Assembly (NCBI GenBank): GCA_947259195.1
Contig: CAMYLC010000155.1
Coordinates: 16,899 to 80,898, forward strand
Origin: Thermoanaerobaculia bacterium
GTDB lineage: Bacteria; Acidobacteriota; Thermoanaerobaculia; Multivoradales; JAHEKO01
Direction of reading: 5' to 3'
Length of the DNA stretch: 64,000 nucleotides
The position numbers and the translations under genes are program-made. Position 1 is the stretch's first letter, and each line of letters opens with the position of its first letter. The notes under the pieces were generated by a model that saw only the letters and a list, made by a program, of their open reading frames with translations, ran no database searches and was not told where the DNA came from. This document shows positions 1 to 64,000 of the stretch, piece after piece.

Positions 1-2
1 TT

Positions 3-155
3 CCCAAGGTCTCCTCCTTCCAGCTCGCCGATCCGGAGCTCGAGAAGCTGCCTGCGGCCTCCAAGAACCTCCTGCGCTTCGGTCCCCAGAATCTGCGCCA
101 GCTCCAAGCGAAGACCAGGGAGATCTCAGCGCTGGCCAATCTGAAGGTGAATTGA
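3..155 (+). CDS. 3' end of a gene truncated by the window edge (product unknown)
   Basis: Frame 3 is open from the window edge to TGA at 153-155 (...LRFGPQNLRQLQAKTREISALANLKVN*). Third codon positions are G/C-rich. No recognisable motif. Confidence 0.35.
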   Translation, partial: PKVSSFQLADPELEKLPAASKNLLRFGPQNLRQLQAKTREISALANLKVN

Positions 156-173
156 GGGCGCCGGGCGAGGGGA

Positions 174-641
174 TCAGTCCGCCTGACGCTCCAGGAGCTC
201 CTCGCTGACGCGGGACACAGCTTTGTAGGTCCGGGCCTGACCCAGTCGAAAGCCGGAATGCATGGCGACGGCCAGCGCCCCCAATGTGAACACCGTTTCG
301 GTGGAAGGGCCGAGAGGGAGGAAGGGTCCTGGTCCGGAGTGAAAGGCCAACAGGATGACGAGGGCGATCCAGTCGATCAGGCTGACCAGAATGGCTCTTC
401 GCGTCGCCTTGGTCAGCGCCTCCATTTCAGGTCGCTCGCTCGTTGCCTCTCGGTCGTTGGACGAGCCGTCAGGAGATACCGAAACCCTGAGCTCGGCCAC
501 GTCTTCGACCAGCATCGAGATCACCGCGTTGGTGCGCCACATGGATTCTCGTCCTCTCTCTCCGACGCTCGGAGGTCTACCGGTCTCGTTGATCGGTTTC
601 ATGCTACTCCAGGTTTCGTGCTGGAAGTCCCTTGTTACCAT
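174..641 (-). CDS. hypothetical membrane protein (two predicted TM helices in the C-terminal half)
   Basis: 155-aa ORF with G/C-rich third positions and hydrophobic stretches (AILVSLIDWIALVILLAF, VFTLGALAVAMHSGF). Divergent from the M23 peptidase gene. No family motif recognised. Confidence 0.45.
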   Translation of the reverse strand: MVTRDFQHETWSSMKPINETGRPPSVGERGRESMWRTNAVISMLVEDVAELRVSVSPDGSSNDREATSERPEMEALTKATRRAILVSLIDWIALVILLAFHSGPGPFLPLGPSTETVFTLGALAVAMHSGFRLGQARTYKAVSRVSEELLERQAD

Positions 642-692
642 CGCTCTCGCGAGTGAGTCGAACCTCGGTCTCTGTCGAAGGAGGGCGATGTC

Positions 693-1520
693 TTGAAGAG
701 AGCCCTGTTGGCACCCGCTAGCTTCGCGCTACTGATCTCGATCCTGTCGGCTCCGGCTGTGGCAGAGACACTCTCTGTTGCGCCGGGTGGCGTCGTGCGC
801 TGGCCGGGACTCGAAGTCGACAGGTGCGGGCAGGCAGGCCGCACGTTCGCAGCAGTTGCTGGTGACTGCTGGTACGCGATCGATCTGCTGACTCCCGCAG
901 GTGAGATGCGGCTGTCTCGCTGGCGTCGCGGGCAGAAAGAGAGTGCGACGGTGAGGATCTCCGCCTATCCGTACGAGGTTCAGCACATTACCCTGGACGA
1001 CGACTCTCAGGTCAATCTCTCGTCGGCAGATCTGGCGAGGGTCAAGGAGGAGAACCGGCGAATCGGCGCTCTTTGGGCACTCGACACCCCTCGTCGGTTC
1101 GATCTCCCATTGTCGTCCCCCCTCGAGTCCTTGCCGAGCGGGGGGCGATTCGGGTCCAGGAGATTCTTCAACAACCAGCCGCGGAGTCCCCACAACGGAG
1201 CCGACTACTCTGCTGCCGAGGGCGACCCCGTGCTTGCAGTTGCCGACGGTAGGGTGGCCCTGGCAGGCGACTTCTTCTTCTCAGGCGGAAGCGTCTTCCT
1301 AGACCATGGTGACGGCCTGATCTCGATGTATTTCCACCTGCAGGAGTTGGCGGTCGAACAAGGTCGAGACGTCAAACGAGGAGAGGTGATCGGCAGCGTC
1401 GGGCAGACAGGACGAGCCACAGGGCCGCACCTCCATGTTGGGCTGCGCTGGCGCGGCGCCAGGATCGATCCCTCGCTCCTATTGGCTTCAACCGAGCAGA
1501 TTCCTACGATCCCGGACTAG
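693..1520 (+). CDS. secreted M23 family metallopeptidase (murein endopeptidase-like)
   Basis: TTG start preceded by AAGGAGGG at 678-685. Signal peptide MKRALLAPASFALLISILSAPAVA. M23/LytM signatures HNGADYSA...GDPVLAVADGRV and GQTGRATGPHLHVGLRW. Confidence 0.85.
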   Translation: MKRALLAPASFALLISILSAPAVAETLSVAPGGVVRWPGLEVDRCGQAGRTFAAVAGDCWYAIDLLTPAGEMRLSRWRRGQKESATVRISAYPYEVQHITLDDDSQVNLSSADLARVKEENRRIGALWALDTPRRFDLPLSSPLESLPSGGRFGSRRFFNNQPRSPHNGADYSAAEGDPVLAVADGRVALAGDFFFSGGSVFLDHGDGLISMYFHLQELAVEQGRDVKRGEVIGSVGQTGRATGPHLHVGLRWRGARIDPSLLLASTEQIPTIPD

Positions 1521-1536
1521 GCCCCTTCAGACTCTT

Positions 1537-4404
1537 CTACTCCACGCCCTCGGCGGCTTCGGCGTCGGCTGGCGCCGTGATTTCCGGAAGCAGAATGGCC
1601 TGGAGAGTATTGTCGCTACTGAAGTACTTCTTGGCGGTGGCCTTGAAATTCTCGGCAGTGACCCGTGCCAGGAGGGCATCGTAGTCCAGCACGAGCCTGG
1701 GATCCATCTGGCGGGTGTAATAGGTCCTCAGAACCGAGATCCAGAATCCGTTCTCCTTGAGATTGACCTCGCGCCGTCGCCGCTGCGCCTCGTGCACCTT
1801 CTCGGCATAGGTCTCGTCTAGGCCTTTCTTCTGCACGACTTGAAGCTCCTTCTTGACGGCGGCAATCATCTCCTCGACGTTTTCTGGGGCGCAGCCGAAG
1901 CCGATAGCGAACAGGTACCTTTCCTTGGGCCGATCGACGAGAATGCCATTCACTCCAACGCCGTAGGTTGCGCCCATGTCCTCCCTCAGAACCTCCCGCA
2001 GGCGAATCCTCAAGGCAGCGGCTAGCGACTGGATGTCATGCAGGCTTTCGCGGCTCCACTCGGCTGGGCCCCGGAGGAGGAGCTGTACCCGACTCTTGGG
2101 CTCCAGGCCGCGGTGCATCGTGACCTCTAGCTGTCCCGCGACCGGGTCGGCGCCGATATCTCGCCATGTCTCCTCGCGTCCTGTCGTGGGCAGGCCGCCC
2201 AGATAGCGCTCGACAAGGGGCCGAATGGCGTCGAGCTCGAAGTTGCCGACGATGAGAAACGTGAAGTCGCCTGTGTCGGCGAAGCGATCTCGGAAGACCT
2301 CGAGAGCGGCGTTCAGGTCGATCTCCTGTAAGACTTCAGTGGAGATCGGACGTCTTCGTAGATGGCCTCCGTAGGTGACGGTCTGTACCTCGTCACTGAA
2401 GGCGAGCTCTGGGCGGGCCTTGCGGTTCTCGATGAAGGACTCCATCCTGGTCATGAATGCCTGGAAGGCCTCGGGGTCGGCCCTCGGCGCCGTCAGGGAG
2501 AGGTAGACAAGCTGAAACAGGGTCTCCAGATCCTGTGGCGAAGCACTGGCGGTGACCCCTTCTTCGAGCTCGCCGATGAAGGGACTGACGCTGACCAGCT
2601 GGCCAGCCATGGCCTTCTCCAGCTCGATGGCGTCGAACTCGCCGACTCCCCCTCCCGAGACAACGGTGTCGGCAAAGATGGCGGAGCTGAATTTTGCGTC
2701 GGGCACCAGGGAATGTCCGCCCGGACTGAACGCTGTCAAAAGAACTTGATCGTTCTTGAAATCCGTCGGTTTCAGCACGACCAGAATGCCGTTTTCGAGG
2801 CGCCACTCGGTGACGTCGATCTCCTCGATGAAGCGCTCCTCGGCTACCTTGGAAGGGCTGGGCTCGTGGTCGAGCAACGGCTTGTCTCGAACCCGATCGT
2901 CGTAGGCTGAAATCTCGCGGTTGGCTACTGTCTCGAAGGCGGCGAGCAGAGCTTCTTCGTTCGGTAGAGGTTGGTCCGCCTTCTCGGGGCCGCTCAAGAG
3001 CACAACGCGGTTGGTTTGCTGGATCGCCTCGTCGGCCAGCTCGTTGAGCTCTTCCACGGTAACGGTCGGCAAGACCTGCTGCACGATCTCGAGCTCCATT
3101 TCGATGCCGGGAATGGGCTCATCTTCGAGAAAATGGCGCATGTACTCCGCAGCGAGAGAGGCCGACTCGCGCTTGTCCCTTTCGGCGTAGGCCTGTTCAT
3201 AGGCGCGCAGCAGATCGGCCTTCTGCCTCGCCAGCTCGGTTGCGGTGAAACCGAATCGATCGGCACGCTCCGCCTCCGTCACCAGTGACTCCAGACCGCG
3301 GACCACCTGACCTTCACGCACTCCTGCCACCTGGAGGAAGTAGTCGCTCGATCGAACGATGCCTGCCGAGGCCGAGATCCCGAAAAGAAAGGGTGGATCG
3401 GCCTCCTGGGTCAGCTCACCGAGCCGGGCGTTGACCATGCCGTGATAGAGCGACTCGACAACCTGCCTTCTGTAGTCGCCGACGGTACCCTGTTCTCGCT
3501 TCGGCAGCTTGTAGTAGACGCTGACAGAAGTCATGGTGGCTTCAGGATCCGTGGTAATGGCGAACCGGTCCTCGGCGTGGTCCGGCACCATGTAGATCTC
3601 GCGCGGCCGCGGCTCGGCGGGCGTTTCGAGGCGAGAGAAGTGCTGCTGGATGAGTTTCTGAACGGCCTGTGGTTCGAAATCACCTACTGCGATGACGGCC
3701 ATGAGGTCAGGTCGGTACCAGTCTCGGTAGAACTGGCGGAGAGCTTCGTGGGGTGCCGACTCGAGGATCTCCCTTTCGCCGATCGGTAGACGTTCGGCAT
3801 ATCTCGAGCCCTTGAACAAAACCGGGAATTGCTTGTCTCGGATGCGGGCCTCCGCCCCTCGCCCGAGGCGCCACTCCTCGACGACCACACCCCTCTCCTT
3901 GTCGATCTCCTCGCCTTCGAAGGCCAGGCCGTGGGCCCAGTCCTCGAGAATCTGAAAGGCAGTTGACACGGTCTCGTCGTCGTCGGTTGGGATCGTCAGG
4001 TTGTAGACTGTCTCGTCGAAGCTGGTGAAGGCATTGATGTCGGGTCCGAAAGTCATGCCGATGCTCTCGAGATAGTCGACCAGTTCCTGTTTCTCGAAGT
4101 TGCGCGTGCCGTTGAAGGCCATGTGCTCGACGAAGTGGGCGAGGCCTCGTTGGTTGTCGTCTTCTTGCACGGAGCCAGCGTTGACCACGAGCCAGAGCTC
4201 GGCCCGGTTCTCGGGTTTCTGGTTGGGGCGAATGAAGTACGTCAGCCCGTTATCCAGGCGACCCTTCAACACGGCGTCCTCTATGGGTAGCTCGACCGAG
4301 AGATCGAAACCGGGCTCCGACCGCAGCGCTGGCTCCTGGGCCGAAGAGAGGAGGGCTGCCAGAAGTCCGATGATCAGGAATAGGTAGGGTCTTGTGCTTC
4401 GCAT
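1537..4404 (-). CDS. M16 (insulinase/pitrilysin) family zinc protease, two-module PqqL-like, secreted
   Basis: 955-aa ORF with an ATG start and an N-terminal signal peptide. Inverted zinc motif HxxEH in LAHFVEHMAFNGT. The length fits a duplicated M16 architecture. Confidence 0.9.
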   Translation of the reverse strand: MRSTRPYLFLIIGLLAALLSSAQEPALRSEPGFDLSVELPIEDAVLKGRLDNGLTYFIRPNQKPENRAELWLVVNAGSVQEDDNQRGLAHFVEHMAFNGTRNFEKQELVDYLESIGMTFGPDINAFTSFDETVYNLTIPTDDDETVSTAFQILEDWAHGLAFEGEEIDKERGVVVEEWRLGRGAEARIRDKQFPVLFKGSRYAERLPIGEREILESAPHEALRQFYRDWYRPDLMAVIAVGDFEPQAVQKLIQQHFSRLETPAEPRPREIYMVPDHAEDRFAITTDPEATMTSVSVYYKLPKREQGTVGDYRRQVVESLYHGMVNARLGELTQEADPPFLFGISASAGIVRSSDYFLQVAGVREGQVVRGLESLVTEAERADRFGFTATELARQKADLLRAYEQAYAERDKRESASLAAEYMRHFLEDEPIPGIEMELEIVQQVLPTVTVEELNELADEAIQQTNRVVLLSGPEKADQPLPNEEALLAAFETVANREISAYDDRVRDKPLLDHEPSPSKVAEERFIEEIDVTEWRLENGILVVLKPTDFKNDQVLLTAFSPGGHSLVPDAKFSSAIFADTVVSGGGVGEFDAIELEKAMAGQLVSVSPFIGELEEGVTASASPQDLETLFQLVYLSLTAPRADPEAFQAFMTRMESFIENRKARPELAFSDEVQTVTYGGHLRRRPISTEVLQEIDLNAALEVFRDRFADTGDFTFLIVGNFELDAIRPLVERYLGGLPTTGREETWRDIGADPVAGQLEVTMHRGLEPKSRVQLLLRGPAEWSRESLHDIQSLAAALRIRLREVLREDMGATYGVGVNGILVDRPKERYLFAIGFGCAPENVEEMIAAVKKELQVVQKKGLDETYAEKVHEAQRRRREVNLKENGFWISVLRTYYTRQMDPRLVLDYDALLARVTAENFKATAKKYFSSDNTLQAILLPEITAPADAEAAEGVE

Positions 4405-4572
4405 GTCGTTGCCCTCGAAAGACGGTTCTTTTCGCTAGCAGTATGAATCGGAGGCCTACTATATCCGCCACCGCCAGAATTCAGCTGGGTGAAACTTTTT
4501 ACCTCGGTCTCCGTCATATGGAGTAGTTGACGTGATCGACGGCAGATGGAAGACATCAAGGAGAGATCGAAC

Positions 4573-5139
4573 ATGCGACAGAGAACACTCCGAATCGTAG
4601 GCCTGGCATCTGTTCTGATTCTGGCTGCTGGTAGCGCCATGGCGGCAGACCTCTGGCTCCATGTCCGAGTCGAGGAGAAGGACGGAGCCACGGTGAAGGT
4701 CAACCTGCCTGTCACCATGCTGGAAAAGGCAGTCGGCATGATTCCCGAGGAGCACTTCCACGACGGACGGATCGAGATCGATGATTGGCACACCAGCACC
4801 GCCGATCTCCGCGAGCTCTGGTCGGAGCTCAAGAACAGCCCCGATATGACCTTTGTCACCGTGCAGGAGGATGACGAGCTCGTCAGGGTCTGGAAGGAGT
4901 CCGGTTATCTGAAGGTCAACGTTCGAGAGGGGGGCGACGAGGGATCAAGTGGTGAGAATGTCGATGTCAGCCTTCCCTTGGCCGTTGTCGATGCGCTCCT
5001 GTCGGGCGATGACAGCGAGCTGAATATCACCGCCGCTATCGAAGCCCTGGTCGAAGAGGGTGAAGGCGAGCTGGTCACGGTCAGCGGTGACGACGAGAAG
5101 GTCCGGGTGTGGGTCGATCGCGTTGCTGAGGCCGACTGA
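4573..5139 (+). CDS. secreted protein of unknown function (paralog 1 of a tandem pair)
   Basis: ATG at 4573 with AAGGAGAG upstream. Signal peptide ending AGSAMA. Shares the motif block DMTFVTVQEDDELVRVWKESGYLKVNV with the next gene (DFTLVEVQNGSEHVKVYKENGVLKVEV). Confidence 0.6.
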   Translation: MRQRTLRIVGLASVLILAAGSAMAADLWLHVRVEEKDGATVKVNLPVTMLEKAVGMIPEEHFHDGRIEIDDWHTSTADLRELWSELKNSPDMTFVTVQEDDELVRVWKESGYLKVNVREGGDEGSSGENVDVSLPLAVVDALLSGDDSELNITAAIEALVEEGEGELVTVSGDDEKVRVWVDRVAEAD

Positions 5140-5161
5140 CGCAAAAGGGGGCTCGAGAATC

Positions 5162-5614
5162 ATGAAGAAATTCCTGACGTTCTTCGCTGTCGGATTCGCG
5201 GTTCTCATCCTCAGCTGGGTGGTGCTCATCGGTGCTGTCTACGCCTGGGGCGGAATGATGACCGTGCATGTCCAGGATCGCCACGAGGGACTCAACCTGT
5301 ATCTTCCGGTGCCGGTAGCAGTGGTCGATGCGGCGGTGGCTACTGGCGGACTGGTGCTACGCCGCGAGCAACTCCTCGACATCGACGTAGATCTGGGAGA
5401 GTGGGAGCCCATGGTGAGGGGAATCGTGGAGGCCCTAGACGATTGCCCAGATTTCACTCTGGTGGAAGTTCAGAATGGCTCGGAGCACGTCAAGGTGTAC
5501 AAGGAGAACGGAGTGTTGAAGGTGGAAGTAGACGAGGACGATGTCAGGGTTCGTGTTGCGGTGCCCACCAGCGCAGTCGAACGCAACGCGAAGCGCCTGG
5601 CGCGCTGGATCTAG
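5162..5614 (+). CDS. membrane-anchored or secreted protein of unknown function (paralog 2 of a tandem pair)
   Basis: ATG at 5162 (MKKFLTFFAVGFAVLILSW...). The longer 5060 start overlaps the upstream gene. Similarity to the preceding gene is visible by eye over most of its length. Confidence 0.6.
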   Translation: MKKFLTFFAVGFAVLILSWVVLIGAVYAWGGMMTVHVQDRHEGLNLYLPVPVAVVDAAVATGGLVLRREQLLDIDVDLGEWEPMVRGIVEALDDCPDFTLVEVQNGSEHVKVYKENGVLKVEVDEDDVRVRVAVPTSAVERNAKRLARWI

Positions 5615-5651
5615 CTCGACCGAGCTCGACCAACAGGTTGACAACGAAATT

Positions 5652-5684
5652 GCCCGCTCCGCGCCCGCGGATCGGGCTTTCTTA
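5652..5684. terminator. putative bidirectional intrinsic terminator between convergent genes
   Basis: GC-rich hairpin GCCCG...CGGGC (5652-5677) enclosing CCGCG/CGCGG. It is followed by TTTCTTA on the + strand and preceded by an A/T-rich GAAATT. Confidence 0.4.
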
Positions 5685-5695
5685 TTGGCGTCGGG

Positions 5696-6199
5696 CTATT
5701 CGGCTCCGAAGTCGACGAGCTGGCGGTAGAGACTGGATTCGCGTTTGAAGAAGCCCTGCGTGTGGAAGCTCTCGCGCAGCCCGTACAGCTCGTAGTCGAG
5801 GTGGTGGCAGACCTCATGCAGGAGGGTGCGCAGGAAGGTTCGAAAGGCTACGACCTGCCGACGCTGGGCGGTCCGCATCCAGACCGAGATTCGGGCTCTA
5901 TGTCCTGAAGATCCTGGCTCGTAGAGGCCGTGCAGCTCGCTGCGGGAGCCCCGGGGTCGAGCGAGTTCGACAACGACCTCGAAGGGCTCGACCTCCAGGG
6001 AACGAGTCAGCGCGTCGGCCAAGGCCTGGCTGGCGGTCGCCACGACGCTACGATTCTCCGAGAGTAGCGCTTCTTTCAGGTCCCGGGTGAGAGGCCGCAG
6101 CTCTGCGAGCCTAGGGACAACCACCGAGTCGATGGAGTCACTGCGCCGATACACTCGGCGCCTTCCGGCGCTCAGACGGTGATAGTAGGCGTAGGGCAC
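5696..6199 (-). CDS. putative zinc metallopeptidase-like protein with an HExxH motif, family not recognised
   Basis: 167-aa ORF with a GTG start. HEVCHH in FLRTLLHEVCHHLDYEL. Lies 43 nt downstream of the Ser/Thr kinase gene on the same strand. Confidence 0.5.
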   Translation of the reverse strand: MPYAYYHRLSAGRRRVYRRSDSIDSVVVPRLAELRPLTRDLKEALLSENRSVVATASQALADALTRSLEVEPFEVVVELARPRGSRSELHGLYEPGSSGHRARISVWMRTAQRRQVVAFRTFLRTLLHEVCHHLDYELYGLRESFHTQGFFKRESSLYRQLVDFGAE

Positions 6200-6242
6200 G
6201 CGTTACAAAACGAAGACTGAAGATCGATCGTGGGCCGACCAG

Positions 6243-8249
6243 CTATTCGAGGAGGGCTTCGACCTTTCCCTTGCGCAAAAGCTCTATGTTCAGCCTCCGC
6301 GTCTCTCCTGCCCGAAACTCGGTCGGGACGGTGGTGAGCTTGGATTCTCCCTCGACAAGGAGGTAGATCCTCAGGGTACGGGTGCCTGGAGAGACCTTGC
6401 CAATGGCATCGAACCCTCCCAGCGTGCGTTTGGGTCTCAGGAGTCGAGATTTCTTCTCGTACCGAAATTGCTCCTTGAGGATCTGGGAGTCGTCGGCATA
6501 GAGGGTCAGGATGCCCGCGGGGACGCGACTCGTGAAGTGGACCTCGAGGATGACCGGGCCGGTGCTCGGTGCCAGGGATGACAAATCCTCCGTAGTGCCG
6601 GCGTCGGCGACCAAGGTCTCGGTACTCTCGGGGGCGTCGGTGGTTGCCGAATCGCTCGGCTCTCGGCTGTCCGATACGCTGACGGTCCTTGTTGCGATGG
6701 CCGGCTCGGCTGGCTCGATCTCCGGAACCGGTAGGGCGACTGCCTGGTCGTCCAGGAGAGCCTGCAGGACATCCTCACCCTCCCAGCCGAGAACGGACAT
6801 CCCGACTTGCCGAGCCACGGCACCGGCGATCTCAGATTGGACTTCCAAGGGCTCGGTAGCCGACCGGTCGAAACTCTCGGACCAGATCTGGATGTCGTCG
6901 GCGACTCGAATCAGTTGGGGAGTGACTCGGACCCGCGGATTGGCAGTGTCTCGGTCGTCCCATTGGACGGTACCCAATACGACGTGGGCGGCTCCCAGCC
7001 GCTCACCAATCTGCTGGGTGCCGATTTCGGCTCGGGCGTGACGCGCCGCCGTCGCAGTGGAGACCACCTGAAGATCATCCAGGGTTGTCAACTTGCTGGT
7101 GATCTCCTCGGCCAGACCGATGGTTAGATCGTCACTACCGTCGCTTCCCAGGGTCTTGAATGGGAGCACCGCGATGGTCTCCATCGCAGGAGGGGGGACA
7201 GCAACGGTCTCAGGCACGGCAATTTGAGGAGTTTGACGGCCCCGTGCGACGAAGAGCGACGCCAGAGCTGCGATGGTGACGACTGCCAAGAAGGCCAGCA
7301 AAAGCTTGGTTCTGGACTTGGGGAGTTTCTGGTCGGTGGCGACGGCCGATCGCGTCTTGGTTTCGAACATCTGACCGGTCTCGATCTCCCGCTTGAGCTC
7401 TTCGAGCTCGTTGCGCAGATCGGCGGAGGATTGATACCGGCGAGTGACGTCCTTCTCCAAGCAACGCTTGACGATTCTGCCGAGGTGCGGGGGCAGATCC
7501 ATCTTGAGATCGGTGACGGGTGGAGGAGTATCCCGCAGAATCGAGCTGATCACTTCAGCCGAAGTGGCCCCCTTGAAGGGACGGCGGCCGCTGACCATCT
7601 GGTAGAGGACGATGCCCAGGGAGAAGATGTCCGAACGGGGATCGGGACCGGTGCCCTTGAGCTGTTCCGGCGCCATGTATGGGACGGTGCCCAGAACACT
7701 GCCTTCTTTGGTCAACGCCTGGGTGGACAGTGTCTGGTTGGAGAGTGTGTCGGCGGTATCCTCCTCCGGGGCTTCGAGGAGCTTTGCCAGACCAAAGTCG
7801 AGGACCTTGACCCGACCATCGTCCGTCAGCATGACGTTGCCGGGTTTGAGGTCGCGGTGCGTGATACCGCTGGCGTGAGCGGTGGCCAGAGCATCGGTCA
7901 TCGGAATCGCGATTTGGAAGAACTGATCTACCTTCATCCCGCCTTCTGCGATGATCTCGCCGAGGGGCTTGCCCTCTACCAACTCCATGACCAGGAACGG
8001 CACACCGTCGTCCTCCTCGACGGCGAAAAGGGTCACGATATTGGGATGGTTCAAGCTGGCTACCGTCTGTGCTTCTCGTTCGAATCGCTTCAATCGCCTT
8101 GGGTCGGAGGCCATCTCTGCGGGCAGGAACTTGACGGCGACCTTGCGATTGAGCTTGGTGTCCTCGGCGAGATAGACGGCACCCATGCCGCCTTCGCCCA
8201 GCTTTCGCAGGATGCGATAGTGCAGGATGGTCTTGCCGATTTCACTCAT
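6243..8249 (-). CDS. transmembrane Ser/Thr protein kinase with an extracytoplasmic C-terminal region
   Basis: Hanks kinase motifs: GEGGMGAVY (Gly loop), VAVK, HRDLKPGNVML, DFGLAK, and APE in VPYMAPEQ. One TM helix (LLLAFLAVVTIAALASLFV) is followed by about 330 aa predicted outside the membrane. Confidence 0.9.
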   Translation of the reverse strand: MSEIGKTILHYRILRKLGEGGMGAVYLAEDTKLNRKVAVKFLPAEMASDPRRLKRFEREAQTVASLNHPNIVTLFAVEEDDGVPFLVMELVEGKPLGEIIAEGGMKVDQFFQIAIPMTDALATAHASGITHRDLKPGNVMLTDDGRVKVLDFGLAKLLEAPEEDTADTLSNQTLSTQALTKEGSVLGTVPYMAPEQLKGTGPDPRSDIFSLGIVLYQMVSGRRPFKGATSAEVISSILRDTPPPVTDLKMDLPPHLGRIVKRCLEKDVTRRYQSSADLRNELEELKREIETGQMFETKTRSAVATDQKLPKSRTKLLLAFLAVVTIAALASLFVARGRQTPQIAVPETVAVPPPAMETIAVLPFKTLGSDGSDDLTIGLAEEITSKLTTLDDLQVVSTATAARHARAEIGTQQIGERLGAAHVVLGTVQWDDRDTANPRVRVTPQLIRVADDIQIWSESFDRSATEPLEVQSEIAGAVARQVGMSVLGWEGEDVLQALLDDQAVALPVPEIEPAEPAIATRTVSVSDSREPSDSATTDAPESTETLVADAGTTEDLSSLAPSTGPVILEVHFTSRVPAGILTLYADDSQILKEQFRYEKKSRLLRPKRTLGGFDAIGKVSPGTRTLRIYLLVEGESKLTTVPTEFRAGETRRLNIELLRKGKVEALLE

Positions 8250-8359
8250 CTTCCGAGTCGCCAGTTGACTTACCAGTTGGGCGAGTCTACCAAGATTTCG
8301 GTCGGCCTTCTCACGGCTGATAGGCAGTCAGCGGACGTTTTCGTACTAGGATCCTCCGC

Positions 8360-9085
8360 ATGGGGCTGAAGATTCTCCTGCTGCAGGCCAGAAGCGAGGG
8401 CGATCCGATGCGACAGGCGGAGCGCCGCTCCTTTGCGGACAAGACCGGCCTGAGCCTCGAGCAGATCGTCACACACGACCTCCTGGCCGGCCCCCCAAGG
8501 CTTGCCGACTTGGCAGCTCATGATGCGGTCATGGTCGGGGGTAGTGGCGACTACTACGTTTCGAATCGAACACTGCCTCACTTCGAATCCCAGTTGGAGT
8601 TCCTGAGTGAAGTCGTGGAACGCGGGTATCCAATGTTCGCCTCTTGCTTCGGCTTCCAGATCTTGGTGGCGGCCTTGGGCGGGGAAGTGACTTATGACCC
8701 GGAGAGCATGGAAGTCGGGACCTATCGCCTGACGGTTTCGGAAGAAGGTCGACGGGATCCCCTGATGGGTCGACTGCCAGAGTCGTTCGAAGCGCAGATG
8801 GGTCGCAAGGACCGGGCGCTTCGACTTCCTGGTGGGGTCGTCAACCTGGCCAGCAGTGAGCTGAACCCCTTTCAGGCCCTTCGCGTACCAGGCAAACCCA
8901 TCTGGGCCACTCAATTCCATCCGGAGCTGGATTTGGAGACCAACCTCGAACGCTACTATCGATATCTCGAAGGTTATGCCGAGATACTCTCTCTCGAAGA
9001 GCAGCGGCTCGCTTTGGAGAACTTCAGGGAAAGCCCCTATACCGAGGCTCTGCTGCCTGGATTCCTGGAGCTGGTCTTCGGCTGA
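8360..9085 (+). CDS. class I glutamine amidotransferase-like protein
   Basis: GATase1 nucleophile-elbow context (PMFASCFGFQILVAALGG) and the downstream FHPE motif (ATQFHPELD). Confidence 0.8.
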   Translation: MGLKILLLQARSEGDPMRQAERRSFADKTGLSLEQIVTHDLLAGPPRLADLAAHDAVMVGGSGDYYVSNRTLPHFESQLEFLSEVVERGYPMFASCFGFQILVAALGGEVTYDPESMEVGTYRLTVSEEGRRDPLMGRLPESFEAQMGRKDRALRLPGGVVNLASSELNPFQALRVPGKPIWATQFHPELDLETNLERYYRYLEGYAEILSLEEQRLALENFRESPYTEALLPGFLELVFG

Positions 9086-9237
9086 TTCGCCGCGCCAAGA
9101 ACCGATGCGGCATGAAGGGCGGCACAGAATCCGACAATGCCACCCTGAAAACGACAAGAACCCCACCCCGAAGCACGACGCTCCGAGGCGGGGTCCCAGG
9201 TACTTGTAACTAAGCCGTTAAGAGCCTGAGTGGCGCC

Positions 9238-9531
9238 TTAGTCGGCAACCCGGTCCTTCAGACCCTTGCCGGGCTTGAAGAACGGATAGTTCTTCGCAGC
9301 AATCATGATGGTCTGGCCGGTTGCAGGGTTGCGGCCCTGGCGTGCGGCGCGGTTCTTGGTGCCGAAGGTGCCGAAGCCGGGGATCTGAACCTTGCGGCTG
9401 CCATCCAGCTCGATGGCAATGATGCCAGTTCCAGGCTTGGTATCGAAGATCGCGGAGACAATCTCCAGCGCCTTCGCCTGCGACAGGTCACACTTCTTGG
9501 CGAGCTTCTCAGCCATTTCCGTCTTGTTCAT
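9238..9531 (-). CDS. hup: HU family nucleoid-associated DNA-binding protein
   Basis: MNKTEMAEKLAKK... with the HU arm RAARQGRNPATGQTIMIAAKNYPFFKPGKGLK. ATG at 9531 with GGAG 5 nt upstream. The track's 9537 start is a GTG two codons earlier. Confidence 0.9.
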   Translation of the reverse strand: MNKTEMAEKLAKKCDLSQAKALEIVSAIFDTKPGTGIIAIELDGSRKVQIPGFGTFGTKNRAARQGRNPATGQTIMIAAKNYPFFKPGKGLKDRVAD

Positions 9532-9815
9532 TTCCACTCCTCAGGTTTCTTGATCGGGAAGAGGTCACTTCTGGACCCTTGTTCCCCCCAGGTCAACGAT
9601 TTGTCGACATCTTTCTCATTGTTGCCGACGACGTACGAGTGACTGCTGTTTTGGTCAATCGACCTCTTTGATTCAAGAGGATCACTCGACCCTCGAGTTG
9701 GTGTACTGCCGTTGAGTGAGTTCGTCCTCGTCAGGCATACTCCGCTTCGTTCGAGATGGCGAGATTCTAGCACGATCCGAGGCGAAAAACTCAAGGATTT
9801 ACTGGATTCTAGTGG

Positions 9816-10496
9816 TTACTCATTATCGGGGTCCACGATCTCGCAAGCCTGGTCGAAGCTCTTTCTCGAAATATCCGGTACCTGGGCATCGATTTCAGGG
9901 TACCCGACCACGAGAATCATGTAGGGCTTCTCATGAGGTGGATGGTCCAGAATCTCATTCAGGAAACGCATGGGTGCCGGGGTGTGAGTCAGGCTCGCGA
10001 GGCCGACGTGGTGCAGGGCCATGATCAACATTCCGGTAGCGATTCCTACCGACTCGTTGACGTAGTAATGCTTCACCTTGGTGCCATCGTCCTCGATTCC
10101 GTGGAGCTGAGCAAAGACGACGATCAGATAGGGAGCGGTTTCGAGGAAGGGCTTGCGAGCGTCGGTTCCCAGTGGGGCGAGGGCTTCCAACCATTCAGCC
10201 GGCGCCCGGCCCTCGTAGAAGCTGCGCTCCTCCTCTTCGGCGCCGAGCCGAATTCGCTGCTTGACTTTGCTGTCACCAACGAGCGCGAAGTGCCATGGCT
10301 GACGATTGGCTCCGCTGGGGGCCGTCATGGCAACGCGAATGCAATCCTCGACGACGTCGCGTGGCACCGGCCTCGAGGAAAATTGTCGAATCGACCGCCT
10401 GCGACGCATTTCACTCAGCAAGTCGGCCATTCTCTGCCGCATCTCCTCGATCGGATACTCTCGAAAGTCCTTTAGCGGTGCGAGTCGCGGTGGCAT
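9816..10496 (-). CDS. nitroreductase family flavoprotein (iodotyrosine-deiodinase-like subfamily)
   Basis: [13 protein letters not shown]...[12 protein letters not shown] motif. Start placed at ATG 10496 (MPPRLAPL...) because the 293-aa ORF's N-terminal extension overlaps the mscS-like gene. Confidence 0.8.
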
Positions 10497-10552
10497 CACG
10501 AGATCCTCTCGAGAATCGATTCTCTGGAATGGCTGTTCAATCCGCTCGTCGA

Positions 10553-11635
10553 TCAAGGGTCCGAGGCCGGTGGCTGGTGCAGGTAGACATCTCTCTTTGG
10601 ATAGGGGATCTCGATGCCCTCGACGCCGAAGCGCTGGTAGATCTCGATGATCAGGGCATCGATCACTCGCCCCCTGAGGACCGGCTCGTGAATCCACCCC
10701 AGGAGCTCGACGTTGAGACCCGAGTCCCCGAATGAGCGAAAACGCACTCTCGGCTCCGGATGGGCGTCGATCGAGCCGTTGGAGTGGGCCACCTCCATCA
10801 GAATCTCGCGTACCCGGTCGACATCGCTGCCATAGGCCACGGCGACGGGGACCCGAACGCGTTCCTTTTCAGAGGGGCCGCCACTCTCGTTGGTGATCTT
10901 GGCGTTGGCGATGACGGCGTTGGGCACCGTGACTTCGATGTCGTCCCTGGTCATAAGACGCGTGCTACGAAGGCCGATCTGTGAGACGCGACCCCGTTCC
11001 CCGCTGTCGAGCACGATGAAGTCCCCGACCTGGTAGGGGGCGTCTGCGACGATGAAGACCCCCGAGAACAGATTGGCAAGGGTGTCCTTCGCAGCGAAAC
11101 CGACCGCGATGCCGACGATTCCGGCGCCGGCCATCCAGGCGCCCACGTCGACACCCCAGATCAGGAACAGGAAGTAGACGGTGCCGCCAGCCACGAGGAT
11201 CTTCGTGACATTGTTGAACAGAGGCAAGGTTCTGGGTTGAACGGCGGCGAAGCGTTGCTCCATTTGACCGAACAGATCGAGAAGAATCGACGTGCCTTTG
11301 AAGGCGAAGCCCGCCCAGGCAAGCAAAACCAGGGTCTTCAGAGATCTCATCAGAAAGACGATGACACCCTCGCTTAGCGGGATCCGGTCCAGAGCGAGAG
11401 CGAGCCCGAAGAGCAGCACGCTCAAGAAAAGAGGCTTGTGCAGGTTCTCGACGAGACGGTCGTCGATGTCGGTGCGGCTCCTTTTCGCCCATCGTGCCAC
11501 CAGCCGGCTCACCACTAGATCCACCAACTTTGCCGCCAGCAAGGCGAAGACCACGATGACTGCGGCGTGCACGTAGAGATTGTCTCCAAAAACCTGGAGG
11601 AATTCGTTCAGAAGTGCTTGGCTGTCGGCTTGCAT
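10553..11635 (-). CDS. MscS family mechanosensitive ion channel
   Basis: TM helices followed by the MscS beta-domain signature [47 protein letters not shown]. Start placed at ATG 11635 (MQADSQALL...). The upstream Arg/Gly/Pro-rich extension looks non-coding. Confidence 0.85.
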
Positions 11636-11679
11636 TATTGTCGGGCTCCCTGAGGATCGGGGCCAAGGATATCCCAGGC

Positions 11680-13029
11680 TCAGGACGAGTCGGCCGAGCC
11701 CGGCAGATGGTCTCGGCTCGCCGCGACCATCCGCCTTGCCACCGGGCCGACGAGCAGGACCAGCGCGACGAGATTGGGGATGGCCATGACGCCGTTGAGC
11801 AGGTCTGCCCAGGCCCATGTCGCTCGGGCACCAGCCAGACCGCCGCCCATGATGGCGACACAGTAGAGCAGGCGATAGGGTCCTCTGGCCCTGGGGCCGA
11901 GAAGATAGGCCGCGCACTGCTCTCCATAGAAGGCCCAGGTGATCAGTGTCGACAGGCCGAACAGTAGCGAGGCCGCCAGGACAACCGTGCCACCCATCTG
12001 ACCGAGTCCCTCGGCGAAGGCTCGAGCCGTGAGCGTCGTGGACTCGAGGCCGGAGCGCCAGGCTCCGCTGGCCAGAAGAACGAGGCCGGTGGCGCTGGAC
12101 ACCACCATGGTGTCGAGAAACACACCCAGCATGGCGATCCTGCCCTGGGCAACCGGATTGTTGGTCCTGGCCGAGGCATGAGCGATCGGCACCGAGCCGG
12201 TCCCTGCCTCGTTCGAATAGACTCCCCGGGCAACCCCGAATCGGAACGCCTGCCGGACGCTGGCGCCGAGGAAGCCGCCGCCGGCGGCGATCGGCGTGAA
12301 GGCGTGTTCAATCACCAACGCAAGAGAAGCTGCCAACTCCGAGCGAAAGGCCCAAAGCACTCCTATGGCTCCGACCAGATAGAGGAGTCCCATGAACGGC
12401 GAGAGGATCTCGGAGACCCGCGCGATGGAGCGAACGCCGCCGATCACCGCGGCCCCAGTGATGAGAGCCGCCAAAGCGCAAGTGAAGGTCGGGCTCCACC
12501 CCAACTCGCTGGCGGCCACAAGGGACATCGAATTGCTCTGCACTGTGGTGGTTGCGAGCAGGGTCTTCAAGGCCATGCCGATGGCAAAGAAGGTGGCTAC
12601 GCCAGGCCAGCCCAGGCCATCCTCCAGGTAGTACATGGGGCCACCCAGGAAGAGTCCGTCCTCTCCCTTTCGCCGGTAAACGATTCCCAGTACGGACTCG
12701 GCGAACATGGTTCCCATCCCCACGAGGCCGCTGATCCACATCCAGAAAAGAGCCCCCGGGCCACCCGAGGTGATGGCGGTGGCGACGCCGGCGATATTGC
12801 CGTTTCCGACGATTCCGCCAACGGCGGTCATCAGGGCGGCGTAGGGCGTGATATCGCCCGCAGAGGCATCTGCGGCAGGTGGCTGTATGAGGTCGCGTAG
12901 CGCTCCGCCGAACTGCCGAATCTGCACCGCGCGAAGACGAACCAAGAGGTAGATTCCGACTCCGAGGACGAGGCTCAGCATGGGGAGGCCCCACAGGAAG
13001 TCGCTGGCGCTTTGAATCCACTGACTCAT
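11680..13029 (-). CDS. alanine/glycine:cation symporter (AGCS family)
   Basis: 449-aa polytopic protein with AGCS-typical blocks ITPYAALMTAVGGIVGNGNIAGVATAI and GGPGALFWMWISGLVGM. Confidence 0.9.
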   Translation of the reverse strand: MSQWIQSASDFLWGLPMLSLVLGVGIYLLVRLRAVQIRQFGGALRDLIQPPAADASAGDITPYAALMTAVGGIVGNGNIAGVATAITSGGPGALFWMWISGLVGMGTMFAESVLGIVYRRKGEDGLFLGGPMYYLEDGLGWPGVATFFAIGMALKTLLATTTVQSNSMSLVAASELGWSPTFTCALAALITGAAVIGGVRSIARVSEILSPFMGLLYLVGAIGVLWAFRSELAASLALVIEHAFTPIAAGGGFLGASVRQAFRFGVARGVYSNEAGTGSVPIAHASARTNNPVAQGRIAMLGVFLDTMVVSSATGLVLLASGAWRSGLESTTLTARAFAEGLGQMGGTVVLAASLLFGLSTLITWAFYGEQCAAYLLGPRARGPYRLLYCVAIMGGGLAGARATWAWADLLNGVMAIPNLVALVLLVGPVARRMVAASRDHLPGSADSS

Positions 13030-13103
13030 TTCCGGTGCCGTCTCGACGCGGGGATCTTACCTGGAACGGTGTTGGTTCGAGTTGCCTCGAGACAGGCGCG
13101 TGT

Positions 13104-13132
13104 TTGCTGTGTAGGTTACCTGCCCTTACAAT
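13104..13132 (+). promoter_or_regulatory. candidate sigma70-type promoter for the M1 peptidase gene
   Basis: TTGCTG (13104-13109), a 17-nt spacer, then TACAAT (13127-13132). This would give a very short leader if ATG 13144 is the start. Confidence 0.3.
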
Positions 13133-13143
13133 GGCTCCGACAG

Positions 13144-15312
13144 ATGGGGACGTTCGATCCGGGGGCCCTTGTCGGGATGAGAATCCTTCGCCAAGCTTCG
13201 ACCGCACACCGACGGACGGCACTCCGACTCGCGTTTTGGATGTGCTTTGCCTGGCTGTGGCTGGTGCCCGGTCCGGTGACGGCTCAAGAGGTTGCGACGC
13301 CTGTTGAAGCAGAGGCGCCAGCTTCTCCTTCCGCTCGTAACGCGAACTACACCATAGCGGTACGTCTCGACACCGAAGCGAAGACCCTGGAGGGTCGACA
13401 GACCGTCGTCTGGCGCAATATCCAGTCCGCGGCAACCGATGAGCTCTGGTTTCATCTCTATTGGAACGGCTGGCGCAACAGCCGCAGCACCTGGATGCAG
13501 GAAGACCAGATTCGCGAAAGAAGCAGCCTCGATTCGGAACAGGAGGCCGAGGATTGGGGCTACCTGGAGGTGGACTCCGTGCGTTGGCCATCAACTGGGG
13601 ATATCGCAGGAGCGGCGCGCGACCTGGCAACGAGATTCGCCTCTCCCGACGATGGCAACCCGGAAGACCGTACCGTCATGGTGGTGTCACTGCCGACACC
13701 CGTCGAACCGGGCGAGTCCGTCACCGTGGAGCTCGCATGGCGGGCCAAGATCCCGCGGACGTTTGCCCGTACCGGTTTTCGAGGAAACTACTTCTTCATT
13801 GCCCACTGGTTCCCCAAGCTCGGTGTTTTCGAAGGTGGTGGCTGGAACTGCCACCAGTACCATTCGGGCACCGAGTACTTCTCTGACTATGGCGTCTACG
13901 ACGTGGCCATCACCCTGCCGAGCGAATACGTCCTGGGTGCTACCGGACTGCTGGTGGACTCGGTCGAGAATGAAGATGGCAGCGTCACACTCCGACATTT
14001 CCAGGAAGATGTCCATTCCTTTACCTGGACCACCAGCCCCGACTATCTGGTCCTGACCGATCGATTCGAGCACGAAGGGCTGCCGCCGGTGGATCTCCGT
14101 TTGTTGATCCAGCCGGAGCATCGCAGTCAGGCAGCGCGGCATTTCCACGCCACGAAGGCCGCTCTCCGCTACTACGGCACCTGGTATGGCCCGTACCCGT
14201 ATGGCCACGTCACCGTTGTCGATCCGGCGTATGGCAGCGGTGCCGGGGGTATGGAGTATCCGACCCTTTTCACCGCCGGTACCCGTTTGTTCAATCCGTT
14301 CGGGGGCGGCTCACCGGAAGGCGTGACGATACATGAGGCGGGCCATCAATTCTGGTACGCCCTGGTAGGGAACAACGAGTTCGAAGATGCTTGGCTCGAC
14401 GAGGGACTGAATACCTACTCGACGACTCGCACGTACGACCAGGCGTACCCGCCCGAGAAGCCGGTTCGCCGCTATTTCACTCCGCCAGGAACAGAGGGAC
14501 GGGGATTCTTCCCACTGTTGCTCGAGGGGTTCGGCTATCCGGGAGGCATCTTCGACGAACGGCTCGATGGCTATCGGGAGTTGGCGACCATCGATCGGCA
14601 GAGCACTCCCTCGTATCTCTACTATCCTTCTGCCGGTGGGGCTTTGAGCTACTCCAAAACAGCCCTCTGGCTGGCTACATTGGAACGCTACCTGGGCTGG
14701 GACGTTTTGCAGCCAGCCATGTCGAAGTTCTTCCACGAATGGCAGTACCGACATCCGAAGCCGAACGACTTCTTCGACACGCTCAGTGATGCTGCAGGGC
14801 AGGATCTCTCGTGGTTCTTCGAGCAGGTCTACCACAGCTCCGAGGAGTTCGACTACGCGGTGCTTTCTGTCTCCAGCGAGCCGGCAGCTGTCGAGGGTTG
14901 GGTGACGCAAGATGGTGAGCTGGTCCTGGCGGAGAGATCGGCGGAAGATGAGGACGAAGACGACACGGCTGCCGGGGAAGAGGACTCCGAGACTCTATAT
15001 CGTTCAGAGGTCGTGGTCCGCAGGTTCGGCGGCGGCGTCTTCCCAGTCGAGGTCCTCATGGTTTTCGAGGACGGAGAAGAAGTTCGCTTCCGTTGGGACG
15101 GTCGGGCTCGATGGAAGCGAATTGTCGTAGAGCAGACTTCGAAGTTGGCGCATGCGGTCGTCGACCCCGACAGGGTCCTCCTGCTCGATGTCCGTCCATC
15201 GAACAACAGCCGGGTGTTGGAGACTCCCGATCGTGGACCGGCTCGCAAGTGGACGGCGCGTTGGCTGGTCTGGCTGCAGGATCTGCTCACCTACTTCGCG
15301 TTCTTCGGATAG
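13144..15312 (+). CDS. M1 family (gluzincin) metallopeptidase, probably secreted
   Basis: HEAGHQFWY followed by E 18 residues later (WLDEGLNTY), giving HExxH-X18-E. Hydrophobic signal-like segment LAFWMCFAWLWLVPGPVTA. The start is uncertain (ATG 13144 or 13177). Confidence 0.85.
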   Translation: MGTFDPGALVGMRILRQASTAHRRTALRLAFWMCFAWLWLVPGPVTAQEVATPVEAEAPASPSARNANYTIAVRLDTEAKTLEGRQTVVWRNIQSAATDELWFHLYWNGWRNSRSTWMQEDQIRERSSLDSEQEAEDWGYLEVDSVRWPSTGDIAGAARDLATRFASPDDGNPEDRTVMVVSLPTPVEPGESVTVELAWRAKIPRTFARTGFRGNYFFIAHWFPKLGVFEGGGWNCHQYHSGTEYFSDYGVYDVAITLPSEYVLGATGLLVDSVENEDGSVTLRHFQEDVHSFTWTTSPDYLVLTDRFEHEGLPPVDLRLLIQPEHRSQAARHFHATKAALRYYGTWYGPYPYGHVTVVDPAYGSGAGGMEYPTLFTAGTRLFNPFGGGSPEGVTIHEAGHQFWYALVGNNEFEDAWLDEGLNTYSTTRTYDQAYPPEKPVRRYFTPPGTEGRGFFPLLLEGFGYPGGIFDERLDGYRELATIDRQSTPSYLYYPSAGGALSYSKTALWLATLERYLGWDVLQPAMSKFFHEWQYRHPKPNDFFDTLSDAAGQDLSWFFEQVYHSSEEFDYAVLSVSSEPAAVEGWVTQDGELVLAERSAEDEDEDDTAAGEEDSETLYRSEVVVRRFGGGVFPVEVLMVFEDGEEVRFRWDGRARWKRIVVEQTSKLAHAVVDPDRVLLLDVRPSNNSRVLETPDRGPARKWTARWLVWLQDLLTYFAFFG

Positions 15313-15325
15313 AGAGCGTCGTGCA

Positions 15326-16294
15326 ATGAACCTGTTCAAGGCCATCGGTGGCGGACTCGCACTGGGATTGAGGTCCTGGAGGATCGCCCTGTTGCTGTGG
15401 CTGATGGGACTGCTGTTCGCCCTCCCAGCTGCGGTCTTCATCGAGGAGGCTGTCCACGAGTTCATTGGATCGAGCCTGGCACACGAGACCCTACGCGGTC
15501 CGATGGATCTGGCCTGGTTGGAGGAGTTCTTGGACCAGGCCGGGGGGATGAGCTCGACCTTCGAACCTTCGAGGTTGAGTCCTGCAGCGGTGATCGACAA
15601 TCTCGAGCTCTGGTTTTCGGGTGACCTGTTCAAGGAGAACTCGGGGCTTGCAGCTCTCGGAATCCTCTTCGGACTTTTCTGGACTCTGATGAGCGGCGGC
15701 GTACTGGCGCAATTGACCGGGCCCGAGAATCACCAGGGCCTGGCGCCCTTCCTGGCGGCCTCGAGCCGCTACTTCTTCCGTTTCCTGCGCCTTGTCCTGG
15801 TCGCAGGCCTGGCCTACTACGGCATCTACCGGTTCAGCACTTGGCTGTTTCCACGCCTCGAGCAGGCAACCCGCGATGTGACAGTCGAAGGGACCGTCCT
15901 CGCCTACAACCTCATCGCCGCAGCGATTGTGGTGCTCCTTCTCATCTTGGTCAAGGTGGTCGTCGACTACGCCAAGATCGGCACGGTGATCGAAGAACGA
16001 CGCAGCATGAGCATTGCCGGGTGGCGCGCGGTTCAGCTCGTGGTGACCCATCCCATCCGCACACTGAGCGTATATTTCTCGATGGGCCTGCTGGGGCTTC
16101 TGCTGACGACGGTCTACTTCTTTCTGGCTCCAGGGGTCGCCGCCTCGGGTCTTGGTCCCATGGTCCTGGCGCTGGTGGTCGGCCAGCTGTATCTCCTGCT
16201 CCGCTGGATGGTTCGAATCAGTCTTCTGGGCGCGGAATCGATCGTCTTTCAGTCGATCCACGGCTACAGACGCCAGGGTGCTTCTCGCCTCTGA
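15326..16294 (+). CDS. polytopic membrane protein of unknown function
   Basis: ATG at 15326 (MNLFKAIGGGLALGL...), 14 nt after the M1 peptidase stop. Several long hydrophobic helices. No family motif recognised. Confidence 0.55.
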   Translation: MNLFKAIGGGLALGLRSWRIALLLWLMGLLFALPAAVFIEEAVHEFIGSSLAHETLRGPMDLAWLEEFLDQAGGMSSTFEPSRLSPAAVIDNLELWFSGDLFKENSGLAALGILFGLFWTLMSGGVLAQLTGPENHQGLAPFLAASSRYFFRFLRLVLVAGLAYYGIYRFSTWLFPRLEQATRDVTVEGTVLAYNLIAAAIVVLLLILVKVVVDYAKIGTVIEERRSMSIAGWRAVQLVVTHPIRTLSVYFSMGLLGLLLTTVYFFLAPGVAASGLGPMVLALVVGQLYLLLRWMVRISLLGAESIVFQSIHGYRRQGASRL

Positions 16295-16333
16295 CGGATC
16301 AGGGGACGACGCACTGCCAGTGGCAAGGGCCAC

Positions 16334-17380
16334 TCAAGGGATGAGAATCACCTTGGTGCATCGGTCGAGCTTCTCGGCGAAGGTCCGATAGGCCTCTACG
16401 CCATCCTCGAGCGGCAAGCGGTGGGAGATGAGGCTGTCGAGGGGATACCGTCCGGACCTCGCTATGGCCAGAGAGCGCTCCATGTAGTGGCGAGCCGAAC
16501 ACCGCCCCGTCTTGAAGGTCAAGTTCTTGTCGTAGGCCTCCATCGGCGTAAACGGGATATCACGTTCGGTGTGGACACCCGCTGCCATGATCGTTCCACC
16601 CGGGCGCACCAGGCTCATGGCGAGGTGCCCAGCCGCGGAGTTCCCAACCGCCTCGAGGACCGCGTCGACACCACGGCCGTGCGTCGCTTCGTGGACGATC
16701 GACGACGGCTCGACTTCGTGGAAATTGATCGGGATCGCGCCGAAGTCGGCTGCCAGATCTAGCCGTTCGGGAACCCAATCGACGGCAAAGATGGTCCGGG
16801 CACCGAGAGAGAGGGCGGCAGCTACGGCCATCAGACCTACCGGGCCACAACCGACGACACCCACCACGCTGCCAGTCCCGATGCCGGCCGACTCGGCCGA
16901 GAAGAGGCCCGTCGAGAGAACATCGCCGGCGAGGAGCGCCACCTCGGGCGGTAGATCCTCTGGCGCATGAACAAGAGTCGAGTCAGCGAGGGGTACCCGC
17001 ACGAACTCTGCCTGAGCGCCATGCAGGCCACGGCCTCCTTCCCGCCACCCGAACAGCTGTCCCATTTCGCAGCGGGCCGTCAAACCGGATTGGCAGTAGA
17101 AACAACTCCCGCAGCTGGTCGAGAACGGGCTGAGAACCCGATCGCCGATGCGAAATCGCTCCACCGCCGAGCCGATCTCGATGATCTCACCCATGAACTC
17201 GTGTCCAAGGACCGTTCCACGGTCGAGACCTCTCTCCCGACCGTGGTAGACGTGGAGATCGGATCCACAGATGGCGGTCATTCCAGTTCGAACGATCACA
17301 TCGCCGTCACCCGAAACGAGCGGGTCTGGTATGGACCGCAATCGAACTTGTTCGATGCCCTGGAAGGTCAGTGCTCGCAT
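16334..17380 (-). CDS. zinc-dependent medium-chain alcohol/formaldehyde dehydrogenase family protein
   Basis: MDR signature AICGSDLHVYHG plus structural-zinc cysteines (CGSCFYCQSGLTARC). Rossmann GVVGCGPVGL. Confidence 0.85.
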   Translation of the reverse strand: MRALTFQGIEQVRLRSIPDPLVSGDGDVIVRTGMTAICGSDLHVYHGRERGLDRGTVLGHEFMGEIIEIGSAVERFRIGDRVLSPFSTSCGSCFYCQSGLTARCEMGQLFGWREGGRGLHGAQAEFVRVPLADSTLVHAPEDLPPEVALLAGDVLSTGLFSAESAGIGTGSVVGVVGCGPVGLMAVAAALSLGARTIFAVDWVPERLDLAADFGAIPINFHEVEPSSIVHEATHGRGVDAVLEAVGNSAAGHLAMSLVRPGGTIMAAGVHTERDIPFTPMEAYDKNLTFKTGRCSARHYMERSLAIARSGRYPLDSLISHRLPLEDGVEAYRTFAEKLDRCTKVILIP

Positions 17381-17475
17381 GGTTCGAGGGGCCTCCTGGT
17401 TCTTGGAGGTCGATTCCCTACCTCCAGTGTGAGCCTATCGAGGTCGCCTTGCCAGGGGCGTCATGAACAATGTGG

Positions 17476-19332
17476 CTAGGGAGTGTCGGGGCTCTTCGGA
17501 GTGCCGGCGGACTTGCGCTTTCTGCCGCCTCGTCGAGATCGCCCTCTCCCGCCCCGTCGCCTCTTGCTCGAAGGGGCCTTTTCGCCCGTACTCTGGTCGG
17601 CGTCGCCGCTCGGCGGAGCAGCGGACGACGGGTTCGTCTCGGCCGGCGATGGCGCCGCCTTGCTCTTCGTCGAGGCGGCGTCCTGTCTGGTTGCCTTCTT
17701 CTCCGAGCTTTTGGATGGTCGTCTCCGGCGCCTTCTGGGGGTGGGCTTCTTGGTGCTCGAGCTCGAGTCTCTAGGCGAGGCGGCGTCCTCGATGCTCAAG
17801 GAAGCGCGCTCGGCTCCGGTGCCCGCACGGGGAGTCTTGGGAACGCGGATCTCGCCTTCCTTGGCCTCGATCCACTCGACCTCCTCCTCGGAGCGATGCA
17901 GGCGATTCGAGGCGATGAACTCCACTCGGCAGCTGAACTCGTCCTCCAGATTGGAGATCTCGCGACGTCGCTTGTTCTGAATCGAGTCGGCCAACTCAGG
18001 GTGCAGCGAGATCCTCACGGTGCCAGTGAAGCCAGCCGCGGCTCGCGCCTCGATCTTCCTCAAGATCTTGAGTCCGACCATTTCGGAGCTGGCAATGCGG
18101 CCGGTACCAACGCAGGTCGGACAAGCCCGATGCGTCCGCAGATGAAGGTCTTGCTGAATCCGTTGACGATTGATCTCGAGGAGCCCGTTCGGACTGATGC
18201 GTCCGACGGTAAACCGCGCCTTGTCACCCTTCATTGCATCGCGCAGGCCTTTTTCGACGGATCGTCGATTCTTCCAGGCCTGCATATCGATGAAATCGAC
18301 GACGATCAAGCCGCCGATATCTCGCAGTCGCAGCTGTCGCGCGACCTCGCCCGCGGCTTCGAGGTTGGTGTGGTGAGCGGTCTCCTCTTGACTGGCTGCT
18401 CGGGTCGATCTGCCCGAGTTGACATCAATGGCGACTAAAGCTTCGGTGCGATCGATGACGATGGAGCCGCCGCTCGACAAGGCGACCTGACGGTCGTAGA
18501 TCCTCTCGATCTGCGGCTCGAGCTCGAACCGGGCGAAAAGAGGAGTTCTCTCCGAGTAGCGCACCAACCGAGTCTTGCTCCTCGGCATGAAAGCCCGCAT
18601 GTACTGCTGGGTCTTGTCGTAGGCGGCTTCGTCGTCGATCAGGACCTCTTGGATCGAGGTATCGAGGTAGTCCCGAAGGGTTCGCAAAATGATGTCCTGA
18701 TCCCTGTACAGCAGCTGGAGCCCCTTGCCTCGTCTGGCCTCTTGACCGACGCTTTTCCAGAGTCGCAGCAGAGCGTTCATGTCACGGTTGAGCGCCGCCT
18801 TGTTCTGATCCAGGGCGTTGGTTCGCACAATGAGTCCGGCGCCAGACGGCCGATCCAGCTTGGCGACCTGCTCCTTGAGCCGCTTTCGGGTGTCTTCGTC
18901 TTCAACCTTCCTCGACACTCCCTGCTTGTCGTCGAAAGGCGTGAGAACCAGATACCGCCCGGCGAGGCTGAGGTTCGTGGTCAGAGCGGCGCCTTTGTTG
19001 CCCTCCGGCTCGCGGGTCACCTGCACAACGATGGGCTTGCCCTTTTCGAGGACCTCTTCGATGCGTGGGCGACCCGATTTTGCGGGCTCCCGGTAGTAGG
19101 CGGCGGGCACGACGTCCTGGACGGTCAGGAAGCCATGTCTTTCGGCGCCGTAGTCGATGAATGCGGCGTTCAGGCTTGGCTGAATCGAAGCGATGAGGCC
19201 GCGATAGATATTGCCGCGCGTGAGGTCTCGGTCGGCGACCTCGACCTGGTAGTTTTCGAGGACGTCCCCGTCCACAATAGCGATGCGCAGCTCCTCTGGA
19301 ACTCGCGCGTTGATCAGCATTCTGCGTGTCAC
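17476..19332 (-). CDS. rne: RNase E/G family endoribonuclease with a basic, low-complexity C-terminal tail
   Basis: The N-terminus (M)TRRMLINARVPEELRIAIVDG is collinear with E. coli RNase E MKRMLINAT..EELRVALVDG. S1 domain (GNIYRGLIASIQPSLNAAFIDYG). Start placed at GTG 19332 (ATG 19320 is the alternative). The track's 831-aa ORF extends far upstream without family similarity. Confidence 0.9.
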   Translation of the reverse strand: MTRRMLINARVPEELRIAIVDGDVLENYQVEVADRDLTRGNIYRGLIASIQPSLNAAFIDYGAERHGFLTVQDVVPAAYYREPAKSGRPRIEEVLEKGKPIVVQVTREPEGNKGAALTTNLSLAGRYLVLTPFDDKQGVSRKVEDEDTRKRLKEQVAKLDRPSGAGLIVRTNALDQNKAALNRDMNALLRLWKSVGQEARRGKGLQLLYRDQDIILRTLRDYLDTSIQEVLIDDEAAYDKTQQYMRAFMPRSKTRLVRYSERTPLFARFELEPQIERIYDRQVALSSGGSIVIDRTEALVAIDVNSGRSTRAASQEETAHHTNLEAAGEVARQLRLRDIGGLIVVDFIDMQAWKNRRSVEKGLRDAMKGDKARFTVGRISPNGLLEINRQRIQQDLHLRTHRACPTCVGTGRIASSEMVGLKILRKIEARAAAGFTGTVRISLHPELADSIQNKRRREISNLEDEFSCRVEFIASNRLHRSEEEVEWIEAKEGEIRVPKTPRAGTGAERASLSIEDAASPRDSSSSTKKPTPRRRRRRPSKSSEKKATRQDAASTKSKAAPSPAETNPSSAAPPSGDADQSTGEKAPSSKRRRGGRGRSRRGGRKRKSAGTPKSPDTP

Positions 19333-19602
19333 TACATCTCCGTTCTTTTGCTGTGTGAGCTTGTCAGGTCCGCGGATCACTGCCGCATCGAGAGTCCATG
19401 CAGGTTGAGATGCAAAGGGGGCAACGCGAGCTGCTCCGGCGGGTTGTGATCGCGGTTGTCGAGAGAAGAATGGGTGGGCCCTTTGCTGCTCCCCACCGCA
19501 AAATCGTGGAAAGTCTAGCAGATTCGTTGGATTGGCGACTCGTGCGCCAGTCGAATCTCGATTTCGGTCTGCCCCCCGGCGCGACCCGGCTTGGTAACAT
19601 AG

Positions 19603-20760
19603 ATGCTTCCTTCCGGTCGGGAGGAGGTCACCGTGGTCGAGTTGCCAACGCATCAGTGGATCGAGGATGAAGGGGGGTTGCAGGCTCTCTCCGCGCAGCT
19701 TCGCTCCTGTGAGTGGATTGCCTTGGACAGCGAGTCGAATTCTGGCTTTGTCTATGAAGAACGCCTCTGCCTGCTGCAGCTCAATGTCGCCGACCAGCTT
19801 TGGGTGGTGGACCTGACGGCTTTGCCAGAAGGCAAGCAGGCCCTCGACACTCTGCGCGAGCCCTTCGAGAGCCGAGCCATGAGGATCGTTCTCCACGGTG
19901 GGGAGTTCGACGTCGGTTGTCTGAAGAGGGACTACGAGATATCGCTGCGAGGTGTCTGGGACACCCAACAAGCGACTTCTTTCCTGGGCTGGGTAAAGAC
20001 CGGATATGGAGCCGTGGTGGAAGAGGTCTGTGGAGTGAAGCTGGCGAAGGACTTCGCCAGATACGACTGGGGACGACGACCTCTTGATGCGGCTCCATTG
20101 GGTTACGCTCTCGATGACGTTGCCTACCTGCAGACGGTTGGGCTGAAACTCTACGAATTGGTGGAAGATGCGGATCTGGTGGAGGAGGTGGAGATCGCCA
20201 ACCGGGTTGTGGAGGCGGCTACCTGGAACGGTGGCTTCAAGGCCGACGGCGCATGGAGTCTCAAAGGGGCTCGTCAGTTGCCGGCCGAGAGCCGGTCGAT
20301 TCTCTCCTTTCTTTACACCTGGCGAGACTCGATCGCGCGCCGCCTCGACCTACCGCCCGGTAGGGTTGTCAACAACGCGAATCTCGTGGCTCTGAGTCGA
20401 AATCCAGCGACGACTCTCCAGGATCTGAAGCGACTCGGCCTATCGTCGCTGGTTCGATCCAGCCTTGCCGGCGAGCTTCTCCAGAGGATCGCGGAGGCTC
20501 GGCGGCAGCCGGCTCCCATCGTCGAGACCGTCAGGAGGGAGAGGCCCGACCCCGCTGTGCAGCGCAGAGGGGACCGGCTCAAGGTCTGGCGGCGCCAGGA
20601 GGCGGCGCGACGGGGGGTACCCTTGCAGGTGGTGCTACCGGTAGCGGCGATGCGCTACCTGGAGCGCAACGGTGCTGGGGAGATGCCATCGGTACCGCAG
20701 CTCGGATCGAAGCGCATCGATCTCTACGGTGAGAAGCTGAAGGAGCTGTGTCGGCTTTGA
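19603..20760 (+). CDS. rnd: ribonuclease D (DEDD 3'-5' exonuclease plus HRDC domain)
   Basis: DEDDy motifs IALDSESNSGF and HGGEFDVGCL. The C-terminal HRDC-like region follows. An alternative in-frame GTG start at 19633 has GGGAGGAGG 5 nt upstream and may be the true start. Confidence 0.8.
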   Translation: MLPSGREEVTVVELPTHQWIEDEGGLQALSAQLRSCEWIALDSESNSGFVYEERLCLLQLNVADQLWVVDLTALPEGKQALDTLREPFESRAMRIVLHGGEFDVGCLKRDYEISLRGVWDTQQATSFLGWVKTGYGAVVEEVCGVKLAKDFARYDWGRRPLDAAPLGYALDDVAYLQTVGLKLYELVEDADLVEEVEIANRVVEAATWNGGFKADGAWSLKGARQLPAESRSILSFLYTWRDSIARRLDLPPGRVVNNANLVALSRNPATTLQDLKRLGLSSLVRSSLAGELLQRIAEARRQPAPIVETVRRERPDPAVQRRGDRLKVWRRQEAARRGVPLQVVLPVAAMRYLERNGAGEMPSVPQLGSKRIDLYGEKLKELCRL

Positions 20761-20963
20761 GGCGCCGGCCGAGCCCGAATCAAGATCGATGAGCCGGGGT
20801 GCCGCCAGTGCGTCGCAGCATGCCCCGGCGAAACGCCGTCGCCTGCGACGATCATTTCCAATTCACGATAAGATCCCCGCTTCATCGAACGGCCACCGAC
20901 AAGCAGCCGGTCCGACTCGAAGCATCCGGCACAGTGACCCCTGACCAAGCCAACAGGTGAGAG

Positions 20964-23429
20964 ATGCGCAGCGCTGAGAGAGACGTGGTTACCTACGAGC
21001 CAACGGAGGTCGAGGCCAAGTGGCAAAGGCGGTGGGAGTCGGATGGTCTCTACAACTCCGACGTCGATGCGGAGCGCCCCAAACACTACGCCCTGACCAT
21101 GTTGCCCTATCCGTCAGGGGAGTTTCACATTGGCCACTGGTATGCGATGGCCCCACCCGATGCCAGGGCGCGATACATGCGTCTCAAGGGGTACAACGTG
21201 CTCTTCCCGATGGGCTTCGACGCCTTCGGGCTGCCAGCGGAGAACGCGGCCATCCAACGGGGAGTCCACCCGCGAAAGTGGACTTACTCGAATATCGAAC
21301 GGATGCGTGGGCAGTTCAAGCGCATGGGCACCATGATCGACTGGCGTCGAGAAGCAATATCCGCCGACCGCGAGTACTACCGGTGGACCCAGTGGTTCTT
21401 TCTCAAGCTTCTGGAGAACGACCTGGCCTATCGGAATCGGGCGGCGGTGGACTGGTGCCCGAGTTGCAACACCACTTTGGCGCGAGAGCAGGTCTGGGGC
21501 GATGACCGCCGCTGCGAGCGCTGCCAGACGCCTGTCGTGCGCAAGGAGTTGGAGCAGTGGTTCTTTCGCACGACTCGGTTCGCCGACGAGCTACTCGATT
21601 TTTCTCAGATCGACTGGCCAGAGAGGGTGCAGCTCCTCGAAAAGAACTGGATCGGTCGCTCAGAGGGCGCCGACGTCGTCTTTCATACCGAGAGCGGCGA
21701 TCCCCTGAGGGTCTTTACGACGCGACCCGACACGCTCTGGGGAGCCACTTTCATGGTGCTGGCACCCGAGCACCCTCTCGTGGCGAAACTGACGACGCAG
21801 GACCAGGCACGAGCCGTCGAGGAATACACCGCTCAGGCAGAGCGCCAGACCGATATTCAACGGGAAGCGGCCGATCGGCCGAAGACAGGTGTCTTCACTG
21901 GGGCCTACGCGATCAACCCGGTGACCGACGAGAGAATTCCGATCTGGATTGCCGACTATGTGCTCATGACCTACGGTACAGGCGCGATCATGGCGGTGCC
22001 GGCTCACGATCAGCGAGACTTCGAGTTCGCCCGGCAGTTCGATCTCGAGGTGCGGCCTGTGATCCAGGCGTCCGGTGAGGATGTGCCTGACGGCGACGAA
22101 TTGTTGGCGGCCACGACCCATCAGGGCACCATGGTCAATTCCGGTCCGCTTACCGGCACCCCCGCGGACGAAGCGGTGACAGCAGCCATCGATTTTCTGC
22201 AGGAGAAGGGCACCGGGCGCGGCGCCATTCGCTACCGCCTGCGCGACTGGCTGATCTCTCGTCAGCGTTACTGGGGAGCGCCCATCCCAGTGGTCTATTG
22301 CGACCGCTGCGGAGTTGTCCCGGTGTCGGAGTCGGAGCTTCCTGTCCCTCTGCCCGATGACGTGGAGTGGACTCCGACCGGCGAGAGCCCGCTGAAGCTG
22401 CATCCAACCTGGCGTCACACCTCTTGTCCTGAATGTGGAGCGCCAGCTGAGCGCGAAACCGACACGATGGACACCTTCATGTGCTCTTCCTGGTACCACT
22501 TGAGGTATCTGAGCCCTCACTACGACGCAGGTCCCTTCGATCCGGAGGAGTACGCCTACTGGATGCCCGTGGACAGCTACACCGGGGGAATCGAGCACGC
22601 GACGATGCACCTCATCTACACGCGCTTCTTCCACAAGGCCTGTCACGACATGGGTATCGTCGGCGGTACCGAACCGATGCTTCAGCTCCGCAATCAGGGC
22701 ATCGTCCTGGGTGAGGACTCGGAGAAGATGTCCAAGAGCCGTGGGAACGTAGTGTCTCCCGACGATCTCGTTGAACGCTACGGTGCCGATACGGTGCGCA
22801 GCTACATGATGTTCTTTGCCCGGTGGGAGCAGGGAGGCCCCTGGAACAGCCGCGGCATCGAAGGTACCTGGCGATGGCTCAAGAAGATCTGGACTTTGAT
22901 GCTCGAGCCGACAGAGGAGTTCACTGCAGAGCCTGGTGTGGAGCGCCGATTGCGTCGCAAGGTGCATCAGACGCTACGGCAAGTAGGCGAAGACTTCGAG
23001 ACCTACGAGTTCAATACCATTGTCGCCGCTCTCATGGAGCTTTCGAACGAGATGCATCAGGCTCGCGCCGATGGGGCGGCCGGAGGCGACGCCTGGGACG
23101 AGGCATGTGACATCTATCTGCGAATGCTGGCCCCGATAGCGCCCCATATCGCAGAAGAGCTCTGGGAGCGTCTGGGAAAGGACTACTCGGTTCACACCTC
23201 AACTTGGCCCCAGGTCGATGCAGCCGCCGCAGCGGAGGACGAGGTGACCCTGGTGGTTCAGGTCAATGGCAAGGTCAGAGACCGGCTGGTGGTGCCGGTC
23301 GACATCGCCGACGAGACAGCCCGCGAGATGGCCTTGGCAAGCGAGGGGGCTCTCCGGTTCACCGATGGCAAGACTGTCCGCAAGGTGATCGTGGTTCCCG
23401 GGCGACTGGTCAACATCGTAGCCAACTAG
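20964..23429 (+). CDS. leuS: leucine--tRNA ligase
   Basis: Class I signatures: HIGH variant (PSGEFHIGHWY) and KMSKS (EKMSKSRGN). Length of 821 aa and the CP1 editing domain region fit LeuRS. Confidence 0.95.
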   Translation: MRSAERDVVTYEPTEVEAKWQRRWESDGLYNSDVDAERPKHYALTMLPYPSGEFHIGHWYAMAPPDARARYMRLKGYNVLFPMGFDAFGLPAENAAIQRGVHPRKWTYSNIERMRGQFKRMGTMIDWRREAISADREYYRWTQWFFLKLLENDLAYRNRAAVDWCPSCNTTLAREQVWGDDRRCERCQTPVVRKELEQWFFRTTRFADELLDFSQIDWPERVQLLEKNWIGRSEGADVVFHTESGDPLRVFTTRPDTLWGATFMVLAPEHPLVAKLTTQDQARAVEEYTAQAERQTDIQREAADRPKTGVFTGAYAINPVTDERIPIWIADYVLMTYGTGAIMAVPAHDQRDFEFARQFDLEVRPVIQASGEDVPDGDELLAATTHQGTMVNSGPLTGTPADEAVTAAIDFLQEKGTGRGAIRYRLRDWLISRQRYWGAPIPVVYCDRCGVVPVSESELPVPLPDDVEWTPTGESPLKLHPTWRHTSCPECGAPAERETDTMDTFMCSSWYHLRYLSPHYDAGPFDPEEYAYWMPVDSYTGGIEHATMHLIYTRFFHKACHDMGIVGGTEPMLQLRNQGIVLGEDSEKMSKSRGNVVSPDDLVERYGADTVRSYMMFFARWEQGGPWNSRGIEGTWRWLKKIWTLMLEPTEEFTAEPGVERRLRRKVHQTLRQVGEDFETYEFNTIVAALMELSNEMHQARADGAAGGDAWDEACDIYLRMLAPIAPHIAEELWERLGKDYSVHTSTWPQVDAAAAAEDEVTLVVQVNGKVRDRLVVPVDIADETAREMALASEGALRFTDGKTVRKVIVVPGRLVNIVAN

Positions 23430-23445
23430 GAAGGGGCCTCAGAGC

Positions 23446-23925
23446 ATGGAGAGGGAGCTCAGCCTGCAGGAACGATTCGCCCCCAGCAACGCGTGTTTCG
23501 GGTGTGGACCGACCAACGAGAAAGGCCTTCGCATCCGCAGCTTTCCGACGGGTGAATCCATCGACGCAGAGGTGATTGCAGAGTGGACTCCGGAGACCTA
23601 CCACGAGGCCTTCGCGAACGTGCTCAGCGGCGGCATCATCGGCACTTTGATGGATTGCCACAGCAACTGGACCGCGATCTGGCACATGATCAACCGCGAC
23701 GGCCTGGAGTCGGCGCCGCCCATGGTGACCGCGGACTTCCATGTGACGATGAAGCGTCCGACTCCGACAGGAGGGCCGGTGCATCTTTCGGCTCGAGCGG
23801 TCTCCTCGGACGGGCCGCGGGTCAGGGTCGAGGCCTCTCTCTCCGGTGGTGGGCGTGTCACCGCCACCTGCGTCGGTCACTTCGTCGCTGTCGAGCCGGG
23901 TCATCCAGCCCACTACCGCTGGTAG
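23446..23925 (+). CDS. PaaI/hotdog-fold thioesterase family protein
   Basis: N-terminal CFGCGPTN motif and hotdog-core LSGGIIGTLMDCHSNW, typical of PaaI-like thioesterases. Lies 17 nt downstream of leuS. Confidence 0.7.
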   Translation: MERELSLQERFAPSNACFGCGPTNEKGLRIRSFPTGESIDAEVIAEWTPETYHEAFANVLSGGIIGTLMDCHSNWTAIWHMINRDGLESAPPMVTADFHVTMKRPTPTGGPVHLSARAVSSDGPRVRVEASLSGGGRVTATCVGHFVAVEPGHPAHYRW

Positions 23926-23988
23926 CCCTACCCAAGACCTCGAGACCCCTCCCGGGAGCCTGCCGCCAGGGTGGCAAAGCTGACCGCT

Positions 23989-24171
23989 CTAGCCCGACCT
24001 TCTCACCAGTGTTCTACTGCAAGCTCGAATATGCCCGAATCTACTACGTTCTCCGCCCTCATGCCTCCTCGACTTACTTCAAGTACGCCTGCGGGGGCTT
24101 CGGTTGTCAGGCCTTGTATCTCCAGACATCTTCGCCCTTTCGCTACGAAGCTGGTGAGAAGGTCGGGCTAG
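23989..24171. repeat. 183-bp element bounded by perfect 21-bp terminal inverted repeats (MITE-like or structured-RNA candidate)
   Basis: CTAGCCCGACCTTCTCACCAG at 23989-24009 is the exact reverse complement of CTGGTGAGAAGGTCGGGCTAG at 24151-24171. The 141-bp interior is visibly less GC-rich than its flanks. The right repeat overlaps the TAG stop (24168-24170) of the minus-strand membrane protein gene. Confidence 0.5.
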
Positions 24172-24821
24172 CCGCCGTCGTCCAGCAGCCTGCCGCCGCG
24201 ATAGAGCAGCCAAAGAGCGAGTAGTTGAATCACGTGGAAGATGTCGTTGTGGTTGAAGTGTTGATGCAGGGCAAAACCGCTCTGCTGGATGAGGGAAGCC
24301 CCGAAGGAGACGAGGATCCCGCCCACCACCCAGGGGGCACTCGGGTCTCGCCGAGCCCACCATTGCCAGATCTGCAGCAGCAGCACCAGGACCATGGTGG
24401 ATCCGTAGTCGTTGATGACGAAGCGAAAGTCGTCGTGAGAGGCCATCCACCAGAGATAGCCGAGGAGCTTGAAGAAGGCTACGAGCAGCAGCAGCCGTCT
24501 CCATGGGCCGGAGAAGGAAGCGACCAGGGCACCTGCGAGCAGCAGGAAGCTGGCAGCACCGATGGCATAGACGGTGACTTTCCAGAGGACCTGCCAACCC
24601 TCGTCTCCGAGCTGCTGAACGAAGCCGTGCGATGTCCCTCCCGCCAGCGCTCCGAGAGCAGTGGCCATGAAAGCCCAGCCCCAGAGCGCCTCGGCCCGGC
24701 AGCTGCGAGCCCGACCCTCGATAATCAGGTGGATTCCGAGACTGGCGGCCAGAAGGGTCACCAGATAGTCGGTGAACATGGTCATGGGCTCGCTGATCGT
24801 CATGCGGCCTTGCCCTCCCAT
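24168..24821 (-). CDS. multi-pass membrane protein of unknown function
   Basis: 217-aa ORF with about 6-7 hydrophobic helices and Trp-rich loops (LLGYLWWMASHDDF, LLLQIWQWWARR). No catalytic motif recognised. Confidence 0.55.
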   Translation of the reverse strand: MGGQGRMTISEPMTMFTDYLVTLLAASLGIHLIIEGRARSCRAEALWGWAFMATALGALAGGTSHGFVQQLGDEGWQVLWKVTVYAIGAASFLLLAGALVASFSGPWRRLLLLVAFFKLLGYLWWMASHDDFRFVINDYGSTMVLVLLLQIWQWWARRDPSAPWVVGGILVSFGASLIQQSGFALHQHFNHNDIFHVIQLLALWLLYRGGRLLDDGG

Positions 24822-24851
24822 AGGTGATCGATTCCAGCTCTCAGCCGCGAT

Positions 24852-25310
24852 CTACGGCTTTCCCTCCGTCGAGGAAGCAGCCAATCGCTGGGCGAGCGCT
24901 TCTGGAATGGGGATCGACTCGAGCCCTTCTCCCTTACCCATGATGCAACAAACGGCAGACATTCGCCCCCGAGCGACCAGTCGATCGTCGGTGGAGATCG
25001 TCATGGCGTAGGTCAGTGAGCTGGTCCCCTTCCTCGCGATCCGCAGGTGAATGTCCAAAACGTCCCCGAAGTGAGCTGGACTCAGGTACTGGCAGGAGAC
25101 CTCGACGCGTGGCCACCCGATGGTCACCCCCTCGCGCGTGGCGAAGGCATCGGAGCCCAGGCTGCGCAGGAACTCGTGCTCGGCAGTCTCCATGAACACC
25201 AGATAGCGCGCGAAGTGGACGATTCCACCCATGTCGGCGTCGGCGAACTCGACCCTTCTCGTGGTGCGGAAGTCACTTATCGGTAGTGGCTCTTGGAGGG
25301 GACTCATCAT
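24852..25310 (-). CDS. acyl-CoA thioesterase, 4HBT/YbgC-like hotdog fold
   Basis: RRVEFADADMGGIVHFARYLVFMETAEHEFLRSLG matches the YbgC/4HBT N-terminal catalytic Asp region. Confidence 0.75.
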   Translation of the reverse strand: MMSPLQEPLPISDFRTTRRVEFADADMGGIVHFARYLVFMETAEHEFLRSLGSDAFATREGVTIGWPRVEVSCQYLSPAHFGDVLDIHLRIARKGTSSLTYAMTISTDDRLVARGRMSAVCCIMGKGEGLESIPIPEALAQRLAASSTEGKP

Positions 25311-25356
25311 TGGCTCCGATCGACTCTGGCGGGCGCGTCCGAAGGTGCCCGGGTCC

Positions 25357-26349
25357 CTACAAGACCGAGCTGCCTGGTGGTACCAGCCGGTCGATTCTCT
25401 CCAGTTCTTCGTCGGAGATCTCGACCTCCAGGGCTGCGAGGCTGCTCGACAGCTGCTCCTCGGTGCGTGGTCCGATGATCGCCGCCGTGACTTCGGGGTT
25501 CTTCAAGACCCAGGCAAGCGATAGCTCGGCGAGCGAAAAGCTCCGCCCTTCGACCATCGAGACGAGCTCTTCGACGACCTTCAGCCGCCGCTCGAACGTC
25601 GGGTTTCCGAGGTCGCCGACCCAGTTCTTGGCCCGTGGGCTGTCTTCTGGATTGCCGTGCGCGTGGCGGTACTTGCCGGTGAGCCAACCTCCCTCCAGGG
25701 GACTCCAGACGATGTTGGCCAGGCCGAAGCGCCGCGTCATCGGAAAGTGCTCGTTTTCCATGATTCGCCGCAAGATGCTGTAGGGCGGCTGCAGCGAAAC
25801 GAATCGCTCCCAACCCCGTTGCTGACAGAGCCACAGGGTGTCGACGATCTCCCAGGCGTCGAGTCTCCGTTGCTCTGGCTCATCGTAGTGGTTGGTGGAA
25901 CAGCCGATGTAGCGCACCTTGCCCTGACGCACCAGGTCATCGAGTGTGCTCAGGGTCTCTTCCCAGGGTGTGGAGGGGTCGAGCCGATGAATCTGATAGA
26001 GATCGATGACATCGGTCCGCAGGCGACGCAGGCTGTGCTCCGCCTGTTCCTGGATCGCTTTGCGGGACAAGCCCATCTGGTTGGGGCCGTCTCCCATGGA
26101 GAATCTGACCTTGGTTGCCAAGACGGCTTCCTCGCGGCGACCCTCGAGGGCTTTGCCGACGATCTCCTCGGATTCGCCATCCGAATACATATTGGCCGTG
26201 TCGATGAAGTTGATACCCCGGTCCAGAGCCTGATGAATGATGCGGATGCACTCCTGGTGGTCGGGATTCCCCCAAGCTCCGAACATCATGGTGCCCAGGC
26301 AAAGGGGGGATACCTTGACACCGGCCGACCCCAGACTGCGGAAGTCCAT
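25357..26349 (-). CDS. aldo/keto reductase
   Basis: MDFRSLGSAGVKVSPLCLGTMMFG...INFIDTANMYSDGESEEIVGKAL is the canonical AKR N-terminus. The 330-aa length fits. Confidence 0.9.
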   Translation of the reverse strand: MDFRSLGSAGVKVSPLCLGTMMFGAWGNPDHQECIRIIHQALDRGINFIDTANMYSDGESEEIVGKALEGRREEAVLATKVRFSMGDGPNQMGLSRKAIQEQAEHSLRRLRTDVIDLYQIHRLDPSTPWEETLSTLDDLVRQGKVRYIGCSTNHYDEPEQRRLDAWEIVDTLWLCQQRGWERFVSLQPPYSILRRIMENEHFPMTRRFGLANIVWSPLEGGWLTGKYRHAHGNPEDSPRAKNWVGDLGNPTFERRLKVVEELVSMVEGRSFSLAELSLAWVLKNPEVTAAIIGPRTEEQLSSSLAALEVEISDEELERIDRLVPPGSSVL

Positions 26350-26361
26350 GTCTGTTTGCTC

Positions 26362-27858
26362 CTATTCCTTGACCTTCGCCTTGCGTTGCTCCTGGTCGAT
26401 AGCCAGGGAGTAGGCCAGGTAGTACTTGTAGATGTTGCTGACGTACTGCACGGTCTCGCGGCCGATCTCCCGGGCAGCCACGACTTCGACGTTGCTGAAC
26501 CATTCATTGGGATCCAGGCCCTTCTTGGCAGCCTTTTGACGGAGGGACGAAATGCGGCTCGGGCCAGCATTGTAGGCGGCGATGGCGAAGAGTCCCCGAT
26601 TGAGCCTGTCGATGCCCTCTTCGTCGAAGTATCGGTCGGACAGGAAGCGGAGGTACTTGACCCCGGCGTGGATGTTGTGCTCCATCACCTCGATGTCTGC
26701 AATGCCCACGTTGGGGTCGCCCGCCGTGCTTTTGAGCAGTTGCATGACTCCGATAGCGCCAGCCCTGCTGCGAACGCTCTGGTCGATGCGAGATTCCTGA
26801 TAGGCCTGGGCGGCGACCATCAGGTAGTCGAATCCGTACTGGTCACCGTATTGTTGGAAGAACCCAACGGCTTCCTCGAAGCGATCCATTTCTTCTCGGT
26901 TGGAGGGGTTTTCGACCCAGCCGGTGTCTTCGAGGTATCGTTTGAAGAGAATGTTCCCCAGCAAAGTCCCCTTCTTACGTTGCTTCATGAATCGGTTCAG
27001 GGCCGTCGCGAGCTTCGGGCTGTCCTGGCGAAAGGCCCATGCGATCTGCCCACCCTGGCGCACTGTGAGGTCGGGGTAGACGACGAGTTTCTCGAAGATC
27101 CGAGACCAGAAATCGGCCAGATAGGAGTCGGCGACAGTGATGTCGATCAGGCCCGCGTTGAGCATTTCCAGGATGTCCTCGCTTTCGAGGAGCTCGTCGG
27201 CCGCCTCGAGGCGGACTTTCTTCAGGCCCTGCTCTGCGAGCTGCCCGTTGAGGGATTCGAGGCTCTGCCAATAGCTGCTCGATCGCCGGACGAAGACCTT
27301 CTTACCGGCAAGGTCCTCCAAGGAGGTCAGCCTGGACACCCCGGGGCCCGTGACGATGACCTCGTCGATCGCCAGGAGCGGGTCGGCGAAATCCACCACC
27401 TTCTGGCGCTCAGGAGTGATGGTGAGGTTGGTCGCGGCGATGTCGCCTCGCCCCTCCAGTAGGTCGGATAGGAGGCGGTCTCTCGTTGTGGGCATGATCA
27501 AGACGTGGACCTGGACGGTCTTGTTGCCCAGGTTCTTGTTGAGCTCCTTCTCAAACTCCTTTAGCAGCTCGTAGGCCGTTCCCCTTTGTTCGGCCCCGTC
27601 GAGGAAGTACTGGGTGCGGTTGGGGGTCACCAGCGCTCGGACATAGCGCCGATCCGCCATGCCGTCGAGATCGCCCGTCCAAGGCTCCATCGGTGCCTTG
27701 AGCACCGTCTGGATCTGTGAGTCTTCAGAGTCGAAGATGGAGATCGGTCCGTCTCCGGCGAGGGCGGGGAGGGAGGGATCGGATGACCGTGAGCAACTCG
27801 TCATGATGAACAGTGCTGCTACGGCTAGTGCTCTGATGGCAGGTATGCGGACTCTCAT
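26362..27858 (-). CDS. MltF-like lipoprotein: solute-binding-like domain fused to an SLT lytic transglycosylase domain
   Basis: Lipobox-like FIMTSC. The C-terminal SLT catalytic block is AQAYQESRIDQSVRSRAGAIGVMQLL...AAYNAGP. Confidence 0.85.
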   Translation of the reverse strand: MRVRIPAIRALAVAALFIMTSCSRSSDPSLPALAGDGPISIFDSEDSQIQTVLKAPMEPWTGDLDGMADRRYVRALVTPNRTQYFLDGAEQRGTAYELLKEFEKELNKNLGNKTVQVHVLIMPTTRDRLLSDLLEGRGDIAATNLTITPERQKVVDFADPLLAIDEVIVTGPGVSRLTSLEDLAGKKVFVRRSSSYWQSLESLNGQLAEQGLKKVRLEAADELLESEDILEMLNAGLIDITVADSYLADFWSRIFEKLVVYPDLTVRQGGQIAWAFRQDSPKLATALNRFMKQRKKGTLLGNILFKRYLEDTGWVENPSNREEMDRFEEAVGFFQQYGDQYGFDYLMVAAQAYQESRIDQSVRSRAGAIGVMQLLKSTAGDPNVGIADIEVMEHNIHAGVKYLRFLSDRYFDEEGIDRLNRGLFAIAAYNAGPSRISSLRQKAAKKGLDPNEWFSNVEVVAAREIGRETVQYVSNIYKYYLAYSLAIDQEQRKAKVKE

Positions 27859-28025
27859 GACCTCTTCCTCCCGAGAATGTCGTTCCTCTGTTGCGAGCAG
27901 TATAGTCCCTGTTCGGGAGGGCTCACAGGTCTTGGCGGCAGATTACGCTGCGTGTGGTGAATGGGCAAGTGGGGGGACGGCTGGCGAGCTGAGGACGGCC
28001 CAGTCGAATTGGAGAAAGGGCTGAG

Positions 28026-28829
28026 ATGACCGAAGAGATTCTGCAATTGACGGCCCCTGGAGGAATGCCGGGCGAGGCAGCCCTGGTGGTGAGAGTTTTC
28101 GAGTCCTCCTCAGGGGCAGGAAAATCGCCAATGTTGCTGTACCTGCATGGCTTTGGCTCGGATCAATGGGGCGAGAAGGCCTCCTTCTTTCGGCAGAGCG
28201 CCATCGGCCGAGGACTGGGGTTCTGCTCCTTCGACTTTCAGGGCCATGGGAGGTCGGGTGGGTCGATGGTAGATCTCACCCTGAGCCGCAGCTTGGCCGA
28301 CGTCGAGCGCGTCGCTCAGCTGCTGGCGAGTCGAGGTTATCCCCAACAGATCCTGCTGGGCTCCTCGATGGGCGGCTTCACCTCATTGTGGCATGCGGCC
28401 CTGCATCCCGAGAGAGTGTTGGCCGGGCTTTGCATCGCTCCGGCCCTCAGCCTGGAATCGACCCTGACGGACTGGGCAGGGGAGGAGGGGATGGAGAGTT
28501 GGCGCGAGGCAGGAACGATTCGGGTGGACAACGAGATCGGATCCTGGAATCTGGGTTGGACCTTTGTGACGGATCTGGGGAAGTACCCCGTTTCACGATT
28601 GCAGCACCTTTGCCGGCGCCCTTTTCTGATCGTGCAAGGGAGACTCGACGATCGGGTCGATTGGCGGCAGGTCATGGAGTTCGTTGCCGGTTGCGAGTTC
28701 GAGGATCTCGAGCTACATCTGTTTGCGGACGGCGATCATCGGCTGGTGGACCGCAAGGACAGGCTTTGGCAGTTGATGCGTGACTACCTCGAGTCCAAGG
28801 CTCTCCTGCCGGAGGCACCGAAGCGGTAG
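28026..28829 (+). CDS. alpha/beta hydrolase
   Basis: LLYLHGFGSD oxyanion region and a nucleophile elbow GSSMGG, with a C-terminal Asp/His region (DGDHRL). Confidence 0.75.
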   Translation: MTEEILQLTAPGGMPGEAALVVRVFESSSGAGKSPMLLYLHGFGSDQWGEKASFFRQSAIGRGLGFCSFDFQGHGRSGGSMVDLTLSRSLADVERVAQLLASRGYPQQILLGSSMGGFTSLWHAALHPERVLAGLCIAPALSLESTLTDWAGEEGMESWREAGTIRVDNEIGSWNLGWTFVTDLGKYPVSRLQHLCRRPFLIVQGRLDDRVDWRQVMEFVAGCEFEDLELHLFADGDHRLVDRKDRLWQLMRDYLESKALLPEAPKR

Positions 28830-28873
28830 GCCGAGAGTCTCGAGAGGGCGATCGGGGGATCGATGTTTCGGTG

Positions 28874-29689
28874 CTATTTGAGACGAATGAGGATTGCCCC
28901 GTCGCTGCCTTCGAGCTCGACTTCCTGTGGCGCAATTCGGGTCACCATGTACCCCATGATGCTTTCGCCGAGGCCAACTACGCGCTCGTCGAGAAGGGCG
29001 TAGGGCCCCGTCTCGGACCAGGCTATGCCACCCAGTTCCAGAGTGTCGCCGCTCGCCAGGGTCGCTCTTTCGATGAATACTCGTGGCCGAGGTGTGGCAT
29101 CTCCCGTCGAATCTGCAGGGCCACGGTCTCTCGCGCTCGGCGACAAGCTCACCCCCGCGATAGGAGGATCTGCCAGCTCGGTCAAAGATGGCGAAGAAGT
29201 GACGGTACGCTGTTCGACTACTGCCGGTGATTGTCGTGAAGCCGATGTGTCCGAGAAGGAGCTGGAGTCCTCTGTCGTCTGCGGCATCCGATCCTCCGGG
29301 CTCAGGGGCGGCTGTGAAGCCTCAGCTGTCGGGGTCGGGAGGTTGGTCGCATCTGCTCGGGATTGGGGTGCTGGGTCCGTAGCGGCTGTCGGTTCGATCG
29401 GGGCGTCACTCAGGGTGGAGGTCTCTGGCTGTCCTGCTTGCCCGTGCATGTCGATCTCGGCCGAGCTCGCGGCAACGCCCGCCGAAGTCTCGGGCTGGTT
29501 GGAGGCCAGACGGGCGATGGTGACCAGACTGACGATCAAGGCCAGGGCCATCGCCATGACTGCCGCTACCATCCAGGATCGATGAGAAACCGGGTGGGGA
29601 GGTGGGACCAGGGGCAGGCCCTTGGCCAGCGCTTCCCGGCGGCGCGATTCCTGACGGGCGCGTTGCAGGGCCTCGTTGATGAGGCTCAC
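28874..29689 (-). CDS. GspB/ExeB-like protein (N-terminal helix, one TM, Pro/Ser/Thr-rich linker, conserved C-terminal domain)
   Basis: The N-terminus (M)SLINEALQRARQE resembles the GspB MSYILDALKKA-type start. GTG start shares 1 nt with the TAG stop of the ExeA-like gene. Confidence 0.6.
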   Translation of the reverse strand: MSLINEALQRARQESRRREALAKGLPLVPPPHPVSHRSWMVAAVMAMALALIVSLVTIARLASNQPETSAGVAASSAEIDMHGQAGQPETSTLSDAPIEPTAATDPAPQSRADATNLPTPTAEASQPPLSPEDRMPQTTEDSSSFSDTSASRQSPAVVEQRTVTSSPSLTELADPPIAGVSLSPSARDRGPADSTGDATPRPRVFIERATLASGDTLELGGIAWSETGPYALLDERVVGLGESIMGYMVTRIAPQEVELEGSDGAILIRLK

Positions 29690-30498
29690 TAGATCCGGCC
29701 CTCCAATTCTCGGATCGCTCGGCCCACATGCCTGCCCGTCAAGTTGTCCACGCCAAGGACATAGCCGCAGAGCAGGGTCTTGTCACAGATTGCATTCACC
29801 AGACGGGGCACGCCTTTCGAATAGCTGTGAATTCTGCGCAAAGCCCACGTCGTAAAGGTCGGCTTGCCGTTGCTGCCCGCCACCTCGAGCCGATGCCTGA
29901 TGTACTCGGTCGTTTCATCGAGGGAGAGTGGTTTGAGGTGATAACGAATCGTGATGCGCTGGCGCAGTTGACGCAATTGCCGCGCGTCCAGCATCTCGCG
30001 CAGCTCGGGCTGGCCGATGAGCACGATCTGCAAGAGCTTTTGCTGGTCGGTCTCCAGGTTCGAAAGGAGGCGTACCTGCTCCATGAGATCGGGGCTCAAG
30101 TCCTGGGCCTCATCGATCACCAGCACGACGTCATTGCCCTCGTGCACCTGGTCCAGGAGGAAGCGATTCAAGGCCTCGAGCCAGGCCACTCGGTCGTTGC
30201 GAGGCAACTTCTGTTTCAGCTCGGTGAGAATCGTCCGCAGCATTTGTGGTCCGGTCATGCAGGGGTTCAGAATCAGTGCCGTTTGATAGCCTGGTCCGAG
30301 CTCCTCGAGCAGAGCTCTGCAAATGGTTGTCTTGCCAGTACCCACCTCGCCGGTGATCTGGATGAAGCCTTTGCGCTGCTGAATACCGAACAGCAGATGG
30401 TCTAGAGCCTCGCGATGCTTCGGGCTCAGGAAGAGGAAGCGGGGATCTGGAGTGATGCTGAAAGGCGACTCGTAGAACCCGTAGAACTGCTCGTACAT
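29689..30498 (-). CDS. ExeA/GspA-like AAA+ ATPase (AAA_22 type)
   Basis: MYEQFYGFYESPFSITPDPRFLFLSPKHREAL...ITGEVGTGKTT (Walker A) and VLVIDEAQ (Walker B). At 269 aa it has no peptidoglycan-binding C-terminal domain. Confidence 0.8.
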   Translation of the reverse strand: MYEQFYGFYESPFSITPDPRFLFLSPKHREALDHLLFGIQQRKGFIQITGEVGTGKTTICRALLEELGPGYQTALILNPCMTGPQMLRTILTELKQKLPRNDRVAWLEALNRFLLDQVHEGNDVVLVIDEAQDLSPDLMEQVRLLSNLETDQQKLLQIVLIGQPELREMLDARQLRQLRQRITIRYHLKPLSLDETTEYIRHRLEVAGSNGKPTFTTWALRRIHSYSKGVPRLVNAICDKTLLCGYVLGVDNLTGRHVGRAIRELEGRI

Positions 30499-30642
30499 GC
30501 CTTAGTCCGATGTGGAGTCGCCCTCAGTGCTGTCCGCTAGTCTAGCACTCAAGCGTGGCGTGCTACGCTCTCGACCTCGGGGGCGGGCAGCTGCTCGGCC
30601 AGAGCGAGAGGTCCCATCAATCCAGGGAGGAGAGGTGCAATC

Positions 30643-31257
30643 GTGTCGTCAAGGAAATCGGCGCTGAGCATTCGGAAGACTCGCCTTGAAAAGATGTTTG
30701 TGCTGTCTCTGGCGCTACTCTTTGGAGGTCTTTTCCTAGACGTCGCGACGCTAGGCGCAGCGCAGGAGAAGCAATCCCACGCGGCCGAGGCCGGCGCGAG
30801 TGATCCGGAGGGCAGGCTGGACGAATTGGGCATCGTATTGCCGGAACCTACCGCGCCGGTGGCGAACTACGTCAAGGCGGTCCGCTCGGGTAATCTGGTC
30901 TTTCTGTCCGGTCACGGGCCCTACCGCAGTGATGGGACGCTGGTCACGGGCAAGCTCGGAAGGGACCTGACAATCGAAGAGGGTTATGAGGCCGCGAGGC
31001 TCACAGGCATCGCGCTGCTGTCCTCTCTGAAGCGTGAGATCGGAGACCTCGGCAGGGTGCAACGAATCGTCAAGGTCTTTGGCATGGTCAATGTCGATCC
31101 ATCGTTCACGGACATGCCAAAGGTCATCAACGGTTGCTCGGATCTGATGGTGGAGATTTTCGGTGAGCATGGTCGGCACGCTCGGGCTGCTGTCGGTATG
31201 GCTTCACTGCCAGTCGGCATTGCCGTCGAGATCGATATGGTGGTCGAGGTCGAGTAG
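30643..31257 (+). CDS. RidA/YjgF family protein with an N-terminal signal or anchor
   Basis: GTG start with GGGAGGAGAGG upstream. Core NYVKAVRSGNLVFLSGHGP...ARAAVGMASLPVGIAVEIDMVVEV is typical of RidA. Confidence 0.8.
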   Translation: MSSRKSALSIRKTRLEKMFVLSLALLFGGLFLDVATLGAAQEKQSHAAEAGASDPEGRLDELGIVLPEPTAPVANYVKAVRSGNLVFLSGHGPYRSDGTLVTGKLGRDLTIEEGYEAARLTGIALLSSLKREIGDLGRVQRIVKVFGMVNVDPSFTDMPKVINGCSDLMVEIFGEHGRHARAAVGMASLPVGIAVEIDMVVEVE

Positions 31258-31305
31258 GGCCTGGAAAGAACGGCTGAGCCTGGCATTGGGGGGAGGAGAG
31301 ATTCC

Positions 31306-32694
31306 ATGAAGATGAGGGATTGCCGGAGAGTGGTAGTCGGGGGTGCCATGAGTGCCATGGCGATGGCTATTGTCGTACCCAACGTGGCCCGCGCGGGCGA
31401 AGTCGTGGAGCAGGGTAGAAGCGTCGATGGGCCCGGTGCGGTGCTGAGCCAGCGGCAGCGGCCCGAGCCGGTCAATCGGGCTCTCGAGGAGCGCCTGGTG
31501 GATCTCTTACCTCGTCTCATGAGAGAGGTCGGGCTGGACATGTGGCTGGTGATCAACCGGGAGTACGCCGAAGATCCCGTCTACCTCACTCTCGTGCCGG
31601 AGCCGGTCTTCGCGGCGCGGCGCACGACCATGCTGGTGTTTCATGATCGTGGTGACGAGGAGGGGATCGAGCGCTTGACCGTCAGTCGTTACCCGCTCGG
31701 GGAGCTCTACGAAGCGGCCTGGGAGGGCGGTGATCTCGACGAGCAGTGGGTGCGGCTGGCCGAGGTCATCGCAGAACGCAATCCTCAGCGAATCGGTATC
31801 AACGTGAGTCGGCACTGGCCGGTGGCCGATGGGCTGACAGCATCACTTCGGGACCGACTGGAGGAGTCCCTGGGTAGAGACCTTGTCGAGAGACTGGTCA
31901 GTGCCGAGGCTCTGGCGATCCGCTGGCTCGAAACCAGGTCTTCTGTCGAGCAGGAGAGCTATCCCCATATCGTTGCCCTTGCCCGCGGCGTCATTTCGGA
32001 GGCCTTTTCGAACCGCGTCATCACCCCCGGGGTGACGACCACGGAGGATGTTGCCTGGTATATCCGACAGCGTTTCGCCGATCTGGACCTGCCAGCCTGG
32101 TTCATGCCCGATGTTGACATTCAGCGCCTGGGAACGGAATGCGAGGAAGGCTCGCCCTTCTGCGGCGACACCGATGTGGTGATTCAGCGCGGCGACATTC
32201 TGCACACGGATGTGGGTGTCTGCTATCTACGACTGTGCACCGACACCCAGGAGATGGGGTACGTACTGCGCCAGGGCGAGGAGGAAGCGCCGGGCGAGTT
32301 GCAACGAGCCCTGGAGGCAGGTAATCGCTGGCAGGATCTGCTGACAGACGAGTTTCAGGAGGGTCGAACGGGTAACGAGACTCTGGCAGCGGCCCGAACC
32401 GCAGCCGAGCAGGCCGGAATCGCGGTCAGCGTCTACAGCCATCCGATCGGCTTCTTTGGCCATGCGCCGGGTCCGACGATTGGTATGTGGGACAACCAGG
32501 GAGATACTCCCGTCAGGGGCGATTGGAAGTTGCACGCTGATACGGCCTACGCAATCGAGGGCAACAATATGGTTCAGCTCTCTGCGTGGGGCGGGCAGTG
32601 GGTACAGATCAAACTCGAGCAAAGCGCATTGTTCGATGGACAGAAGGTGCAGTACCTGGCTGGCCGTCAAACAGACTGGCACCTGGTTCACTAG
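31306..32694 (+). CDS. M24 family metallopeptidase (Xaa-Pro aminopeptidase-like), secreted
   Basis: Signal-like N-terminus. Pita-bread-type blocks (VIQRGDILHTDVGVCY, VYSHPIGFFGH, AYAIEGN). Assignment by eye only. Confidence 0.65.
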   Translation: MKMRDCRRVVVGGAMSAMAMAIVVPNVARAGEVVEQGRSVDGPGAVLSQRQRPEPVNRALEERLVDLLPRLMREVGLDMWLVINREYAEDPVYLTLVPEPVFAARRTTMLVFHDRGDEEGIERLTVSRYPLGELYEAAWEGGDLDEQWVRLAEVIAERNPQRIGINVSRHWPVADGLTASLRDRLEESLGRDLVERLVSAEALAIRWLETRSSVEQESYPHIVALARGVISEAFSNRVITPGVTTTEDVAWYIRQRFADLDLPAWFMPDVDIQRLGTECEEGSPFCGDTDVVIQRGDILHTDVGVCYLRLCTDTQEMGYVLRQGEEEAPGELQRALEAGNRWQDLLTDEFQEGRTGNETLAAARTAAEQAGIAVSVYSHPIGFFGHAPGPTIGMWDNQGDTPVRGDWKLHADTAYAIEGNNMVQLSAWGGQWVQIKLEQSALFDGQKVQYLAGRQTDWHLVH

Positions 32695-32771
32695 GTGACG
32701 GGTGCTGTAGCGCGAACGAATCGCCGGGAACGAGTCGGTAGAATCGTCGGCAGGACAGGGCTCGCAATCCC

Positions 32772-35006
32772 ATGACTGAAGAAAAGCCACCTAGCGAGAG
32801 CTCTCGAGGGCGCCAACCTCCTCGGGAGATGTGGGATCTTCCCCTTCGCGGCGACGAGCGTCCACCTCCCGGTCTCGGCCTCACCGAGGAAGAACATGTC
32901 GCGGCGCGGGAAGCCGAACCGCCGCCTCGTCGCCGCAGAACCGTCCAGGATCGCAGGGCGCTCCGGCGCAAGATCGTGGTGGCCCTGATCCTCCTGCTTC
33001 TCCTCGGAGCGATCGCCTATCTTCTCTTCTGGCCTGCGCCACCGAAGGCAGTCTTCCACCCCGCACCTATGAGTATGGGACAGCAGAGAGTCGGATTCTC
33101 CAGCGAAATCCAGGTTCTCTCCATCACCAACGAAGGTGAGCGCCCCATGCCGGTATCGGGTCTGCTCGTCCGAGGGCCATCGGCTGGGGAGTTCGAGGTG
33201 GTGTCAGAGGACTGCAGCGCACGTCAACTGGCGGCGTTGGCAAGCTGCAAGGTCGAGCTCAGGCTGACGCCGAGCGCTGTGGGCTCCAGGGAGGCCGTAG
33301 CCGAGTTGCAGGGGGACTTCCGACAGGCACCCGTCAGTGTGGCCGTCAGAGGAATCGGAATCGCGCCTATGCTCCAGGTGAGCGCCGAAGAGATCACTTT
33401 TGGCAGCGGCGATGTCGGTTCGACGAGCTCTGCCTCGACGGTCACGGTTTCCAACGGAGGCACTGCTCCCTTGGCCATCGGAGCTGTCGACTTGCAGGGC
33501 GCCTCGAGAGGCGATTTCCGGCGGCAACGGGACGGCTGCACTTCGGTGACGCTCCAGCCGGGAGAAGAATGCAGCTTTCGTGTGGTCTTCTCGCCGCGAG
33601 CTGCAGGGCGACGCTCGGCCGAGGTGTCTTTCAAGAGCGATTCACTCGGCGCCGCACCTGTAATTCGCCTCGAAGGCAAAGGAGAGTGGACCGGCCCGGC
33701 GCTGGCCTTGAGTCGCGAGTCCCTGGACTTCGGCGATCGGCTGGTCGGCAGCGCTGCCGAGACACTCTCGGTCGAGGTGACGAATCGGCATGATACTGCG
33801 GTCTCGGGGTTGTCGATCAGGCTGCTCGAGGATTCGAGGGTGTTCTCGATCGTTCGTCAGACCTGCAGCGGTCGGGCCATTGCACCCGGAGAGGCCTGCA
33901 AGATCGAGGTCAGCTTCCAGGTTGTCGAGGAGGGCCTGTCTGCCTCGACTCTGGCGATCGGCCAGGAGGCGGGTACCCTGCAGGTGGAGCTCACGGGTAG
34001 GGGAGTAGCGCCTCGGCTGGCCCTGGAGAGCGGGGAGTTGGAATTTGGTTCCGTACTTGTCGGTGAGGAGACCAGTCGTCAGAAGATAGTCGTCACCAAC
34101 GAAGGTACGGCATCGGCCGAGCTCGAGGTTGTTGTTCTCGATGGCCAGGATGCGGCGGCTTTCAGTAAACAGGGTGACGGCTGTTCGCAGAAAATCTTGC
34201 GGCAGGGAGATCGATGTGCGCTGGAGATCGAATTCCGGCCCCGCCGTGAGGGCGGGCATCAGGCAGAGGTGGTGTTTGGAGCTGCGGAGCTGCGCGACGT
34301 CGAACGAGCCCTGCTCAGTGGATCCGGCGCCGCCTCGCGGCTGACGCTGAATCTGGAGATGGTGGAGTTCGGCAACGTCCGACGAACCACCTCCAAGGAC
34401 GTCCACTTGACGGCTTCGAATCCGGGCACAGCCAATTTGGGGATCCGCGGCGCCAGGGTGGTGACCGAGGTGGCGAGCGACTTTCGGCTGCTGGGAGGTT
34501 CCTGTCTGCCGGAAGCAGAGGTGCCGCCAGGGGCGACCTGCACACTTAGCCTGCGCTTCATCCCCGGCACCGAGGGTCGTCTGACGGGTACGCTCGAGCT
34601 CGAGCACGACGGTTTGACGGGTCCGCGTCGAGTGCCGCTGGCAGGGACAGGGCTGCCGCCGCCGACTCCACAGATCAGGGTCCGCCCCCGAGAGCTCGAT
34701 TTCGGACCGCAACCGGTAGGCCAGCGGTCGATGATCTTCACGGTGACGATCAGGAATGAGGGAACCGGAGGTCTGGAGTTCAGTGGCTTCGATCTGATCG
34801 GTCCGGGGCGTGACGATTTCCAGATCGTGCCGGCGACCTGTCAGGCTGTCCCGACAATTCTCGCCGGTAGCGACTGCACGGTCGGCGTGCGCTTCGTGCC
34901 CTCCTCTGCCGGATCGCGGCGGGCTACCTTGGAAGTGAGGAGCAATGCCTACGCTGGCGAAAGCACTGTGGAGCTTGTCGGCAGCGGCATGGGTGGTGGG
35001 GGATAG
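32772..35006 (+). CDS. type II membrane-anchored surface protein with six choice-of-anchor-D/ASH-like repeats
   Basis: About 70-aa Pro/Arg-rich N-terminus, then a TM helix (IVVALILLLLLGAIAYLLFW). Six repeats of about 105 aa follow, each with L-x-F-G...V-T-N-x-G...C-x(9-13)-C...F-x-P and ending G-x-G. Confidence 0.7.
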   Translation: MTEEKPPSESSRGRQPPREMWDLPLRGDERPPPGLGLTEEEHVAAREAEPPPRRRRTVQDRRALRRKIVVALILLLLLGAIAYLLFWPAPPKAVFHPAPMSMGQQRVGFSSEIQVLSITNEGERPMPVSGLLVRGPSAGEFEVVSEDCSARQLAALASCKVELRLTPSAVGSREAVAELQGDFRQAPVSVAVRGIGIAPMLQVSAEEITFGSGDVGSTSSASTVTVSNGGTAPLAIGAVDLQGASRGDFRRQRDGCTSVTLQPGEECSFRVVFSPRAAGRRSAEVSFKSDSLGAAPVIRLEGKGEWTGPALALSRESLDFGDRLVGSAAETLSVEVTNRHDTAVSGLSIRLLEDSRVFSIVRQTCSGRAIAPGEACKIEVSFQVVEEGLSASTLAIGQEAGTLQVELTGRGVAPRLALESGELEFGSVLVGEETSRQKIVVTNEGTASAELEVVVLDGQDAAAFSKQGDGCSQKILRQGDRCALEIEFRPRREGGHQAEVVFGAAELRDVERALLSGSGAASRLTLNLEMVEFGNVRRTTSKDVHLTASNPGTANLGIRGARVVTEVASDFRLLGGSCLPEAEVPPGATCTLSLRFIPGTEGRLTGTLELEHDGLTGPRRVPLAGTGLPPPTPQIRVRPRELDFGPQPVGQRSMIFTVTIRNEGTGGLEFSGFDLIGPGRDDFQIVPATCQAVPTILAGSDCTVGVRFVPSSAGSRRATLEVRSNAYAGESTVELVGSGMGGGG

Positions 35007-35014
35007 CCGGTTCC

Positions 35015-36106
35015 CTATCGGCTGTCGAGCAGATCCAGCAGCAAGCCGGCCGCCTGTTGGGAGCCTTGCTGCTCTCCGGTGGGTGCTCGACGTTTGCGTT
35101 TCAGCTCAGGCAAGAGGCCTGGCCACTCGGCTGCCTCGAGCTCGGGTTCGGTGATTTCCTCACAGACCAGCCGCCGCCTGGCGTAGTTGGCCAGGGCCGG
35201 AGATTCGGGAAAGCGGGGTCGTTGAATGAAGAGGTAGGGAGTCTCTGCCTGGATGACTTCCGCCAAGGTGCTGTACCCGAGCTTGCCCACCACCATGTCG
35301 GCTGCGGCTACGAGATCGGCGTGCTGAAACGTGGTTCGGTGGGGCAGGCGGATCAGATTACGCTCCCTGTGGACGCGGTCAGCCGCTCCGGGAATGACGA
35401 ACGTGACCTCTGGATATCGATAGAGGCGTTCGAGGAACCGGTAATTGAACGGGAACCCTCCCATGGTCAGCAGGACGAAGGATGAGTCGCCAAGCAGCTG
35501 CAACCTGGTGCGAATCTCTTGGGCCGACTGGCGGACTGATCGGCTGATGGGAGAGACCTGGGCCGCCCCCGTCACCGGTTCGCAATAGGGTTGGGCCTGT
35601 ATCCTCAGGGGTACCGACGAATAGAGCCGGTGCAGCTCGTCGATGAAGAAGGCAAGTCGCGGCGCGTCTTCGAGGTAGGCGCGATAGATCCAGTCCCAGG
35701 TGAAGTTCTCGATCAGGGCGCAGGGCAGGCCGAGCTTGGCGGCCACCGCGATACCGAGCGGTGAGATGTCGCTCACGACGAGGCGACATCCGAAGCTTCG
35801 AACGTCTTCTGCAGCTCGCTCGACTGACTCCTCTCGCAGCGGCAGGAAATTCGATAGCTCACCGAGGGTAGCCGGAAGATCCTCGTCCATTGGGGTGGCC
35901 TGTACAAGACCTACGTCGGTATGGCACTCCACGTAGTCGAACGGAGCGGTCATCGAATCCTCGAAGAACCATCTGGGGACACCTGTGAAGATAGACAGGT
36001 GGGTCTCTTGACTCCGGTCATGGATGGACTGCATGACAGCAGCGGAACGAGCAGCGTGCCCGAAACCATGCGAGGAGACGAAGTAAGCGATCGGTGCCGG
36101 GGTCAT
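35015..36106 (-). CDS. GT-B fold glycosyltransferase-like protein
   Basis: N-terminal IAYFVSSHGFGHAARSAAV (Gly-rich loop typical of GT1/GT28-like enzymes) and C-terminal VVGKLGYSTLAE. Start placed at ATG 36106. The track's GTG 36157 start overlaps the csp terminator hairpin. Confidence 0.55.
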   Translation of the reverse strand: MTPAPIAYFVSSHGFGHAARSAAVMQSIHDRSQETHLSIFTGVPRWFFEDSMTAPFDYVECHTDVGLVQATPMDEDLPATLGELSNFLPLREESVERAAEDVRSFGCRLVVSDISPLGIAVAAKLGLPCALIENFTWDWIYRAYLEDAPRLAFFIDELHRLYSSVPLRIQAQPYCEPVTGAAQVSPISRSVRQSAQEIRTRLQLLGDSSFVLLTMGGFPFNYRFLERLYRYPEVTFVIPGAADRVHRERNLIRLPHRTTFQHADLVAAADMVVGKLGYSTLAEVIQAETPYLFIQRPRFPESPALANYARRRLVCEEITEPELEAAEWPGLLPELKRKRRAPTGEQQGSQQAAGLLLDLLDSR

Positions 36107-36150
36107 ATGGGTATTTTGATCCCTGACGGCAAGCTCGGCAGAAAGGTCGA

Positions 36151-36177
36151 GGGCCACCCCGAATCACGAGGTGGCCC
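36151..36177 (-). terminator. putative terminator hairpin downstream of the cold-shock gene
   Basis: GGGCCACC (36151-36158) pairs perfectly with GGTGGCCC (36170-36177) around an 11-nt loop. Lies 29 nt downstream of the csp stop on the minus strand. Confidence 0.5.
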
Positions 36178-36205
36178 TGATCTGAGGTTCTCTTGGCTCC
36201 GGGAC

Positions 36206-36418
36206 TCAGTCACCGAGCCGGATCACGTTTCGAGCCGCCGGCCCCTTGTCTCCTGCAACGATCTCGAACTGAACCCTCTCGCCTTCGACGAGCGTCCGAA
36301 AACCCTCGGAGTTGATGGCAGTATGGTGCACGAAGCAGTCATTTTGCCCGTCTTCGGGTGTGATGAAGCCGAAACCCTTGGCGTCGTTGAACCATTTCAC
36401 TTTTCCATAGATCGTCAC
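36206..36418 (-). CDS. cspA: cold-shock protein (CspA family)
   Basis: [33 protein letters not shown] contains the RNP1 (KGFGFI) and RNP2 (VFVHH-like) motifs. 70 aa. Confidence 0.95.
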
Positions 36419-36790
36419 GTTGCTCCTCCTGAATTGTGCTGTCCCGCAGTACTGTTCGGATACTGAATCGCGCTGGCGAACTATCCTCTGATCCTTGTGG
36501 GTCCGGGCCTTCCTTCCTCTGGTGACCTGGGAGACAGATCTCGGGTCAAAAGAGGAGCCGTCTGGTCAACGAATGCTGCTGGCGCTGGCTGTGATCCACG
36601 GAATTGGGTACGGGAGATAGGTGCCGGCCGAAGCGGTTGAATGTCGCTCTGCGAGCCTACCAGAAGGTGCGACGCCAGTCGATCCTGTAGTCGGCGTGCT
36701 GGCAGAGACCTACCATCGAGGCCAGGTTGTGCTCTGGTATTCTGCCGCGAGAGGTGGCTCGGTTCAGTCGATGTCATTCACTAGCAGATC

Positions 36791-39031
36791 ATGACTCTCG
36801 AAGTTCTAAGAGGTGTGGCGGAGCGGGCCGTCGAAGAGCGTCGGCATCAGCTACTCGAGCCGGAAGGCTTCGAGCTGCTGCGCATTCTCGGTATTCCCTG
36901 CCCCTGCTTCGAAGTGGTCTCCGGTCCGGACGAGATCGGTGAGGAGCTCCTGGCCAAGCTACCCGGGGACAGGGTGGTCTTGAAAGGAATCGCCGTCGAG
37001 TTGCTCCACAAGAGTGAGGTCGGAGGTGTGCAAGTCGTACCGAAAAATCGCCAGCAGGTCGCGGCGGCCGCTGACGCGATGACACTCTTGATGAGCGGTC
37101 TCGATCTGCGAGGAATCCTGATTCAGGAGTTTGTTGCCTACGAAGCCGAGCCAGGCAGCGAGGCTCTGTTGAGCTTGCGTTGGGATCGAGAGTTCGGAGC
37201 TGTCGTGACCTTCGGCATCGGCGGTATTCATGCCGAGACGTTGACGGCGGCCCTGCGCGAAGAAGCGGCACTCGCGATCTTCGCTCCCGAGCTTCGAGAT
37301 CGTGCCCAGATCGGCCAGCAGATCTCGCAACTGTTGGTGACAGAACTGATGACGCGGGCTCAGCGGGGAAGGCCGACCCGCATTGCCATGGAGCACCTCG
37401 AGGAGGTGGTGAGTCGATTCGCCGCTGCGGCCCCGCTGCTCACGTCCGGGATTCTGGACGAGATCGAGATCAATCCTCTTGTCGCTCGGAGCGGCCGCCT
37501 GGTGGCACTGGATGTCCTCGCAAGGCTCTCGGTAGATCGGCCACAGCCGATGCTGGACCGTCCCCTCGACAAGCTCGATCGACTGTTGCGGCCCAGGTCA
37601 ATTGCCCTCATCGGAGTGGCGGAGCGGCTCAACGCGGGGCGTCTTATCCTCAGGAATCTGCTCAGGGGGGGGTTCGATCCTGAGAATGTGGTGGTGGTCA
37701 AACCGGGACGGGAGTCCATCGACGGATGCAAGTGCTACGGAGACATCGCCTCGCTGCCGAAATCCGTGGATCTTCTGATCGTCAGCGTGGGCGCCGAGCA
37801 GGTGCCCGCAGTCGTGCAGGAGACTGTCGAGTATCGCAAAGCCGAGACGCTGATCCTGATTCCTGGTGGGCTCGAGGAGAAGACCGGCTCTGAGCACATC
37901 AGCGACGCGATTCGACGAAGTCTCGCCGTGGGCCGGGCGGCCGAATGGCGCGGACCCCTTGTCAACGGCGGGAACTGCCTCGGAGTGCGGTCCCAGCCGG
38001 GGCGGTATGACACGTTCTTCTTGCAGGACTACAAGCTACCGCCACTCGGGCAGGACGAGGGCAACGTGGCGCTCCTGGCCCAGAGCGGCGCCTTCCTCGC
38101 CTCCAAGACGAGCAAGCTTCAGCAGCTTCGCGTGCGCTACGCGATCTCGATTGGCAATCAGATAGATCTGACGCTCGGTGACTATCTGTCCTATCTGCTG
38201 GATGACGATCGAGTCGACCTGTTTGGCGTCTATGTCGAGGGCTTCCGGGACCTCGATGGCAGGAAGTTCCTGGCGGCCGCACGTCGGATCACGGGCAGCG
38301 GCAGGGGGATTGTGCTCTATCGGGCCGGTCGCAGTCGCTCAGGGGTGGCAGCTGCGGCCAGTCACACCGCGGCCATGGCCGGCAGCTACCGCGTTACCAG
38401 GGCGCTGGCGCGCACTGCCGGAGCCCAGGTCGTAGACACTCTCCAGGACTTCGAGGACCTGCTGCTGCTGAACTCGCGATTCGCAGGCAGATCCGTGGGA
38501 GCCCGACGGATCGGCGCGGTCTCCAATGCCGGCTACGAATGTGTTGCTTTTTGGGATGGCCTCGAGGGCCTAGAGCCAGCTCGGTTCTCTCCACAGACCT
38601 GCCTGGACTTGTCGGAGGTCTTCCGCATGAGTCGCATCGATGGGGTCGTGGACGTCCGAAATCCTCTCGATTTGACGCCGATAGTGCAGGACGCCCAGTT
38701 CGAAGAGGCGGTACGGCTCGTGTTGCGGGATCCGGGGGTCGACGTCGGTGTCGTCGGGTGCGTGCCGCTGACTGGAGCCCTGAATACCCTTGCCGAGTCG
38801 AGGGACCACGACGAGAACGTGGAGAGCCAGACCTCCATCGCGTCCAGGTTGGTAGAGCTCTGGCGCCAGACAAGCAAACCCTGGGTGGCAGTCGTCGATG
38901 CAGGTCCTGCCTACGACACAATGGAGAGAGTGCTGTCCGATGGCGGGGTACCGGTCTTTCGCACTGCGGACAGGGCCGTCCGTCTGCTGGAGCTGTATTG
39001 CACCCACTCTCATGCTGTGGGCCGGCGATAG
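36791..39031 (+). CDS. ADP-forming acyl-CoA synthetase family protein (acetate--CoA ligase-like) with the ATP-grasp domain at the N-terminus
   Basis: N-terminal ATP-grasp block (VVLKGIAVELLHKSEVGGVQVV). It is followed by the CoA-binding block (PRSIALIGVAERLNAGRLILRNLL) and the phosphohistidine loop (AASHTAAMAGS). Confidence 0.8.
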   Translation: MTLEVLRGVAERAVEERRHQLLEPEGFELLRILGIPCPCFEVVSGPDEIGEELLAKLPGDRVVLKGIAVELLHKSEVGGVQVVPKNRQQVAAAADAMTLLMSGLDLRGILIQEFVAYEAEPGSEALLSLRWDREFGAVVTFGIGGIHAETLTAALREEAALAIFAPELRDRAQIGQQISQLLVTELMTRAQRGRPTRIAMEHLEEVVSRFAAAAPLLTSGILDEIEINPLVARSGRLVALDVLARLSVDRPQPMLDRPLDKLDRLLRPRSIALIGVAERLNAGRLILRNLLRGGFDPENVVVVKPGRESIDGCKCYGDIASLPKSVDLLIVSVGAEQVPAVVQETVEYRKAETLILIPGGLEEKTGSEHISDAIRRSLAVGRAAEWRGPLVNGGNCLGVRSQPGRYDTFFLQDYKLPPLGQDEGNVALLAQSGAFLASKTSKLQQLRVRYAISIGNQIDLTLGDYLSYLLDDDRVDLFGVYVEGFRDLDGRKFLAAARRITGSGRGIVLYRAGRSRSGVAAAASHTAAMAGSYRVTRALARTAGAQVVDTLQDFEDLLLLNSRFAGRSVGARRIGAVSNAGYECVAFWDGLEGLEPARFSPQTCLDLSEVFRMSRIDGVVDVRNPLDLTPIVQDAQFEEAVRLVLRDPGVDVGVVGCVPLTGALNTLAESRDHDENVESQTSIASRLVELWRQTSKPWVAVVDAGPAYDTMERVLSDGGVPVFRTADRAVRLLELYCTHSHAVGRR

Positions 39032-39104
39032 CCGGTTGCAATTGCGGGCGGCGATCTGCTTGTCTCCTCCGACAGGGGGGAGGTGAATCAGCAGCCAAGA
39101 TCGA

Positions 39105-39692
39105 TCAGGGGTAGAGGCGCTGCTCAGTCCAACCGCCCTCTGCTCGGTGCTCGTACAGGAATCGGTCGTGAAGTCGGTAGAGCTGGTTGTGCCAGATCTC
39201 GATGCGATGGGCGACGAGCCGATAACCTCCCCAGAAGGGAGGTCGGAGCACGGGCTGCCCGGCAAACCGGGCCTGAGTTTTGAGGAATCCCGAGACCAGC
39301 TCTCGGCGTGAGGTCAGCGGTTCACTCTGCCGGGAAGCCCAGGCGCCGATCTGACTGCCCCGCGGCCTCGAAGCGAAGTAAGCATCGGCTTCCCGTTCAG
39401 TGACGTTCTCGACCTCGCCTTCGATGCGGATTTGTTTATGCAGGGTTGGCCAGTAGATGCACAGAGCGGCGTGGGGGTTGGCCTCCAGCTCTCGTGCTTT
39501 CCGGCTTTCCAGGTTCGTGTAGAAGGTGACTCCGACAGCGTCGATGTCCTTGATGAGGACGATCCGGGCGGAAGGCCGACCGGCGGCATTTACAGTGGCC
39601 AGGGTAGCCGCAGTCGGGTCGTGGCTCTCTTCACCATGAGCACGGGACAACAACCGCGACACCTCTGCGAGGGGATCGGGAGTTCTGGTCAT
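39105..39692 (-). CDS. pdxH: pyridoxamine 5'-phosphate oxidase
   Basis: RIVLIKDID..GVTFYTNLESRKARELEANPHAAL, RIEGEVE, YFASRPRGSQIGAWAS.QS, and C-terminal WGGYRL...IEIWHNQLYRLHDR. Confidence 0.9.
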   Translation of the reverse strand: MTRTPDPLAEVSRLLSRAHGEESHDPTAATLATVNAAGRPSARIVLIKDIDAVGVTFYTNLESRKARELEANPHAALCIYWPTLHKQIRIEGEVENVTEREADAYFASRPRGSQIGAWASRQSEPLTSRRELVSGFLKTQARFAGQPVLRPPFWGGYRLVAHRIEIWHNQLYRLHDRFLYEHRAEGGWTEQRLYP

Positions 39693-39799
39693 GGGACGAC
39701 TATTCTAGCCGGGCTTCGGACCTGGTGGGCGAGGCCCTTACGGTGGCGCCACGAAGTACTGCGTCGGCGCCAGTGCCCTGGAACTCGCCAAGTGCTCTT

Positions 39800-40267
39800 C
39801 TAATCAGTCGCGGAGAAGCGAGTCACCTTCGGCTCGACCAGTTTCGCGAAATCGGCGAAGGCGAGCCGCACCAGCTCCGTATGGGAGCCGGCGTTGAAGG
39901 CGATTTCTTCATCCGCAGCCAGGCTTTCACAGGCGAAGACCGGCATGCTCCAGAGATTGCCAAAAGGGGGCATGGCTCCAGGCTCACAGCCTGGAAAGAG
40001 GCCTTTGAACTCCTCCTCCGTCGCCAATTCGACCTGACGAGCGCCGGCGGCGGCACGCAGGTGGTCGAGATCCACCCTGAATGAGGCCGGCAGCACGGCC
40101 ATGGCCATGTTGCCGTCGAGCTTGACCATTACGGTCTTGGCAAGCTCCTGCCCTGGGATATGGGCGGTCGCAGCGATTTCCTGGGCGGTGTAGGCAGGGG
40201 AGTGGCTGATACTGACGTATTTGACACTATTCTGGTCGAGAAACTCTCGCAGCTTTTGTAGCGGCAT
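39800..40267 (-). CDS. YbaK/EbsC-type aminoacyl-tRNA deacylase domain protein
   Basis: ATG at 40267 preceded by AAGAGGAGG. Blocks AKTVMVKLDGNMAMAVLP and FPGCEPGAMPPFGNL resemble YbaK-family editing domains. Confidence 0.65.
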   Translation of the reverse strand: MPLQKLREFLDQNSVKYVSISHSPAYTAQEIAATAHIPGQELAKTVMVKLDGNMAMAVLPASFRVDLDHLRAAAGARQVELATEEEFKGLFPGCEPGAMPPFGNLWSMPVFACESLAADEEIAFNAGSHTELVRLAFADFAKLVEPKVTRFSATD

Positions 40268-40269
40268 GA

Positions 40270-41232
40270 TTACCTCCTCTTGAAGTCGAGACCTAGAGAT
40301 TCGTCCATCGATTTTCGAACCGTGAGCACTGGACATGGGGCCTTCTGTATGACTCTCTCAGCGGTGCTTCCCAAGAGAACGTGGGCCAGCCCGGTTCGGC
40401 CATGGGTTCCCAGGACGATCCAATCGACTTGCGACTCGGTGGCCTGCTGGACAATGGCCTGAGGCGGGTACCCACCTCGGCTCACCGGCACGATGTCGAT
40501 TCCCAGCTCGGCCTCGAGAGCCTTGGTCTGCCTGTCGAGGCGACTGCCGACCTCTCTGGCAACGGCTTCCCAAACCGAGGCGTCAGGAGCCGCCGGGCCG
40601 TAGATGCTGTCCATGCTGAACTCGTAGGGTACGTGGTAGACATGCAGCAGCGTGACCTTTGGAGGTTCAGAGTCGGCACTGGTGAGAAGCTCGAGCGACG
40701 CCCTGAGCGCCCAGGTCGCCTCTTTCGAGAAGTCCGTGGCGAGCAGGATTCGGCGGATCCTCCCCGTTGGTGGGGGGTCTCCCGGATGAACCGTCAGCAC
40801 GGGGCAGGTCGCCCGCTGCACGACTCGCTCGGCAGTGCTCCCGAGAAGAGCGGGATCGAAGGGACGATGGCCGCTGGAGCCGAGAACCACCAGCTGGGCA
40901 CGTAGCCGTCGAGCTGCTGCAACGATGATCTCGGACGGTTGACCGATCTGGACCTCCCAAGTGGCGTCGACTCCCAGATGTTGCGTCTCCCGAGTGATCC
41001 GATCGAGGTGCTGTCTGGCAGCGTCCTCCAGCTGCACCGGTACCTTGGCCTCGAGCTCTTGGTAGTCCGTCGTCCAGCCGGCCAGATTCAAGGCATGGAC
41101 CAGATGGAGGGAATAGCCCTTCTCGCTGGCGACCTCAACGGCCCAGCGCACTGCCGCATTCGCGGTCTCGGAGAGATCGGTGGCAGCAACGACCGTCCCC
41201 GGCTGGGACGGTGAAGTATCGGAACCAGGCAT
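40270..41232 (-). CDS. tandem universal stress protein (two UspA domains)
   Basis: Two copies of the Usp pattern ending in LVVLGSSGHRPFDPALLGSTAERVVQRATCPVLTV and WIVLGTHGRTGLAHVLLGSTAERVIQKAPCPVLTV. Confidence 0.85.
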   Translation of the reverse strand: MPGSDTSPSQPGTVVAATDLSETANAAVRWAVEVASEKGYSLHLVHALNLAGWTTDYQELEAKVPVQLEDAARQHLDRITRETQHLGVDATWEVQIGQPSEIIVAAARRLRAQLVVLGSSGHRPFDPALLGSTAERVVQRATCPVLTVHPGDPPPTGRIRRILLATDFSKEATWALRASLELLTSADSEPPKVTLLHVYHVPYEFSMDSIYGPAAPDASVWEAVAREVGSRLDRQTKALEAELGIDIVPVSRGGYPPQAIVQQATESQVDWIVLGTHGRTGLAHVLLGSTAERVIQKAPCPVLTVRKSMDESLGLDFKRR

Positions 41233-41350
41233 GGCAACTCCGGGGTCCCGTAGGCAGACATACCGACGGCGGTGTCTGCAGCTGAAATAGTAACGGTTGA
41301 GGTCGAGCTGTGCAAAGCCCGCAGAAGACGATGGGATGATATCGATCGAG

Positions 41351-41385
41351 GGGCGGGCCCTCCATTCTCGATGGAGGACCCGCTC
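41351..41385 (-). terminator. strong hairpin downstream of the Spy/CpxP-like gene (putative terminator without a U-tract)
   Basis: GGGCGGGCCCTCCAT / ATGGAGGACCCGCTC form a 15-position stem with one mismatch and one G-U pair, around a 5-nt loop. Lies 49 nt after the stop at 41434. Confidence 0.4.
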
Positions 41386-41433
41386 TGGCCGCCACTTTGC
41401 CGGCGGGGGAGGGAGAGCCCGCCTGGGCGATTC

Positions 41434-41946
41434 TCAGTTGCCTCCGCCACCCGAGTCGGGCTTCGCTCGACGATGTGGGCGTCCCCGGTTGCCTCGAGGG
41501 CGAACGGTCTCTCGTGCGGTTTTGAGAGCTTCGAACTTCTCGGCCTGGTCGGGTGTGAGAGTCGATGCCAGCTGGTTGTCCAGGTCCGACCGACCACGAT
41601 GTATGGCCTCGGTGTGTCGATGCATGGTCAAGGCGAGACTTCCCAGCTCGGCGAGGTCCGGATTCTCGGTCTCCGCCAGGTCCCGGAATTGCTGCCTGAG
41701 CTCGGCGAGATCCTGCCACTCTTTTCGCGTCGTCTCCCGGTGGCTGTCGAGGATGCCTTCCCACTCGACCAGCTGTCCATCGGTCAGCTCGAGGTAGTCG
41801 GCCGCAATTTCGAGGCGCCGTTCGCCACCGGGGTAGCGCCCCTCTTCGGGGCCATGAAAGCCTTCGGCACCAGGCGGCTGAGCGCATAGCGCCACGGGTA
41901 GGATCATCAGGCCGATGAGAGTGATAGTCAGTGTTCTGTATCGCAT
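41434..41946 (-). CDS. Spy/CpxP-like periplasmic protein (LTxxQ motifs)
   Basis: ATG at 41946. Signal peptide MRYRTLTITLIGLMILPVALCA. LTDGQ and LTPDQ motifs. Basic, Gly-rich C-terminus. Confidence 0.6.
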   Translation of the reverse strand: MRYRTLTITLIGLMILPVALCAQPPGAEGFHGPEEGRYPGGERRLEIAADYLELTDGQLVEWEGILDSHRETTRKEWQDLAELRQQFRDLAETENPDLAELGSLALTMHRHTEAIHRGRSDLDNQLASTLTPDQAEKFEALKTARETVRPRGNRGRPHRRAKPDSGGGGN

Positions 41947-42143
41947 ATCCGGGTCTCCTATTCTATGTTTCGGGTTCCGTTCATTGGTTTTCGAACCTGG
42001 CTCTTGATCTGGCGCCTGTACATGAAACACGGCAGGTCTGGGATTCCTGCGCTGCGAGAGAGATAGAGAAGACTGCCGGAAATGGCTGGCTTTTCGCTAA
42101 ACTAGTTTCCAGCCAGCTCTCCAATCTTGATGGAGGTCGAGTC

Positions 42144-43544
42144 ATGAGTCCAGTCCAAGTAGCCACAGAGAAGATGAGTGGAGTGGACCACGCGTGGTTG
42201 CGGATGGATGAACCTGCCAACCTGATGATGATCAACGGTGTACTCTTCTTCGATGATCCTCTCGACCTGAAAACGGTAAAACGTGCGTTGGAGGAACGAT
42301 TGATCTCGATCCCACGCTTCCGCCAGCGAGTAGTCCCGTCCGGAAATCAGCGGTTTTCATGGCAGCTCGATCCGGGCTTCGATATCGAGGCCCATGTGGT
42401 CGAAGAGTTCTTGCCGTCGCCAGGAGACGATGCCGACCTCCAGGACCTGGTAAGCAGTTGGATGAGCTCCCCTCTCGACCGCTCTAGACCCTTGTGGATG
42501 TGCCATCTGATTCAGAACCACCGGGGAGGCTCGGCGCTCCTCTGGCGGCTCCACCACTGCATGGGGGATGGCATGGTCCTCATGCTGGTACTTCTCTCAA
42601 TGATGGAGTTGATGCCGCCGGGAGAGGTAGAAGGCCAGGAGGCGCCGGAATCCGCCAACCCGCTCAGGGCCCTGTTTGGCCAGAATCCCCCGAGCAAGAA
42701 GGAGGCCAGCGGCTATATTCAAGAGCTGATGCCAGGTGCGGCTCGGCTGTTGACGGGCCCGGCCGAGAAGCTCGCATCGTTGAGCACGTGGATCAAGAGT
42801 GGAGTATTCGTTCCCACCTTCGGGCGAATGGCGGTTCGGCTTTCTGATCCACGCACGTTGTTCAAGGGAACCCTCGGGGTGGCGAAGAGAGCGGCCTGGT
42901 CCGCCCCGGTATCCCTAGAAGAAGTCGGCAGAGTGCGGGAGGCAATCGGTGGCACGCTGAACGACGTTTTGACCAATGCTGTCGCCGGTGGACTGAGGCG
43001 CTATCTCGTCAGCAAGGGGGAGGTCAGCAAGCAGCTGAGCTTTCGAGCCATCGTCCCGGTGAGCTTGAGGCCGTTGGAAAAGATGGCACAGCTCGGCAAC
43101 CAGTTCGGCCTTGTCTTCCTCTCGCTGCCGGTAGGCATCGAAGATCCCAGAGAGCGGCTGGCGGAGCTCCGCCGCCGCATGGGTCGACTGAAGCACTCCT
43201 TCGAGCCTGTGGTGGTTCTTCAGGTGCTGGGCGCCCTGGGCGCCTCGCCGAAGACCATTCAGCAACTTGTGGTGAGGATCTTCGGCACCAAGGGAACGGC
43301 TGTCCTTACCAATGTCCCAGGTCCACGGGAAACGCTGTACTTCACGGGCAAGCCGATGCGGGACTTCGTCCTCTGGGTGCCGCAATCGGGCAGACTGGGG
43401 ATGGGTATCGCCATCAGCAGTTACGCGGGAAACGTGCGTGTCGGCATCGTCACCGACGAAGGGCTGGTCGCCGACCCCGAGACCATCGTAGCCGGATTCC
43501 ACGAGGAGTTCTCGGCAATGCTGGACCTCGCTGAGAGAGACTGA
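42144..43544 (+). CDS. wax ester synthase/diacylglycerol acyltransferase (WS/DGAT) family
   Basis: ATG at 42144 with GGAGG at 42132-42136. Catalytic HHxxxDG motif in LHHCMGDG. N-terminus DHAWLRMDEPANLMMI is typical of the family. Confidence 0.85.
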   Translation: MSPVQVATEKMSGVDHAWLRMDEPANLMMINGVLFFDDPLDLKTVKRALEERLISIPRFRQRVVPSGNQRFSWQLDPGFDIEAHVVEEFLPSPGDDADLQDLVSSWMSSPLDRSRPLWMCHLIQNHRGGSALLWRLHHCMGDGMVLMLVLLSMMELMPPGEVEGQEAPESANPLRALFGQNPPSKKEASGYIQELMPGAARLLTGPAEKLASLSTWIKSGVFVPTFGRMAVRLSDPRTLFKGTLGVAKRAAWSAPVSLEEVGRVREAIGGTLNDVLTNAVAGGLRRYLVSKGEVSKQLSFRAIVPVSLRPLEKMAQLGNQFGLVFLSLPVGIEDPRERLAELRRRMGRLKHSFEPVVVLQVLGALGASPKTIQQLVVRIFGTKGTAVLTNVPGPRETLYFTGKPMRDFVLWVPQSGRLGMGIAISSYAGNVRVGIVTDEGLVADPETIVAGFHEEFSAMLDLAERD

Positions 43545-43574
43545 CTCGGGCGACACCTGTTCGAGGTCGATTTC

Positions 43575-44810
43575 ATGGAGCTCTTACGCGATCTCGATTT
43601 CTGGAAATACGTCTCGATCCCGTTCGTGGCGGGAATCGTCGGCTGGGCTACCAACTGGGTGGCCATTAAGCTGACCTTTCTGCCGTTGGAGTTCCGCGGC
43701 ATCCGTCCGTACTTGGGGTGGCAGGGGATCATTCCGTCGAAGGCAGGCAAGATGGCCGGGATCTTTGCGGAATCCACCATGTTTCGTCTCGGGACGCTGG
43801 GCGAGATCTTCCGCCATATGGATCCGGAGGCGATGGCCGATCACATTTCCGAGGTGATCGAGCCCCGTCTCGATGGCTACACTGACGAAGTCATGTTCTA
43901 CGGCGGACAAGGTGCGCTGTGGCGCTCCCTGCCATCGATGGTCAAGAGCCGTATCTACTCCAGAGTGCGCGATGAGATGCCCGCCCTGGTGCACGATCTG
44001 ATGCAGGAGATAGGTGAGCACATCGAGGATCTGATGGATTTCAAACACATGCTGGTCACCCTGCTCGAAGGGGACAAGGTTCTCCTCAACCGTCTGTTCA
44101 TCGAGTCGGGTGAAGAGGAGTTCAAGTTCATCATTCGGTCCGGTCTCTACTTCGGTTTCATCTTCGGTCTCGCTCAATTGGCCTTCTGGATCTTCTACAA
44201 GGGCTGGTGGGTGCTGCCGTTCTTCGGAGGGTTGGTCGGCTATGCCACGAACTGGATTGCCATCAATCTGATATTCCGCCCTTTGCATCCGAAGAAGATC
44301 GGGCCGTGGACGGTTCAGGGCCTCTTTCTGAAGAGGCAACGAGAGGTGGCGGGTGTGTGGACCCATCTCGTCACGCGTGAGGTGGTAACCCTGCATCAAA
44401 TCATCGAGGAGATGTTGACAGGCCCTGAGTCGGACAAGGTCGAAGCGCTCATCAAGAAGCACATCGAGCCCATTGCAGACGAGGCTCTGGGGAGCTTCCT
44501 GCCGGCTGCCCAGCTCACGGTTGGCTCCTCACGGCTGGTGGACATCCGTCAGGCTGCGGGAGACAAGGCGGTCGAGGTTTCGATCGAGTCTTTCAAGCAC
44601 TGGGGCTTCAATGAGGATCGGGCTGAAGTCCTCGGCGAGCTGCTGCAAGAGAGGATGGCGGACCTGCCGCCGGAGGAGTTCCAGGACCTGTTGCGACCCT
44701 GCTTTCAGGAAGACGAGTGGAAGCTCATTCTGATGGGTGGGGTGCTCGGCCTGCTGGCGGGCCTGGCGCAGCTGGTCTTTGTCTTCGGTGGCCTGGGATC
44801 CGGATTCTGA
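43575..44810 (+). CDS. DUF445-like membrane protein
   Basis: N-terminal WATNWVAIKLTFLPLEF...GIIPSKAGKMA and a second YATNWIAINLIFRP block, resembling the DUF445/YheB family. Confidence 0.65.
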   Translation: MELLRDLDFWKYVSIPFVAGIVGWATNWVAIKLTFLPLEFRGIRPYLGWQGIIPSKAGKMAGIFAESTMFRLGTLGEIFRHMDPEAMADHISEVIEPRLDGYTDEVMFYGGQGALWRSLPSMVKSRIYSRVRDEMPALVHDLMQEIGEHIEDLMDFKHMLVTLLEGDKVLLNRLFIESGEEEFKFIIRSGLYFGFIFGLAQLAFWIFYKGWWVLPFFGGLVGYATNWIAINLIFRPLHPKKIGPWTVQGLFLKRQREVAGVWTHLVTREVVTLHQIIEEMLTGPESDKVEALIKKHIEPIADEALGSFLPAAQLTVGSSRLVDIRQAAGDKAVEVSIESFKHWGFNEDRAEVLGELLQERMADLPPEEFQDLLRPCFQEDEWKLILMGGVLGLLAGLAQLVFVFGGLGSGF

Positions 44811-44811
44811 A

Positions 44812-44829
44812 GCTACCCCGGCGGGTAGT
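44812..44829 (+). terminator. weak terminator-like hairpin after the DUF445 gene
   Basis: GCTACCC-CGGC-GGGTAGT begins 2 nt after the TGA stop. The following sequence is moderately T-rich. Confidence 0.3.
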
Positions 44830-44941
44830 ACCCGATCTACCTGTTGGTATGTTTGCTCGGTGGCGGGTGTCCCCTATGGTTGGATCAGAGGCTGGCCGCC
44901 TCGCATGTGTCACGGTCGGTCTGTAACGAAAGGAGGCGTCG

Positions 44942-45193
44942 ATGGGTGATTCCAACGTGCGCTACCGCGATGCGTTCGATCGGGAGACTCAGGCCATCGC
45001 CTGGAAGTCTCCAGATGGGCGCGAGTTCCTGGTCTGCGGGACCGAGGGTGGCTACGCCCTGCGGTCTCCCGAGGACTGGGAGTCCGACGACGACGTCGAG
45101 TTCGAGGCAGACAGCGACGGCAACGTCTTCTGCGATGGCCAACCCGTGGGGTGGAAGATTCCCAGGCCGGTGCTGGATCGAACTACCGACTAG
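44942..45193 (+). CDS. small acidic hypothetical protein (83 aa)
   Basis: ATG preceded by AAAGGAGG at the optimal distance. Coding-like codon usage. No family recognised. Confidence 0.5.
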   Translation: MGDSNVRYRDAFDRETQAIAWKSPDGREFLVCGTEGGYALRSPEDWESDDDVEFEADSDGNVFCDGQPVGWKIPRPVLDRTTD

Positions 45194-45302
45194 TCTGACT
45201 GGCGGGCAACGAAGGCTCGAGCCTCACCGATGGTCTGGATCGGGATGGATCCCGGTCGGCTGCTCCTTTGTCGGGTCTCTATACGCCAGCGGAGAGAAGA
45301 GC

Positions 45303-45677
45303 ATGGAAAACAACCATCCTGCGAACTACCAGAGGCTGCAGGCACTCATAGCCGAGCTTTCTGGCAGTCTGCCCGGTACAATGCAGGCCTTCAAGGGCCT
45401 TCACAAGCAAGCGACTGCCGATGGAGCGCTGGACCGCAAGACCAAGGAACTTATCGCCCTGGGAATGGCCCTCAGTATCAACTGCAGTGGCTGCGTCGCC
45501 TATCACGTCAAGCAGGCCCTGGAGTCTGGTGCCAGTCGAGAGGAGATCCTCGAGGCAGTGGGCGTGGCCGTCATGATGGGTGGCGGTCCTGCCGTGGTCT
45601 ACGGTTGCGAAGCGCTGGCCGCGCTGGATCAATTCCTGGCAGAGAGAAATCTCAAAACCCGAGCATCGGCTCCTTGA
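45303..45677 (+). CDS. carboxymuconolactone decarboxylase/AhpD-like family protein
   Basis: ATG at 45303 with GGAGAGAAG upstream. LDRKTKELIALGMALSINCSGCVAYHV contains the family CxxC motif. The track's 277-aa ORF is a spurious 5' extension. Confidence 0.8.
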   Translation: MENNHPANYQRLQALIAELSGSLPGTMQAFKGLHKQATADGALDRKTKELIALGMALSINCSGCVAYHVKQALESGASREEILEAVGVAVMMGGGPAVVYGCEALAALDQFLAERNLKTRASAP

Positions 45678-45736
45678 TAGGCTCGACCGAGGCTCCCGAG
45701 TTCTCTTCCCCGAATCGACACCTGAGGATGAATCTC

Positions 45737-47434
45737 ATGAAGCGACTCCTGACACTGACGGGATGCCTCGCCTTGGCGGCTTGCAGCCTGAGCGCTGCCG
45801 ACCGGATCACGGGCAAGGCCTTCGCGACCCGCTCTGAAGTCATCGCCCGCCACGCCATGGCGGCCACCAGTCAGCCGCTGGCCACGCAGGTAGCCCTCGA
45901 TATCCTGAAACAGGGAGGCAACGCGGTCGATGCTGCCATTGCCGCCAATGCCATGCTGGGGCTCGTGGAGCCCACCGGGAACGGGATCGGCGGTGACCTC
46001 TTCGCCATCGTCTGGGATGCCGAGAGCCGAAAGCTGTATGGCCTGAATGCCAGTGGGCGCTCCCCCTTTTCGCTCACCTTGGAGTGGTTCCAGCAGCAGG
46101 GTCTGGAGTCGATACCCAGCCACGGTCCCCTGCCGGTTACCGTACCCGGAGCGGTCGACGGCTGGTTCGAGTTGCACGAGCGATTCGGCAAGCTGCCGAT
46201 GAAGCAGGTCCTGGCACCGGCGATTCGGTATGCCAAGGAGGGATTTCCGGTCAGCGAGTTGATTGCATACTACTGGCAGCGAAGTGTTCCGACGCTCGAG
46301 GTGTGGGCCGGTTTCCGAGACGTCTTCATGCCGGGAGGAGAGGCGCCATTGAAGGGAGAGATTTTTCGCAATCCGGCTCTGGCTGCGACGCTCCAGAAGA
46401 TCGCCGATGGAGGTAGGGATGTCTTCTACAAAGGCGACATCGCTCGTAGTATCGATGCCTTCATGAAGCGGCAGGGCGGCTTCCTTTCCTACAGGGATCT
46501 GGCAGAGCACTCCTCGACCTGGGTGGAGCCGGTCTCGACCGATTATCGGGGCTACGAAGTCTGGGAGCTACCCCCCAATGGTCAGGGCATCGCCGCGCTA
46601 CAGATCCTCAATATTCTCGAACACTACAACTTGTCGGACATGGGATTCGGCAGTGCCGACTACGTCCATCTCTTCGTCGAGGCCAAGAAACTCGTGTTCG
46701 AGGACAGGGCCCGCTGGTATGCGGATCCCGACTTCAACGACATCCCGGTCAGGGAGCTGATCTCGAAGGAGTATGCGTCTCGACGAAGGCAGCTCATCGA
46801 CTTGCAGCGAGCCGCAGACGCCTACGAAGCGGGTAACCCGGCCCTCGAGGAGGGCGATACCATTTACCTGACAGTCGCCGACGCGGACCGCAACATGGTC
46901 TCCCTGATCCAGTCGAATTACCGGGGCATGGGCACCGGCCTCTCGCCGGATGGCTTGGGGTTCATTCTTCAAGATCGCGGGGAGCTGTTTACGCTCGAGG
47001 AGGGGCAGCTCAACACCTATGAGCCCCACAAGCGGCCCTTTCATACGATCATCCCGGCCTTCGTCACGAAAGATGGGGAGCCCTATATGAGCTTCGGCGT
47101 GATGGGCGGTGCGACGCAACCTCAGGCTCACGCCCAGATCATCATCAACATGGTCGATTTTGGAATGAACCTGCAGGAGGCGGGAGACGCTCCGAGGATT
47201 CTGCATCAGGGCTCATCCCAGCCGACCGGCGAAACGATGCTCGACGGCGGAGCTGTCGTTCTTGAGAGCGGCTTTCCCTACGAGACGATTCGCGACCTGA
47301 TGGGACGCGGACACTCCGTGGGCTGGGACATTGGACCCTACGGCGGGTATCAGGCCATTCTCTTCGATGCCGACCAGGACGTCCTTTACGGTGCCTCCGA
47401 GTCCCGCAAGGACGGCCAGGCGGCAGGATTCTGA
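45737..47434 (+). CDS. ggt: gamma-glutamyltransferase, lipoprotein or secreted
   Basis: MKRLLTLTGCLALAAC signal/lipobox. GGT blocks GGNAVDAAIAANAMLGLVEPTGNGIGGD, the autoprocessing GDTIYL (Thr nucleophile context) and MSFGVMGG. ATG 45737 has GAGGA 8 nt upstream; ATG 45728 is the alternative. Confidence 0.9.
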   Translation: MKRLLTLTGCLALAACSLSAADRITGKAFATRSEVIARHAMAATSQPLATQVALDILKQGGNAVDAAIAANAMLGLVEPTGNGIGGDLFAIVWDAESRKLYGLNASGRSPFSLTLEWFQQQGLESIPSHGPLPVTVPGAVDGWFELHERFGKLPMKQVLAPAIRYAKEGFPVSELIAYYWQRSVPTLEVWAGFRDVFMPGGEAPLKGEIFRNPALAATLQKIADGGRDVFYKGDIARSIDAFMKRQGGFLSYRDLAEHSSTWVEPVSTDYRGYEVWELPPNGQGIAALQILNILEHYNLSDMGFGSADYVHLFVEAKKLVFEDRARWYADPDFNDIPVRELISKEYASRRRQLIDLQRAADAYEAGNPALEEGDTIYLTVADADRNMVSLIQSNYRGMGTGLSPDGLGFILQDRGELFTLEEGQLNTYEPHKRPFHTIIPAFVTKDGEPYMSFGVMGGATQPQAHAQIIINMVDFGMNLQEAGDAPRILHQGSSQPTGETMLDGGAVVLESGFPYETIRDLMGRGHSVGWDIGPYGGYQAILFDADQDVLYGASESRKDGQAAGF

Positions 47435-47588
47435 CTCTTCAGCTGACGACCAGGACGAAGGTCCAGGGTTCGTTAGAGGGCTTTCCTCCCTGCCACGGCC
47501 AGCCCCCCTGGCGCGGCGTGCCCAACCCTGATGTCCCGGTACGAAGCACAGACCTCGAATCGCACATGACGCTGTCCGTCTATTGGAG

Positions 47589-50015
47589 TTACTGGGGTCG
47601 GGCCTCCACCGGGGGAGTGGAGAAGGCTCGGGCGTCGGATGAGAATCGCTCCAGGCGGTCGGCTACTCGGCGATTCAGGCTACCTTCCGGATAGGAGTCG
47701 TCCTCTCCGAGCTCGCCGGCTTTCAGGCCGGTCAACAACTCGATGCCCTGATCCACAGTCTCCACAGGATAGATGTGGAACTTGCCGGCTGCAACTGCCT
47801 CGACCACATCCTGGCGCAGCATCAGGTGCTGGGTGTTGGAGGCCGGAATCAGCACTCCCTGGTCACCGGTCAGGCCGCGTCGGGTACAGACGTCGAAGAA
47901 GCCTTCGATCTTGTCGTTGACGCCGCCGATGGCCTGAATCCGCCCGAGCTGGTTGACCGAGCCTGTAACGGCAAGAGACTGGCGGATAGGGGCCTCGGCG
48001 ATGGCCGAGAGCAGGGCGTAGAGCTCGGCCGAAGAGGCGCTGTCCCCGTCGATACCACTGTAGGACTGCTCGAAGACGAGACTCGCGGAGAGTGAGAGCG
48101 GACTGCGCAGGGCGTACCGGGCTCCGAGGAATCCGGAGAGGATCAGCACGCCCTTGGAGTGGAAGGGCCCGGAGAGCTCGACTTCGCGCTCGATGTCCAC
48201 CACATCCCCCTTGCCGAGTCGAACACGAGCGGTAATCCGACTGGGCCGGCCGAAGGCGAAATCACCCATCTGAACGACCGATAGACCGTTCACCTGGCCA
48301 ACCTGCTCACCCTCGGTGTCCAGCAACATGGTGCCTCTGTCGATCTCCTCCTGTGTTCTCTCGCGCAGACGATCGCTGCGGAAGATCCAGTTGTCGATAG
48401 CGCGCTGGACATCTTCGGCGCCGACCGAGCCTCTCTCGCCGTTTCCAGCCCAGTAGTCCGCCTCACGCATGAGATCCAGCATGCGGCTCATGAGAAGCGA
48501 CATTCTCTGGGAGTCGCCGACCGAACGGGCGCTGTGCTCGATGACCCGTGCCACCGCCGTCCGATCGAAGGGCTTGAGAGCCTCCTCTTGCACCAACTTG
48601 GCAATGAGCCGGGCATAGAGCTCCTGGTTCTCGTCGCTCCATTCGACGGCTCGGGCGAAGTCGGCGGCGACTTTGAAGAGCTCATGGAACTCCGGATCCA
48701 ACGTCGGCAGGAGATAGTAGACCATCGGGCTTCCGAGGAGGACGACTTTGACCGAGCTATCGATCGGCTCCGGCTCGAGTGAGTAGGTGCTCATCAGACT
48801 CATCGCTTCGCCCAGGGACTCGATCTTGATCTTCCTCGATTGAAGAGCTCTTTTGAGTCCCTCGTAGGCGAAGGGCTGTTGCAACACCTTGAGGGCGTCG
48901 ACCAAGAGGTACCCGCCGTTGGCGCGGTGCAGGGCTCCGGCCTTGATCAAGTTGAAGTCCGTCACCACGGCGCCCATTTGCGGAATGTGCTCGACCCGTC
49001 CAACGAGATTCTGATAAGTCGGATTGTCCTCGTAGATTACCGGCGCACCGGTGGACTTTCGGCGGTCCACCAGGAGGTTGACCCGGTACCGTCGTAGGCT
49101 GGGTTTCTCGGAACCGTCGCCTCCAGAGATGGCGTCCATCGCAATTGAGGTCGCCTTCTCACCACGAGCTCCCATACGGCTGGCGTTCTCGGCGAAGTCG
49201 TCCTCGGCCGCGTCCAGAAACGCCTCGACTTCCGTCAACCCCTCGAACTGCTCGCGCAGCTCGTCGAAGAGCGGTTTGACGGCGAAGCGACTGGCATCGA
49301 GGTGGAGCTTGCGGAGTTTGTCGCTGGCCTCGCGCTGCCAGCGCGGCAACTGCCGCAGCACCTTCTGTAGGTCCTCCTTGAATCCTTCAATCTCCTTCTC
49401 GAGTCGCTTCTGCTCTTTGTCTGGGAGCTTCTGGAACTCTTCGGGCGACAGGACTTCCTCCTCGCCCATCGGAGCGAAGACGATACCGACGGGCGTGCGG
49501 ACCAGGGCCAGGCCCTTCTCGCTAGCCCTGTCACCCAGAGTCGACAGCTCCTTGCCCTGACGTTCTTCAAACTGTTGCTCGAGGACCTGCTTGCGAGTCT
49601 GATAATCCTCGCTCTCGAGGGCTGTCTCCAGGACGGGACGGACCTCCTCGAGCAGCTCTCGCATCGCTTTCTGAAGCTCGCTCCCGCGACCGGCCGGGAG
49701 CTCGAGAACCTTGGGCTTGTGGGGCTCACCGAAGTCGTTCACATAGCAAATATCGGGTGGTACTTCTGCGGCTGCGGCCTTGCCTTCCAGGTACTGCAAT
49801 ACGGCGGTGTGCTTTCCCGTGCCGGGTGGGCCGAGGGCGAAGATGTTGTAGCCCTCGAACTCGATACCGATCCCGAATTCGATCGCCGCTTCTGCGCGAG
49901 GCTGACCCAAGAGACCGTGCAGCTGCTCGAGATCGTCCGTGGTGTCGAAGCGGAGATCCCCGAAGTCGCAATGACGGTATAGGTCCAGGACGTCAAGTTC
50001 TTTGACCTTGGTCAC
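47589..50015 (-). CDS. Lon-like ATP-dependent protease (AAA+ module with a long insertion, Lon S16 C-terminal domain)
   Basis: GTG start with GAGGGGGA upstream. Walker A GPPGTGKH. C-terminal Lon proteolytic block DGDSASSAELYALLSAIA...AVTGSVNQLGRIQAIGGVNDKIEGFF. Confidence 0.85.
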   Translation of the reverse strand: MTKVKELDVLDLYRHCDFGDLRFDTTDDLEQLHGLLGQPRAEAAIEFGIGIEFEGYNIFALGPPGTGKHTAVLQYLEGKAAAAEVPPDICYVNDFGEPHKPKVLELPAGRGSELQKAMRELLEEVRPVLETALESEDYQTRKQVLEQQFEERQGKELSTLGDRASEKGLALVRTPVGIVFAPMGEEEVLSPEEFQKLPDKEQKRLEKEIEGFKEDLQKVLRQLPRWQREASDKLRKLHLDASRFAVKPLFDELREQFEGLTEVEAFLDAAEDDFAENASRMGARGEKATSIAMDAISGGDGSEKPSLRRYRVNLLVDRRKSTGAPVIYEDNPTYQNLVGRVEHIPQMGAVVTDFNLIKAGALHRANGGYLLVDALKVLQQPFAYEGLKRALQSRKIKIESLGEAMSLMSTYSLEPEPIDSSVKVVLLGSPMVYYLLPTLDPEFHELFKVAADFARAVEWSDENQELYARLIAKLVQEEALKPFDRTAVARVIEHSARSVGDSQRMSLLMSRMLDLMREADYWAGNGERGSVGAEDVQRAIDNWIFRSDRLRERTQEEIDRGTMLLDTEGEQVGQVNGLSVVQMGDFAFGRPSRITARVRLGKGDVVDIEREVELSGPFHSKGVLILSGFLGARYALRSPLSLSASLVFEQSYSGIDGDSASSAELYALLSAIAEAPIRQSLAVTGSVNQLGRIQAIGGVNDKIEGFFDVCTRRGLTGDQGVLIPASNTQHLMLRQDVVEAVAAGKFHIYPVETVDQGIELLTGLKAGELGEDDSYPEGSLNRRVADRLERFSSDARAFSTPPVEARPQ

Positions 50016-50297
50016 GCTCGATCCCCCTCATCTATTGCCGTTTCGGCGCCAATCTCGGCGCCTGGAGTCAAGGCGCTGTGGTTTCAGTATACGCAACGCG
50101 AGGTGTGCTGGACAGGTGATCGATGCACAATCTAGTCAGGTCCCCGATTGGCGGAGATTCAGAGTTCGAAAACAAGACTGGACAACGGGCGGGAGGGTCA
50201 TTATTGATCCCCCTGTGAGCAGTAGATCAAGGCCCGAGAAACCAATCGAAGCGGGGACATTCACCGGCGTGAAGCGCTCGAGAGGCCGTGGCCAGAT

Positions 50298-50633
50298 TTG
50301 GACTGGATCGACGACGAGGAGCGGCGCGGGAGTGTGCGACAAACGTGGGTCAGAGCCTTCGAGGACAGCCCCTTCGAACCGGGCGACCCGGAGGAGATTC
50401 CCTTCACTCTCTTGTTTGCCGGTTGTCCCGCGACCTTTGTGGAGCAACAGCGCTGCGTCGTGTACATCGCCCGTCGGTCGGCTGAGGCGAGGGACGAGTT
50501 TCTGGGCCGGGCGCACCCTCTCGACATGGACGAGGATGTTGCTGGTGCCATGCCGGCCGATGTCGGCAAGCTTCTCGATTACGAGGTGGTCGACGGCACC
50601 CTCATCGATAGCGACTATCAGGTCGAGCGCTAG
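50298..50633 (+). CDS. hypothetical acidic protein (111 aa, TTG start)
   Basis: Coding-like third-position bias. It ends 35 nt before a bidirectional terminator hairpin. There is no clear RBS and no family motif. Confidence 0.35.
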   Translation: MDWIDDEERRGSVRQTWVRAFEDSPFEPGDPEEIPFTLLFAGCPATFVEQQRCVVYIARRSAEARDEFLGRAHPLDMDEDVAGAMPADVGKLLDYEVVDGTLIDSDYQVER

Positions 50634-50667
50634 AGCCAGATGGTAGCCTGGTGAGTTGCAGACAAAA

Positions 50668-50688
50668 GGGAGGCGAGCTCCGCCTCCC
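50668..50688. terminator. bidirectional intrinsic terminator between convergent genes
   Basis: GGGAGGCG (50668-50675) pairs with CGCCTCCC (50681-50688) around a 5-nt loop. It is preceded by ACAAAA and followed by TCTCTAGTCTTC, and sits between ORF 50298-50633 and the gltA stop at 50714. Confidence 0.55.
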
Positions 50689-50713
50689 TCTCTAGTCTTC
50701 GATAGTCGGGACG

Positions 50714-52036
50714 TCAGGCAGGCACCAGTTCGGGCTCCTTGACCGTTGCGGACTCCTTCACCACGCGCTCTTCGAGTGGCACGAACGGGCGTTTCGTTGC
50801 GCCAAGATAGATCTGGCGCGGCCGGCTGATCTTGGCCTTGGGATCGTCTCTACCCTCCTTCCACTGGGCGATCCAGCCTGGCAGGCGACCCAACGCGAAC
50901 ATGACTGTGAACATCTCCGTGGGAATGCCCATGGCGCGATAGAGGATACCGCTGTAGAAGTCCACGTTCGGGTAGAGCTTGCGCTCGACGAAGAACGGAT
51001 CTTCGAGGGCGATGCGCTCCAGGTTCTTGGCAATCTCGAGCAGCGGATCGGTCGTCCCAAGCTCAGCCAGCACGTCGGCAGCAGCCTCCTTGAGAATCGT
51101 CGCACGCGGGTCGAAGTTCTTGTAGACCCGGTGACCAAAGCCCATCAGTCGGAAGTCGGACTCGGGGTCCTTGGCCATATCGACATACTTCTGGTAATCG
51201 CCGCCGTCGGCCCGAATCTGCTCGAGCATCTCGATGACCTTCTGATTGGCGCCTCCATGCAAGGGTCCCCAAAGGGCAGAGATACCAGAGGAAATCGAGG
51301 CGAAGAGATTCGACAGACTGCTGCCGACCATCCGCACCGTCGAGGTGCTGCAATTCTGCTCATGATCCGCGTGCAGGATCAACAGGAGGTTGAGAGCGCG
51401 GTCCATGACGTCGGGCACCACATAGGGTTCCGACGGGACGGCGAACATCATGTGCAGAAAGTCCTCGGTGAAGGAGAGATCGTTGCGTGGATAGACGAAA
51501 GGCTGGCCGATTGACCTCTTGTAGGAGAACGCTGCGATGGTCTTGACCTTGGCGAGAAGCCGAATGATGTTGAGGTCTACATCTTCGTCGACTGCGCCCC
51601 TCGTGTAGTAGGCAGACAGAGAGGCCACCATGGCGGAGAGCACCATCATCGGATGTGCCGTAGGTGGGAATCCCTGGAAGAAATCCTTCATCGCCTCGTG
51701 AATCATGCTGTGGTGGGTCAACTTGTCGCTGAAGTCGCGCAACTCGTCTACGGTTGGCAGGTGCCCATAGACCAGCAGATAGCAAACTTCCGCGAAGCTC
51801 GCCGACGCGGCTATCTCCTCGATGGGATAGCCCCGGTACTGGAGGATTCCCTTCTCACCGTCGATGAAGGTGATCGTGCTGGTGCAGGAGCCCGTGTTGC
51901 CGTAACCCGGGTCGAGGCCGATTGCACCGGTGGTGTTTCGGAGCGTCGTGAAGTCGATTCCGACTTCGTCTTCCGATCCCACAAGGACGGGGAACTCGTA
52001 GTCTTGGCCGTCGAGAGACAATTTCGCTTTCTTCAT
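50714..52036 (-). CDS. gltA: citrate synthase (type II-like, 440 aa)
   Basis: ATG with GGGAGGAA upstream. Citrate synthase signature GFGHRVYKNFDPRA, with LHADHEQNCSTST and catalytic His/Asp contexts. Confidence 0.95.
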   Translation of the reverse strand: MKKAKLSLDGQDYEFPVLVGSEDEVGIDFTTLRNTTGAIGLDPGYGNTGSCTSTITFIDGEKGILQYRGYPIEEIAASASFAEVCYLLVYGHLPTVDELRDFSDKLTHHSMIHEAMKDFFQGFPPTAHPMMVLSAMVASLSAYYTRGAVDEDVDLNIIRLLAKVKTIAAFSYKRSIGQPFVYPRNDLSFTEDFLHMMFAVPSEPYVVPDVMDRALNLLLILHADHEQNCSTSTVRMVGSSLSNLFASISSGISALWGPLHGGANQKVIEMLEQIRADGGDYQKYVDMAKDPESDFRLMGFGHRVYKNFDPRATILKEAAADVLAELGTTDPLLEIAKNLERIALEDPFFVERKLYPNVDFYSGILYRAMGIPTEMFTVMFALGRLPGWIAQWKEGRDDPKAKISRPRQIYLGATKRPFVPLEERVVKESATVKEPELVPA

Positions 52037-52200
52037 GTCGTGATTCCTCCCGGGTTGTCGAGGTTACGTCGCGATAGGCCCCTTTCGTTGAGCGAGCGAC
52101 GCGTTGTTTGATTCTGCTCCAGATTTCCCATCTTGTAACCACCCATAGGGGCAGTCTTTTTGTCCGACATTTGATGGTTCGCGAGGTGTGAATAGGTCTG

Positions 52201-52229
52201 TTGCGAGTTGTCGATTCTTCGCGTATACT
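52201..52229 (+). promoter_or_regulatory. candidate sigma70-type promoter of the marR-like gene
   Basis: TTGCGA (52201-52206), an exactly 17-nt spacer, then TATACT (52224-52229), in a locally AT-rich stretch. Confidence 0.4.
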
Positions 52230-52254
52230 GCTTAAAGAGGTTAAATAGTTACGT

Positions 52255-52286
52255 GGTTAACTAAATGACTGGTTAACTAAATGACT
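52255..52286 (+). repeat. perfect tandem duplication of a 16-nt unit (GGTTAACTAAATGACT x2), candidate MarR operator
   Basis: Copies at 52255-52270 and 52271-52286 are identical. Each contains the palindrome GTTAAC and an ATG. The ATG of the second copy is the marR start (52281). The first opens a 3-codon mini-ORF, ATG ACT GGT TAA. Confidence 0.6.
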
Positions 52287-52916
52287 CAGGCAGGATTGGC
52301 ATCCTCGCAGAGCAGTACTCGAGTTCCGGATGGCAACGGACGCGACGAGGTCTTCCGCCTCCTGCGCTACTCGCATATCTTCGCCTCGGTCGTCCGGGAG
52401 TTCCTGGAGCTGCAGCTCCTGCATGAAGTCAGCGATGAAGATCTCTCCCTGTCGCAGCTTCATCTGCTGAAGCTGATCACGCTGGATGGCGAGCATCAGA
52501 TGGGGCAGGTAGCGGAGTTCTTGGGAATCAGCCCGCCTGCGGCGACCAAGAATATCGACAAGATGGAGCGTCTGGGACTGGTCAGTCGAATACCGTCGAC
52601 CGGCGATCGGCGAGCGACTCTCTTGCAGCCCAGTCGACAGGGACGCAAGCTGGTCAGTCGCTACGAAGCCTTGAAGGAAGACCGCCTGGCGCCGGTTCTC
52701 GAAGGCTTCAACAAAAAGGAGCTGAAGCAGATGGCAGACCTGTTGGAGCGGTTTTCACTGCGGCTCATTCACGCCCAGGAACCGATGTCACAGATCTGTC
52801 TGCGTTGTTCGGCGTATTACGACGAACACTGCCCGATCCCCCATCTCCAGAACGGCTGCCCGTACAAACAGATCAGGCAGCTCGGGGGAGCCGCACAGTG
52901 CGAAGGGGAGGGTTGA
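52281..52916 (+). CDS. MarR family transcriptional regulator with a Cys-rich C-terminal extension
   Basis: Winged-helix block LSLSQLHLLKLITLDGEHQMGQVAEFLGISPPAATKNIDKMERLGLVSRIPSTGDRRA. The C-terminal extension is CLRCSAYYDEHCPIPHLQNGC (C-x2-C-x7-C-x8-C). Confidence 0.8.
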   Translation: MTQAGLASSQSSTRVPDGNGRDEVFRLLRYSHIFASVVREFLELQLLHEVSDEDLSLSQLHLLKLITLDGEHQMGQVAEFLGISPPAATKNIDKMERLGLVSRIPSTGDRRATLLQPSRQGRKLVSRYEALKEDRLAPVLEGFNKKELKQMADLLERFSLRLIHAQEPMSQICLRCSAYYDEHCPIPHLQNGCPYKQIRQLGGAAQCEGEG

Positions 52917-52968
52917 AACTCCGGGCGATGGCATCGTTGACAAGCGCTTCACCGTGAATGCGTCGCCT

Positions 52969-52986
52969 GGGTGCCGAGAGGCACCT
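52969..52986 (+). promoter_or_regulatory. GNRA-loop hairpin in the marR-korD spacer
   Basis: GGGTGCC-GAGA-GGCACCT gives 6 Watson-Crick pairs plus one G-U, about 20 nt upstream of the korD start. Function unknown. Confidence 0.25.
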
Positions 52987-53006
52987 TGAAACCACGGGAG
53001 GGCGGT

Positions 53007-53327
53007 ATGAGGTATTGGCGAGATCCTCTGGATGCGGGGCAGATCGAGGCCCCCGGGGGGGATGTGCACATCCTCGCGGATCGATGCAAGGGCTGCGGGT
53101 TCTGCGTCGAGTATTGCCCCAGGCAGGTGCTCGAGATGTCCCGGGAGTTCAATCGTAAGGGCTATCACCCACCAGAGATTGTCGACAGCCGAGCCTGCGT
53201 CAACTGCGGGCTTTGCGAGATGATCTGTCCCGAGTTCGCGATCTTCTGTCTCGAGCTGGCTGCATCGACTGAGAATCCCTCGAGAGTCTTGGCATCGCCA
53301 GGTGCCGAGGCCGAGGAGGCGCGCTGA
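53007..53327 (+). CDS. korD: 2-oxoacid:ferredoxin oxidoreductase delta subunit (2x[4Fe-4S] ferredoxin)
   Basis: ATG at 53007 with GGGAGG 5 nt upstream (the track's GTG 52971 is the alternative). CKGCGFCVEYCP and CVNCGLCEMICP motifs. The stop overlaps the korA ATG (TGATG). Confidence 0.8.
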   Translation: MRYWRDPLDAGQIEAPGGDVHILADRCKGCGFCVEYCPRQVLEMSREFNRKGYHPPEIVDSRACVNCGLCEMICPEFAIFCLELAASTENPSRVLASPGAEAEEAR

Positions 53328-54484
53328 TGAAGGCCGACCCGGCAGGTGTCCTCACCGGCTCTCACTACCTCGATGGTGACTTCGCCTGTGGCGAAGGGGC
53401 CATGGCGGCGGGCTGCCGGTTCGTCGCCGGATATCCCATCACCCCATCCACTGAAGTCGTCGAGCGTATCTCCAGACGATTCCCCACGCTCGGCGGCACC
53501 TTCATCCAGATGGAGGACGAGCTGGCCAGCATGGCGGCGGTGGTGGGTGCTGCCTGGACCGGCAGCAAAACAATGACCGTGACGAGCGGTCCAGGCTTCA
53601 GCCTGATGATGGAGAATATCGGCCTCGCCGCGATGATGGAGACGCCCTGCGTTGTAGTCAACGTGCAGCGGGGTGGGCCTTCCACCGGGTTGCCGACGAT
53701 GGTTGGGCAGGGGGATGTGATGCAGGCCCGCTGGGGCTCTCACGGAGACTACGAAGTGATCGCCTTGAGCCCTCAATCGCCCCAGGAGGCCTTCGACCTC
53801 ACCATCGACGCTTTCAATCTGGCCGAGATCTACAGGGTGCCCGTCATGTTCCTCATGGACGAGTGCGTCGGTCACATGACCGAAAAGGTGGTGATTCCCG
53901 AGGCAGAGGCGATCGAGATCGAGCCGCGACGACTGACCGAGAAGTCACCGGAGAGCTTCGATCCCTATCAAGTTGAAGAGGGTCAGCTGCCCGAGTTCGC
54001 CCGTGCGGGGGACGGCTACCGGTTCCATACCACAGGCTTGACCCACGATGAGCACGGCTATCCGGAGATGAGCGTCGAATGCCAGGAGGTGAACGTCAGC
54101 CGCCTGGTCGGGAAGATCCGCGACAATGCCGACAGCATCGTCCGCTTCGAAGAGGAGGGGGTGGAGGACGCGGATGTCGTCGTAGTGTCCTACGGCATCA
54201 CCGCCAGAGTCGCCAGGCTGGCTGTCGAAGAGGCCCGTTCACAGGGCCTCAAGGTGGGCTTCCTTCGCCTGGTGGTGATCTGGCCGTTCCCGGAGAAGCG
54301 GATACGAGAGCTGGCTGGCTCCGTTGGAGCCTTTGTCGTGCCTGAGATCAATTACGGACAGATCGCTTTGGAAGTCGAGCGCGCCGCGGCTGGACAGGCC
54401 GTGACCTGGCCGGTCCACCATGCCGGCGGTGCCGTGCACTCGCCCGATGCAATCACTGAAATCATCATCAAGGCGGCCGTATGA
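53327..54484 (+). CDS. korA: 2-oxoacid:ferredoxin oxidoreductase alpha subunit
   Basis: GAMAAGCRFVAGYPITPSTEV...MEDELASMAAVVGAAWTGSKTMTVTSGPGFSLM...VVVNVQRGGPSTGLPT are the canonical OFOR alpha blocks. Confidence 0.9.
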   Translation: MKADPAGVLTGSHYLDGDFACGEGAMAAGCRFVAGYPITPSTEVVERISRRFPTLGGTFIQMEDELASMAAVVGAAWTGSKTMTVTSGPGFSLMMENIGLAAMMETPCVVVNVQRGGPSTGLPTMVGQGDVMQARWGSHGDYEVIALSPQSPQEAFDLTIDAFNLAEIYRVPVMFLMDECVGHMTEKVVIPEAEAIEIEPRRLTEKSPESFDPYQVEEGQLPEFARAGDGYRFHTTGLTHDEHGYPEMSVECQEVNVSRLVGKIRDNADSIVRFEEEGVEDADVVVVSYGITARVARLAVEEARSQGLKVGFLRLVVIWPFPEKRIRELAGSVGAFVVPEINYGQIALEVERAAAGQAVTWPVHHAGGAVHSPDAITEIIIKAAV

Positions 54485-55380
54485 CTGTGTCAACGAATCC
54501 GACTGTCGGCCAGGAAATGGAGCACCCCAGTGCTCCGCTCCTGAGGATGGAGCGCATTCCTCATGTCTGGTGCCCCAGCTGCGGCATCGGCACGGTGGTC
54601 AAGTGTTATGCCACGGCGCTCGAGCGCAGCGGAGTGGATCTCGACAAAGTCTCGGTGGTGTCGGGTATCGGCTGCTCCGGTCGCGTGGCCGGCTATCTCA
54701 AGCTGGACGGTTTTCACACCACTCATGGAAGAGCCATTCCTTTCGCCACAGGGCTCAAATTGGGACGTCCCGAGCTGCTTGTAACGGTGATCTCGGGCGA
54801 TGGCGACCTCGTAGGCATTGGCGGAAATCACTTCATTCACGCGGCGCGACGCAATCTCGACCTGCTGGTCATTCTGATCAACAACTTCATCTATGGAATG
54901 ACCGGAGGGCAGAACGCCCCGACGACGCCCCTGGGAGCCAAATCGTCGACGATGCCCTTCGGCAACTTCGAAACACCTTTCAATCTCCCGCACCTGGCAG
55001 CCTCCAGTGGTGCTTCCTATGTGGCCCGTTGGACCTGTCTGCACATACGGCGCCTGACGTGGTCGATCGAGGAGGCAATCGGCAAGAGGGGCTTCCGATT
55101 CATCGAGGCGGTAGCGCCCTGCCCGACGCTTTACGCCCGCCTGAACAAGCTGGGGAGCGGTCTCGACGCGATGCGCTTCTACCACGACACGGCCGAGATC
55201 CGGAACGGCGCCGACACCCGTGAGGTCGACGTCTCGTTCCAGAGTCCGATCATCTGCGGCAAATTCGTCGACGAGGAGCGACCGACCTTCCTCGATCTCA
55301 TGCACGACCACTACAGCAATCGGCTGGGTGATGGCTACGTCCCGATGCCACCGGAAGGGGGAATGCTCCATGAGCGGTAG
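54481..55380 (+). CDS. korB: 2-oxoacid:ferredoxin oxidoreductase beta subunit (TPP-binding)
   Basis: WCPSCGIG, GIGCSGR, and the TPP motif GDGDLVGIGGNHFIHAARRNLDLLVILINNFIYGMTGGQ. ATGA overlap with korA. Confidence 0.9.
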   Translation: MTVSTNPTVGQEMEHPSAPLLRMERIPHVWCPSCGIGTVVKCYATALERSGVDLDKVSVVSGIGCSGRVAGYLKLDGFHTTHGRAIPFATGLKLGRPELLVTVISGDGDLVGIGGNHFIHAARRNLDLLVILINNFIYGMTGGQNAPTTPLGAKSSTMPFGNFETPFNLPHLAASSGASYVARWTCLHIRRLTWSIEEAIGKRGFRFIEAVAPCPTLYARLNKLGSGLDAMRFYHDTAEIRNGADTREVDVSFQSPIICGKFVDEERPTFLDLMHDHYSNRLGDGYVPMPPEGGMLHER

Positions 55381-55963
55381 GACCGAGATCCGGATCACCG
55401 GTTTCGGCGGGCAGGGTGTCGTGCTTGCCGGTCATATCATCGGTCGCGCCTGTGCTATTCATGCCGGTCGTCAGGCCACCATGATTCAGAGCTTCGGCCC
55501 GGAGGCCAGGGGCTCGGCCTGCAGCGCAACACTCGTCGTCTCCGACCGCGAAGTCTTGTACCCCTACATCCAGCGTCCCGACATCTTTGTCGTAATGTCC
55601 GGTGAGGGCTACGAGAAGTACGGGCGAGAGCTCAAGGAAGAAGGGACCCTGGTCTTCGAACAGGATCTCGTCCATCCCAGGACGGTGGAGGGACAGAGAG
55701 CCTGCGGAGTGCCCTCTACCCGTATCGCCGAATCCCTGGGTCGAACGATTGTCCAGAACATCGTCATGGTTGGATTCTTCGCCGGCGTTACGGGCCTGGT
55801 TGCAGATGAAGCCATGCGCGATGCCGTCAGGGGTTCGGTGCCAGCAGGCACTGAAGATCTCAATCTCGAGGCCTTCGAGAAGGGCCTGGAGTACGCACGG
55901 AAGTCGCCCGGTGAGTCCTCCGTGAGCGTCTCTGAGCCGAGCCTGGAGGAGGTGAGTCCATGA
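55370..55963 (+). CDS. korC: 2-oxoacid:ferredoxin oxidoreductase gamma subunit
   Basis: ATG at 55370 (11-nt overlap with korB). IRITGFGGQGVVLAGHIIG...FGPEARGSAC is the typical gamma-subunit N-terminus. Confidence 0.85.
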   Translation: MSGRTEIRITGFGGQGVVLAGHIIGRACAIHAGRQATMIQSFGPEARGSACSATLVVSDREVLYPYIQRPDIFVVMSGEGYEKYGRELKEEGTLVFEQDLVHPRTVEGQRACGVPSTRIAESLGRTIVQNIVMVGFFAGVTGLVADEAMRDAVRGSVPAGTEDLNLEAFEKGLEYARKSPGESSVSVSEPSLEEVSP

Positions 55964-58371
55964 GAGCGCCCGTCTGCAATCTTGGAAGTGGTGCTCCCGA
56001 GCTGGCGGGTTGCAGCCTATTGATCCCTGATGTGCAGTCCGAGCCGTTGCCGATCTTGCCGGTCGAGCCGGCTCCCTGCACTCAGGCATGTCCGGCGGGA
56101 ATCAACGTCAAGGCCTACGTCTCGCTGATCGCCGAGAGCCGTTTTGCGGAAGCCCTGCAGGTTGTTCGGCAGCATTGTCCACTGCCCGGAATTTGCGGTC
56201 GGATCTGTCATCACCCCTGTGAAGCGGTCTGCCGCAGGGGAACGGTCGACGAGCCCATCGCCATCCGCGCCCTGAAGCGGTTCGTCTCCGACCTGGCGAT
56301 CGATGAGGCACCCCCTGCTGCCTGGCCGCTGGTCGACAAGGCCTCCAAGGTCGCGGTCGTGGGGTCGGGCCCAGCTGGCTTGACTGCCGCCTACGACCTG
56401 CGTCGCGCCGGGTATCCGGTCACCCTTTTCGAAGCTGAGCCGGAAGCAGGAGGCATGCTGAGGTATGGGATCACCGAGTATCGCCTGCCTCGTGATGTTC
56501 TGGATTCTGAGATCGAGTACCTCGGTGGGGTCGGTTTGGAGTTCGAGACCGGCTGTCGCGTCGGCCTCGACCTGCAGTTGGAAGAGATGCTCGAGCAGGG
56601 GTTCGTTGCCACCTTGCTGGCCGTCGGCGCTCAGCGCGGACGGCCGCTGAGAGTCCCCGGAGCAGAGTCCTGTGCGGGAGTCGAGGACGCCTTGGCTTTC
56701 TTGCGTCGCGTGAACCACGGTGACCGATCACCGGTGAAGGGTCGAGTCGTGGTGATTGGCGGTGGCTCGACGGCTGTCGAGGCGGCTCGCTCGGCACTGC
56801 GCCTGGGAGCCGAATCCGTGGACATCGTCTACCGGCGCTATCGCGAGGAGCTGTTGGCTGATGAGGAGGAGATCCGGGCAGCGGAGTCGGAAGGCATAGC
56901 ATTCAGATTCCTGGTAGCCCCTAGCCGCCTCCTCATGGGGAACGGGGCTCTTCAGGCCCTGGAGTGCGTCAGGGTCGGACTGGGCGAACCCGACGCTTCA
57001 GGCCGTCGCAGACCCATCCAGATTCCAGGCAGCGAGTTCAGGGTGGAGGCCGATCGAGTCTTGGCTGCGATCGGTCAGGCGGCCGACCTGGATTTCATGC
57101 CCGCAGAAATCCTCGAACAGCTGGCGGAGAACGAGTTGTTGCGGACCGATCCCCTGACTGCGATGACTGGCCTCCAAGGGGTGTTCGCAGCCGGAGATGC
57201 CGTCTCGGGTCCGGCAACGGTGATCGATGCGATAGCCGCCGGCCATAAGGCCGCCGAGGCGATTCATCACTATCTGAAGGAGGGGAGACCCTCGATAGCG
57301 CCGCAACCCCCGGAGATGCGCGCACCGGTGGAGTACGGCCTGCCGGATTCTCCGCCACTGACGGCGGAGAGGGGCCGACCAGAGCTTCGATGCCTGAAGT
57401 CTGGAGCGGAGTTCGCGGAGGTGGAGAGGCCTTTTGGTGAAGCCGAAGCCGTGGACGAGGCTCGACGATGTCTGCGTTGTGGACCCTGCGGCGAGTGTCG
57501 TGTCTGCGCCCCGTCCTGCCGCCGCCGCCACGTCCTGCTGAGCTTTCCGGATGCCGATGGAACGGCCAGCCGGACCCCGGTCCTGCTGCGGGCTCCAGGC
57601 AACATTGCCATGGGTTTGAGCTCTCGATCGACGGCACAGGCCCAATTGCTTCCGGAGAGCCGCCCGCGACTGCTGCGCGAGGTGTCAGCTAGCGAAGGTG
57701 ACCTCGTGGAGGTAGCCCCTTTGAGGGTTCAGATCGTCGAGGAGCAATGCCGGGGATGCGGTCGCTGCGTCGAGGTCTGTCCATTCGAGGCAATCACGAT
57801 GAGCGGTACTGAGCCGGAGGGCACAGCTCGGGTCGAACCCTCTCTCTGTCGTGGCTGCAACCTCTGCTGTGCTGTGTGTCCCACCGCGGCAGCGGAACCG
57901 AACGCCCTGTCTGTCGCTTGGTGGGGATCCAGGCTTTCCGATGCTTTCGACGGTCGGGCCGAGGCAGTCAATGATGCCGGGCCGATCGTCGTCCTGGCCT
58001 GCCAAAGGCGAGCCGGATCGGTGGAACCCACGCTCTATCAGCACTCGGCTCACGTCGAGGTGATCCGGTTCCGATGTGTCGGTCAGGTGGACGCCGGAAT
58101 GCTGGTCGAGCTCTACCGCAGAGGGGCGAGCAGTGTGGTCGTCGCTGGCTGTCAGACCGAACGATGTCGTTTCGGTGAGGGTGCCGAGCTCGCCACTGAA
58201 CAGGTGGCCAGGGCGGAACAGCTGCTCTCCCTCATGGGGGGTGGCACGCATCGTTTGAGGTCGGATTGGTCTGGAGACCGTGCCGGCGATCCCGTCGAGC
58301 GGCCGGTTTTACGCATGATTGCGGAAGTCTTCGGGGCGCGTCCGGGCCTGTCCGGGCAGCAACCCTCGTGA
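55960..58371 (+). CDS. fusion protein: GltD/NfnB-like NAD(P)H-dependent FAD/Fe-S oxidoreductase, Cys cluster, 2x[4Fe-4S] ferredoxin and a divergent MvhD-like domain
   Basis: ATGA overlap with korC. GltD-type blocks: CTQACPAGINV, GICGRICHHPCEAVC, VAVVGSGPAGLTAAYDL and AGGMLRYGITEYRLP. Then CLRCGPCGECRVCAPSC, CRGCGRCVEVCPFEAI and CRGCNLCCAVCP. The C-terminal IVVLACQ...IRFRCVGQVD...VVVAGCQTERCRF resembles MvhD. Confidence 0.8.
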   Translation: MRAPVCNLGSGAPELAGCSLLIPDVQSEPLPILPVEPAPCTQACPAGINVKAYVSLIAESRFAEALQVVRQHCPLPGICGRICHHPCEAVCRRGTVDEPIAIRALKRFVSDLAIDEAPPAAWPLVDKASKVAVVGSGPAGLTAAYDLRRAGYPVTLFEAEPEAGGMLRYGITEYRLPRDVLDSEIEYLGGVGLEFETGCRVGLDLQLEEMLEQGFVATLLAVGAQRGRPLRVPGAESCAGVEDALAFLRRVNHGDRSPVKGRVVVIGGGSTAVEAARSALRLGAESVDIVYRRYREELLADEEEIRAAESEGIAFRFLVAPSRLLMGNGALQALECVRVGLGEPDASGRRRPIQIPGSEFRVEADRVLAAIGQAADLDFMPAEILEQLAENELLRTDPLTAMTGLQGVFAAGDAVSGPATVIDAIAAGHKAAEAIHHYLKEGRPSIAPQPPEMRAPVEYGLPDSPPLTAERGRPELRCLKSGAEFAEVERPFGEAEAVDEARRCLRCGPCGECRVCAPSCRRRHVLLSFPDADGTASRTPVLLRAPGNIAMGLSSRSTAQAQLLPESRPRLLREVSASEGDLVEVAPLRVQIVEEQCRGCGRCVEVCPFEAITMSGTEPEGTARVEPSLCRGCNLCCAVCPTAAAEPNALSVAWWGSRLSDAFDGRAEAVNDAGPIVVLACQRRAGSVEPTLYQHSAHVEVIRFRCVGQVDAGMLVELYRRGASSVVVAGCQTERCRFGEGAELATEQVARAEQLLSLMGGGTHRLRSDWSGDRAGDPVERPVLRMIAEVFGARPGLSGQQPS

Positions 58372-58382
58372 GGAGTGGTGCG

Positions 58383-59573
58383 ATGAGAGACCTCATCCAG
58401 CTCAAGCAATCGACGCAAGCTGCACTCTGCCTGGAGTGCGGTAAATGCAGCACGATGTGCCCGCTGGCGCGCTTCGGAGGGTTCTCGGCGGCTCGCATGA
58501 TGTCGATCCAGGACCCGGAGGCGGAGATTGACGGCCATGCGGCCGCAGTGCAGCGTTGCCTGACTTGCGGCGCCTGTGAAGTGCGATGCCCGCAGGGTGT
58601 TCGCTACACAGAGTTCATTCTTGGATTGCGCCCCGAGCTACCCGAAAATAGCCGATGGTCGTGCCCGCATGGAGCGGTGTTTCAGGAATCGGCCCGCTGG
58701 GCTGCAGAGGGGTCGGTCAATGGCCGCAATACGGCCTGGTTGGAGGATGACCTGATAGTGGCAGAGGAGGGCGAGGTTGGGCTGTTCGTGGGTTGCCTGC
58801 CTCTTTTCGATGTGGTTTTCGGGTCCGAGCTGGACGTCCGCATGGTTGAGATTGCGCGCTCCGCCGTCAGACTGCTGAATCACCTGGGCATTGAGCCGGT
58901 GGTCGTGGCGGACGAGCGCTGTTGTGGCCATGACCTCTTGTGGAGTGGTGAAGAGGGAACGTTCGAAAAGCTGGTTGTGGCCAACACCACGGCTTTTCAA
59001 GAGCGCGGCGTTCGCCACCTCCTGACGACGTGCGCGGAGTGTTGTCGCACCTGGAGCCTCGACTACCCGCGCTATGTGGAGAGCTATCAGCCTCGAGTTC
59101 AGCACATCTCGGAGTTCCTCGCTGAGCGGGTGGAGAGCAACGAGCTGAGATTCCGGGATGTCGGGGAGAGAGGAGCCATGACATTCCACGATCCGTGCAG
59201 GCTGGGCAGGCAGCTGGGAGTCTTCGACGCTCCCAGGACGGTCATGGCCTCGCTGCCGGGAAGCGAAGTCGTGGAGATGGAGAAGTCGGGCGCCGATGCG
59301 CAGTGCTGCGGTACCCCTGGTTTCATCCAATGCAATCGAGACTCGCGACGACTTCAAGCTCAGAGATTGGAGAGTGCCGCGGCGACGGGCGCCACAAAGA
59401 TGGTAACCGCCTGTCCCAAATGTTTGATTCATTTTCGCTGTGCTCAGGCCGAGGATCGTCTCAATGAGCGGCAGGGCGCAGCCGAGCTTCAAATCGAAGA
59501 CCTCACGGTCGTCGCAGCAAGTCTGCTGATGACAAAAAGTGAAACGGAGAAGGACTTGCCGTCGAAGTCCTAG
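58383..59573 (+). CDS. heterodisulfide reductase HdrC-HdrB fusion (2x[4Fe-4S] plus two CCG domains)
   Basis: ATG at 58383 with GAGGAG upstream. HdrC-like CLECGKCSTMCP and CLTCGACEVRCP. Two CCG domains (VGC...ERCCGHD...TCAECC and DPC...AQCCGTPG...ACPKCL). Confidence 0.85.
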   Translation: MRDLIQLKQSTQAALCLECGKCSTMCPLARFGGFSAARMMSIQDPEAEIDGHAAAVQRCLTCGACEVRCPQGVRYTEFILGLRPELPENSRWSCPHGAVFQESARWAAEGSVNGRNTAWLEDDLIVAEEGEVGLFVGCLPLFDVVFGSELDVRMVEIARSAVRLLNHLGIEPVVVADERCCGHDLLWSGEEGTFEKLVVANTTAFQERGVRHLLTTCAECCRTWSLDYPRYVESYQPRVQHISEFLAERVESNELRFRDVGERGAMTFHDPCRLGRQLGVFDAPRTVMASLPGSEVVEMEKSGADAQCCGTPGFIQCNRDSRRLQAQRLESAAATGATKMVTACPKCLIHFRCAQAEDRLNERQGAAELQIEDLTVVAASLLMTKSETEKDLPSKS

Positions 59574-59588
59574 AGACAGGAGAGGTTC

Positions 59589-62069
59589 ATGACAGAGCAA
59601 GCCTTGCGTATCGGTGTCTTCGTGTGCGATTGCGGGCTGAATATCGCCGGCACAGTAGACACAGAAGAGGTTTCCCGCTTTGCCAGCGAGTTGCCCGACG
59701 TCGTGGCAGTCGTTCGCAATCGCTACACCTGTGCCGATCCGGGCCAGAAGGAAATCAAGAAGGCCGTCGCGGAGCACGATTTGAATCGAGTCGTGGTCGC
59801 ATCCTGTACCCCGAAGATCCACGAGCCTACCTTCCGTCACTGTGTGGAAGATGCCGGATTGAATCCCTATCTGGTCGAGATGGCCAATATTCGTGAACAC
59901 TGCAGCTGGGTTCATATTCATGATCGCGAGGCAGCCACCGAGAAGGCGAAAGACCTCGTGCGGAGCGCTGTCGGGCGAGCGCGGGTGTTGGAGCCCCAGG
60001 ACGAGAAGGTCTTTCCGGTGAGCGATGCGGCATTGGTCATCGGCGGGGGAGTGGCTGGCATTCAGACGGCTCTCGAGCTGGCGGATGGTGGACACCAGGT
60101 GTATTTGGTGGAAAAGGAGCCTTCCATAGGCGGGATCATGGCCGCGCTGGACAAGACCTTCCCGACCATGGACTGCTCCATATGAATTCTCGGCCCTAAA
60201 ATGATGGATGCCGGTCGGCATCCCCGCATCGAGTTACTGGTCGATTCCGAGGTCGAGGACATCACGGGCTTCGTAGGCAACTACCGAGCCCTGGTACGGC
60301 GCCGTGCACGCTTCGTCGATTCCAACGAATGTACCTCCTGTGGAGAATGCGAAAAGGTGTGCCCCGTTGTGGTTCCGGACGAGTACCAGGAAGGTCTTTC
60401 TTCGCGCAAGGCCATCTACCTACCGTTTCCACAGGCGGTGCCGTCGGCCTTCAGCCTCGACGGCGAATCCTGCCTGGGATTCAATCCGATCGCCTGTGGC
60501 AAGTGCCTGGAGGTCTGCGACAAGAAGTGCATCGACTTCGATGCCAAGGACGAGCTCATGGATCTCGAAGTGGGAACGGTCGTCGTGGCCACCGGCATGG
60601 AGGTCTACGACCCACGAGAGAACGACGAGTACGGCTACACCCGATTTCCGAACGTCGTCACCAGTATGGAATTCGAGAGACTGATCAATGCCGGCGGCCC
60701 CACCGACGGAGAGCTGGTGCGGCCTTCCGACCGGGCAGTGCCTCTGAGAGTCGGATTCGTCCAGTGTGTCGGCTCTCGATCGGTCCAACGAGGCGTGCCC
60801 TACTGCTCGAACATCTGCTGCATGAACACCATCAAGGAGACGCTGCTGTTGGCGGATCACTATCCGGAGAGTCGGTCGACGGTCTACTACATGGATATCC
60901 GGGCCTTCGGCAAGGGCTTCGAGGACCTGTATCGGCGCAGCCGCGAAGCGGGCGTGCGCTACATCAGGGGATTGCCTGGAACTGTGAAGGAGGCACCCGG
61001 TAGCAGCGATCTCATCGTCGAGGTCGAGAACACGCTGACCGGAACGATGGAGGAGCACCGGCTGGACATGCTCGTCCTGGCGGTGGGGATGGTACCGCGG
61101 CGAGCCAACGGCAACGGCAAGCGCAGCATTGACGAGATCCTGAGCCTCTCGCACACCTCCGATGGCTTTGTCATGGAGGCTCACCCCAAGCTCAAGCCGG
61201 TGGATGCCCCGACCCGTGGGGTCTATTTCGCTGGCTGCGTCGAAGCGCCCAAGGACGTCAAGGACACCGTAACACAGGCCGGGGCGGCAGCCGGAAGAGC
61301 AGCCAACCTGTTGGCTGCCGGGCAGGTTCGAATCGAGGCGATTACGGCGACCCTCGATGCGGACCGCTGTCAACTTTGCACCATCTGTGCCCGGGTCTGT
61401 CCGTTTCACGCCATCGAGCAGGCCGACAAGAAGAAAGGTCTTCTGCCGCATTTTGTGGAGGCAGCCTGCGCCGGCTGTGGCACCTGCGCGGCAGAGTGTC
61501 CTTTCGATGCCATCGACATGCGTCACTTCGCCGACCAACAGGTCCTGGCGCAGATCGACGGCATTCTGGCCGACGATCCCATGCAGAAGATTGTCGGCTT
61601 CGCCTGTAATTGGTGCTCCTACGCCGGCGGCGACAACGCAGGAACCTCGCGGCTCCAGTATCCGGCCTCCGTTCGCCTGATCCGGACCATGTGCAGTGGA
61701 CGGGTCGATCAGGCGTTCATCTGGCACGCTTTTCGGAAGGGGGCCCCTCTGGTGTTGGTGTCGGGCTGTCACTTCACAGACTGCCACTACATCGACGCCG
61801 TGACCTGGACTCAGCGCCGGATTGAGAAGATCTGGTCGAAGATGGAGAAACTCGGTATCCGCCCCGAGCGGCTGCAGTTGGAGTGGATCTCGGCGGCGGA
61901 AGGTCAGAAGTTCGCTCGCGTCATGCAGGAGCTGGACAGCATGTTGCGGCAGGTAACGGCGCAAGAGGTCGAGGAGAGCATGCAGATTCTCGCCAAGGAG
62001 TCGCTGGGAGGGAGTCCCCCCATTCTCCCGAAGAAAGGTAGAGAACAGGTTCTCCCGATCCAGAACTGA
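59589..62069 (+). CDS. hdrA: heterodisulfide reductase subunit A fused to an MvhD domain; selenocysteine (UGA) at codon 199
   Basis: Track ORFs 59589-60185 and 60201-62069 share one frame and are separated only by TGA 60183-60185. The joined sequence reads ...[63 protein letters not shown]. HdrA N-terminal Cys motif [12 protein letters not shown]. Ferredoxin motifs [24 protein letters not shown] and [13 protein letters not shown]-terminal MvhD block [15 protein letters not shown]...CSGRVD...[10 protein letters not shown]. Confidence 0.8.
60203..60230 (+). promoter_or_regulatory. candidate bacterial SECIS hairpin downstream of the hdrA UGA
   Basis: GGAUGCC (60206-60212) pairs with GGCAUCC (60217-60223) around the apical loop GGUC (60213-60216). 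A lower helix GAU (60203-60205) / AUC (60228-60230) lies across a 4-nt 3' bulge. The stem starts 21 nt after the UGA. Confidence 0.55.
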
Positions 62070-62092
62070 AGAGCTAGAGAGGAGATTCGATC

Positions 62093-62287
62093 ATGGCCAA
62101 GCAGATCAAGACTTTCTACTGTCTTCGCTGCCAGCATCGCTTTGCGATGGGCCATGACCCCAAGGAGGTGGTGGAGCGCAGCTGTCCGCAATGTGGCAGC
62201 AACAGCGTCAGATTGGAGACACCACAGGCTGCTGCCAGTCAGGCCTCTTTGGGGGCGAGCAAAACCGCAAAAGGAGGGGTTGCATGA
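62093..62287 (+). CDS. small zinc-ribbon protein (FmdB-like CxxC...CxxC)
   Basis: AGAGAGGAGA RBS. FYCLRCQHRF...CPQCGS motif pair. 64 aa. The stop overlaps the next start (ATGA). Confidence 0.6.
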   Translation: MAKQIKTFYCLRCQHRFAMGHDPKEVVERSCPQCGSNSVRLETPQAAASQASLGASKTAKGGVA

Positions 62288-62757
62288 CGACAGTGGTATC
62301 TCAACAGTGGATCGATCAGGTGCTCGAGGAACACAAACAGCTGCGGGTGATGATCGCTGAAGTACGGCAGATCCTGACCCAGCCGCGACCAGAGGCCGGT
62401 CAGCCTGGCGCCCATTCCTGGGCCGCCGATCTGTCGGTTCGCCTGGTCAAACTCCATGACGAGCTGTTTCGTCACTTTCGGTTCGAGGAATCCATGGGCC
62501 TGGTGGAGGACGTCATCGAACGACATCCCCGTGCCCTCGCCAGGTTGGAGGCGGTCGTCGGTCAGCACCCGGACATGCTTCGCGACCTCAGGTCGATCAT
62601 GACGGATGCCCTGACCTACTCAGAAGGGGAAGTGCCCGAAGATCCGCGCCTTCGGCAACGCACTTTGAACCTGCTGGACGAACTGCATCGACACGAGGTG
62701 GAGGAGACCGACCTGTTTCAACGCCTCGAGTATCGAGACCACGGTGCGATGGACTGA
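62284..62757 (+). CDS. hemerythrin-like (HHE cation-binding) domain protein
   Basis: ATG at 62284. His/Glu pattern EEHKQL..., HDELFRHFRFEE, and HRHEVEETDLF, spaced as in hemerythrin-like four-helix bundles. Confidence 0.55.
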   Translation: MTTVVSQQWIDQVLEEHKQLRVMIAEVRQILTQPRPEAGQPGAHSWAADLSVRLVKLHDELFRHFRFEESMGLVEDVIERHPRALARLEAVVGQHPDMLRDLRSIMTDALTYSEGEVPEDPRLRQRTLNLLDELHRHEVEETDLFQRLEYRDHGAMD

Positions 62758-62968
62758 ATTGCGGAGCCTCTGCCAGTCTGACGGGGTGGGGAGTCAGCCC
62801 ACCCGGTAAGGTGTTCAAAGGCACCGTGCAGCCTGAGAGCATGGAGGCGGAAAGAGTGGGGCAGCCGTTTCGCGCTGGACCCCGCAACTCGAAACCCGGG
62901 AATTGTCAGGGTTGTGCTCGAGTCGTTACGGCTCGAGCTGATGCCGACCCACACCGAAGGAGCGCCCA

Positions 62969-63853
62969 ATGCTGACGAAGGAGCGATACGTGGACACCTT
63001 TCTGGAGCTGATACGCCGGGCCTCTGCCGAATTGCCGAGCGATGTCGTGCAGGCTCTGCAGCAGGGCAGAGACAGAGAGGCGAGCGACAGCTTGGCGCGG
63101 CAGGCTCTGGTCACGATTCTGGACAACGTCGATCTGGCCAGAGCCAAGTCAGCCCCGATTTGTCAAGACACAGGAACACCCGTTGCCTGGGTCAGCTATC
63201 CCGAGGGGACCAGCACCCGCCTGCTCGAAGAGGCCATGCACGAGGCGGTGAAGGAGGCGACTGCGAAGAGTTATCTGCGGCCGAATGCAGTCGATACGCT
63301 GACCGGCAAGAACACCGGTGATGGCGCGGGCCGAGCGATTCCTTTCCTGCATTTCGAAGAATGGGACGAGCCCAAAGTCGAGGTCAGATTGATCCTGAAG
63401 GGTGGAGGCTGCGAGAACGTGGGGGTCCAGTACAAGCTGCCTGACACCGGTCTCCAGGCGGGACGCGATCTGGAAGGTGTCCGTCGCGTTGTCTTGGACG
63501 CGGTGGTTCAGGCGCAGGGGAAGGGTTGCGCGCCCGGCGTTCTGGGTATTTGTATTGGGGGCGACAGGGTTTCCGGATTCTCGGAATCGAAATGTCAGCT
63601 ATTGCGGCCCCTATCGGACACCAATCCCATGGCGGAGTTGGCCGAGTTGGAGGAGCGATTGCTGAAGGAGGCCAACGAGTTGGGGATCGGCCCGATGGGA
63701 TTCGGCGGGAAAACCACGGTTCTTGGAGTCAAAGTCGGTGTGCTGGACCGACTGCCAGCTTCGTACTTCGTGACCATCAGCTACATGTGTTGGGCTGATC
63801 GGCGCGCTGCCGTCAGTCTCGATGAGGAAGGAGCGGCGACATGGCTGAACTGA
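62969..63853 (+). CDS. class I (Fe-S) fumarate hydratase / tartrate dehydratase, alpha subunit
   Basis: GAAGGAG RBS. PICQDTGT motif and GGGCENV, typical of Fe-S hydro-lyase alpha domains. Confidence 0.85.
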   Translation: MLTKERYVDTFLELIRRASAELPSDVVQALQQGRDREASDSLARQALVTILDNVDLARAKSAPICQDTGTPVAWVSYPEGTSTRLLEEAMHEAVKEATAKSYLRPNAVDTLTGKNTGDGAGRAIPFLHFEEWDEPKVEVRLILKGGGCENVGVQYKLPDTGLQAGRDLEGVRRVVLDAVVQAQGKGCAPGVLGICIGGDRVSGFSESKCQLLRPLSDTNPMAELAELEERLLKEANELGIGPMGFGGKTTVLGVKVGVLDRLPASYFVTISYMCWADRRAAVSLDEEGAATWLN

Positions 63854-64000
63854 GGTTGCCCTTGGACGAGAAGACTGTCAGGGCTCTGGAAGTCGGTGCA
63901 GGAGTCGAGCTGACGGGCCGCATGATCACTGGCCGTGATGCCGCTCACAAGTGGCTATTGGAGGAGCACCGGGAAGCAGTGGCTCCCTTTCTCGAGGGAA
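63841..64000 (+). CDS. class I fumarate hydratase beta subunit, 5' part (truncated by the window edge)
   Basis: ATG at 63841 with GGAAGGAG upstream and a 13-nt overlap with the alpha gene. LTGRMITGRDAAHK is typical of the beta-subunit N-terminus. Confidence 0.7.
   Translation, partial: MAELRLPLDEKTVRALEVGAGVELTGRMITGRDAAHKWLLEEHREAVAPFLEG

Follow-up and report, generated by a model that had tools for sequence, protein, structure and literature searches.

The closest precedent for the locus studied here is the Hdr-Flx-KorABCD-TfrAB rTCA cluster of tubeworm symbionts (Ca. Endoriftia and the Escarpia symbiont) and Thioflavicoccus mobilis (Rubin-Blum 2019, PMC6315080; Mitchell 2024, PMC11636981); a related arrangement of Kor within Hdr genes has already been described. 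Co-expression of the Hdr-Flx-KorABCD operon has been shown in Endoriftia, and the same authors proposed, as a hypothesis from transcript data only, that NAD(P)H electrons are bifurcated directly between OGOR and a high-potential branch (PMC6315080, PMC11636981). In a 2026 survey, other rTCA/roTCA autotrophs yielded no complex of this kind (PMC13147460).

Other Hdr-type systems share parts of this design. HdrA2B2C2 of Methanosarcina acetivorans is ferredoxin-linked and bifurcating, and bacterial homologues were noted by its authors (PMC5296606), while in methanogen Hdr-Fmd/Fwd supercomplexes the low-potential branch goes straight to the CO2-fixing enzyme (PMC13518236, PMC13580544). FlxABCD-HdrABC of Desulfovibrio is, in the account of Ramos 2015 given in PMC6315080, a soluble NAD(P)H-dependent system that operates in both directions in vivo and was proposed to bifurcate, with a protein disulfide and ferredoxin as acceptors.

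Gene organization

The cluster lies in a 64-kb window (the whole stretch of DNA that was analysed), in which the following features were located:

50714-52036, - strand: citrate synthase, context gene divergent from marR (Citrate_synt, 455 bits)
52281-52916, + strand: marR, MarR-family regulator directly 5' of korD (Pfam MarR, 51 bits)
53007-53327, + strand: korD, delta subunit, 2 x [4Fe-4S] ferredoxin-like (Pfam Fer4/Fer4_7)
53327-54484, + strand: korA, alpha subunit (POR_N, 244 bits, and PFOR_II)
54481-55380, + strand: korB, beta (TPP) subunit (TPP_enzyme_C, 105 bits)
55370-55963, + strand: korC, gamma subunit (Pfam POR, 115 bits)
55960-58371, + strand: G5, 803-aa GltD/NfnB-like–FeS–MvhD fusion (Pfam Fer4_20, Pyr_redox_2, Fer4_21, FlpD)
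58383-59573, + strand: hdrCB, HdrC/HdrB-like fusion of HdrD/TfrB/GlpC type (Pfam CCG, 95 bits in 2 stretches, and Fer4_8)
59589-62069, + strand: hdrA, HdrA2-type HdrA-MvhD fusion, predicted 826-aa selenoprotein (U199)
60183-60185, + strand: in-frame UGA, predicted Sec codon of hdrA, motif DCSI-U-ILGPK
60206-60223, + strand: SECIS-type hairpin of hdrA, GGAUGCC-GGUC-GGCAUCC, beginning 21 nt past the UGA
62093-62287, + strand: zinc-ribbon gene, 64 aa, CxxC...CPxCG (Zn_ribbon_8, 23 bits, below gathering)
62284-62757, + strand: hemerythrin gene, 157-aa hemerythrin-like protein (Pfam Hemerythrin, 31 bits)
62969-63853, + strand: class I fumarate hydratase alpha, context gene 211 nt 3' of the cluster (Fumerase, 260 bits)

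Comparison of ORF lists with the raw sequence confirmed exactly the junctions described in the earlier note: korD and korA have 1 nt in common (TGATG), korA/korB and korC/G5 overlap by ATGA, and korB/korC overlap by 11 nt, followed by gaps of 11 nt between G5 and hdrCB (RBS GAGGAG), 15 nt between hdrCB and hdrA (RBS AGGAGAGG) and 23 nt between hdrA and the zinc-ribbon gene, which is coupled to the hemerythrin gene by an ATGA overlap. The start of korD was revised: GTG 52971, where the operon had been taken to begin, is an upstream in-frame alternative, and ATG 53007 with a GGGAGGG Shine-Dalgarno is preferred; in the close relative L001, korD was called as 107 aa by the gene caller. No promoter or terminator signal above chance was detected in a scan of the cluster, and no membrane segments were found in its proteins. 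Hydrogenase, Fdh, Flx, MetFV, DsrC, LbpA and Qmo were, as claimed before, not found among the window's ORFs.

The marR gene, which was missing from the earlier operon description, is part of the conserved unit: it lies 5' of the cluster in Acidobacteriota, Thermoanaerobaculia and Phycisphaerae loci, and the four Cys of its C-terminal motif (CxxC-x7-C-x8-CPY) are kept in 8/8 aligned orthologues. The zinc-ribbon gene is kept 3' of hdrA in most phyla (tblastn, same position in most loci) and gene finders also predicted it in L002 and L004, with a Zn_ribbon_8 match. The hemerythrin gene occurs only in Acidobacteriota/Thermoanaerobaculia loci and is a lineage-specific accessory.

Like the tubeworm-symbiont cluster, the locus places korDABC amid hdr genes of the same strand and has an MvhD-type connector in its pyridine-nucleotide dehydrogenase module; both clusters also have TCA genes as neighbours and an oxygen-related accessory gene (rubrerythrin there, hemerythrin here). 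The gene order, however, is hdrCB-kor-hdrA-flx in the former and kor-G5-hdrCB-hdrA here; the input module comprises four proteins (FlxABCD) there and one NfnB/GltD-like-Fd-MvhD fusion here; HdrB and HdrC are two proteins there but a single fusion here; and tfrAB and aclAB, adjacent there, are absent here. The hosts also differ, being autotrophic Gammaproteobacteria in the former and what look to be mostly heterotrophic Acidobacteriota, Planctomycetota, Marinimicrobia and others in the latter.

Kor subunits and substrate

HMM searches (Pfam, NCBIfam) and PDB-sequence comparisons upheld the identification of KorDABC as a four-subunit OFOR. KorA scored 558 bits against NF006412 (2-oxoacid:acceptor oxidoreductase alpha), exceeding its cut-off of 411, and its best PDB matches were 1yd7, 8ys5 (2-oxoglutarate synthase) and 6n2n. 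The best NCBIfam matches of KorB (2-oxoglutarate ferredoxin oxidoreductase beta, 227 bits; cut-off 364) and KorD (OGOR_delta, 73 bits; cut-off 125) and the match of KorC to NF006323 (201 bits; cut-off 235) all fell short of the OGOR equivalog cut-offs, which counts against an OGOR assignment. Across loci, TCA genes (citrate synthase, fumarase, MDH, IDH, citrate lyase, GDH) usually lie close by; citrate synthase occupies the same position in L001, L005 and L013, and L001 has a Fumerase gene and then Fumerase_C. Because these neighbours and the best KorA, KorB and KorD matches point there, the Kor substrate would be 2-oxoglutarate.

G5 and HdrCB

The same approach supported the NfnB/GltD-type NAD(P)H:FAD module of G5, both MvhD-type domains (in G5 and HdrA) and the HdrC+HdrB-type protein with two CCG domains. 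G5 consists of an NfnB/GltD-like module (aa 38-440; 2x[4Fe-4S]+FAD+NAD(P)H), a Cys-rich motif (aa 504-520), a 2x[4Fe-4S] ferredoxin domain (aa 590-645) and an MvhD [2Fe-2S] domain (aa 693-781), and invariant Cys were present in the orthologue comparison. Its N-terminal 440 residues were nearest, at 295-379 bits, to the NADPH-binding NfnB-type modules of NfnAB (4YLF, 5JCA; chains 4ylf_B and 5jca_L), Stn (StnC, 8OH5 chain 8oh5_C; also 9bov_A) and Nfn-Bfu (NfnA, 9N5U), all from bifurcating or transhydrogenase complexes. These modules likewise combine an NADPH site with FAD and two [4Fe-4S] clusters, whereas G5 has the added Cys-rich motif, 2x[4Fe-4S] domain and MvhD and no NfnA- or Bfu-type partner; its nucleotide would be NADPH rather than NADH. 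Over its C-terminal 200 aa, G5 shares homology with the Fd+MvhD module of HdrA itself (E 2e-17), and its C-terminal third duplicates the Fd+MvhD connector of HdrA2.

In HdrCB, both [4Fe-4S] motifs and all five CCG2 Cys are invariant, whereas CCG1 has a variable fifth Cys. The best NCBIfam match was TfrB (147 bits; cut-off 385), the HdrC model gave 33 bits (cut-off 160), and among PDB entries 9ojn_A (E 4e-25) matched far better than methanogen HdrC/HdrB (only 1e-6 to 1e-3). Since HdrCB is distant from methanogen HdrB/C and the TfrB match lies below its cut-off, a disulfide substrate at the CCG site is something we only infer, although it is the most likely acceptor. No thiol carrier gene (DsrC, LbpA, TusA) is encoded near the cluster; given this, the distant HdrB/HdrC kinship and the variable fifth Cys of CCG1, the high-potential substrate may be something other than a disulfide. 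The soluble NADH-dependent fumarate reductase FrdABCDE of Hydrogenobacter thermophilus, which Miura is said to have described in 2008, is reportedly a TCA-cycle enzyme with extra GltD-like and HdrB/C-like subunits, which would mean that GltD-like and CCG modules can assemble into a single complex that uses no free thiol. Its catalytic partner is reportedly FrdAB rather than Kor, with neither HdrA nor Sec.

HdrA as a selenoprotein

The identity of HdrA was likewise borne out by HMM and PDB-sequence matches, but its selenocysteine had been overlooked: mechanical ORF finding splits hdrA into 198 and 622 aa at an in-frame TGA, but the two parts form one 826-residue selenoprotein. The fragments cover the NCBIfam HdrA2 model NF040770 (cut-off 1100) end to end, positions 1-192 matching the N-terminal ORF (312 bits) and 194-776 the C-terminal ORF (811 bits). 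The fusion of HdrA to MvhD is shared with M. acetivorans HdrA2B2C2 (Yan, Wang & Ferry 2017, PMC5296606), which, unlike the system here, uses F420H2 as donor and CoM-S-S-CoB as acceptor, has separate canonical HdrB2 and HdrC2 subunits and lacks a Kor/NfnB-like partner. HdrA also aligns over 650 residues with the bifurcating methanogen HdrA, known from structures, of MvhAGD-HdrABC and Hdr-(Vhu/Fdh)-Fmd/Fwd (PDB 5ODC, 7BKB, 8RVU; against 5odc_A, residues 6-662, 771 bits, E 1e-230), its MvhD domain matches 5odc_D (4e-39), and the cofactor complement of bifurcating HdrA is kept in full.

The UGA aligns with Cys197 of M. wolfeii HdrA, which is Sec197 in M. maripaludis (PMC13518236), so that Sec/Cys occupies the same position as in the methanogen complexes. 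UGA is found at this site in all kor-linked hdrA orthologues (more than 30 with TGA), whereas 18/19 HdrA(-like) copies outside kor-linked clusters have TGY, the exception being L063 (TGA). In 23 sequences, 98.8% of the cells of the SECIS hairpin are paired, with C:G<->U:A covariation in 10/23 and an invariant GGUC loop; the observed pairing was reached by 0/500 shuffles. HdrA is an established selenoprotein family in bacteria (PMC1794560), NCBI annotates hdrA as a single 817-aa CDS in L003 and L004, and a gene for a Sec-containing SelD adjoins the cluster in L019. A true stop at TGA 60183, leaving either a pseudogene or separate products of 198 aa and 622 aa, would fit the split made by mechanical ORF calling and most gene callers, an ATG 15 nt past the TGA and the lack of sel genes and tRNA-Sec within the 64-kb window. 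That ATG, however, has no RBS, the five codons between it and the TGA (ILGPK) are conserved and extend the HdrA motif, and the coincidence with the known Sec site, the codon usage of the orthologues, the covarying hairpin, the annotations, SelD and the family record all make this reading scarcely credible. On comparison of these sequences, hdrA is one Sec-containing gene (U199) at the known HdrA Sec/Cys197 site.

Conservation across phyla

Linkage was counted in species-dereplicated genomes at loci with full-length G5. kor lies directly 5' of G5 in 21/21 loci, with hdrCB (21/23) and Sec-hdrA (18/18) 3' of it. Identical order and strand recur in ~28 species-level genomes of several phyla with differing flanking genes, and the arrangement is therefore far beyond chance; co-location without a functional link, with TCA and Hdr genes juxtaposed by chance or regulation only, is accordingly very improbable. 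The loci come from Acidobacteriota/Thermoanaerobaculia, Planctomycetota, Eisenbacteria, Marinimicrobia/Fidelibacterota, Zixibacteria, Anaerolineae and Deltaproteobacteria-labelled MAGs, representing at least seven bacterial phyla, and kor-hdr linkage was also seen in independently fetched loci of three further lineages. GltD-only relatives are mostly without kor. G5 stands alone in one species, L012, which, like the L016 locus described below, counts against coupling. Between Acidobacteriota and Marinimicrobia, identity is 62-65% for HdrA and 38-40% for G5; HdrA is very strongly constrained. The earlier note held that orthologous clusters never retaining the linkage would speak against its proposal; they clearly do retain it, and the candidate bifurcating complex tied to 2-oxoacid oxidation or synthesis therefore stands.

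korC and G5 abut in every locus, and L016 has korDABC-G5 with hdr absent within 2.3 kb. Both observations fit a non-bifurcating NADP+-dependent 2-oxoglutarate dehydrogenase, in which G5 would be an NADP+-reducing Kor subunit and HdrA/HdrCB an alternative exit or entry wire without energetic coupling, which might for instance carry Fd-level electrons to a disulfide, like the Fdx:heterodisulfide activity of HdrA2B2C2. Phenylglyoxylate:NAD+ oxidoreductase (PadEFGHI), an OFOR core with an NAD-reducing subunit, provides a parallel. M. acetivorans HdrA2B2C2 runs non-bifurcating Fdx:CoMS-SCoB and Fdx:F420 reactions (PMC5296606). A plain Fd:NADP+ reductase, however, would need no HdrA, whereas here HdrA is strongly constrained with a complete bifurcating cofactor set, and hdrCB (21/23) and Sec-hdrA (18/18 informative species) accompany kor-G5; we regard this scheme as quite improbable.

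Proposed mechanism

Our preferred reading, held with moderate confidence, is that the operon encodes a soluble cytoplasmic system in which KorDABC (OGOR) is functionally, and probably physically, coupled to an NADPH-linked HdrA-type flavin-based bifurcating module. NADPH would exchange hydride with FAD in the NfnB/GltD-like domain of G5, and electrons would pass through the G5 Fe-S clusters and the C-terminal MvhD [2Fe-2S] to the FAD of the selenoprotein HdrA, where the pair would be split. The high-potential electron would travel via the HdrA clusters, the HdrC-like 2x[4Fe-4S] and the CCG noncubane clusters to the acceptor, and the low-potential electron via the ferredoxin-like domain of HdrA to KorD, then KorB and TPP. 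The net reversible reaction would be 2 NADPH + X-S-S-X + succinyl-CoA + CO2 <-> 2 NADP+ + 2 X-SH + 2-oxoglutarate + CoA. MvhD as connector to the bifurcating FAD and direct low-potential delivery via ferredoxin-like domains both have counterparts in the methanogen complexes, whose input is hydrogenase or formate dehydrogenase instead of NADPH, whose CO2-fixing partner is formylmethanofuran dehydrogenase instead of an OFOR, whose heterodisulfide substrate is known and whose SECIS/Sec systems are archaeal, unlike those here. Desulfovibrio FlxABCD-HdrABC, as far as PMC6315080 relays Ramos 2015, is similarly a bacterial soluble NAD(P)H-linked Hdr-type system, with Flx input, DsrC as acceptor and a link to alcohol dehydrogenase rather than an OFOR.

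Physical docking of Kor on the Hdr module, as the preferred reading would have it, is not required, because four-subunit OFORs normally have free ferredoxin as their partner. KorDABC might be an ordinary OGOR of this kind, with G5-HdrCB-HdrA as an independent NADPH:ferredoxin/disulfide bifurcating recycler of the ferredoxin pool, the two enzymes sharing one regulon without a supercomplex. Several observations agree with this: KorDABC is built like a standard four-subunit enzyme, in which KorD usually docks ferredoxin; a 74-aa Fer4_13 protein gene lies 3' of the L002 cluster and a 68-aa ferredoxin gene adjoins the L004 cluster; and Desulfovibrio FlxABCD-HdrABC uses free ferredoxin (Ramos 2015, as relayed in PMC6315080). 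We nevertheless consider it unlikely: the window's operon has no ferredoxin gene, the strict gene order and the korC/G5 ATGA overlap are kept across phyla, and direct channelling exists in methanogen Hdr-Fmd complexes.

For the coupled system, the in vivo direction may be NADPH-driven bifurcation, acting as a 2-oxoglutarate synthase, a choice we find close to evenly poised; the confurcating, oxidative direction, with 2-oxoglutarate electrons entering NADPH, takes the rest. The carboxylating direction is weakened because the hosts look heterotrophic and no ATP-citrate lyase was seen close to any locus.

The best reading is a soluble NADPH/low-potential/CCG-site bifurcating or confurcating system dedicated to OGOR, in which the Hdr-type module would probably drive a difficult OGOR redox step by splitting or merging electron pairs. 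The only related arrangement noted to date is the tubeworm-symbiont type of cluster; here, kor-G5-hdrCB-hdrA is conserved in at least seven phyla.

Organization of the kor–hdr cluster

Annotation of the 52.3–62.8 kb region of the window revealed a cluster of ten genes, all on the + strand:

52281–52916, +, marR, upstream of korD
53007–53327, +, korD, ATG start with GGGAGGG just before it
53327–54484, +, korA
54481–55380, +, korB
55370–55963, +, korC
55960–58371, +, G5, encoding an 803-aa fusion of NfnB/GltD-like, Fe-S and MvhD parts
58383–59573, +, hdrCB-like gene, encoding a 396-aa protein
59589–62069, +, hdrA, with an in-frame TGA at 60183–60185
62093–62287, +, gene for a 64-aa Zn-ribbon protein
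62284–62757, +, gene for a 157-aa hemerythrin

The junctions from korD onward were as described in the earlier note, with overlaps of 1 (TGATG), 4, 11, and 4 nt, gaps of 11, 15, and 23 nt, and a final ATGA overlap, and each non-overlapping start was preceded by a Shine-Dalgarno sequence. The korD gene itself was confirmed, the GTG start at 52971 assigned to it earlier being an in-frame upstream alternative to the ATG at 53007. A consensus scan for promoters and terminators inside the cluster gave counts equal to the shuffle expectation and has no bearing on a single transcript either way. No membrane-spanning segments were found in any product of the cluster.

The marR product carries a C-terminal CxxC-x7-C-x8-CPY motif (residues ~173–195), and all four cysteines were kept in the Acidobacteriota, Thermoanaerobaculia, and Phycisphaerae orthologues; this tail may be a redox, metal, or Fe-S sensor governing the kor–hdr operon and the divergent citrate synthase gene. 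In the gap between marR and korD, positions 52970–52985 form a perfect palindrome (GGTGCC-GAGA-GGCACC). L001, the closest relative, retains it, whereas it is degraded in L005 and could not be aligned in more distant loci; it may serve as an operator or fold as an RNA hairpin. In the small protein encoded at 62093–62287, the CxxC...CPxCG arrangement fits a zinc ribbon, rubredoxin knuckles also being similar, and conservation across phyla was confined to the first ~40 residues. It is a candidate subunit, assembly factor, or redox partner.

Domain composition of the Kor, G5, and HdrCB-like proteins

All four subunits (alpha, beta, gamma, and delta) of a KorDABC/OorDABC-type 2-oxoacid:ferredoxin oxidoreductase (OFOR) were matched by Pfam and are encoded together. 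KorA comprises POR_N and PFOR_II and scored 558 bits (cut-off 411) against the NCBIfam model NF006412 for the alpha subunit of 2-oxoacid:acceptor oxidoreductases, while Pfam and NCBIfam identified KorB as the TPP subunit, KorC as POR gamma, and KorD as the 2x[4Fe-4S] delta subunit. The best models for beta and delta were specific to 2-oxoglutarate:ferredoxin oxidoreductase (OGOR), yet the scores were below cut-off (227 vs 364 bits and 73 vs 125 bits, respectively). Among named PDB entries, KorA was closest to 2-oxoglutarate synthase (8ys5) and Magnetococcus OGOR (MmOGOR, 6n2n). The best hits, together with the TCA-gene context, point to 2-oxoglutarate as the probable substrate.

The N-terminal half of G5 is of the NfnB/GltD type, with Fer4_20 (69 bits; 2x[4Fe-4S]) and Pyr_redox_2 (98 bits; FAD and NAD(P)H folds), in agreement with the GltD/NfnB-type NAD(P)H:FAD module proposed in the earlier note. 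Its nearest structural entries were the NADPH-binding modules StnC (8oh5), NfnA of Nfn-Bfu (9n5u), and NfnB (4ylf, 5jca), with a score of 295 bits against 4ylf_B. The GSGPAG, GGGSTAVEAAR, and YRR motifs were invariant across 20 homologues; given the invariant YRR and the NfnB-, GltD-, and StnC-type relatives, the cofactor is probably NADPH, not NADH. G5 further contains an invariant CxxCxxCxxCxxCxxxC motif, a 2x[4Fe-4S] domain, and a C-terminal MvhD domain, and its last ~200 residues are homologous to the C-terminal ferredoxin and MvhD module of HdrA (BLASTP E-value of 2e-17; 96 bits with the HdrA2 model). Two MvhD-type connector domains are accordingly present, as had been claimed, one ending G5 and the other ending HdrA. 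Two database entries (P0041 and P0113) whose names and Pfam tags hinted at "Rosetta stone" fusions of Kor and G5 proved to be ordinary, unfused G5 proteins of ~800 aa.

The 396-aa protein consists of an HdrC-like 2x[4Fe-4S] domain and two CCG domains, and the window copy has all of the motifs; among 12 orthologues, the eight ferredoxin cysteines were invariant, with 5/5 cysteines kept in CCG2 and 4/5 in CCG1. Its best family match was the C-terminal part of the thiol:fumarate reductase TfrB (147 bits, cut-off 385), and the HdrC model TIGR03290 gave 33 bits (cut-off 160). In the PDB, it matched 9ojn_A, an "iron-sulfur-binding reductase" (4e-25), and HdrC and HdrB only at 1e-6 to 1e-3. The protein is therefore HdrD/TfrB/GlpC-like, and not an orthologue of methanogen HdrB/HdrC or a strict HdrBC member: the motifs of the earlier HdrC/HdrB assignment with two CCG domains were present, but the equivalog cut-offs that would mark orthology were missed. 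The partners reported earlier as absent were also not found here, there being no genes for a hydrogenase, formate dehydrogenase, Flx, or the thiol carriers DsrC and LbpA in the window; the same held for the carrier TusA across the 64 kb.

HdrA is a predicted selenoprotein

Mechanical ORF finding divided hdrA into 198- and 622-aa parts in the same frame, with one TGA (60183–60185) between them. The N-terminal part matched positions 1–192 (312 bits) and the C-terminal part positions 194–776 (811 bits) of the NCBIfam HdrA2 model NF040770, so that exactly one model position falls between the two; because the UGA splits hdrA, the fragments were scored separately against this model, whose membership cut-off is 1100 bits. 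When Cys was substituted for the stop, residues 6–662 aligned to M. wolfeii HdrA (5odc_A, E-value of 1e-230), and the C-terminal MvhD domain matched 5odc_D (4e-39) and Pfam FlpD (152 bits). Similarity to structurally characterised HdrA extended over the full length, including the FAD domain and the N-terminal and inserted Fe-S domains. The window protein is a bona fide HdrA/HdrA2 member, in line with the HdrA-MvhD assignment of the earlier note; its interruption by a selenocysteine (Sec) codon is an addition to that note.

The stop codon (U199) aligns to Cys197 of 5odc_A, and the same position in Methanococcus maripaludis HdrA is Sec197 (PMC13518236). The codon was TGA in every kor-linked orthologue retrieved (>30 loci), and in HdrA or HdrA-like copies away from kor-linked clusters it was TGT or TGC in 18 of 19, the remaining one (L063) having TGA. 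A SECIS-type hairpin, GGAUGCC-GGUC-GGCAUCC, with a 7-bp stem begins 21 nt past the UGA. Across 23 sequences, 98.8% of cells were paired and the GGUC loop was invariant; the stem showed C:G to U:A covariation in 10 of the 23, an Ala-to-Val change being offset by a synonymous change in an Arg codon. No shuffle equalled the observed values, and slid controls were only 27–58% paired. The single-sequence fold of the region was unremarkable (z-score of -0.87) and uninformative alone, the comparative test being decisive instead.

The NCBI pipeline annotated single 817-aa CDSs in two relatives. The 120 database proteins closest to the C-terminal fragment all begin right after the Sec codon, and as each is 567–665 aa long, gene callers have evidently split all of them at the same site. 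Six lines of evidence show that the UGA at 60183–60185 is, in all probability, read through as selenocysteine; that it is a genuine stop appears exceedingly unlikely in view of the alignment and the conserved hairpin.

None of the Sec-decoding genes selA, selB, selC, and selD was found in the 64-kb window, and no Rfam family was matched at the gathering threshold anywhere in it, with neither tRNA-Sec nor a riboswitch among the results. A 95-nt "tRNA-His (gtg)" called by ARAGORN at 39931–40025 on the - strand was suspected of being tRNA-Sec; it matched no Rfam tRNA even at E<=1 and is almost certainly a false positive. In a Marinimicrobia MAG (L019), a gene for selenophosphate synthetase SelD (1650–2691, +; AIRS/AIRS_C) lies ~5 kb upstream of the kor–hdr cluster and itself carries a TGA in frame, within the motif SG-U-ACK (SGUACK).

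HdrA is an already recognised bacterial selenoprotein family (PMC1794560), and the new point is that the kor-linked HdrA clade is uniformly Sec-containing. In the databases, its C-terminal fragment (P0122, P0230, and ~120 others) is labelled "hydrogenase iron-sulfur subunit" or "heterodisulfide reductase subunit A", and the N-terminal fragment is unnamed. Because kor-linked HdrA is systematically annotated as two genes, metabolic reconstructions from MAGs will overlook or misread it.

Conservation of the cluster across genomes

Clustering at 90% identity gave at least 120 clusters of full-length G5 homologues, which were 53–92% identical to the window G5. To evaluate linkage, one genome per GTDB species was scanned with a G5 profile, three G5-bearing contigs were fetched separately, and the window proteins were placed in 84 loci by tblastn. 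Linkage was counted over 28 species-level loci with full-length G5, limited to those with enough flank: korA and korB lay directly upstream of G5 in 21/21 loci, and hdrCB and Sec-hdrA lay downstream in 21/23 and 18/18 loci, respectively. Gene order and strand were constant among the full-length-G5 loci, usually with the small Zn-ribbon gene next. These loci belonged to Acidobacteriota/Thermoanaerobaculia, Phycisphaerae/Planctomycetota, Eisenbacteria, Marinimicrobia/Fidelibacterota, and Zixibacteria, the window being 86–95% identical to Acidobacteriota/Thermoanaerobaculia MAGs. Between phyla, identity was 62–80% for HdrA and KorA/KorB and 32–60% for G5 and HdrCB. The synteny search suggested in the earlier note thus found the kor-G5-hdrCB-hdrA linkage kept across phyla, and co-location of kor and hdr without functional meaning is very improbable.

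A variant architecture was observed in Anaerolineae (L033, L034, L036, L054, and L060) and in Zodletone "Deltaproteobacteria" MAGs (L066 and L079), where korDABC is followed by a larger HdrL-like fusion with the NfnB-like module between HdrA-like segments; in L036, L066, and L079, hdrCB and Sec-hdrA occur farther downstream of the fusion. Loci matching the GltD part alone had no kor in 45 of 52 cases (41 with sufficient upstream sequence). Two loci depart from the synteny, the first being a Planctomycetota locus (L012, 745–3018) in which a stand-alone G5 adjoins leuS.

In the second, L016 (390–7910), korDABC-G5 is followed by an M1-type peptidase gene with no hdr within 2.3 kb, which suggests that Kor and G5 can act as a functional unit alone. 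This locus favours a non-bifurcating, NADP+-linked OGOR made of Kor and G5 with Hdr as an alternative wire, as do the non-bifurcating activities of HdrA2B2C2 (PMC5296606). Set against the downstream hdrCB and Sec-hdrA of most full-length-G5 loci, we judge this explanation improbable.

TCA cycle and metabolic context

Genes for TCA cycle enzymes repeatedly neighbour the cluster. The window and its close relatives have those for citrate synthase and fumarase; L019 has citrate synthase with malate dehydrogenase, L004 has citrate lyase with isocitrate dehydrogenase, and L001 has a gene for glutamate dehydrogenase. In five Marinimicrobia loci (L018, L023, L025, L026, and L031), a second, dimeric-type korAB (~400–3500, minus strand, 30–44% identity) lies divergently upstream of kor–hdr, sometimes with fumarase alongside, a pattern resembling that of tubeworm symbionts, which have two OGOR isoenzymes. 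ATP-citrate lyase was not seen in the neighbourhoods of the loci examined; a weak citrate-synthase-like match beside a Marinimicrobia cluster, considered as a candidate, was an ordinary citrate synthase with malate dehydrogenase after it.

At 36791–39031 (+), the window encodes an ADP-forming acyl-CoA synthetase-type protein (ATP-grasp_5, CoA_binding_2, and Succ_CoA_lig), possibly catalysing a step from succinyl- or acetyl-CoA to ATP, which would fit an oxidative role of Kor. The window also holds many peptidase genes (M16, M1, S9/S33-like, and M24), along with genes for gamma-glutamyltranspeptidase (GGT) and a Na+:alanine symporter (1537–4404, 13012–15312, 28026–28829, 31306–32694, 45230–47434, and 11680–13029), suggesting a peptide- and amino-acid-degrading heterotroph. 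A CMD/AhpD-like ORF of the CxxC peroxidase family (44844–45677, +) overlaps the start region of the GGT ORF (45230–47434, +), which has an N-terminal extension of ~220 residues. In L001, the corresponding CMD and GGT genes encode 124+ and 565 aa, respectively, and the starts in the window were probably mis-set by mechanical ORF calling.

Proposed electron path and direction

The composition of the cluster makes it a candidate HdrABC-type flavin-based bifurcating enzyme, and the modules and their conserved linkage support the earlier reading of an electron-bifurcating complex at that level. Its input module is a predicted NADPH-binding NfnB-like flavoprotein with its own MvhD, replacing MvhAG plus MvhD or FlxABCD, and its proposed low-potential partner, the OFOR, is encoded in the same operon as the Hdr module. 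On the basis of this composition, electrons would pass from NADPH to the FAD of G5, and then by way of its Fe-S clusters and MvhD to the FAD of HdrA. Bifurcation at this FAD would send one branch through HdrCB to an acceptor, probably a disulfide, and the other through KorD and KorB to TPP, and the whole path would be reversible. The cofactor-binding motifs, the Sec site, and the conserved genetic coupling are established; bifurcation, physical docking of Kor, and the substrate of the CCG site are inferred.

In its fullest form, the proposal is a bacterial equivalent of the Hdr-Fmd supercomplex of methanogens: a selenium-dependent, NADPH-driven bifurcating machine on whose HdrA Kor docks directly. 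[quoted passage not shown] We put this forward only tentatively, as rather unlikely in all its parts, and we regard as rather unlikely, too, that Kor and the Hdr module are separate enzymes coupled through free ferredoxin alone.

As for direction, NADPH-driven 2-oxoglutarate synthesis and oxidation with confurcation to NADPH are about evenly balanced, with synthesis slightly preferred as the mechanistic reference. Synthesis is favoured by the Endoriftia analogy, the canonical direction of HdrA, and the energetic need of carboxylation. Oxidation with confurcation is favoured by the heterotrophic hosts, the citrate synthase, malate dehydrogenase, isocitrate dehydrogenase, and glutamate dehydrogenase context, and the many peptidases and ADP-forming acyl-CoA synthetase of the window.

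Comparison with known systems and significance

Analogies can be drawn to the NADH-fumarate reductase of H. thermophilus, reported by Miura in 2008, and to PadH. Of the known systems, the nearest is the rTCA cluster found in tubeworm symbionts and in Thioflavicoccus mobilis, with the order tfrAB-hdrCB-korDABC-hdrA-flxDCBA-aclBA. Mitchell et al. showed operon-like co-expression of the tubeworm symbiont cluster (PMC11636981), and a 2026 survey of rTCA/roTCA autotrophs found such a complex nowhere else (PMC13147460). The two clusters have the idea in common but not the parts: the window cluster is without Flx, Tfr, and ACL, has a single NfnB-like–MvhD fusion as input, a fused HdrCB, and a Sec-containing HdrA of the HdrA2 type, and occurs in different hosts. 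FlxA–D subunit genes were absent from the cluster, whose NAD(P)H module is the single NfnB/GltD-like fusion; since these defining subunits are lacking, the cluster is not a Flx-Hdr member, although it may work like one. The concept of Kor–Hdr coupling has precedent, and the known kind is itself biochemically unproven. No description of the kor-G5-hdrCB-hdrA arrangement was found in the literature searched, the coverage of which was incomplete.

The very low-potential electrons of OFORs must be supplied or disposed of, and how cells do so is an open problem; a 2023 study of Aquifex stated that, for the rTCA cycle, the provision of reduced ferredoxin "is still unresolved" (PMC10052474). The operon makes electron supply and disposal at OGOR directly testable. 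If Kor is docked on HdrA, "heterotrophic" Acidobacteriota, Marinimicrobia, Planctomycetota, Zixibacteria, and others would run the OGOR step on NADPH, a hidden capacity possibly including a reversed oxidative TCA cycle on NADPH. Coupling, if true, would give many abundant, uncultured lineages of soil, sediment, and oxygen-minimum zones a direct and testable solution to this electron problem, and would extend Hdr-type bifurcation beyond methanogenesis and sulfur metabolism to the central TCA cycle; the lineages bearing the cluster would then require selenium for central carbon metabolism.

Follow-up and report, generated by a model that had tools for sequence, protein, structure and literature searches.

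A putative selenocysteine-containing HdrA2, encoded with an in-frame SECIS hairpin, in a Thermoanaerobaculia bacterium (Acidobacteriota)

HdrA is an established selenoprotein family, in which selenocysteine (Sec) forms part of a CxxU motif and which is documented from Methanococcales, Deltaproteobacteria and Clostridia (PMC1794560, PMC9312934, PMC13188914); the initial annotation of the DNA analysed here had named Methanococcales and some deltaproteobacteria. In the HdrA of M. maripaludis, Sec197 is bonded to a Cys in a selenylsulfide and is located between FAD and cluster A3 (PMC13518236). The Sec-hdrA genes of Deltaproteobacteria and Clostridia are described in hydrogenase operons of the type glpC-hdrA-frhD-frhG-frhA (PMC1794560), and a fusion of HdrA to MvhD has been noted in Methanosarcina and Archaeoglobus (PMC2702500). 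Here, we describe an hdrA2-type gene with an internal UGA, found in a 64-kb stretch of DNA (the window) from a member of the Thermoanaerobaculia (Acidobacteriota), the product of which is most likely an additional member of this established selenoprotein family. That HdrA carries Sec at its CxxU site was established about two decades ago; our result correctly re-annotates the gene in a new bacterial lineage and is not biology of a new kind.

The complete gene, in which HdrA is fused to MvhD, occupies positions 59589..62069 of the plus strand (826 codons and a stop, with one internal UGA). It appears as two ORFs, 59589-60185 and 60201-62069, which share one frame, their ATG codons being 612 nt (3 x 204) apart. 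A single in-frame TGA (60183-60185) lies between the two ORFs, the terminator is the TGA at 62067-62069, and no other internal stop or frameshift occurs in the gene. Reading through the TGA yields an HdrA-MvhD fusion of 826 residues; both the coordinates and the read-through sequence are exactly those proposed in the initial annotation, which had taken the two ORFs for one gene. The adjacency of the ORFs is in itself weak evidence, because the window, with 61% G+C, contains over 120 pairs of same-frame ORFs (at least 60 aa) that a single TGA joins, most of them off-frame noise. Other long pairs of this kind (e.g. 10553-13675 on the minus strand and 41928-44810 on the plus strand) were rejected as neighbouring genes or off-frame ORFs.

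The pair at 59589-62069 nevertheless stands above chance, because homology crosses the stop without a gap. In phmmer comparisons with the PDB, residues 6-662 align in one ungapped stretch to the HdrA of Methanothermococcus thermolithotrophicus (5odc_A; E 1e-230) and residues 666-788 match MvhD (5odc_D; E 3.7e-39). The NCBIfam model for HdrA2, NF040770, scores 1145.2 bits against a curated cutoff of 1100 and covers residues 7-794 with model positions 1-776 of 777, and the C-terminal MvhD/FlpD domain (residues 668-788; 61590..61952, plus strand) is matched by Pfam PF02662 (E 7.7e-45) and by MvhD chains in the PDB (E 1e-35 to 1e-39). According to the Pfam and PDB alignments, the HdrA architecture is complete and is divided by the TGA in the way that had been foreseen, with the N-terminal Fe-S domain and the FAD fold with its GxGxxG motif before the stop, and the inserted and C-terminal ferredoxin domains and the fused MvhD/FlpD after it.

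In comparison with the HdrA of M. maripaludis (Sec197) and M. thermolithotrophicus (Cys197; 5ODC chain A), fold and cofactor motifs are alike over residues 6-662, and the recoded position is the same, namely, the second residue of the C-x-x-C/U pair that adjoins the bifurcating FAD. Alignment of the joined 826-aa translation places UGA codon 199 (60183..60185, plus strand), the predicted Sec, on Cys197 of 5odc_A, which corresponds to Sec197 in M. maripaludis (PMC13518236), confirming the proposal that the TGA falls on the conserved second Cys of the DCSxC(U)IL motif. Cys196, with which the predicted Sec forms the C-x-x-U pair, is encoded at 60174..60176 (plus strand), as read from the sequence and its translation. 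Unlike the protein encoded in the window, these two archaeal HdrA are not fused to MvhD, whereas the HdrA2 of Methanosarcina and Archaeoglobus share the fused architecture, but the archaeal relatives in the data set have Cys where the window gene has UGA. With the Sec-HdrA of Syntrophobacter fumaroxidans, Desulfobacterium autotrophicum and Moorella thermoacetica (PMC1794560, PMC2702500), the window gene has in common the family, the CxxU motif and an in-frame SECIS of the bacterial kind. The label ‘CoB-CoM heterodisulfide reductase’ would apply to the window protein by homology only, because its host is a bacterium and is not expected to make CoM-S-S-CoB.

Codon 199 is TGA in 71 related genes, which represent 61 of 80 GTDB species-level genomes plus the window and span more than 15 phyla, and TGC or TGT in 26. 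Seven other species of Acidobacteriota/Thermoanaerobaculia carry the TGA (L001, L002, L039, L041-L043 and L052), and all archaeal relatives in the data set have Cys in this column. Cys homologues include, besides the 26 TGC/TGT genes, at least 90 full-length database proteins among the matches listed. At codon 196, 95 of the 97 related genes encode Cys and the other two have TGA.

A search for a SECIS element downstream of the UGA had been suggested as a check in the initial annotation, and comparative data show a conserved hairpin at 60206..60223 (plus strand; loop 60213-60216). The hairpin, GGAUGCC-GGUC-GGCAUCC, is perfect; it comprises 18 bases, with a 7-bp stem and the apical loop GGUC, lies 20 nt 3' of the TGA and spans positions +24 to +41. 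Its codons encode M-D-A-G-R-H-P inside the ORF, and the element has the features by which a bacterial SECIS is recognised, being an in-ORF stem-loop just 3' of the UGA with the conserved G(U) in the apical loop. The SECIS of archaeal HdrA genes is found in the 3' UTR, unlike the one in the window, which is within the coding sequence. Folding of the 68 nt after the UGA in isolation gives a z of -0.87, ordinary for the composition, and because such single-sequence folding energy is uninformative, the case for the hairpin is built on comparison.

With at least six of the seven pairs formed, the hairpin is present in 70 of the 71 TGA genes, and its loop reads GGUC in 67 of the 71; relatives from Syntrophobacteraceae and Desulfatiglandales (L060, L050 and L066) have an identical hairpin. 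In the TGA genes, 99% of the alignment cells of the stem are paired, a share that falls to 25-57% if the partner strand is shifted, and in Cys-type genes just 2-6 of the 7 stem positions are paired. Third-position (synonymous) entropy over codons +8 to +12 amounts to 0 bits in the TGA genes versus 1.8-2.0 bits in the Cys genes, and the flanking codons are equally variable in the two sets. Only in the UGA-bearing genes are both the peptide M-D-A/V-G-R-H-P and the synonymous sites of its codons frozen. Furthermore, stem pair 29:36, the one of the seven that varies, covaries (C:G 31, U:A 23, U:G 3 and C:A 1, in raw counts without phylogenetic correction). Covariation and suppressed synonymous change together argue for a hairpin structure maintained by selection.

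The hairpin resembles the SECIS of E. coli fdhF (NC_000913.3) in its identical apical loop GGUC and in its stem (GGAUGCC/GGCAUCC versus GGUUGCA/UGCACC in fdhF), both being short G+C-rich hairpins directly downstream of the UGA. It differs from fdhF in that its perfect 7-bp stem lacks the upper-stem bulge that U17 forms in fdhF, and in that the loop starts 9 nt further from the U of the UGA (+31 versus +22). The bulged U is a peculiarity of the E. coli SelB system rather than a universal feature. The bSECISearch model of bacterial SECIS elements accepts a range of spacings between the UGA and the hairpin. Rfam returned no match at the gathering score over the whole window and none relevant to SECIS or tRNA-Sec families at E<=10 in 60100-60350. 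When all loci were scanned for a TGA followed by a hairpin with a GGUY loop in an open-frame context, only three weak matches emerged outside hdrA, which were judged to be due to chance.

Considering the homology, the alignment column and the hairpin, we find it highly probable that 59589-62069 is a single HdrA2-type gene in which the UGA at codon 199 is recoded to selenocysteine. Within the 64-kb window, tRNA-Sec, selA, selB and selD are absent according to ARAGORN, Rfam and Pfam; tblastn with the E. coli SelA, SelB and SelD produced zero matches to the window, and about 50 ORFs of the window, annotated with Pfam, include neither sel genes nor a second selenoprotein. A 95-nt ‘tRNA-His’ called by ARAGORN in the window is dubious and sits inside a coding region. 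In the relatives, selB and tRNA-Sec are found directly downstream of hdrA (L056), and selD about 8 kb upstream of it (L033 and L051).

A selB-like gene also follows the Cys-type hdrA of a Syntrophobacteraceae member (L075), which lends some support to the alternative that the UGA is recoded to cysteine, through the same hairpin, by selC*, a tRNA(Sec)-like tRNA(Cys) with the UCA anticodon, and the SelB paralogue selB*. Such selC* and selB* genes occur in Syntrophobacterales and Desulfobacterales, and unusual suppressor-like allo-tRNAs in Acidobacteria (PMC5389517). We consider this alternative very improbable, however: for Acidobacteria, the study reported only the allo-tRNAs and not selC*, and all of its genomes with selC* encoded the complete Sec machinery as well (PMC5389517); no selC*-type tRNA is present in the window; and the use of a UGA with a SECIS for mere Cys seems a needless cost, given the TGC/TGT forms in sister lineages.

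There is likewise only a slight chance that translation ends at the UGA and that two polypeptides, of 198 aa and of 622 aa from ATG 60201, form a split HdrA. Two genes are indeed recorded by the gene caller and in the NCBI annotation, an ATG lies 15 nt past the stop, and split genes of the type hdrA_N ... hdrA_C are known in Deltaproteobacteria (PMC1794560). Yet, whereas the true start codon, ATG 59589, is preceded by the Shine-Dalgarno-like AGGAGAGG (59578..59585, plus strand), no comparable purine-rich site is found before ATG 60201, the sequence upstream of which is CTCGGCCCTAAA. Moreover, the five codons between the TGA and this ATG encode ILGPK, which is conserved as protein in all relatives, including the Cys forms, where it is plainly internal. 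The break would cost the protein a conserved redox Cys and cut the FAD domain, and a split HdrA leaves unexplained why only the TGA forms combine frozen synonymous sites with a covarying hairpin.

The remaining alternatives fare worse. Both halves of hdrA are under strong purifying selection, with dN/dS of 0.05-0.08 (0.062 for the N half and 0.082 for the C half versus L001; 0.066 and 0.049, respectively, versus L085), and TGA serves as an ordinary stop in the window, where it ends 18 of the 40 Pfam-supported genes, that at 59589-62069 included; therefore, we regard a pseudogene, an assembly error and codon reassignment as excluded. A pseudogene with a nonsense mutation could be suspected because a conserved gene is interrupted by an in-frame stop and the window shows no Sec machinery, but it is effectively refuted by the dN/dS values on either side of the stop and the conservation of the TGA across the 71 genes; in addition, the gene has no other internal stop and no frameshift, and its operon synteny is intact. 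A sequencing or assembly error, or genome-wide reassignment (e.g. to Trp or Gly), has nothing in its favour beyond the stop itself and a negligible probability, since the same TGA is present across independent assemblies from NCBI, Logan, JGI and ENA, and TGA retains its terminator role in the window.

The neighbourhood of hdrA sets it apart from the known deltaproteobacterial and clostridial operons, in that it contains no hydrogenase. Immediately upstream is the gene for an HdrD/GlpC-like subunit in the Cys form, with two [4Fe-4S] motifs and two CCG domains (58383..59573, plus strand; CCG E 6.9e-27); the protein falls below every NCBIfam cutoff, its best match being TfrB, and an HdrD-like gene neighbours hdrA in 51 of 80 loci. 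It is preceded by a gene for an 803-aa NfnB/GltD-like NAD(P)H flavoprotein with a dicluster ferredoxin and an MvhD-like domain (55960..58371, plus strand; Pfam/NCBIfam), a conserved neighbour in about 30 loci that elsewhere gives way to a second HdrA paralogue. Finally, the four subunits (delta, alpha, beta and gamma) of a 2-oxoacid:ferredoxin oxidoreductase are encoded at 53007..55963 (plus strand; alpha, NF006412, 558 bits versus a cutoff of 411), and this enzyme adjoins hdrA in at least 41 of the 80 loci.

In the mechanism that we propose, SelB would bring Sec-tRNA(Sec) to the UGA and translation would run on to the true terminator at 62067, so that the product would carry a Cys196-x-x-Sec199 pair beside the electron-bifurcating FAD. 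Together with the HdrD-like protein, the NfnB-like/MvhD protein and the 2-oxoacid:ferredoxin oxidoreductase, HdrA2 would probably form a flavin-based bifurcating or confurcating module, which would link ferredoxin, NAD(P)H and a thiol/disulfide-type acceptor.

A broader joint reading of these observations is possible, although we hold it with considerable reservation. The Sec form, with its near-invariant in-frame SECIS GGAUGYC-GGUC-GRCAUCC, might predominate, and probably be ancestral, in a pan-bacterial HdrA2 clade extending over more than 15 phyla. The conserved, uncharacterised gene module in which this clade sits might constitute an unstudied selenium-dependent bifurcating complex, in which 2-oxoacid oxidation or synthesis would be coupled both to NAD(P)H and to an acceptor of the thiol/disulfide kind. 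The order of such a module may be 2-oxoacid:ferredoxin oxidoreductase delta-alpha-beta-gamma, NfnB-like/MvhD or a second Sec-HdrA paralogue, HdrD-like and HdrA2. If this were true, a U-x-x-U (diselenide) pair would occur in rare variants, and current annotation would systematically overlook the module, since its key subunit, HdrA2, is split.

The comparative set offers a clean natural experiment on the protein cost of a SECIS located in a coding region. Our literature search yielded no paper combining Thermoanaerobaculia with selenocysteine, and the hdrA described here would imply that this lineage of Acidobacteriota uses selenocysteine. As expected in the initial annotation, gene callers break such genes into fragments: the hdrA of a 98%-identical relative, GCA_049665825.1, is called as two genes of 198 aa and 622 aa (a further relative, JAUVRX01, isolate CSMAG_725, is 92% identical), and all 30 of the closest database proteins among the matches listed are C-terminal fragments (29 of 622 aa and one of 613 aa), one database fragment being labelled ‘hydrogenase iron-sulfur subunit’. 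With the gene and these 30 relatives all entered as fragments, the flavin-bifurcating subunit is overlooked or wrongly named when metabolism is reconstructed for Thermoanaerobaculia and for many other anaerobic lineages, and the dependence of these organisms on selenium is underestimated.

The hdrA2 gene (59589–62069), which encodes an HdrA–MvhD fusion, is most likely a selenocysteine-type gene that has been cut in two by annotation pipelines. AGGAGAGG lies ahead of its ATG at 59589, and the frame contains a single in-frame TGA (60183–60185), after which it remains open to the TGA at 62067–62069. The ORF list shows two genes, 59589–60185 (198 aa) and 60201–62069 (622 aa), and read-through yields a product of 826 residues; the coordinates, shared frame and single intervening TGA reported in the initial annotation all match the sequence. 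Since more than 120 same-frame ORF pairs (each at least 60 aa) are joined by one TGA in the window, which has a G+C content of 61%, adjacency by itself is uninformative, and we regard homology continuing straight through the internal TGA as the real signal for one gene. In comparisons with PDB sequences, residues 6–662 match HdrA of Methanothermococcus thermolithotrophicus (5odc_A) in one ungapped-looking alignment (E 1e-230), and residues 666–788 match its MvhD chain (5odc_D; E 3.7e-39). The NCBIfam model NF040770, ‘CoB-CoM heterodisulfide reductase HdrA2’, covers residues 7–794 (model positions 1–776 of 777) with 1145 bits, passing the curated cutoff of 1100. Pfam places an FAD/NAD Rossmann motif at residues 149–196 and an FlpD/MvhD domain at the C terminus (residues 668–788, E 7.7e-45), with several 4Fe-4S ferredoxin domains as well. 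This continuity past the TGA, towards both chains and NF040770, upholds the proposal of a single gene.

The TGA aligns to Cys197 of 5odc_A (context DKTFPTNDCSIC-ILAPKM), that is, to the conserved motif Cys to which it had been assigned. In the cryo-EM structure of the Methanococcus maripaludis Hdr-Vhu-Fwd complex, the equivalent residue is Sec197, linked to a Cys in an apparent selenylsulfide between FAD and cluster A3, its role being still open (PMC13518236). HdrA is indeed, as the initial annotation stated, a known selenoprotein family with the motif CxxU, for which reviews cite NF040770 (PMC13188914, PMC9312934), and a 2006 survey had listed 16 bacterial genes for Sec-HdrA, from Deltaproteobacteria and Clostridia (PMC1794560). 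Each of the 30 closest database proteins (91%–100% identity), which derive from independent NCBI, JGI, ENA and Logan assemblies, is a C-terminal fragment; 29 have a length of 622 aa and the other has 613 aa. One of them, from a Thermoanaerobaculia bacterium, is labelled ‘hydrogenase iron-sulfur subunit’. In a 98% relative with identical synteny, genes of 198 aa and 622 aa were called, the fragmentation that had been foreseen. Scanning a single genome for each GTDB species yielded 80 loci (56%–92% identity). With the codon located by motif and tblastn, TGA occupies the Sec codon in 71 genes from 62 of 81 sources (the window and 61 of the 80 loci), and TGC or TGT in 26 genes of the same set. The dN/dS values for codons 1–198 and 200–826 are 0.062 and 0.082 against locus L001, and 0.066 and 0.049 against the comparison locus L085. 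Furthermore, TGA is the terminator of 18 of the 40 Pfam-supported window genes, hdrA2 among them. Accordingly, a pseudogene is ruled out by the TGA kept in relatives and the low dN/dS on either side, an assembly or sequencing error by the same split in the independent assemblies, and genome-wide TGA reassignment by the use of TGA as a terminator.

A SECIS element after the TGA, anticipated in the initial annotation, has its candidate in a conserved, perfect 7-bp hairpin, GGAUGCC-GGUC-GGCAUCC (60206–60223), which lies 20 nt past the UGA and occurs once in the window. The folding energy of the region alone is not unusual (z −0.87), and the case is therefore built on comparative data. In an alignment of 58 TGA genes, neither the GGUC loop nor five of the stem pairs vary; 99% of cells pair, as against 25%–57% once the 3' partner is slid by 1–3 columns, and RNAalifold recovers the identical helix. 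One stem pair shows covariation: 31 genes have C:G, 23 have U:A, three have U:G and one has C:A (Fisher p 6.5e-12, a statistic that ignores phylogeny), corresponding in the protein to an Ala-to-Val change coupled with a silent CGG-to-CGA change. In TGA genes, third-codon-position entropy over codons +8 to +12 (D, A/V, G, R, H) amounts to 0 bits, bar the covarying site, as against 1.8–2.0 bits in Cys-type genes, whereas the flanking codons vary equally in both sets; we consider this contrast the strongest evidence for a SECIS. At least six of seven pairs form in 70 of the 71 TGA genes and the GGUC loop is present in 67, whereas only 2–6 of the seven stem positions pair in Cys genes. The Escherichia coli fdhF SECIS (NC_000913.3) has the same loop and a similar stem (GGUUGCA/UGCACC), but carries a bulged U and its loop is 9 nt nearer the UGA; none of the Rfam families matches the hairpin. 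Separate translation of two polypeptides split at the UGA is unlikely, given that ATG 60201 has no ribosome-binding site ahead of it, the ILGPK codons that separate it from the TGA are conserved as internal protein, and the hairpin signature is confined to TGA forms. Homology, the Cys197 column and the conserved hairpin thus bear out the reading of one hdrA with Sec at the TGA.

No tRNA-Sec, selA, selB or selD was found within the 64-kb window. Nevertheless, eight species-level Acidobacteriota genomes, the window included, retain the UGA and hairpin at 64%–92% protein identity, which would be hard to explain without a functional decoder, and selenoproteins were credited to Acidobacteria already in 2006. 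Decoding of the UGA as Cys through selB* and a tRNA(Cys) of the selC* type is highly improbable: both are described, but they invariably co-occurred with the full Sec machinery and are not reported for Acidobacteria (PMC5389517). Relatives lend indirect support. A Ca. Stahlbacteria MAG (L056:2422–4548) carries, directly downstream of a Sec-type hdrA, a selB whose product shares 29% identity with E. coli SelB across 639 aligned positions; tRNA-Sec (anticodon tca) lies beside it, then a second Sec-type hdrA paralogue, so that decoding machinery is embedded in the hdr cluster. Some 8 kb ahead of a Sec-type hdrA, L033 (1514–2437) and L051 (1657–2697) each have a selD homologue, with 43%–46% identity to E. 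coli SelD. The selB-like gene of a Syntrophobacteraceae MAG (L075:12602–14503), which immediately follows a Cys-type hdrA, might correspond to the selB* paralogue reported alongside selC* tRNA(Cys); ARAGORN detected no tRNA near it. A 95-nt ‘tRNA-His (gtg)’ called by ARAGORN at 39931–40025 (−) is most likely a false positive: it lies entirely within ORF 39800–40336, which encodes a YbaK/ProX-type aminoacyl-tRNA editing domain (Pfam E 1.3e-28), and a tRNA is not recovered there by Rfam, although odd long tRNAs have been reported in Acidobacteria (PMC5389517).

TGA forms are found in Acidobacteriota/Thermoanaerobaculia (L001, L002, L039, L041–L043, L052), KSB1, Calditrichota, Dehalococcoidia, Anaerolineae, Armatimonadota, Ignavibacteria, Gemmatimonadota, Planctomycetota, Neomarinimicrobiota, Krumholzibacteriota, Desulfobacterales, Desulfatiglandales, Syntrophobacteraceae and others, and all archaeal relatives (Bathyarchaeia, Thermoplasmata) have Cys. 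In a rough neighbour-joining tree without support values, built on ~580 HdrA residues (150 codons upstream to 430 downstream of the Sec/Cys codon), TGA forms group into a single large bacterial clade, outside which fall the Cys forms of Archaea, Thermodesulfobacteriota and WOR-3. Two small Cys groups inside it, L011/L035 and L053/L075, are consistent with Sec-to-Cys reversions. The window clusters with L001, L002, L043 and L052, beside KSB1 and Calditrichota, and Sulfomarinibacter-type Thermoanaerobaculia are placed apart. Chloroflexota Cys-type genes found among Sec-type ones (L011:10580, L035:10595 and database proteins P0031–P0120) retain the Sec-type peptide, and in L011 a degenerate hairpin, GGATGCCGGCCGTCATGG, persists that resembles a fossil SECIS left by Sec-to-Cys conversion. 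Two loci, on a Gemmatimonadota chromosome (CP070758.1; L064:10583–10594) and in L056 (503–514), have TGA at both redox-pair positions (MD-TGA-A-I-TGA-ILGP) and are predicted to carry U-x-x-U instead of the C-x-x-U pair; the apical loop of L056 is GGCA, not GGUC.

hdrA2 (+) is the final gene of a co-directional run comprising MarR (52281–52916), a four-subunit 2-oxoacid:ferredoxin oxidoreductase (53007–55963), an 803-aa NfnB/GltD-like NAD(P)H flavoprotein with a ferredoxin and MvhD-like tail (55960–58371) and an HdrD/GlpC-like protein with two CCG domains (58383–59573). Citrate synthase (50714–52036, −) flanks the cluster upstream and class I fumarase alpha (62969–63853, +) downstream, so that the Hdr module lies amid TCA-cycle genes; relatives then carry fumarase beta and a protein with a PPDK_N domain (PF01326). 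By tblastn, hdrA is accompanied by oxidoreductase subunits in 41–47 of the 80 loci, by the HdrD-like gene in 51 and by the NfnB-like gene in ~30; in several loci the NfnB-like gene gives way to a second paralogue of HdrA, in most cases likewise a TGA form. Such paralogues, ~5 kb upstream of the main match, carry the same-codon TGA and the same hairpin (L005:4297, L008:5629, L028:3748, L039:5267, L042:5288, L064:5351, L056:4854, L038:~1); that of L029 is Cys-type. The module (53007–62069 in the window), ordered as oxidoreductase delta-alpha-beta-gamma, NfnB-like/MvhD or second HdrA paralogue, HdrD-like and HdrA2, recurs in at least 41 of L001–L080 across many bacterial phyla and partly in Bathyarchaeia, and no description of it was found in the literature searched. 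The C-terminal third of the NfnB-like protein resembles the HdrA2 ferredoxin/MvhD tail (NF040770 positions 565–763, E 1.8e-27), and the protein has a weak match to NF045663, ‘diclust_near_Sec’, whose name refers to nearness to Sec genes. From domain content and synteny, we infer that the gene set would encode a flavin-based electron-bifurcating or confurcating complex linking ferredoxin, the partner of the oxidoreductase, NAD(P)H and a thiol/disulfide-type acceptor.

A long-known selenoprotein family thus gains a member from a lineage not previously discussed in that context. Most deserving of specialist attention are how broadly and uniformly the SECIS occurs, the U-x-x-U variants and the conserved oxidoreductase–Hdr module.
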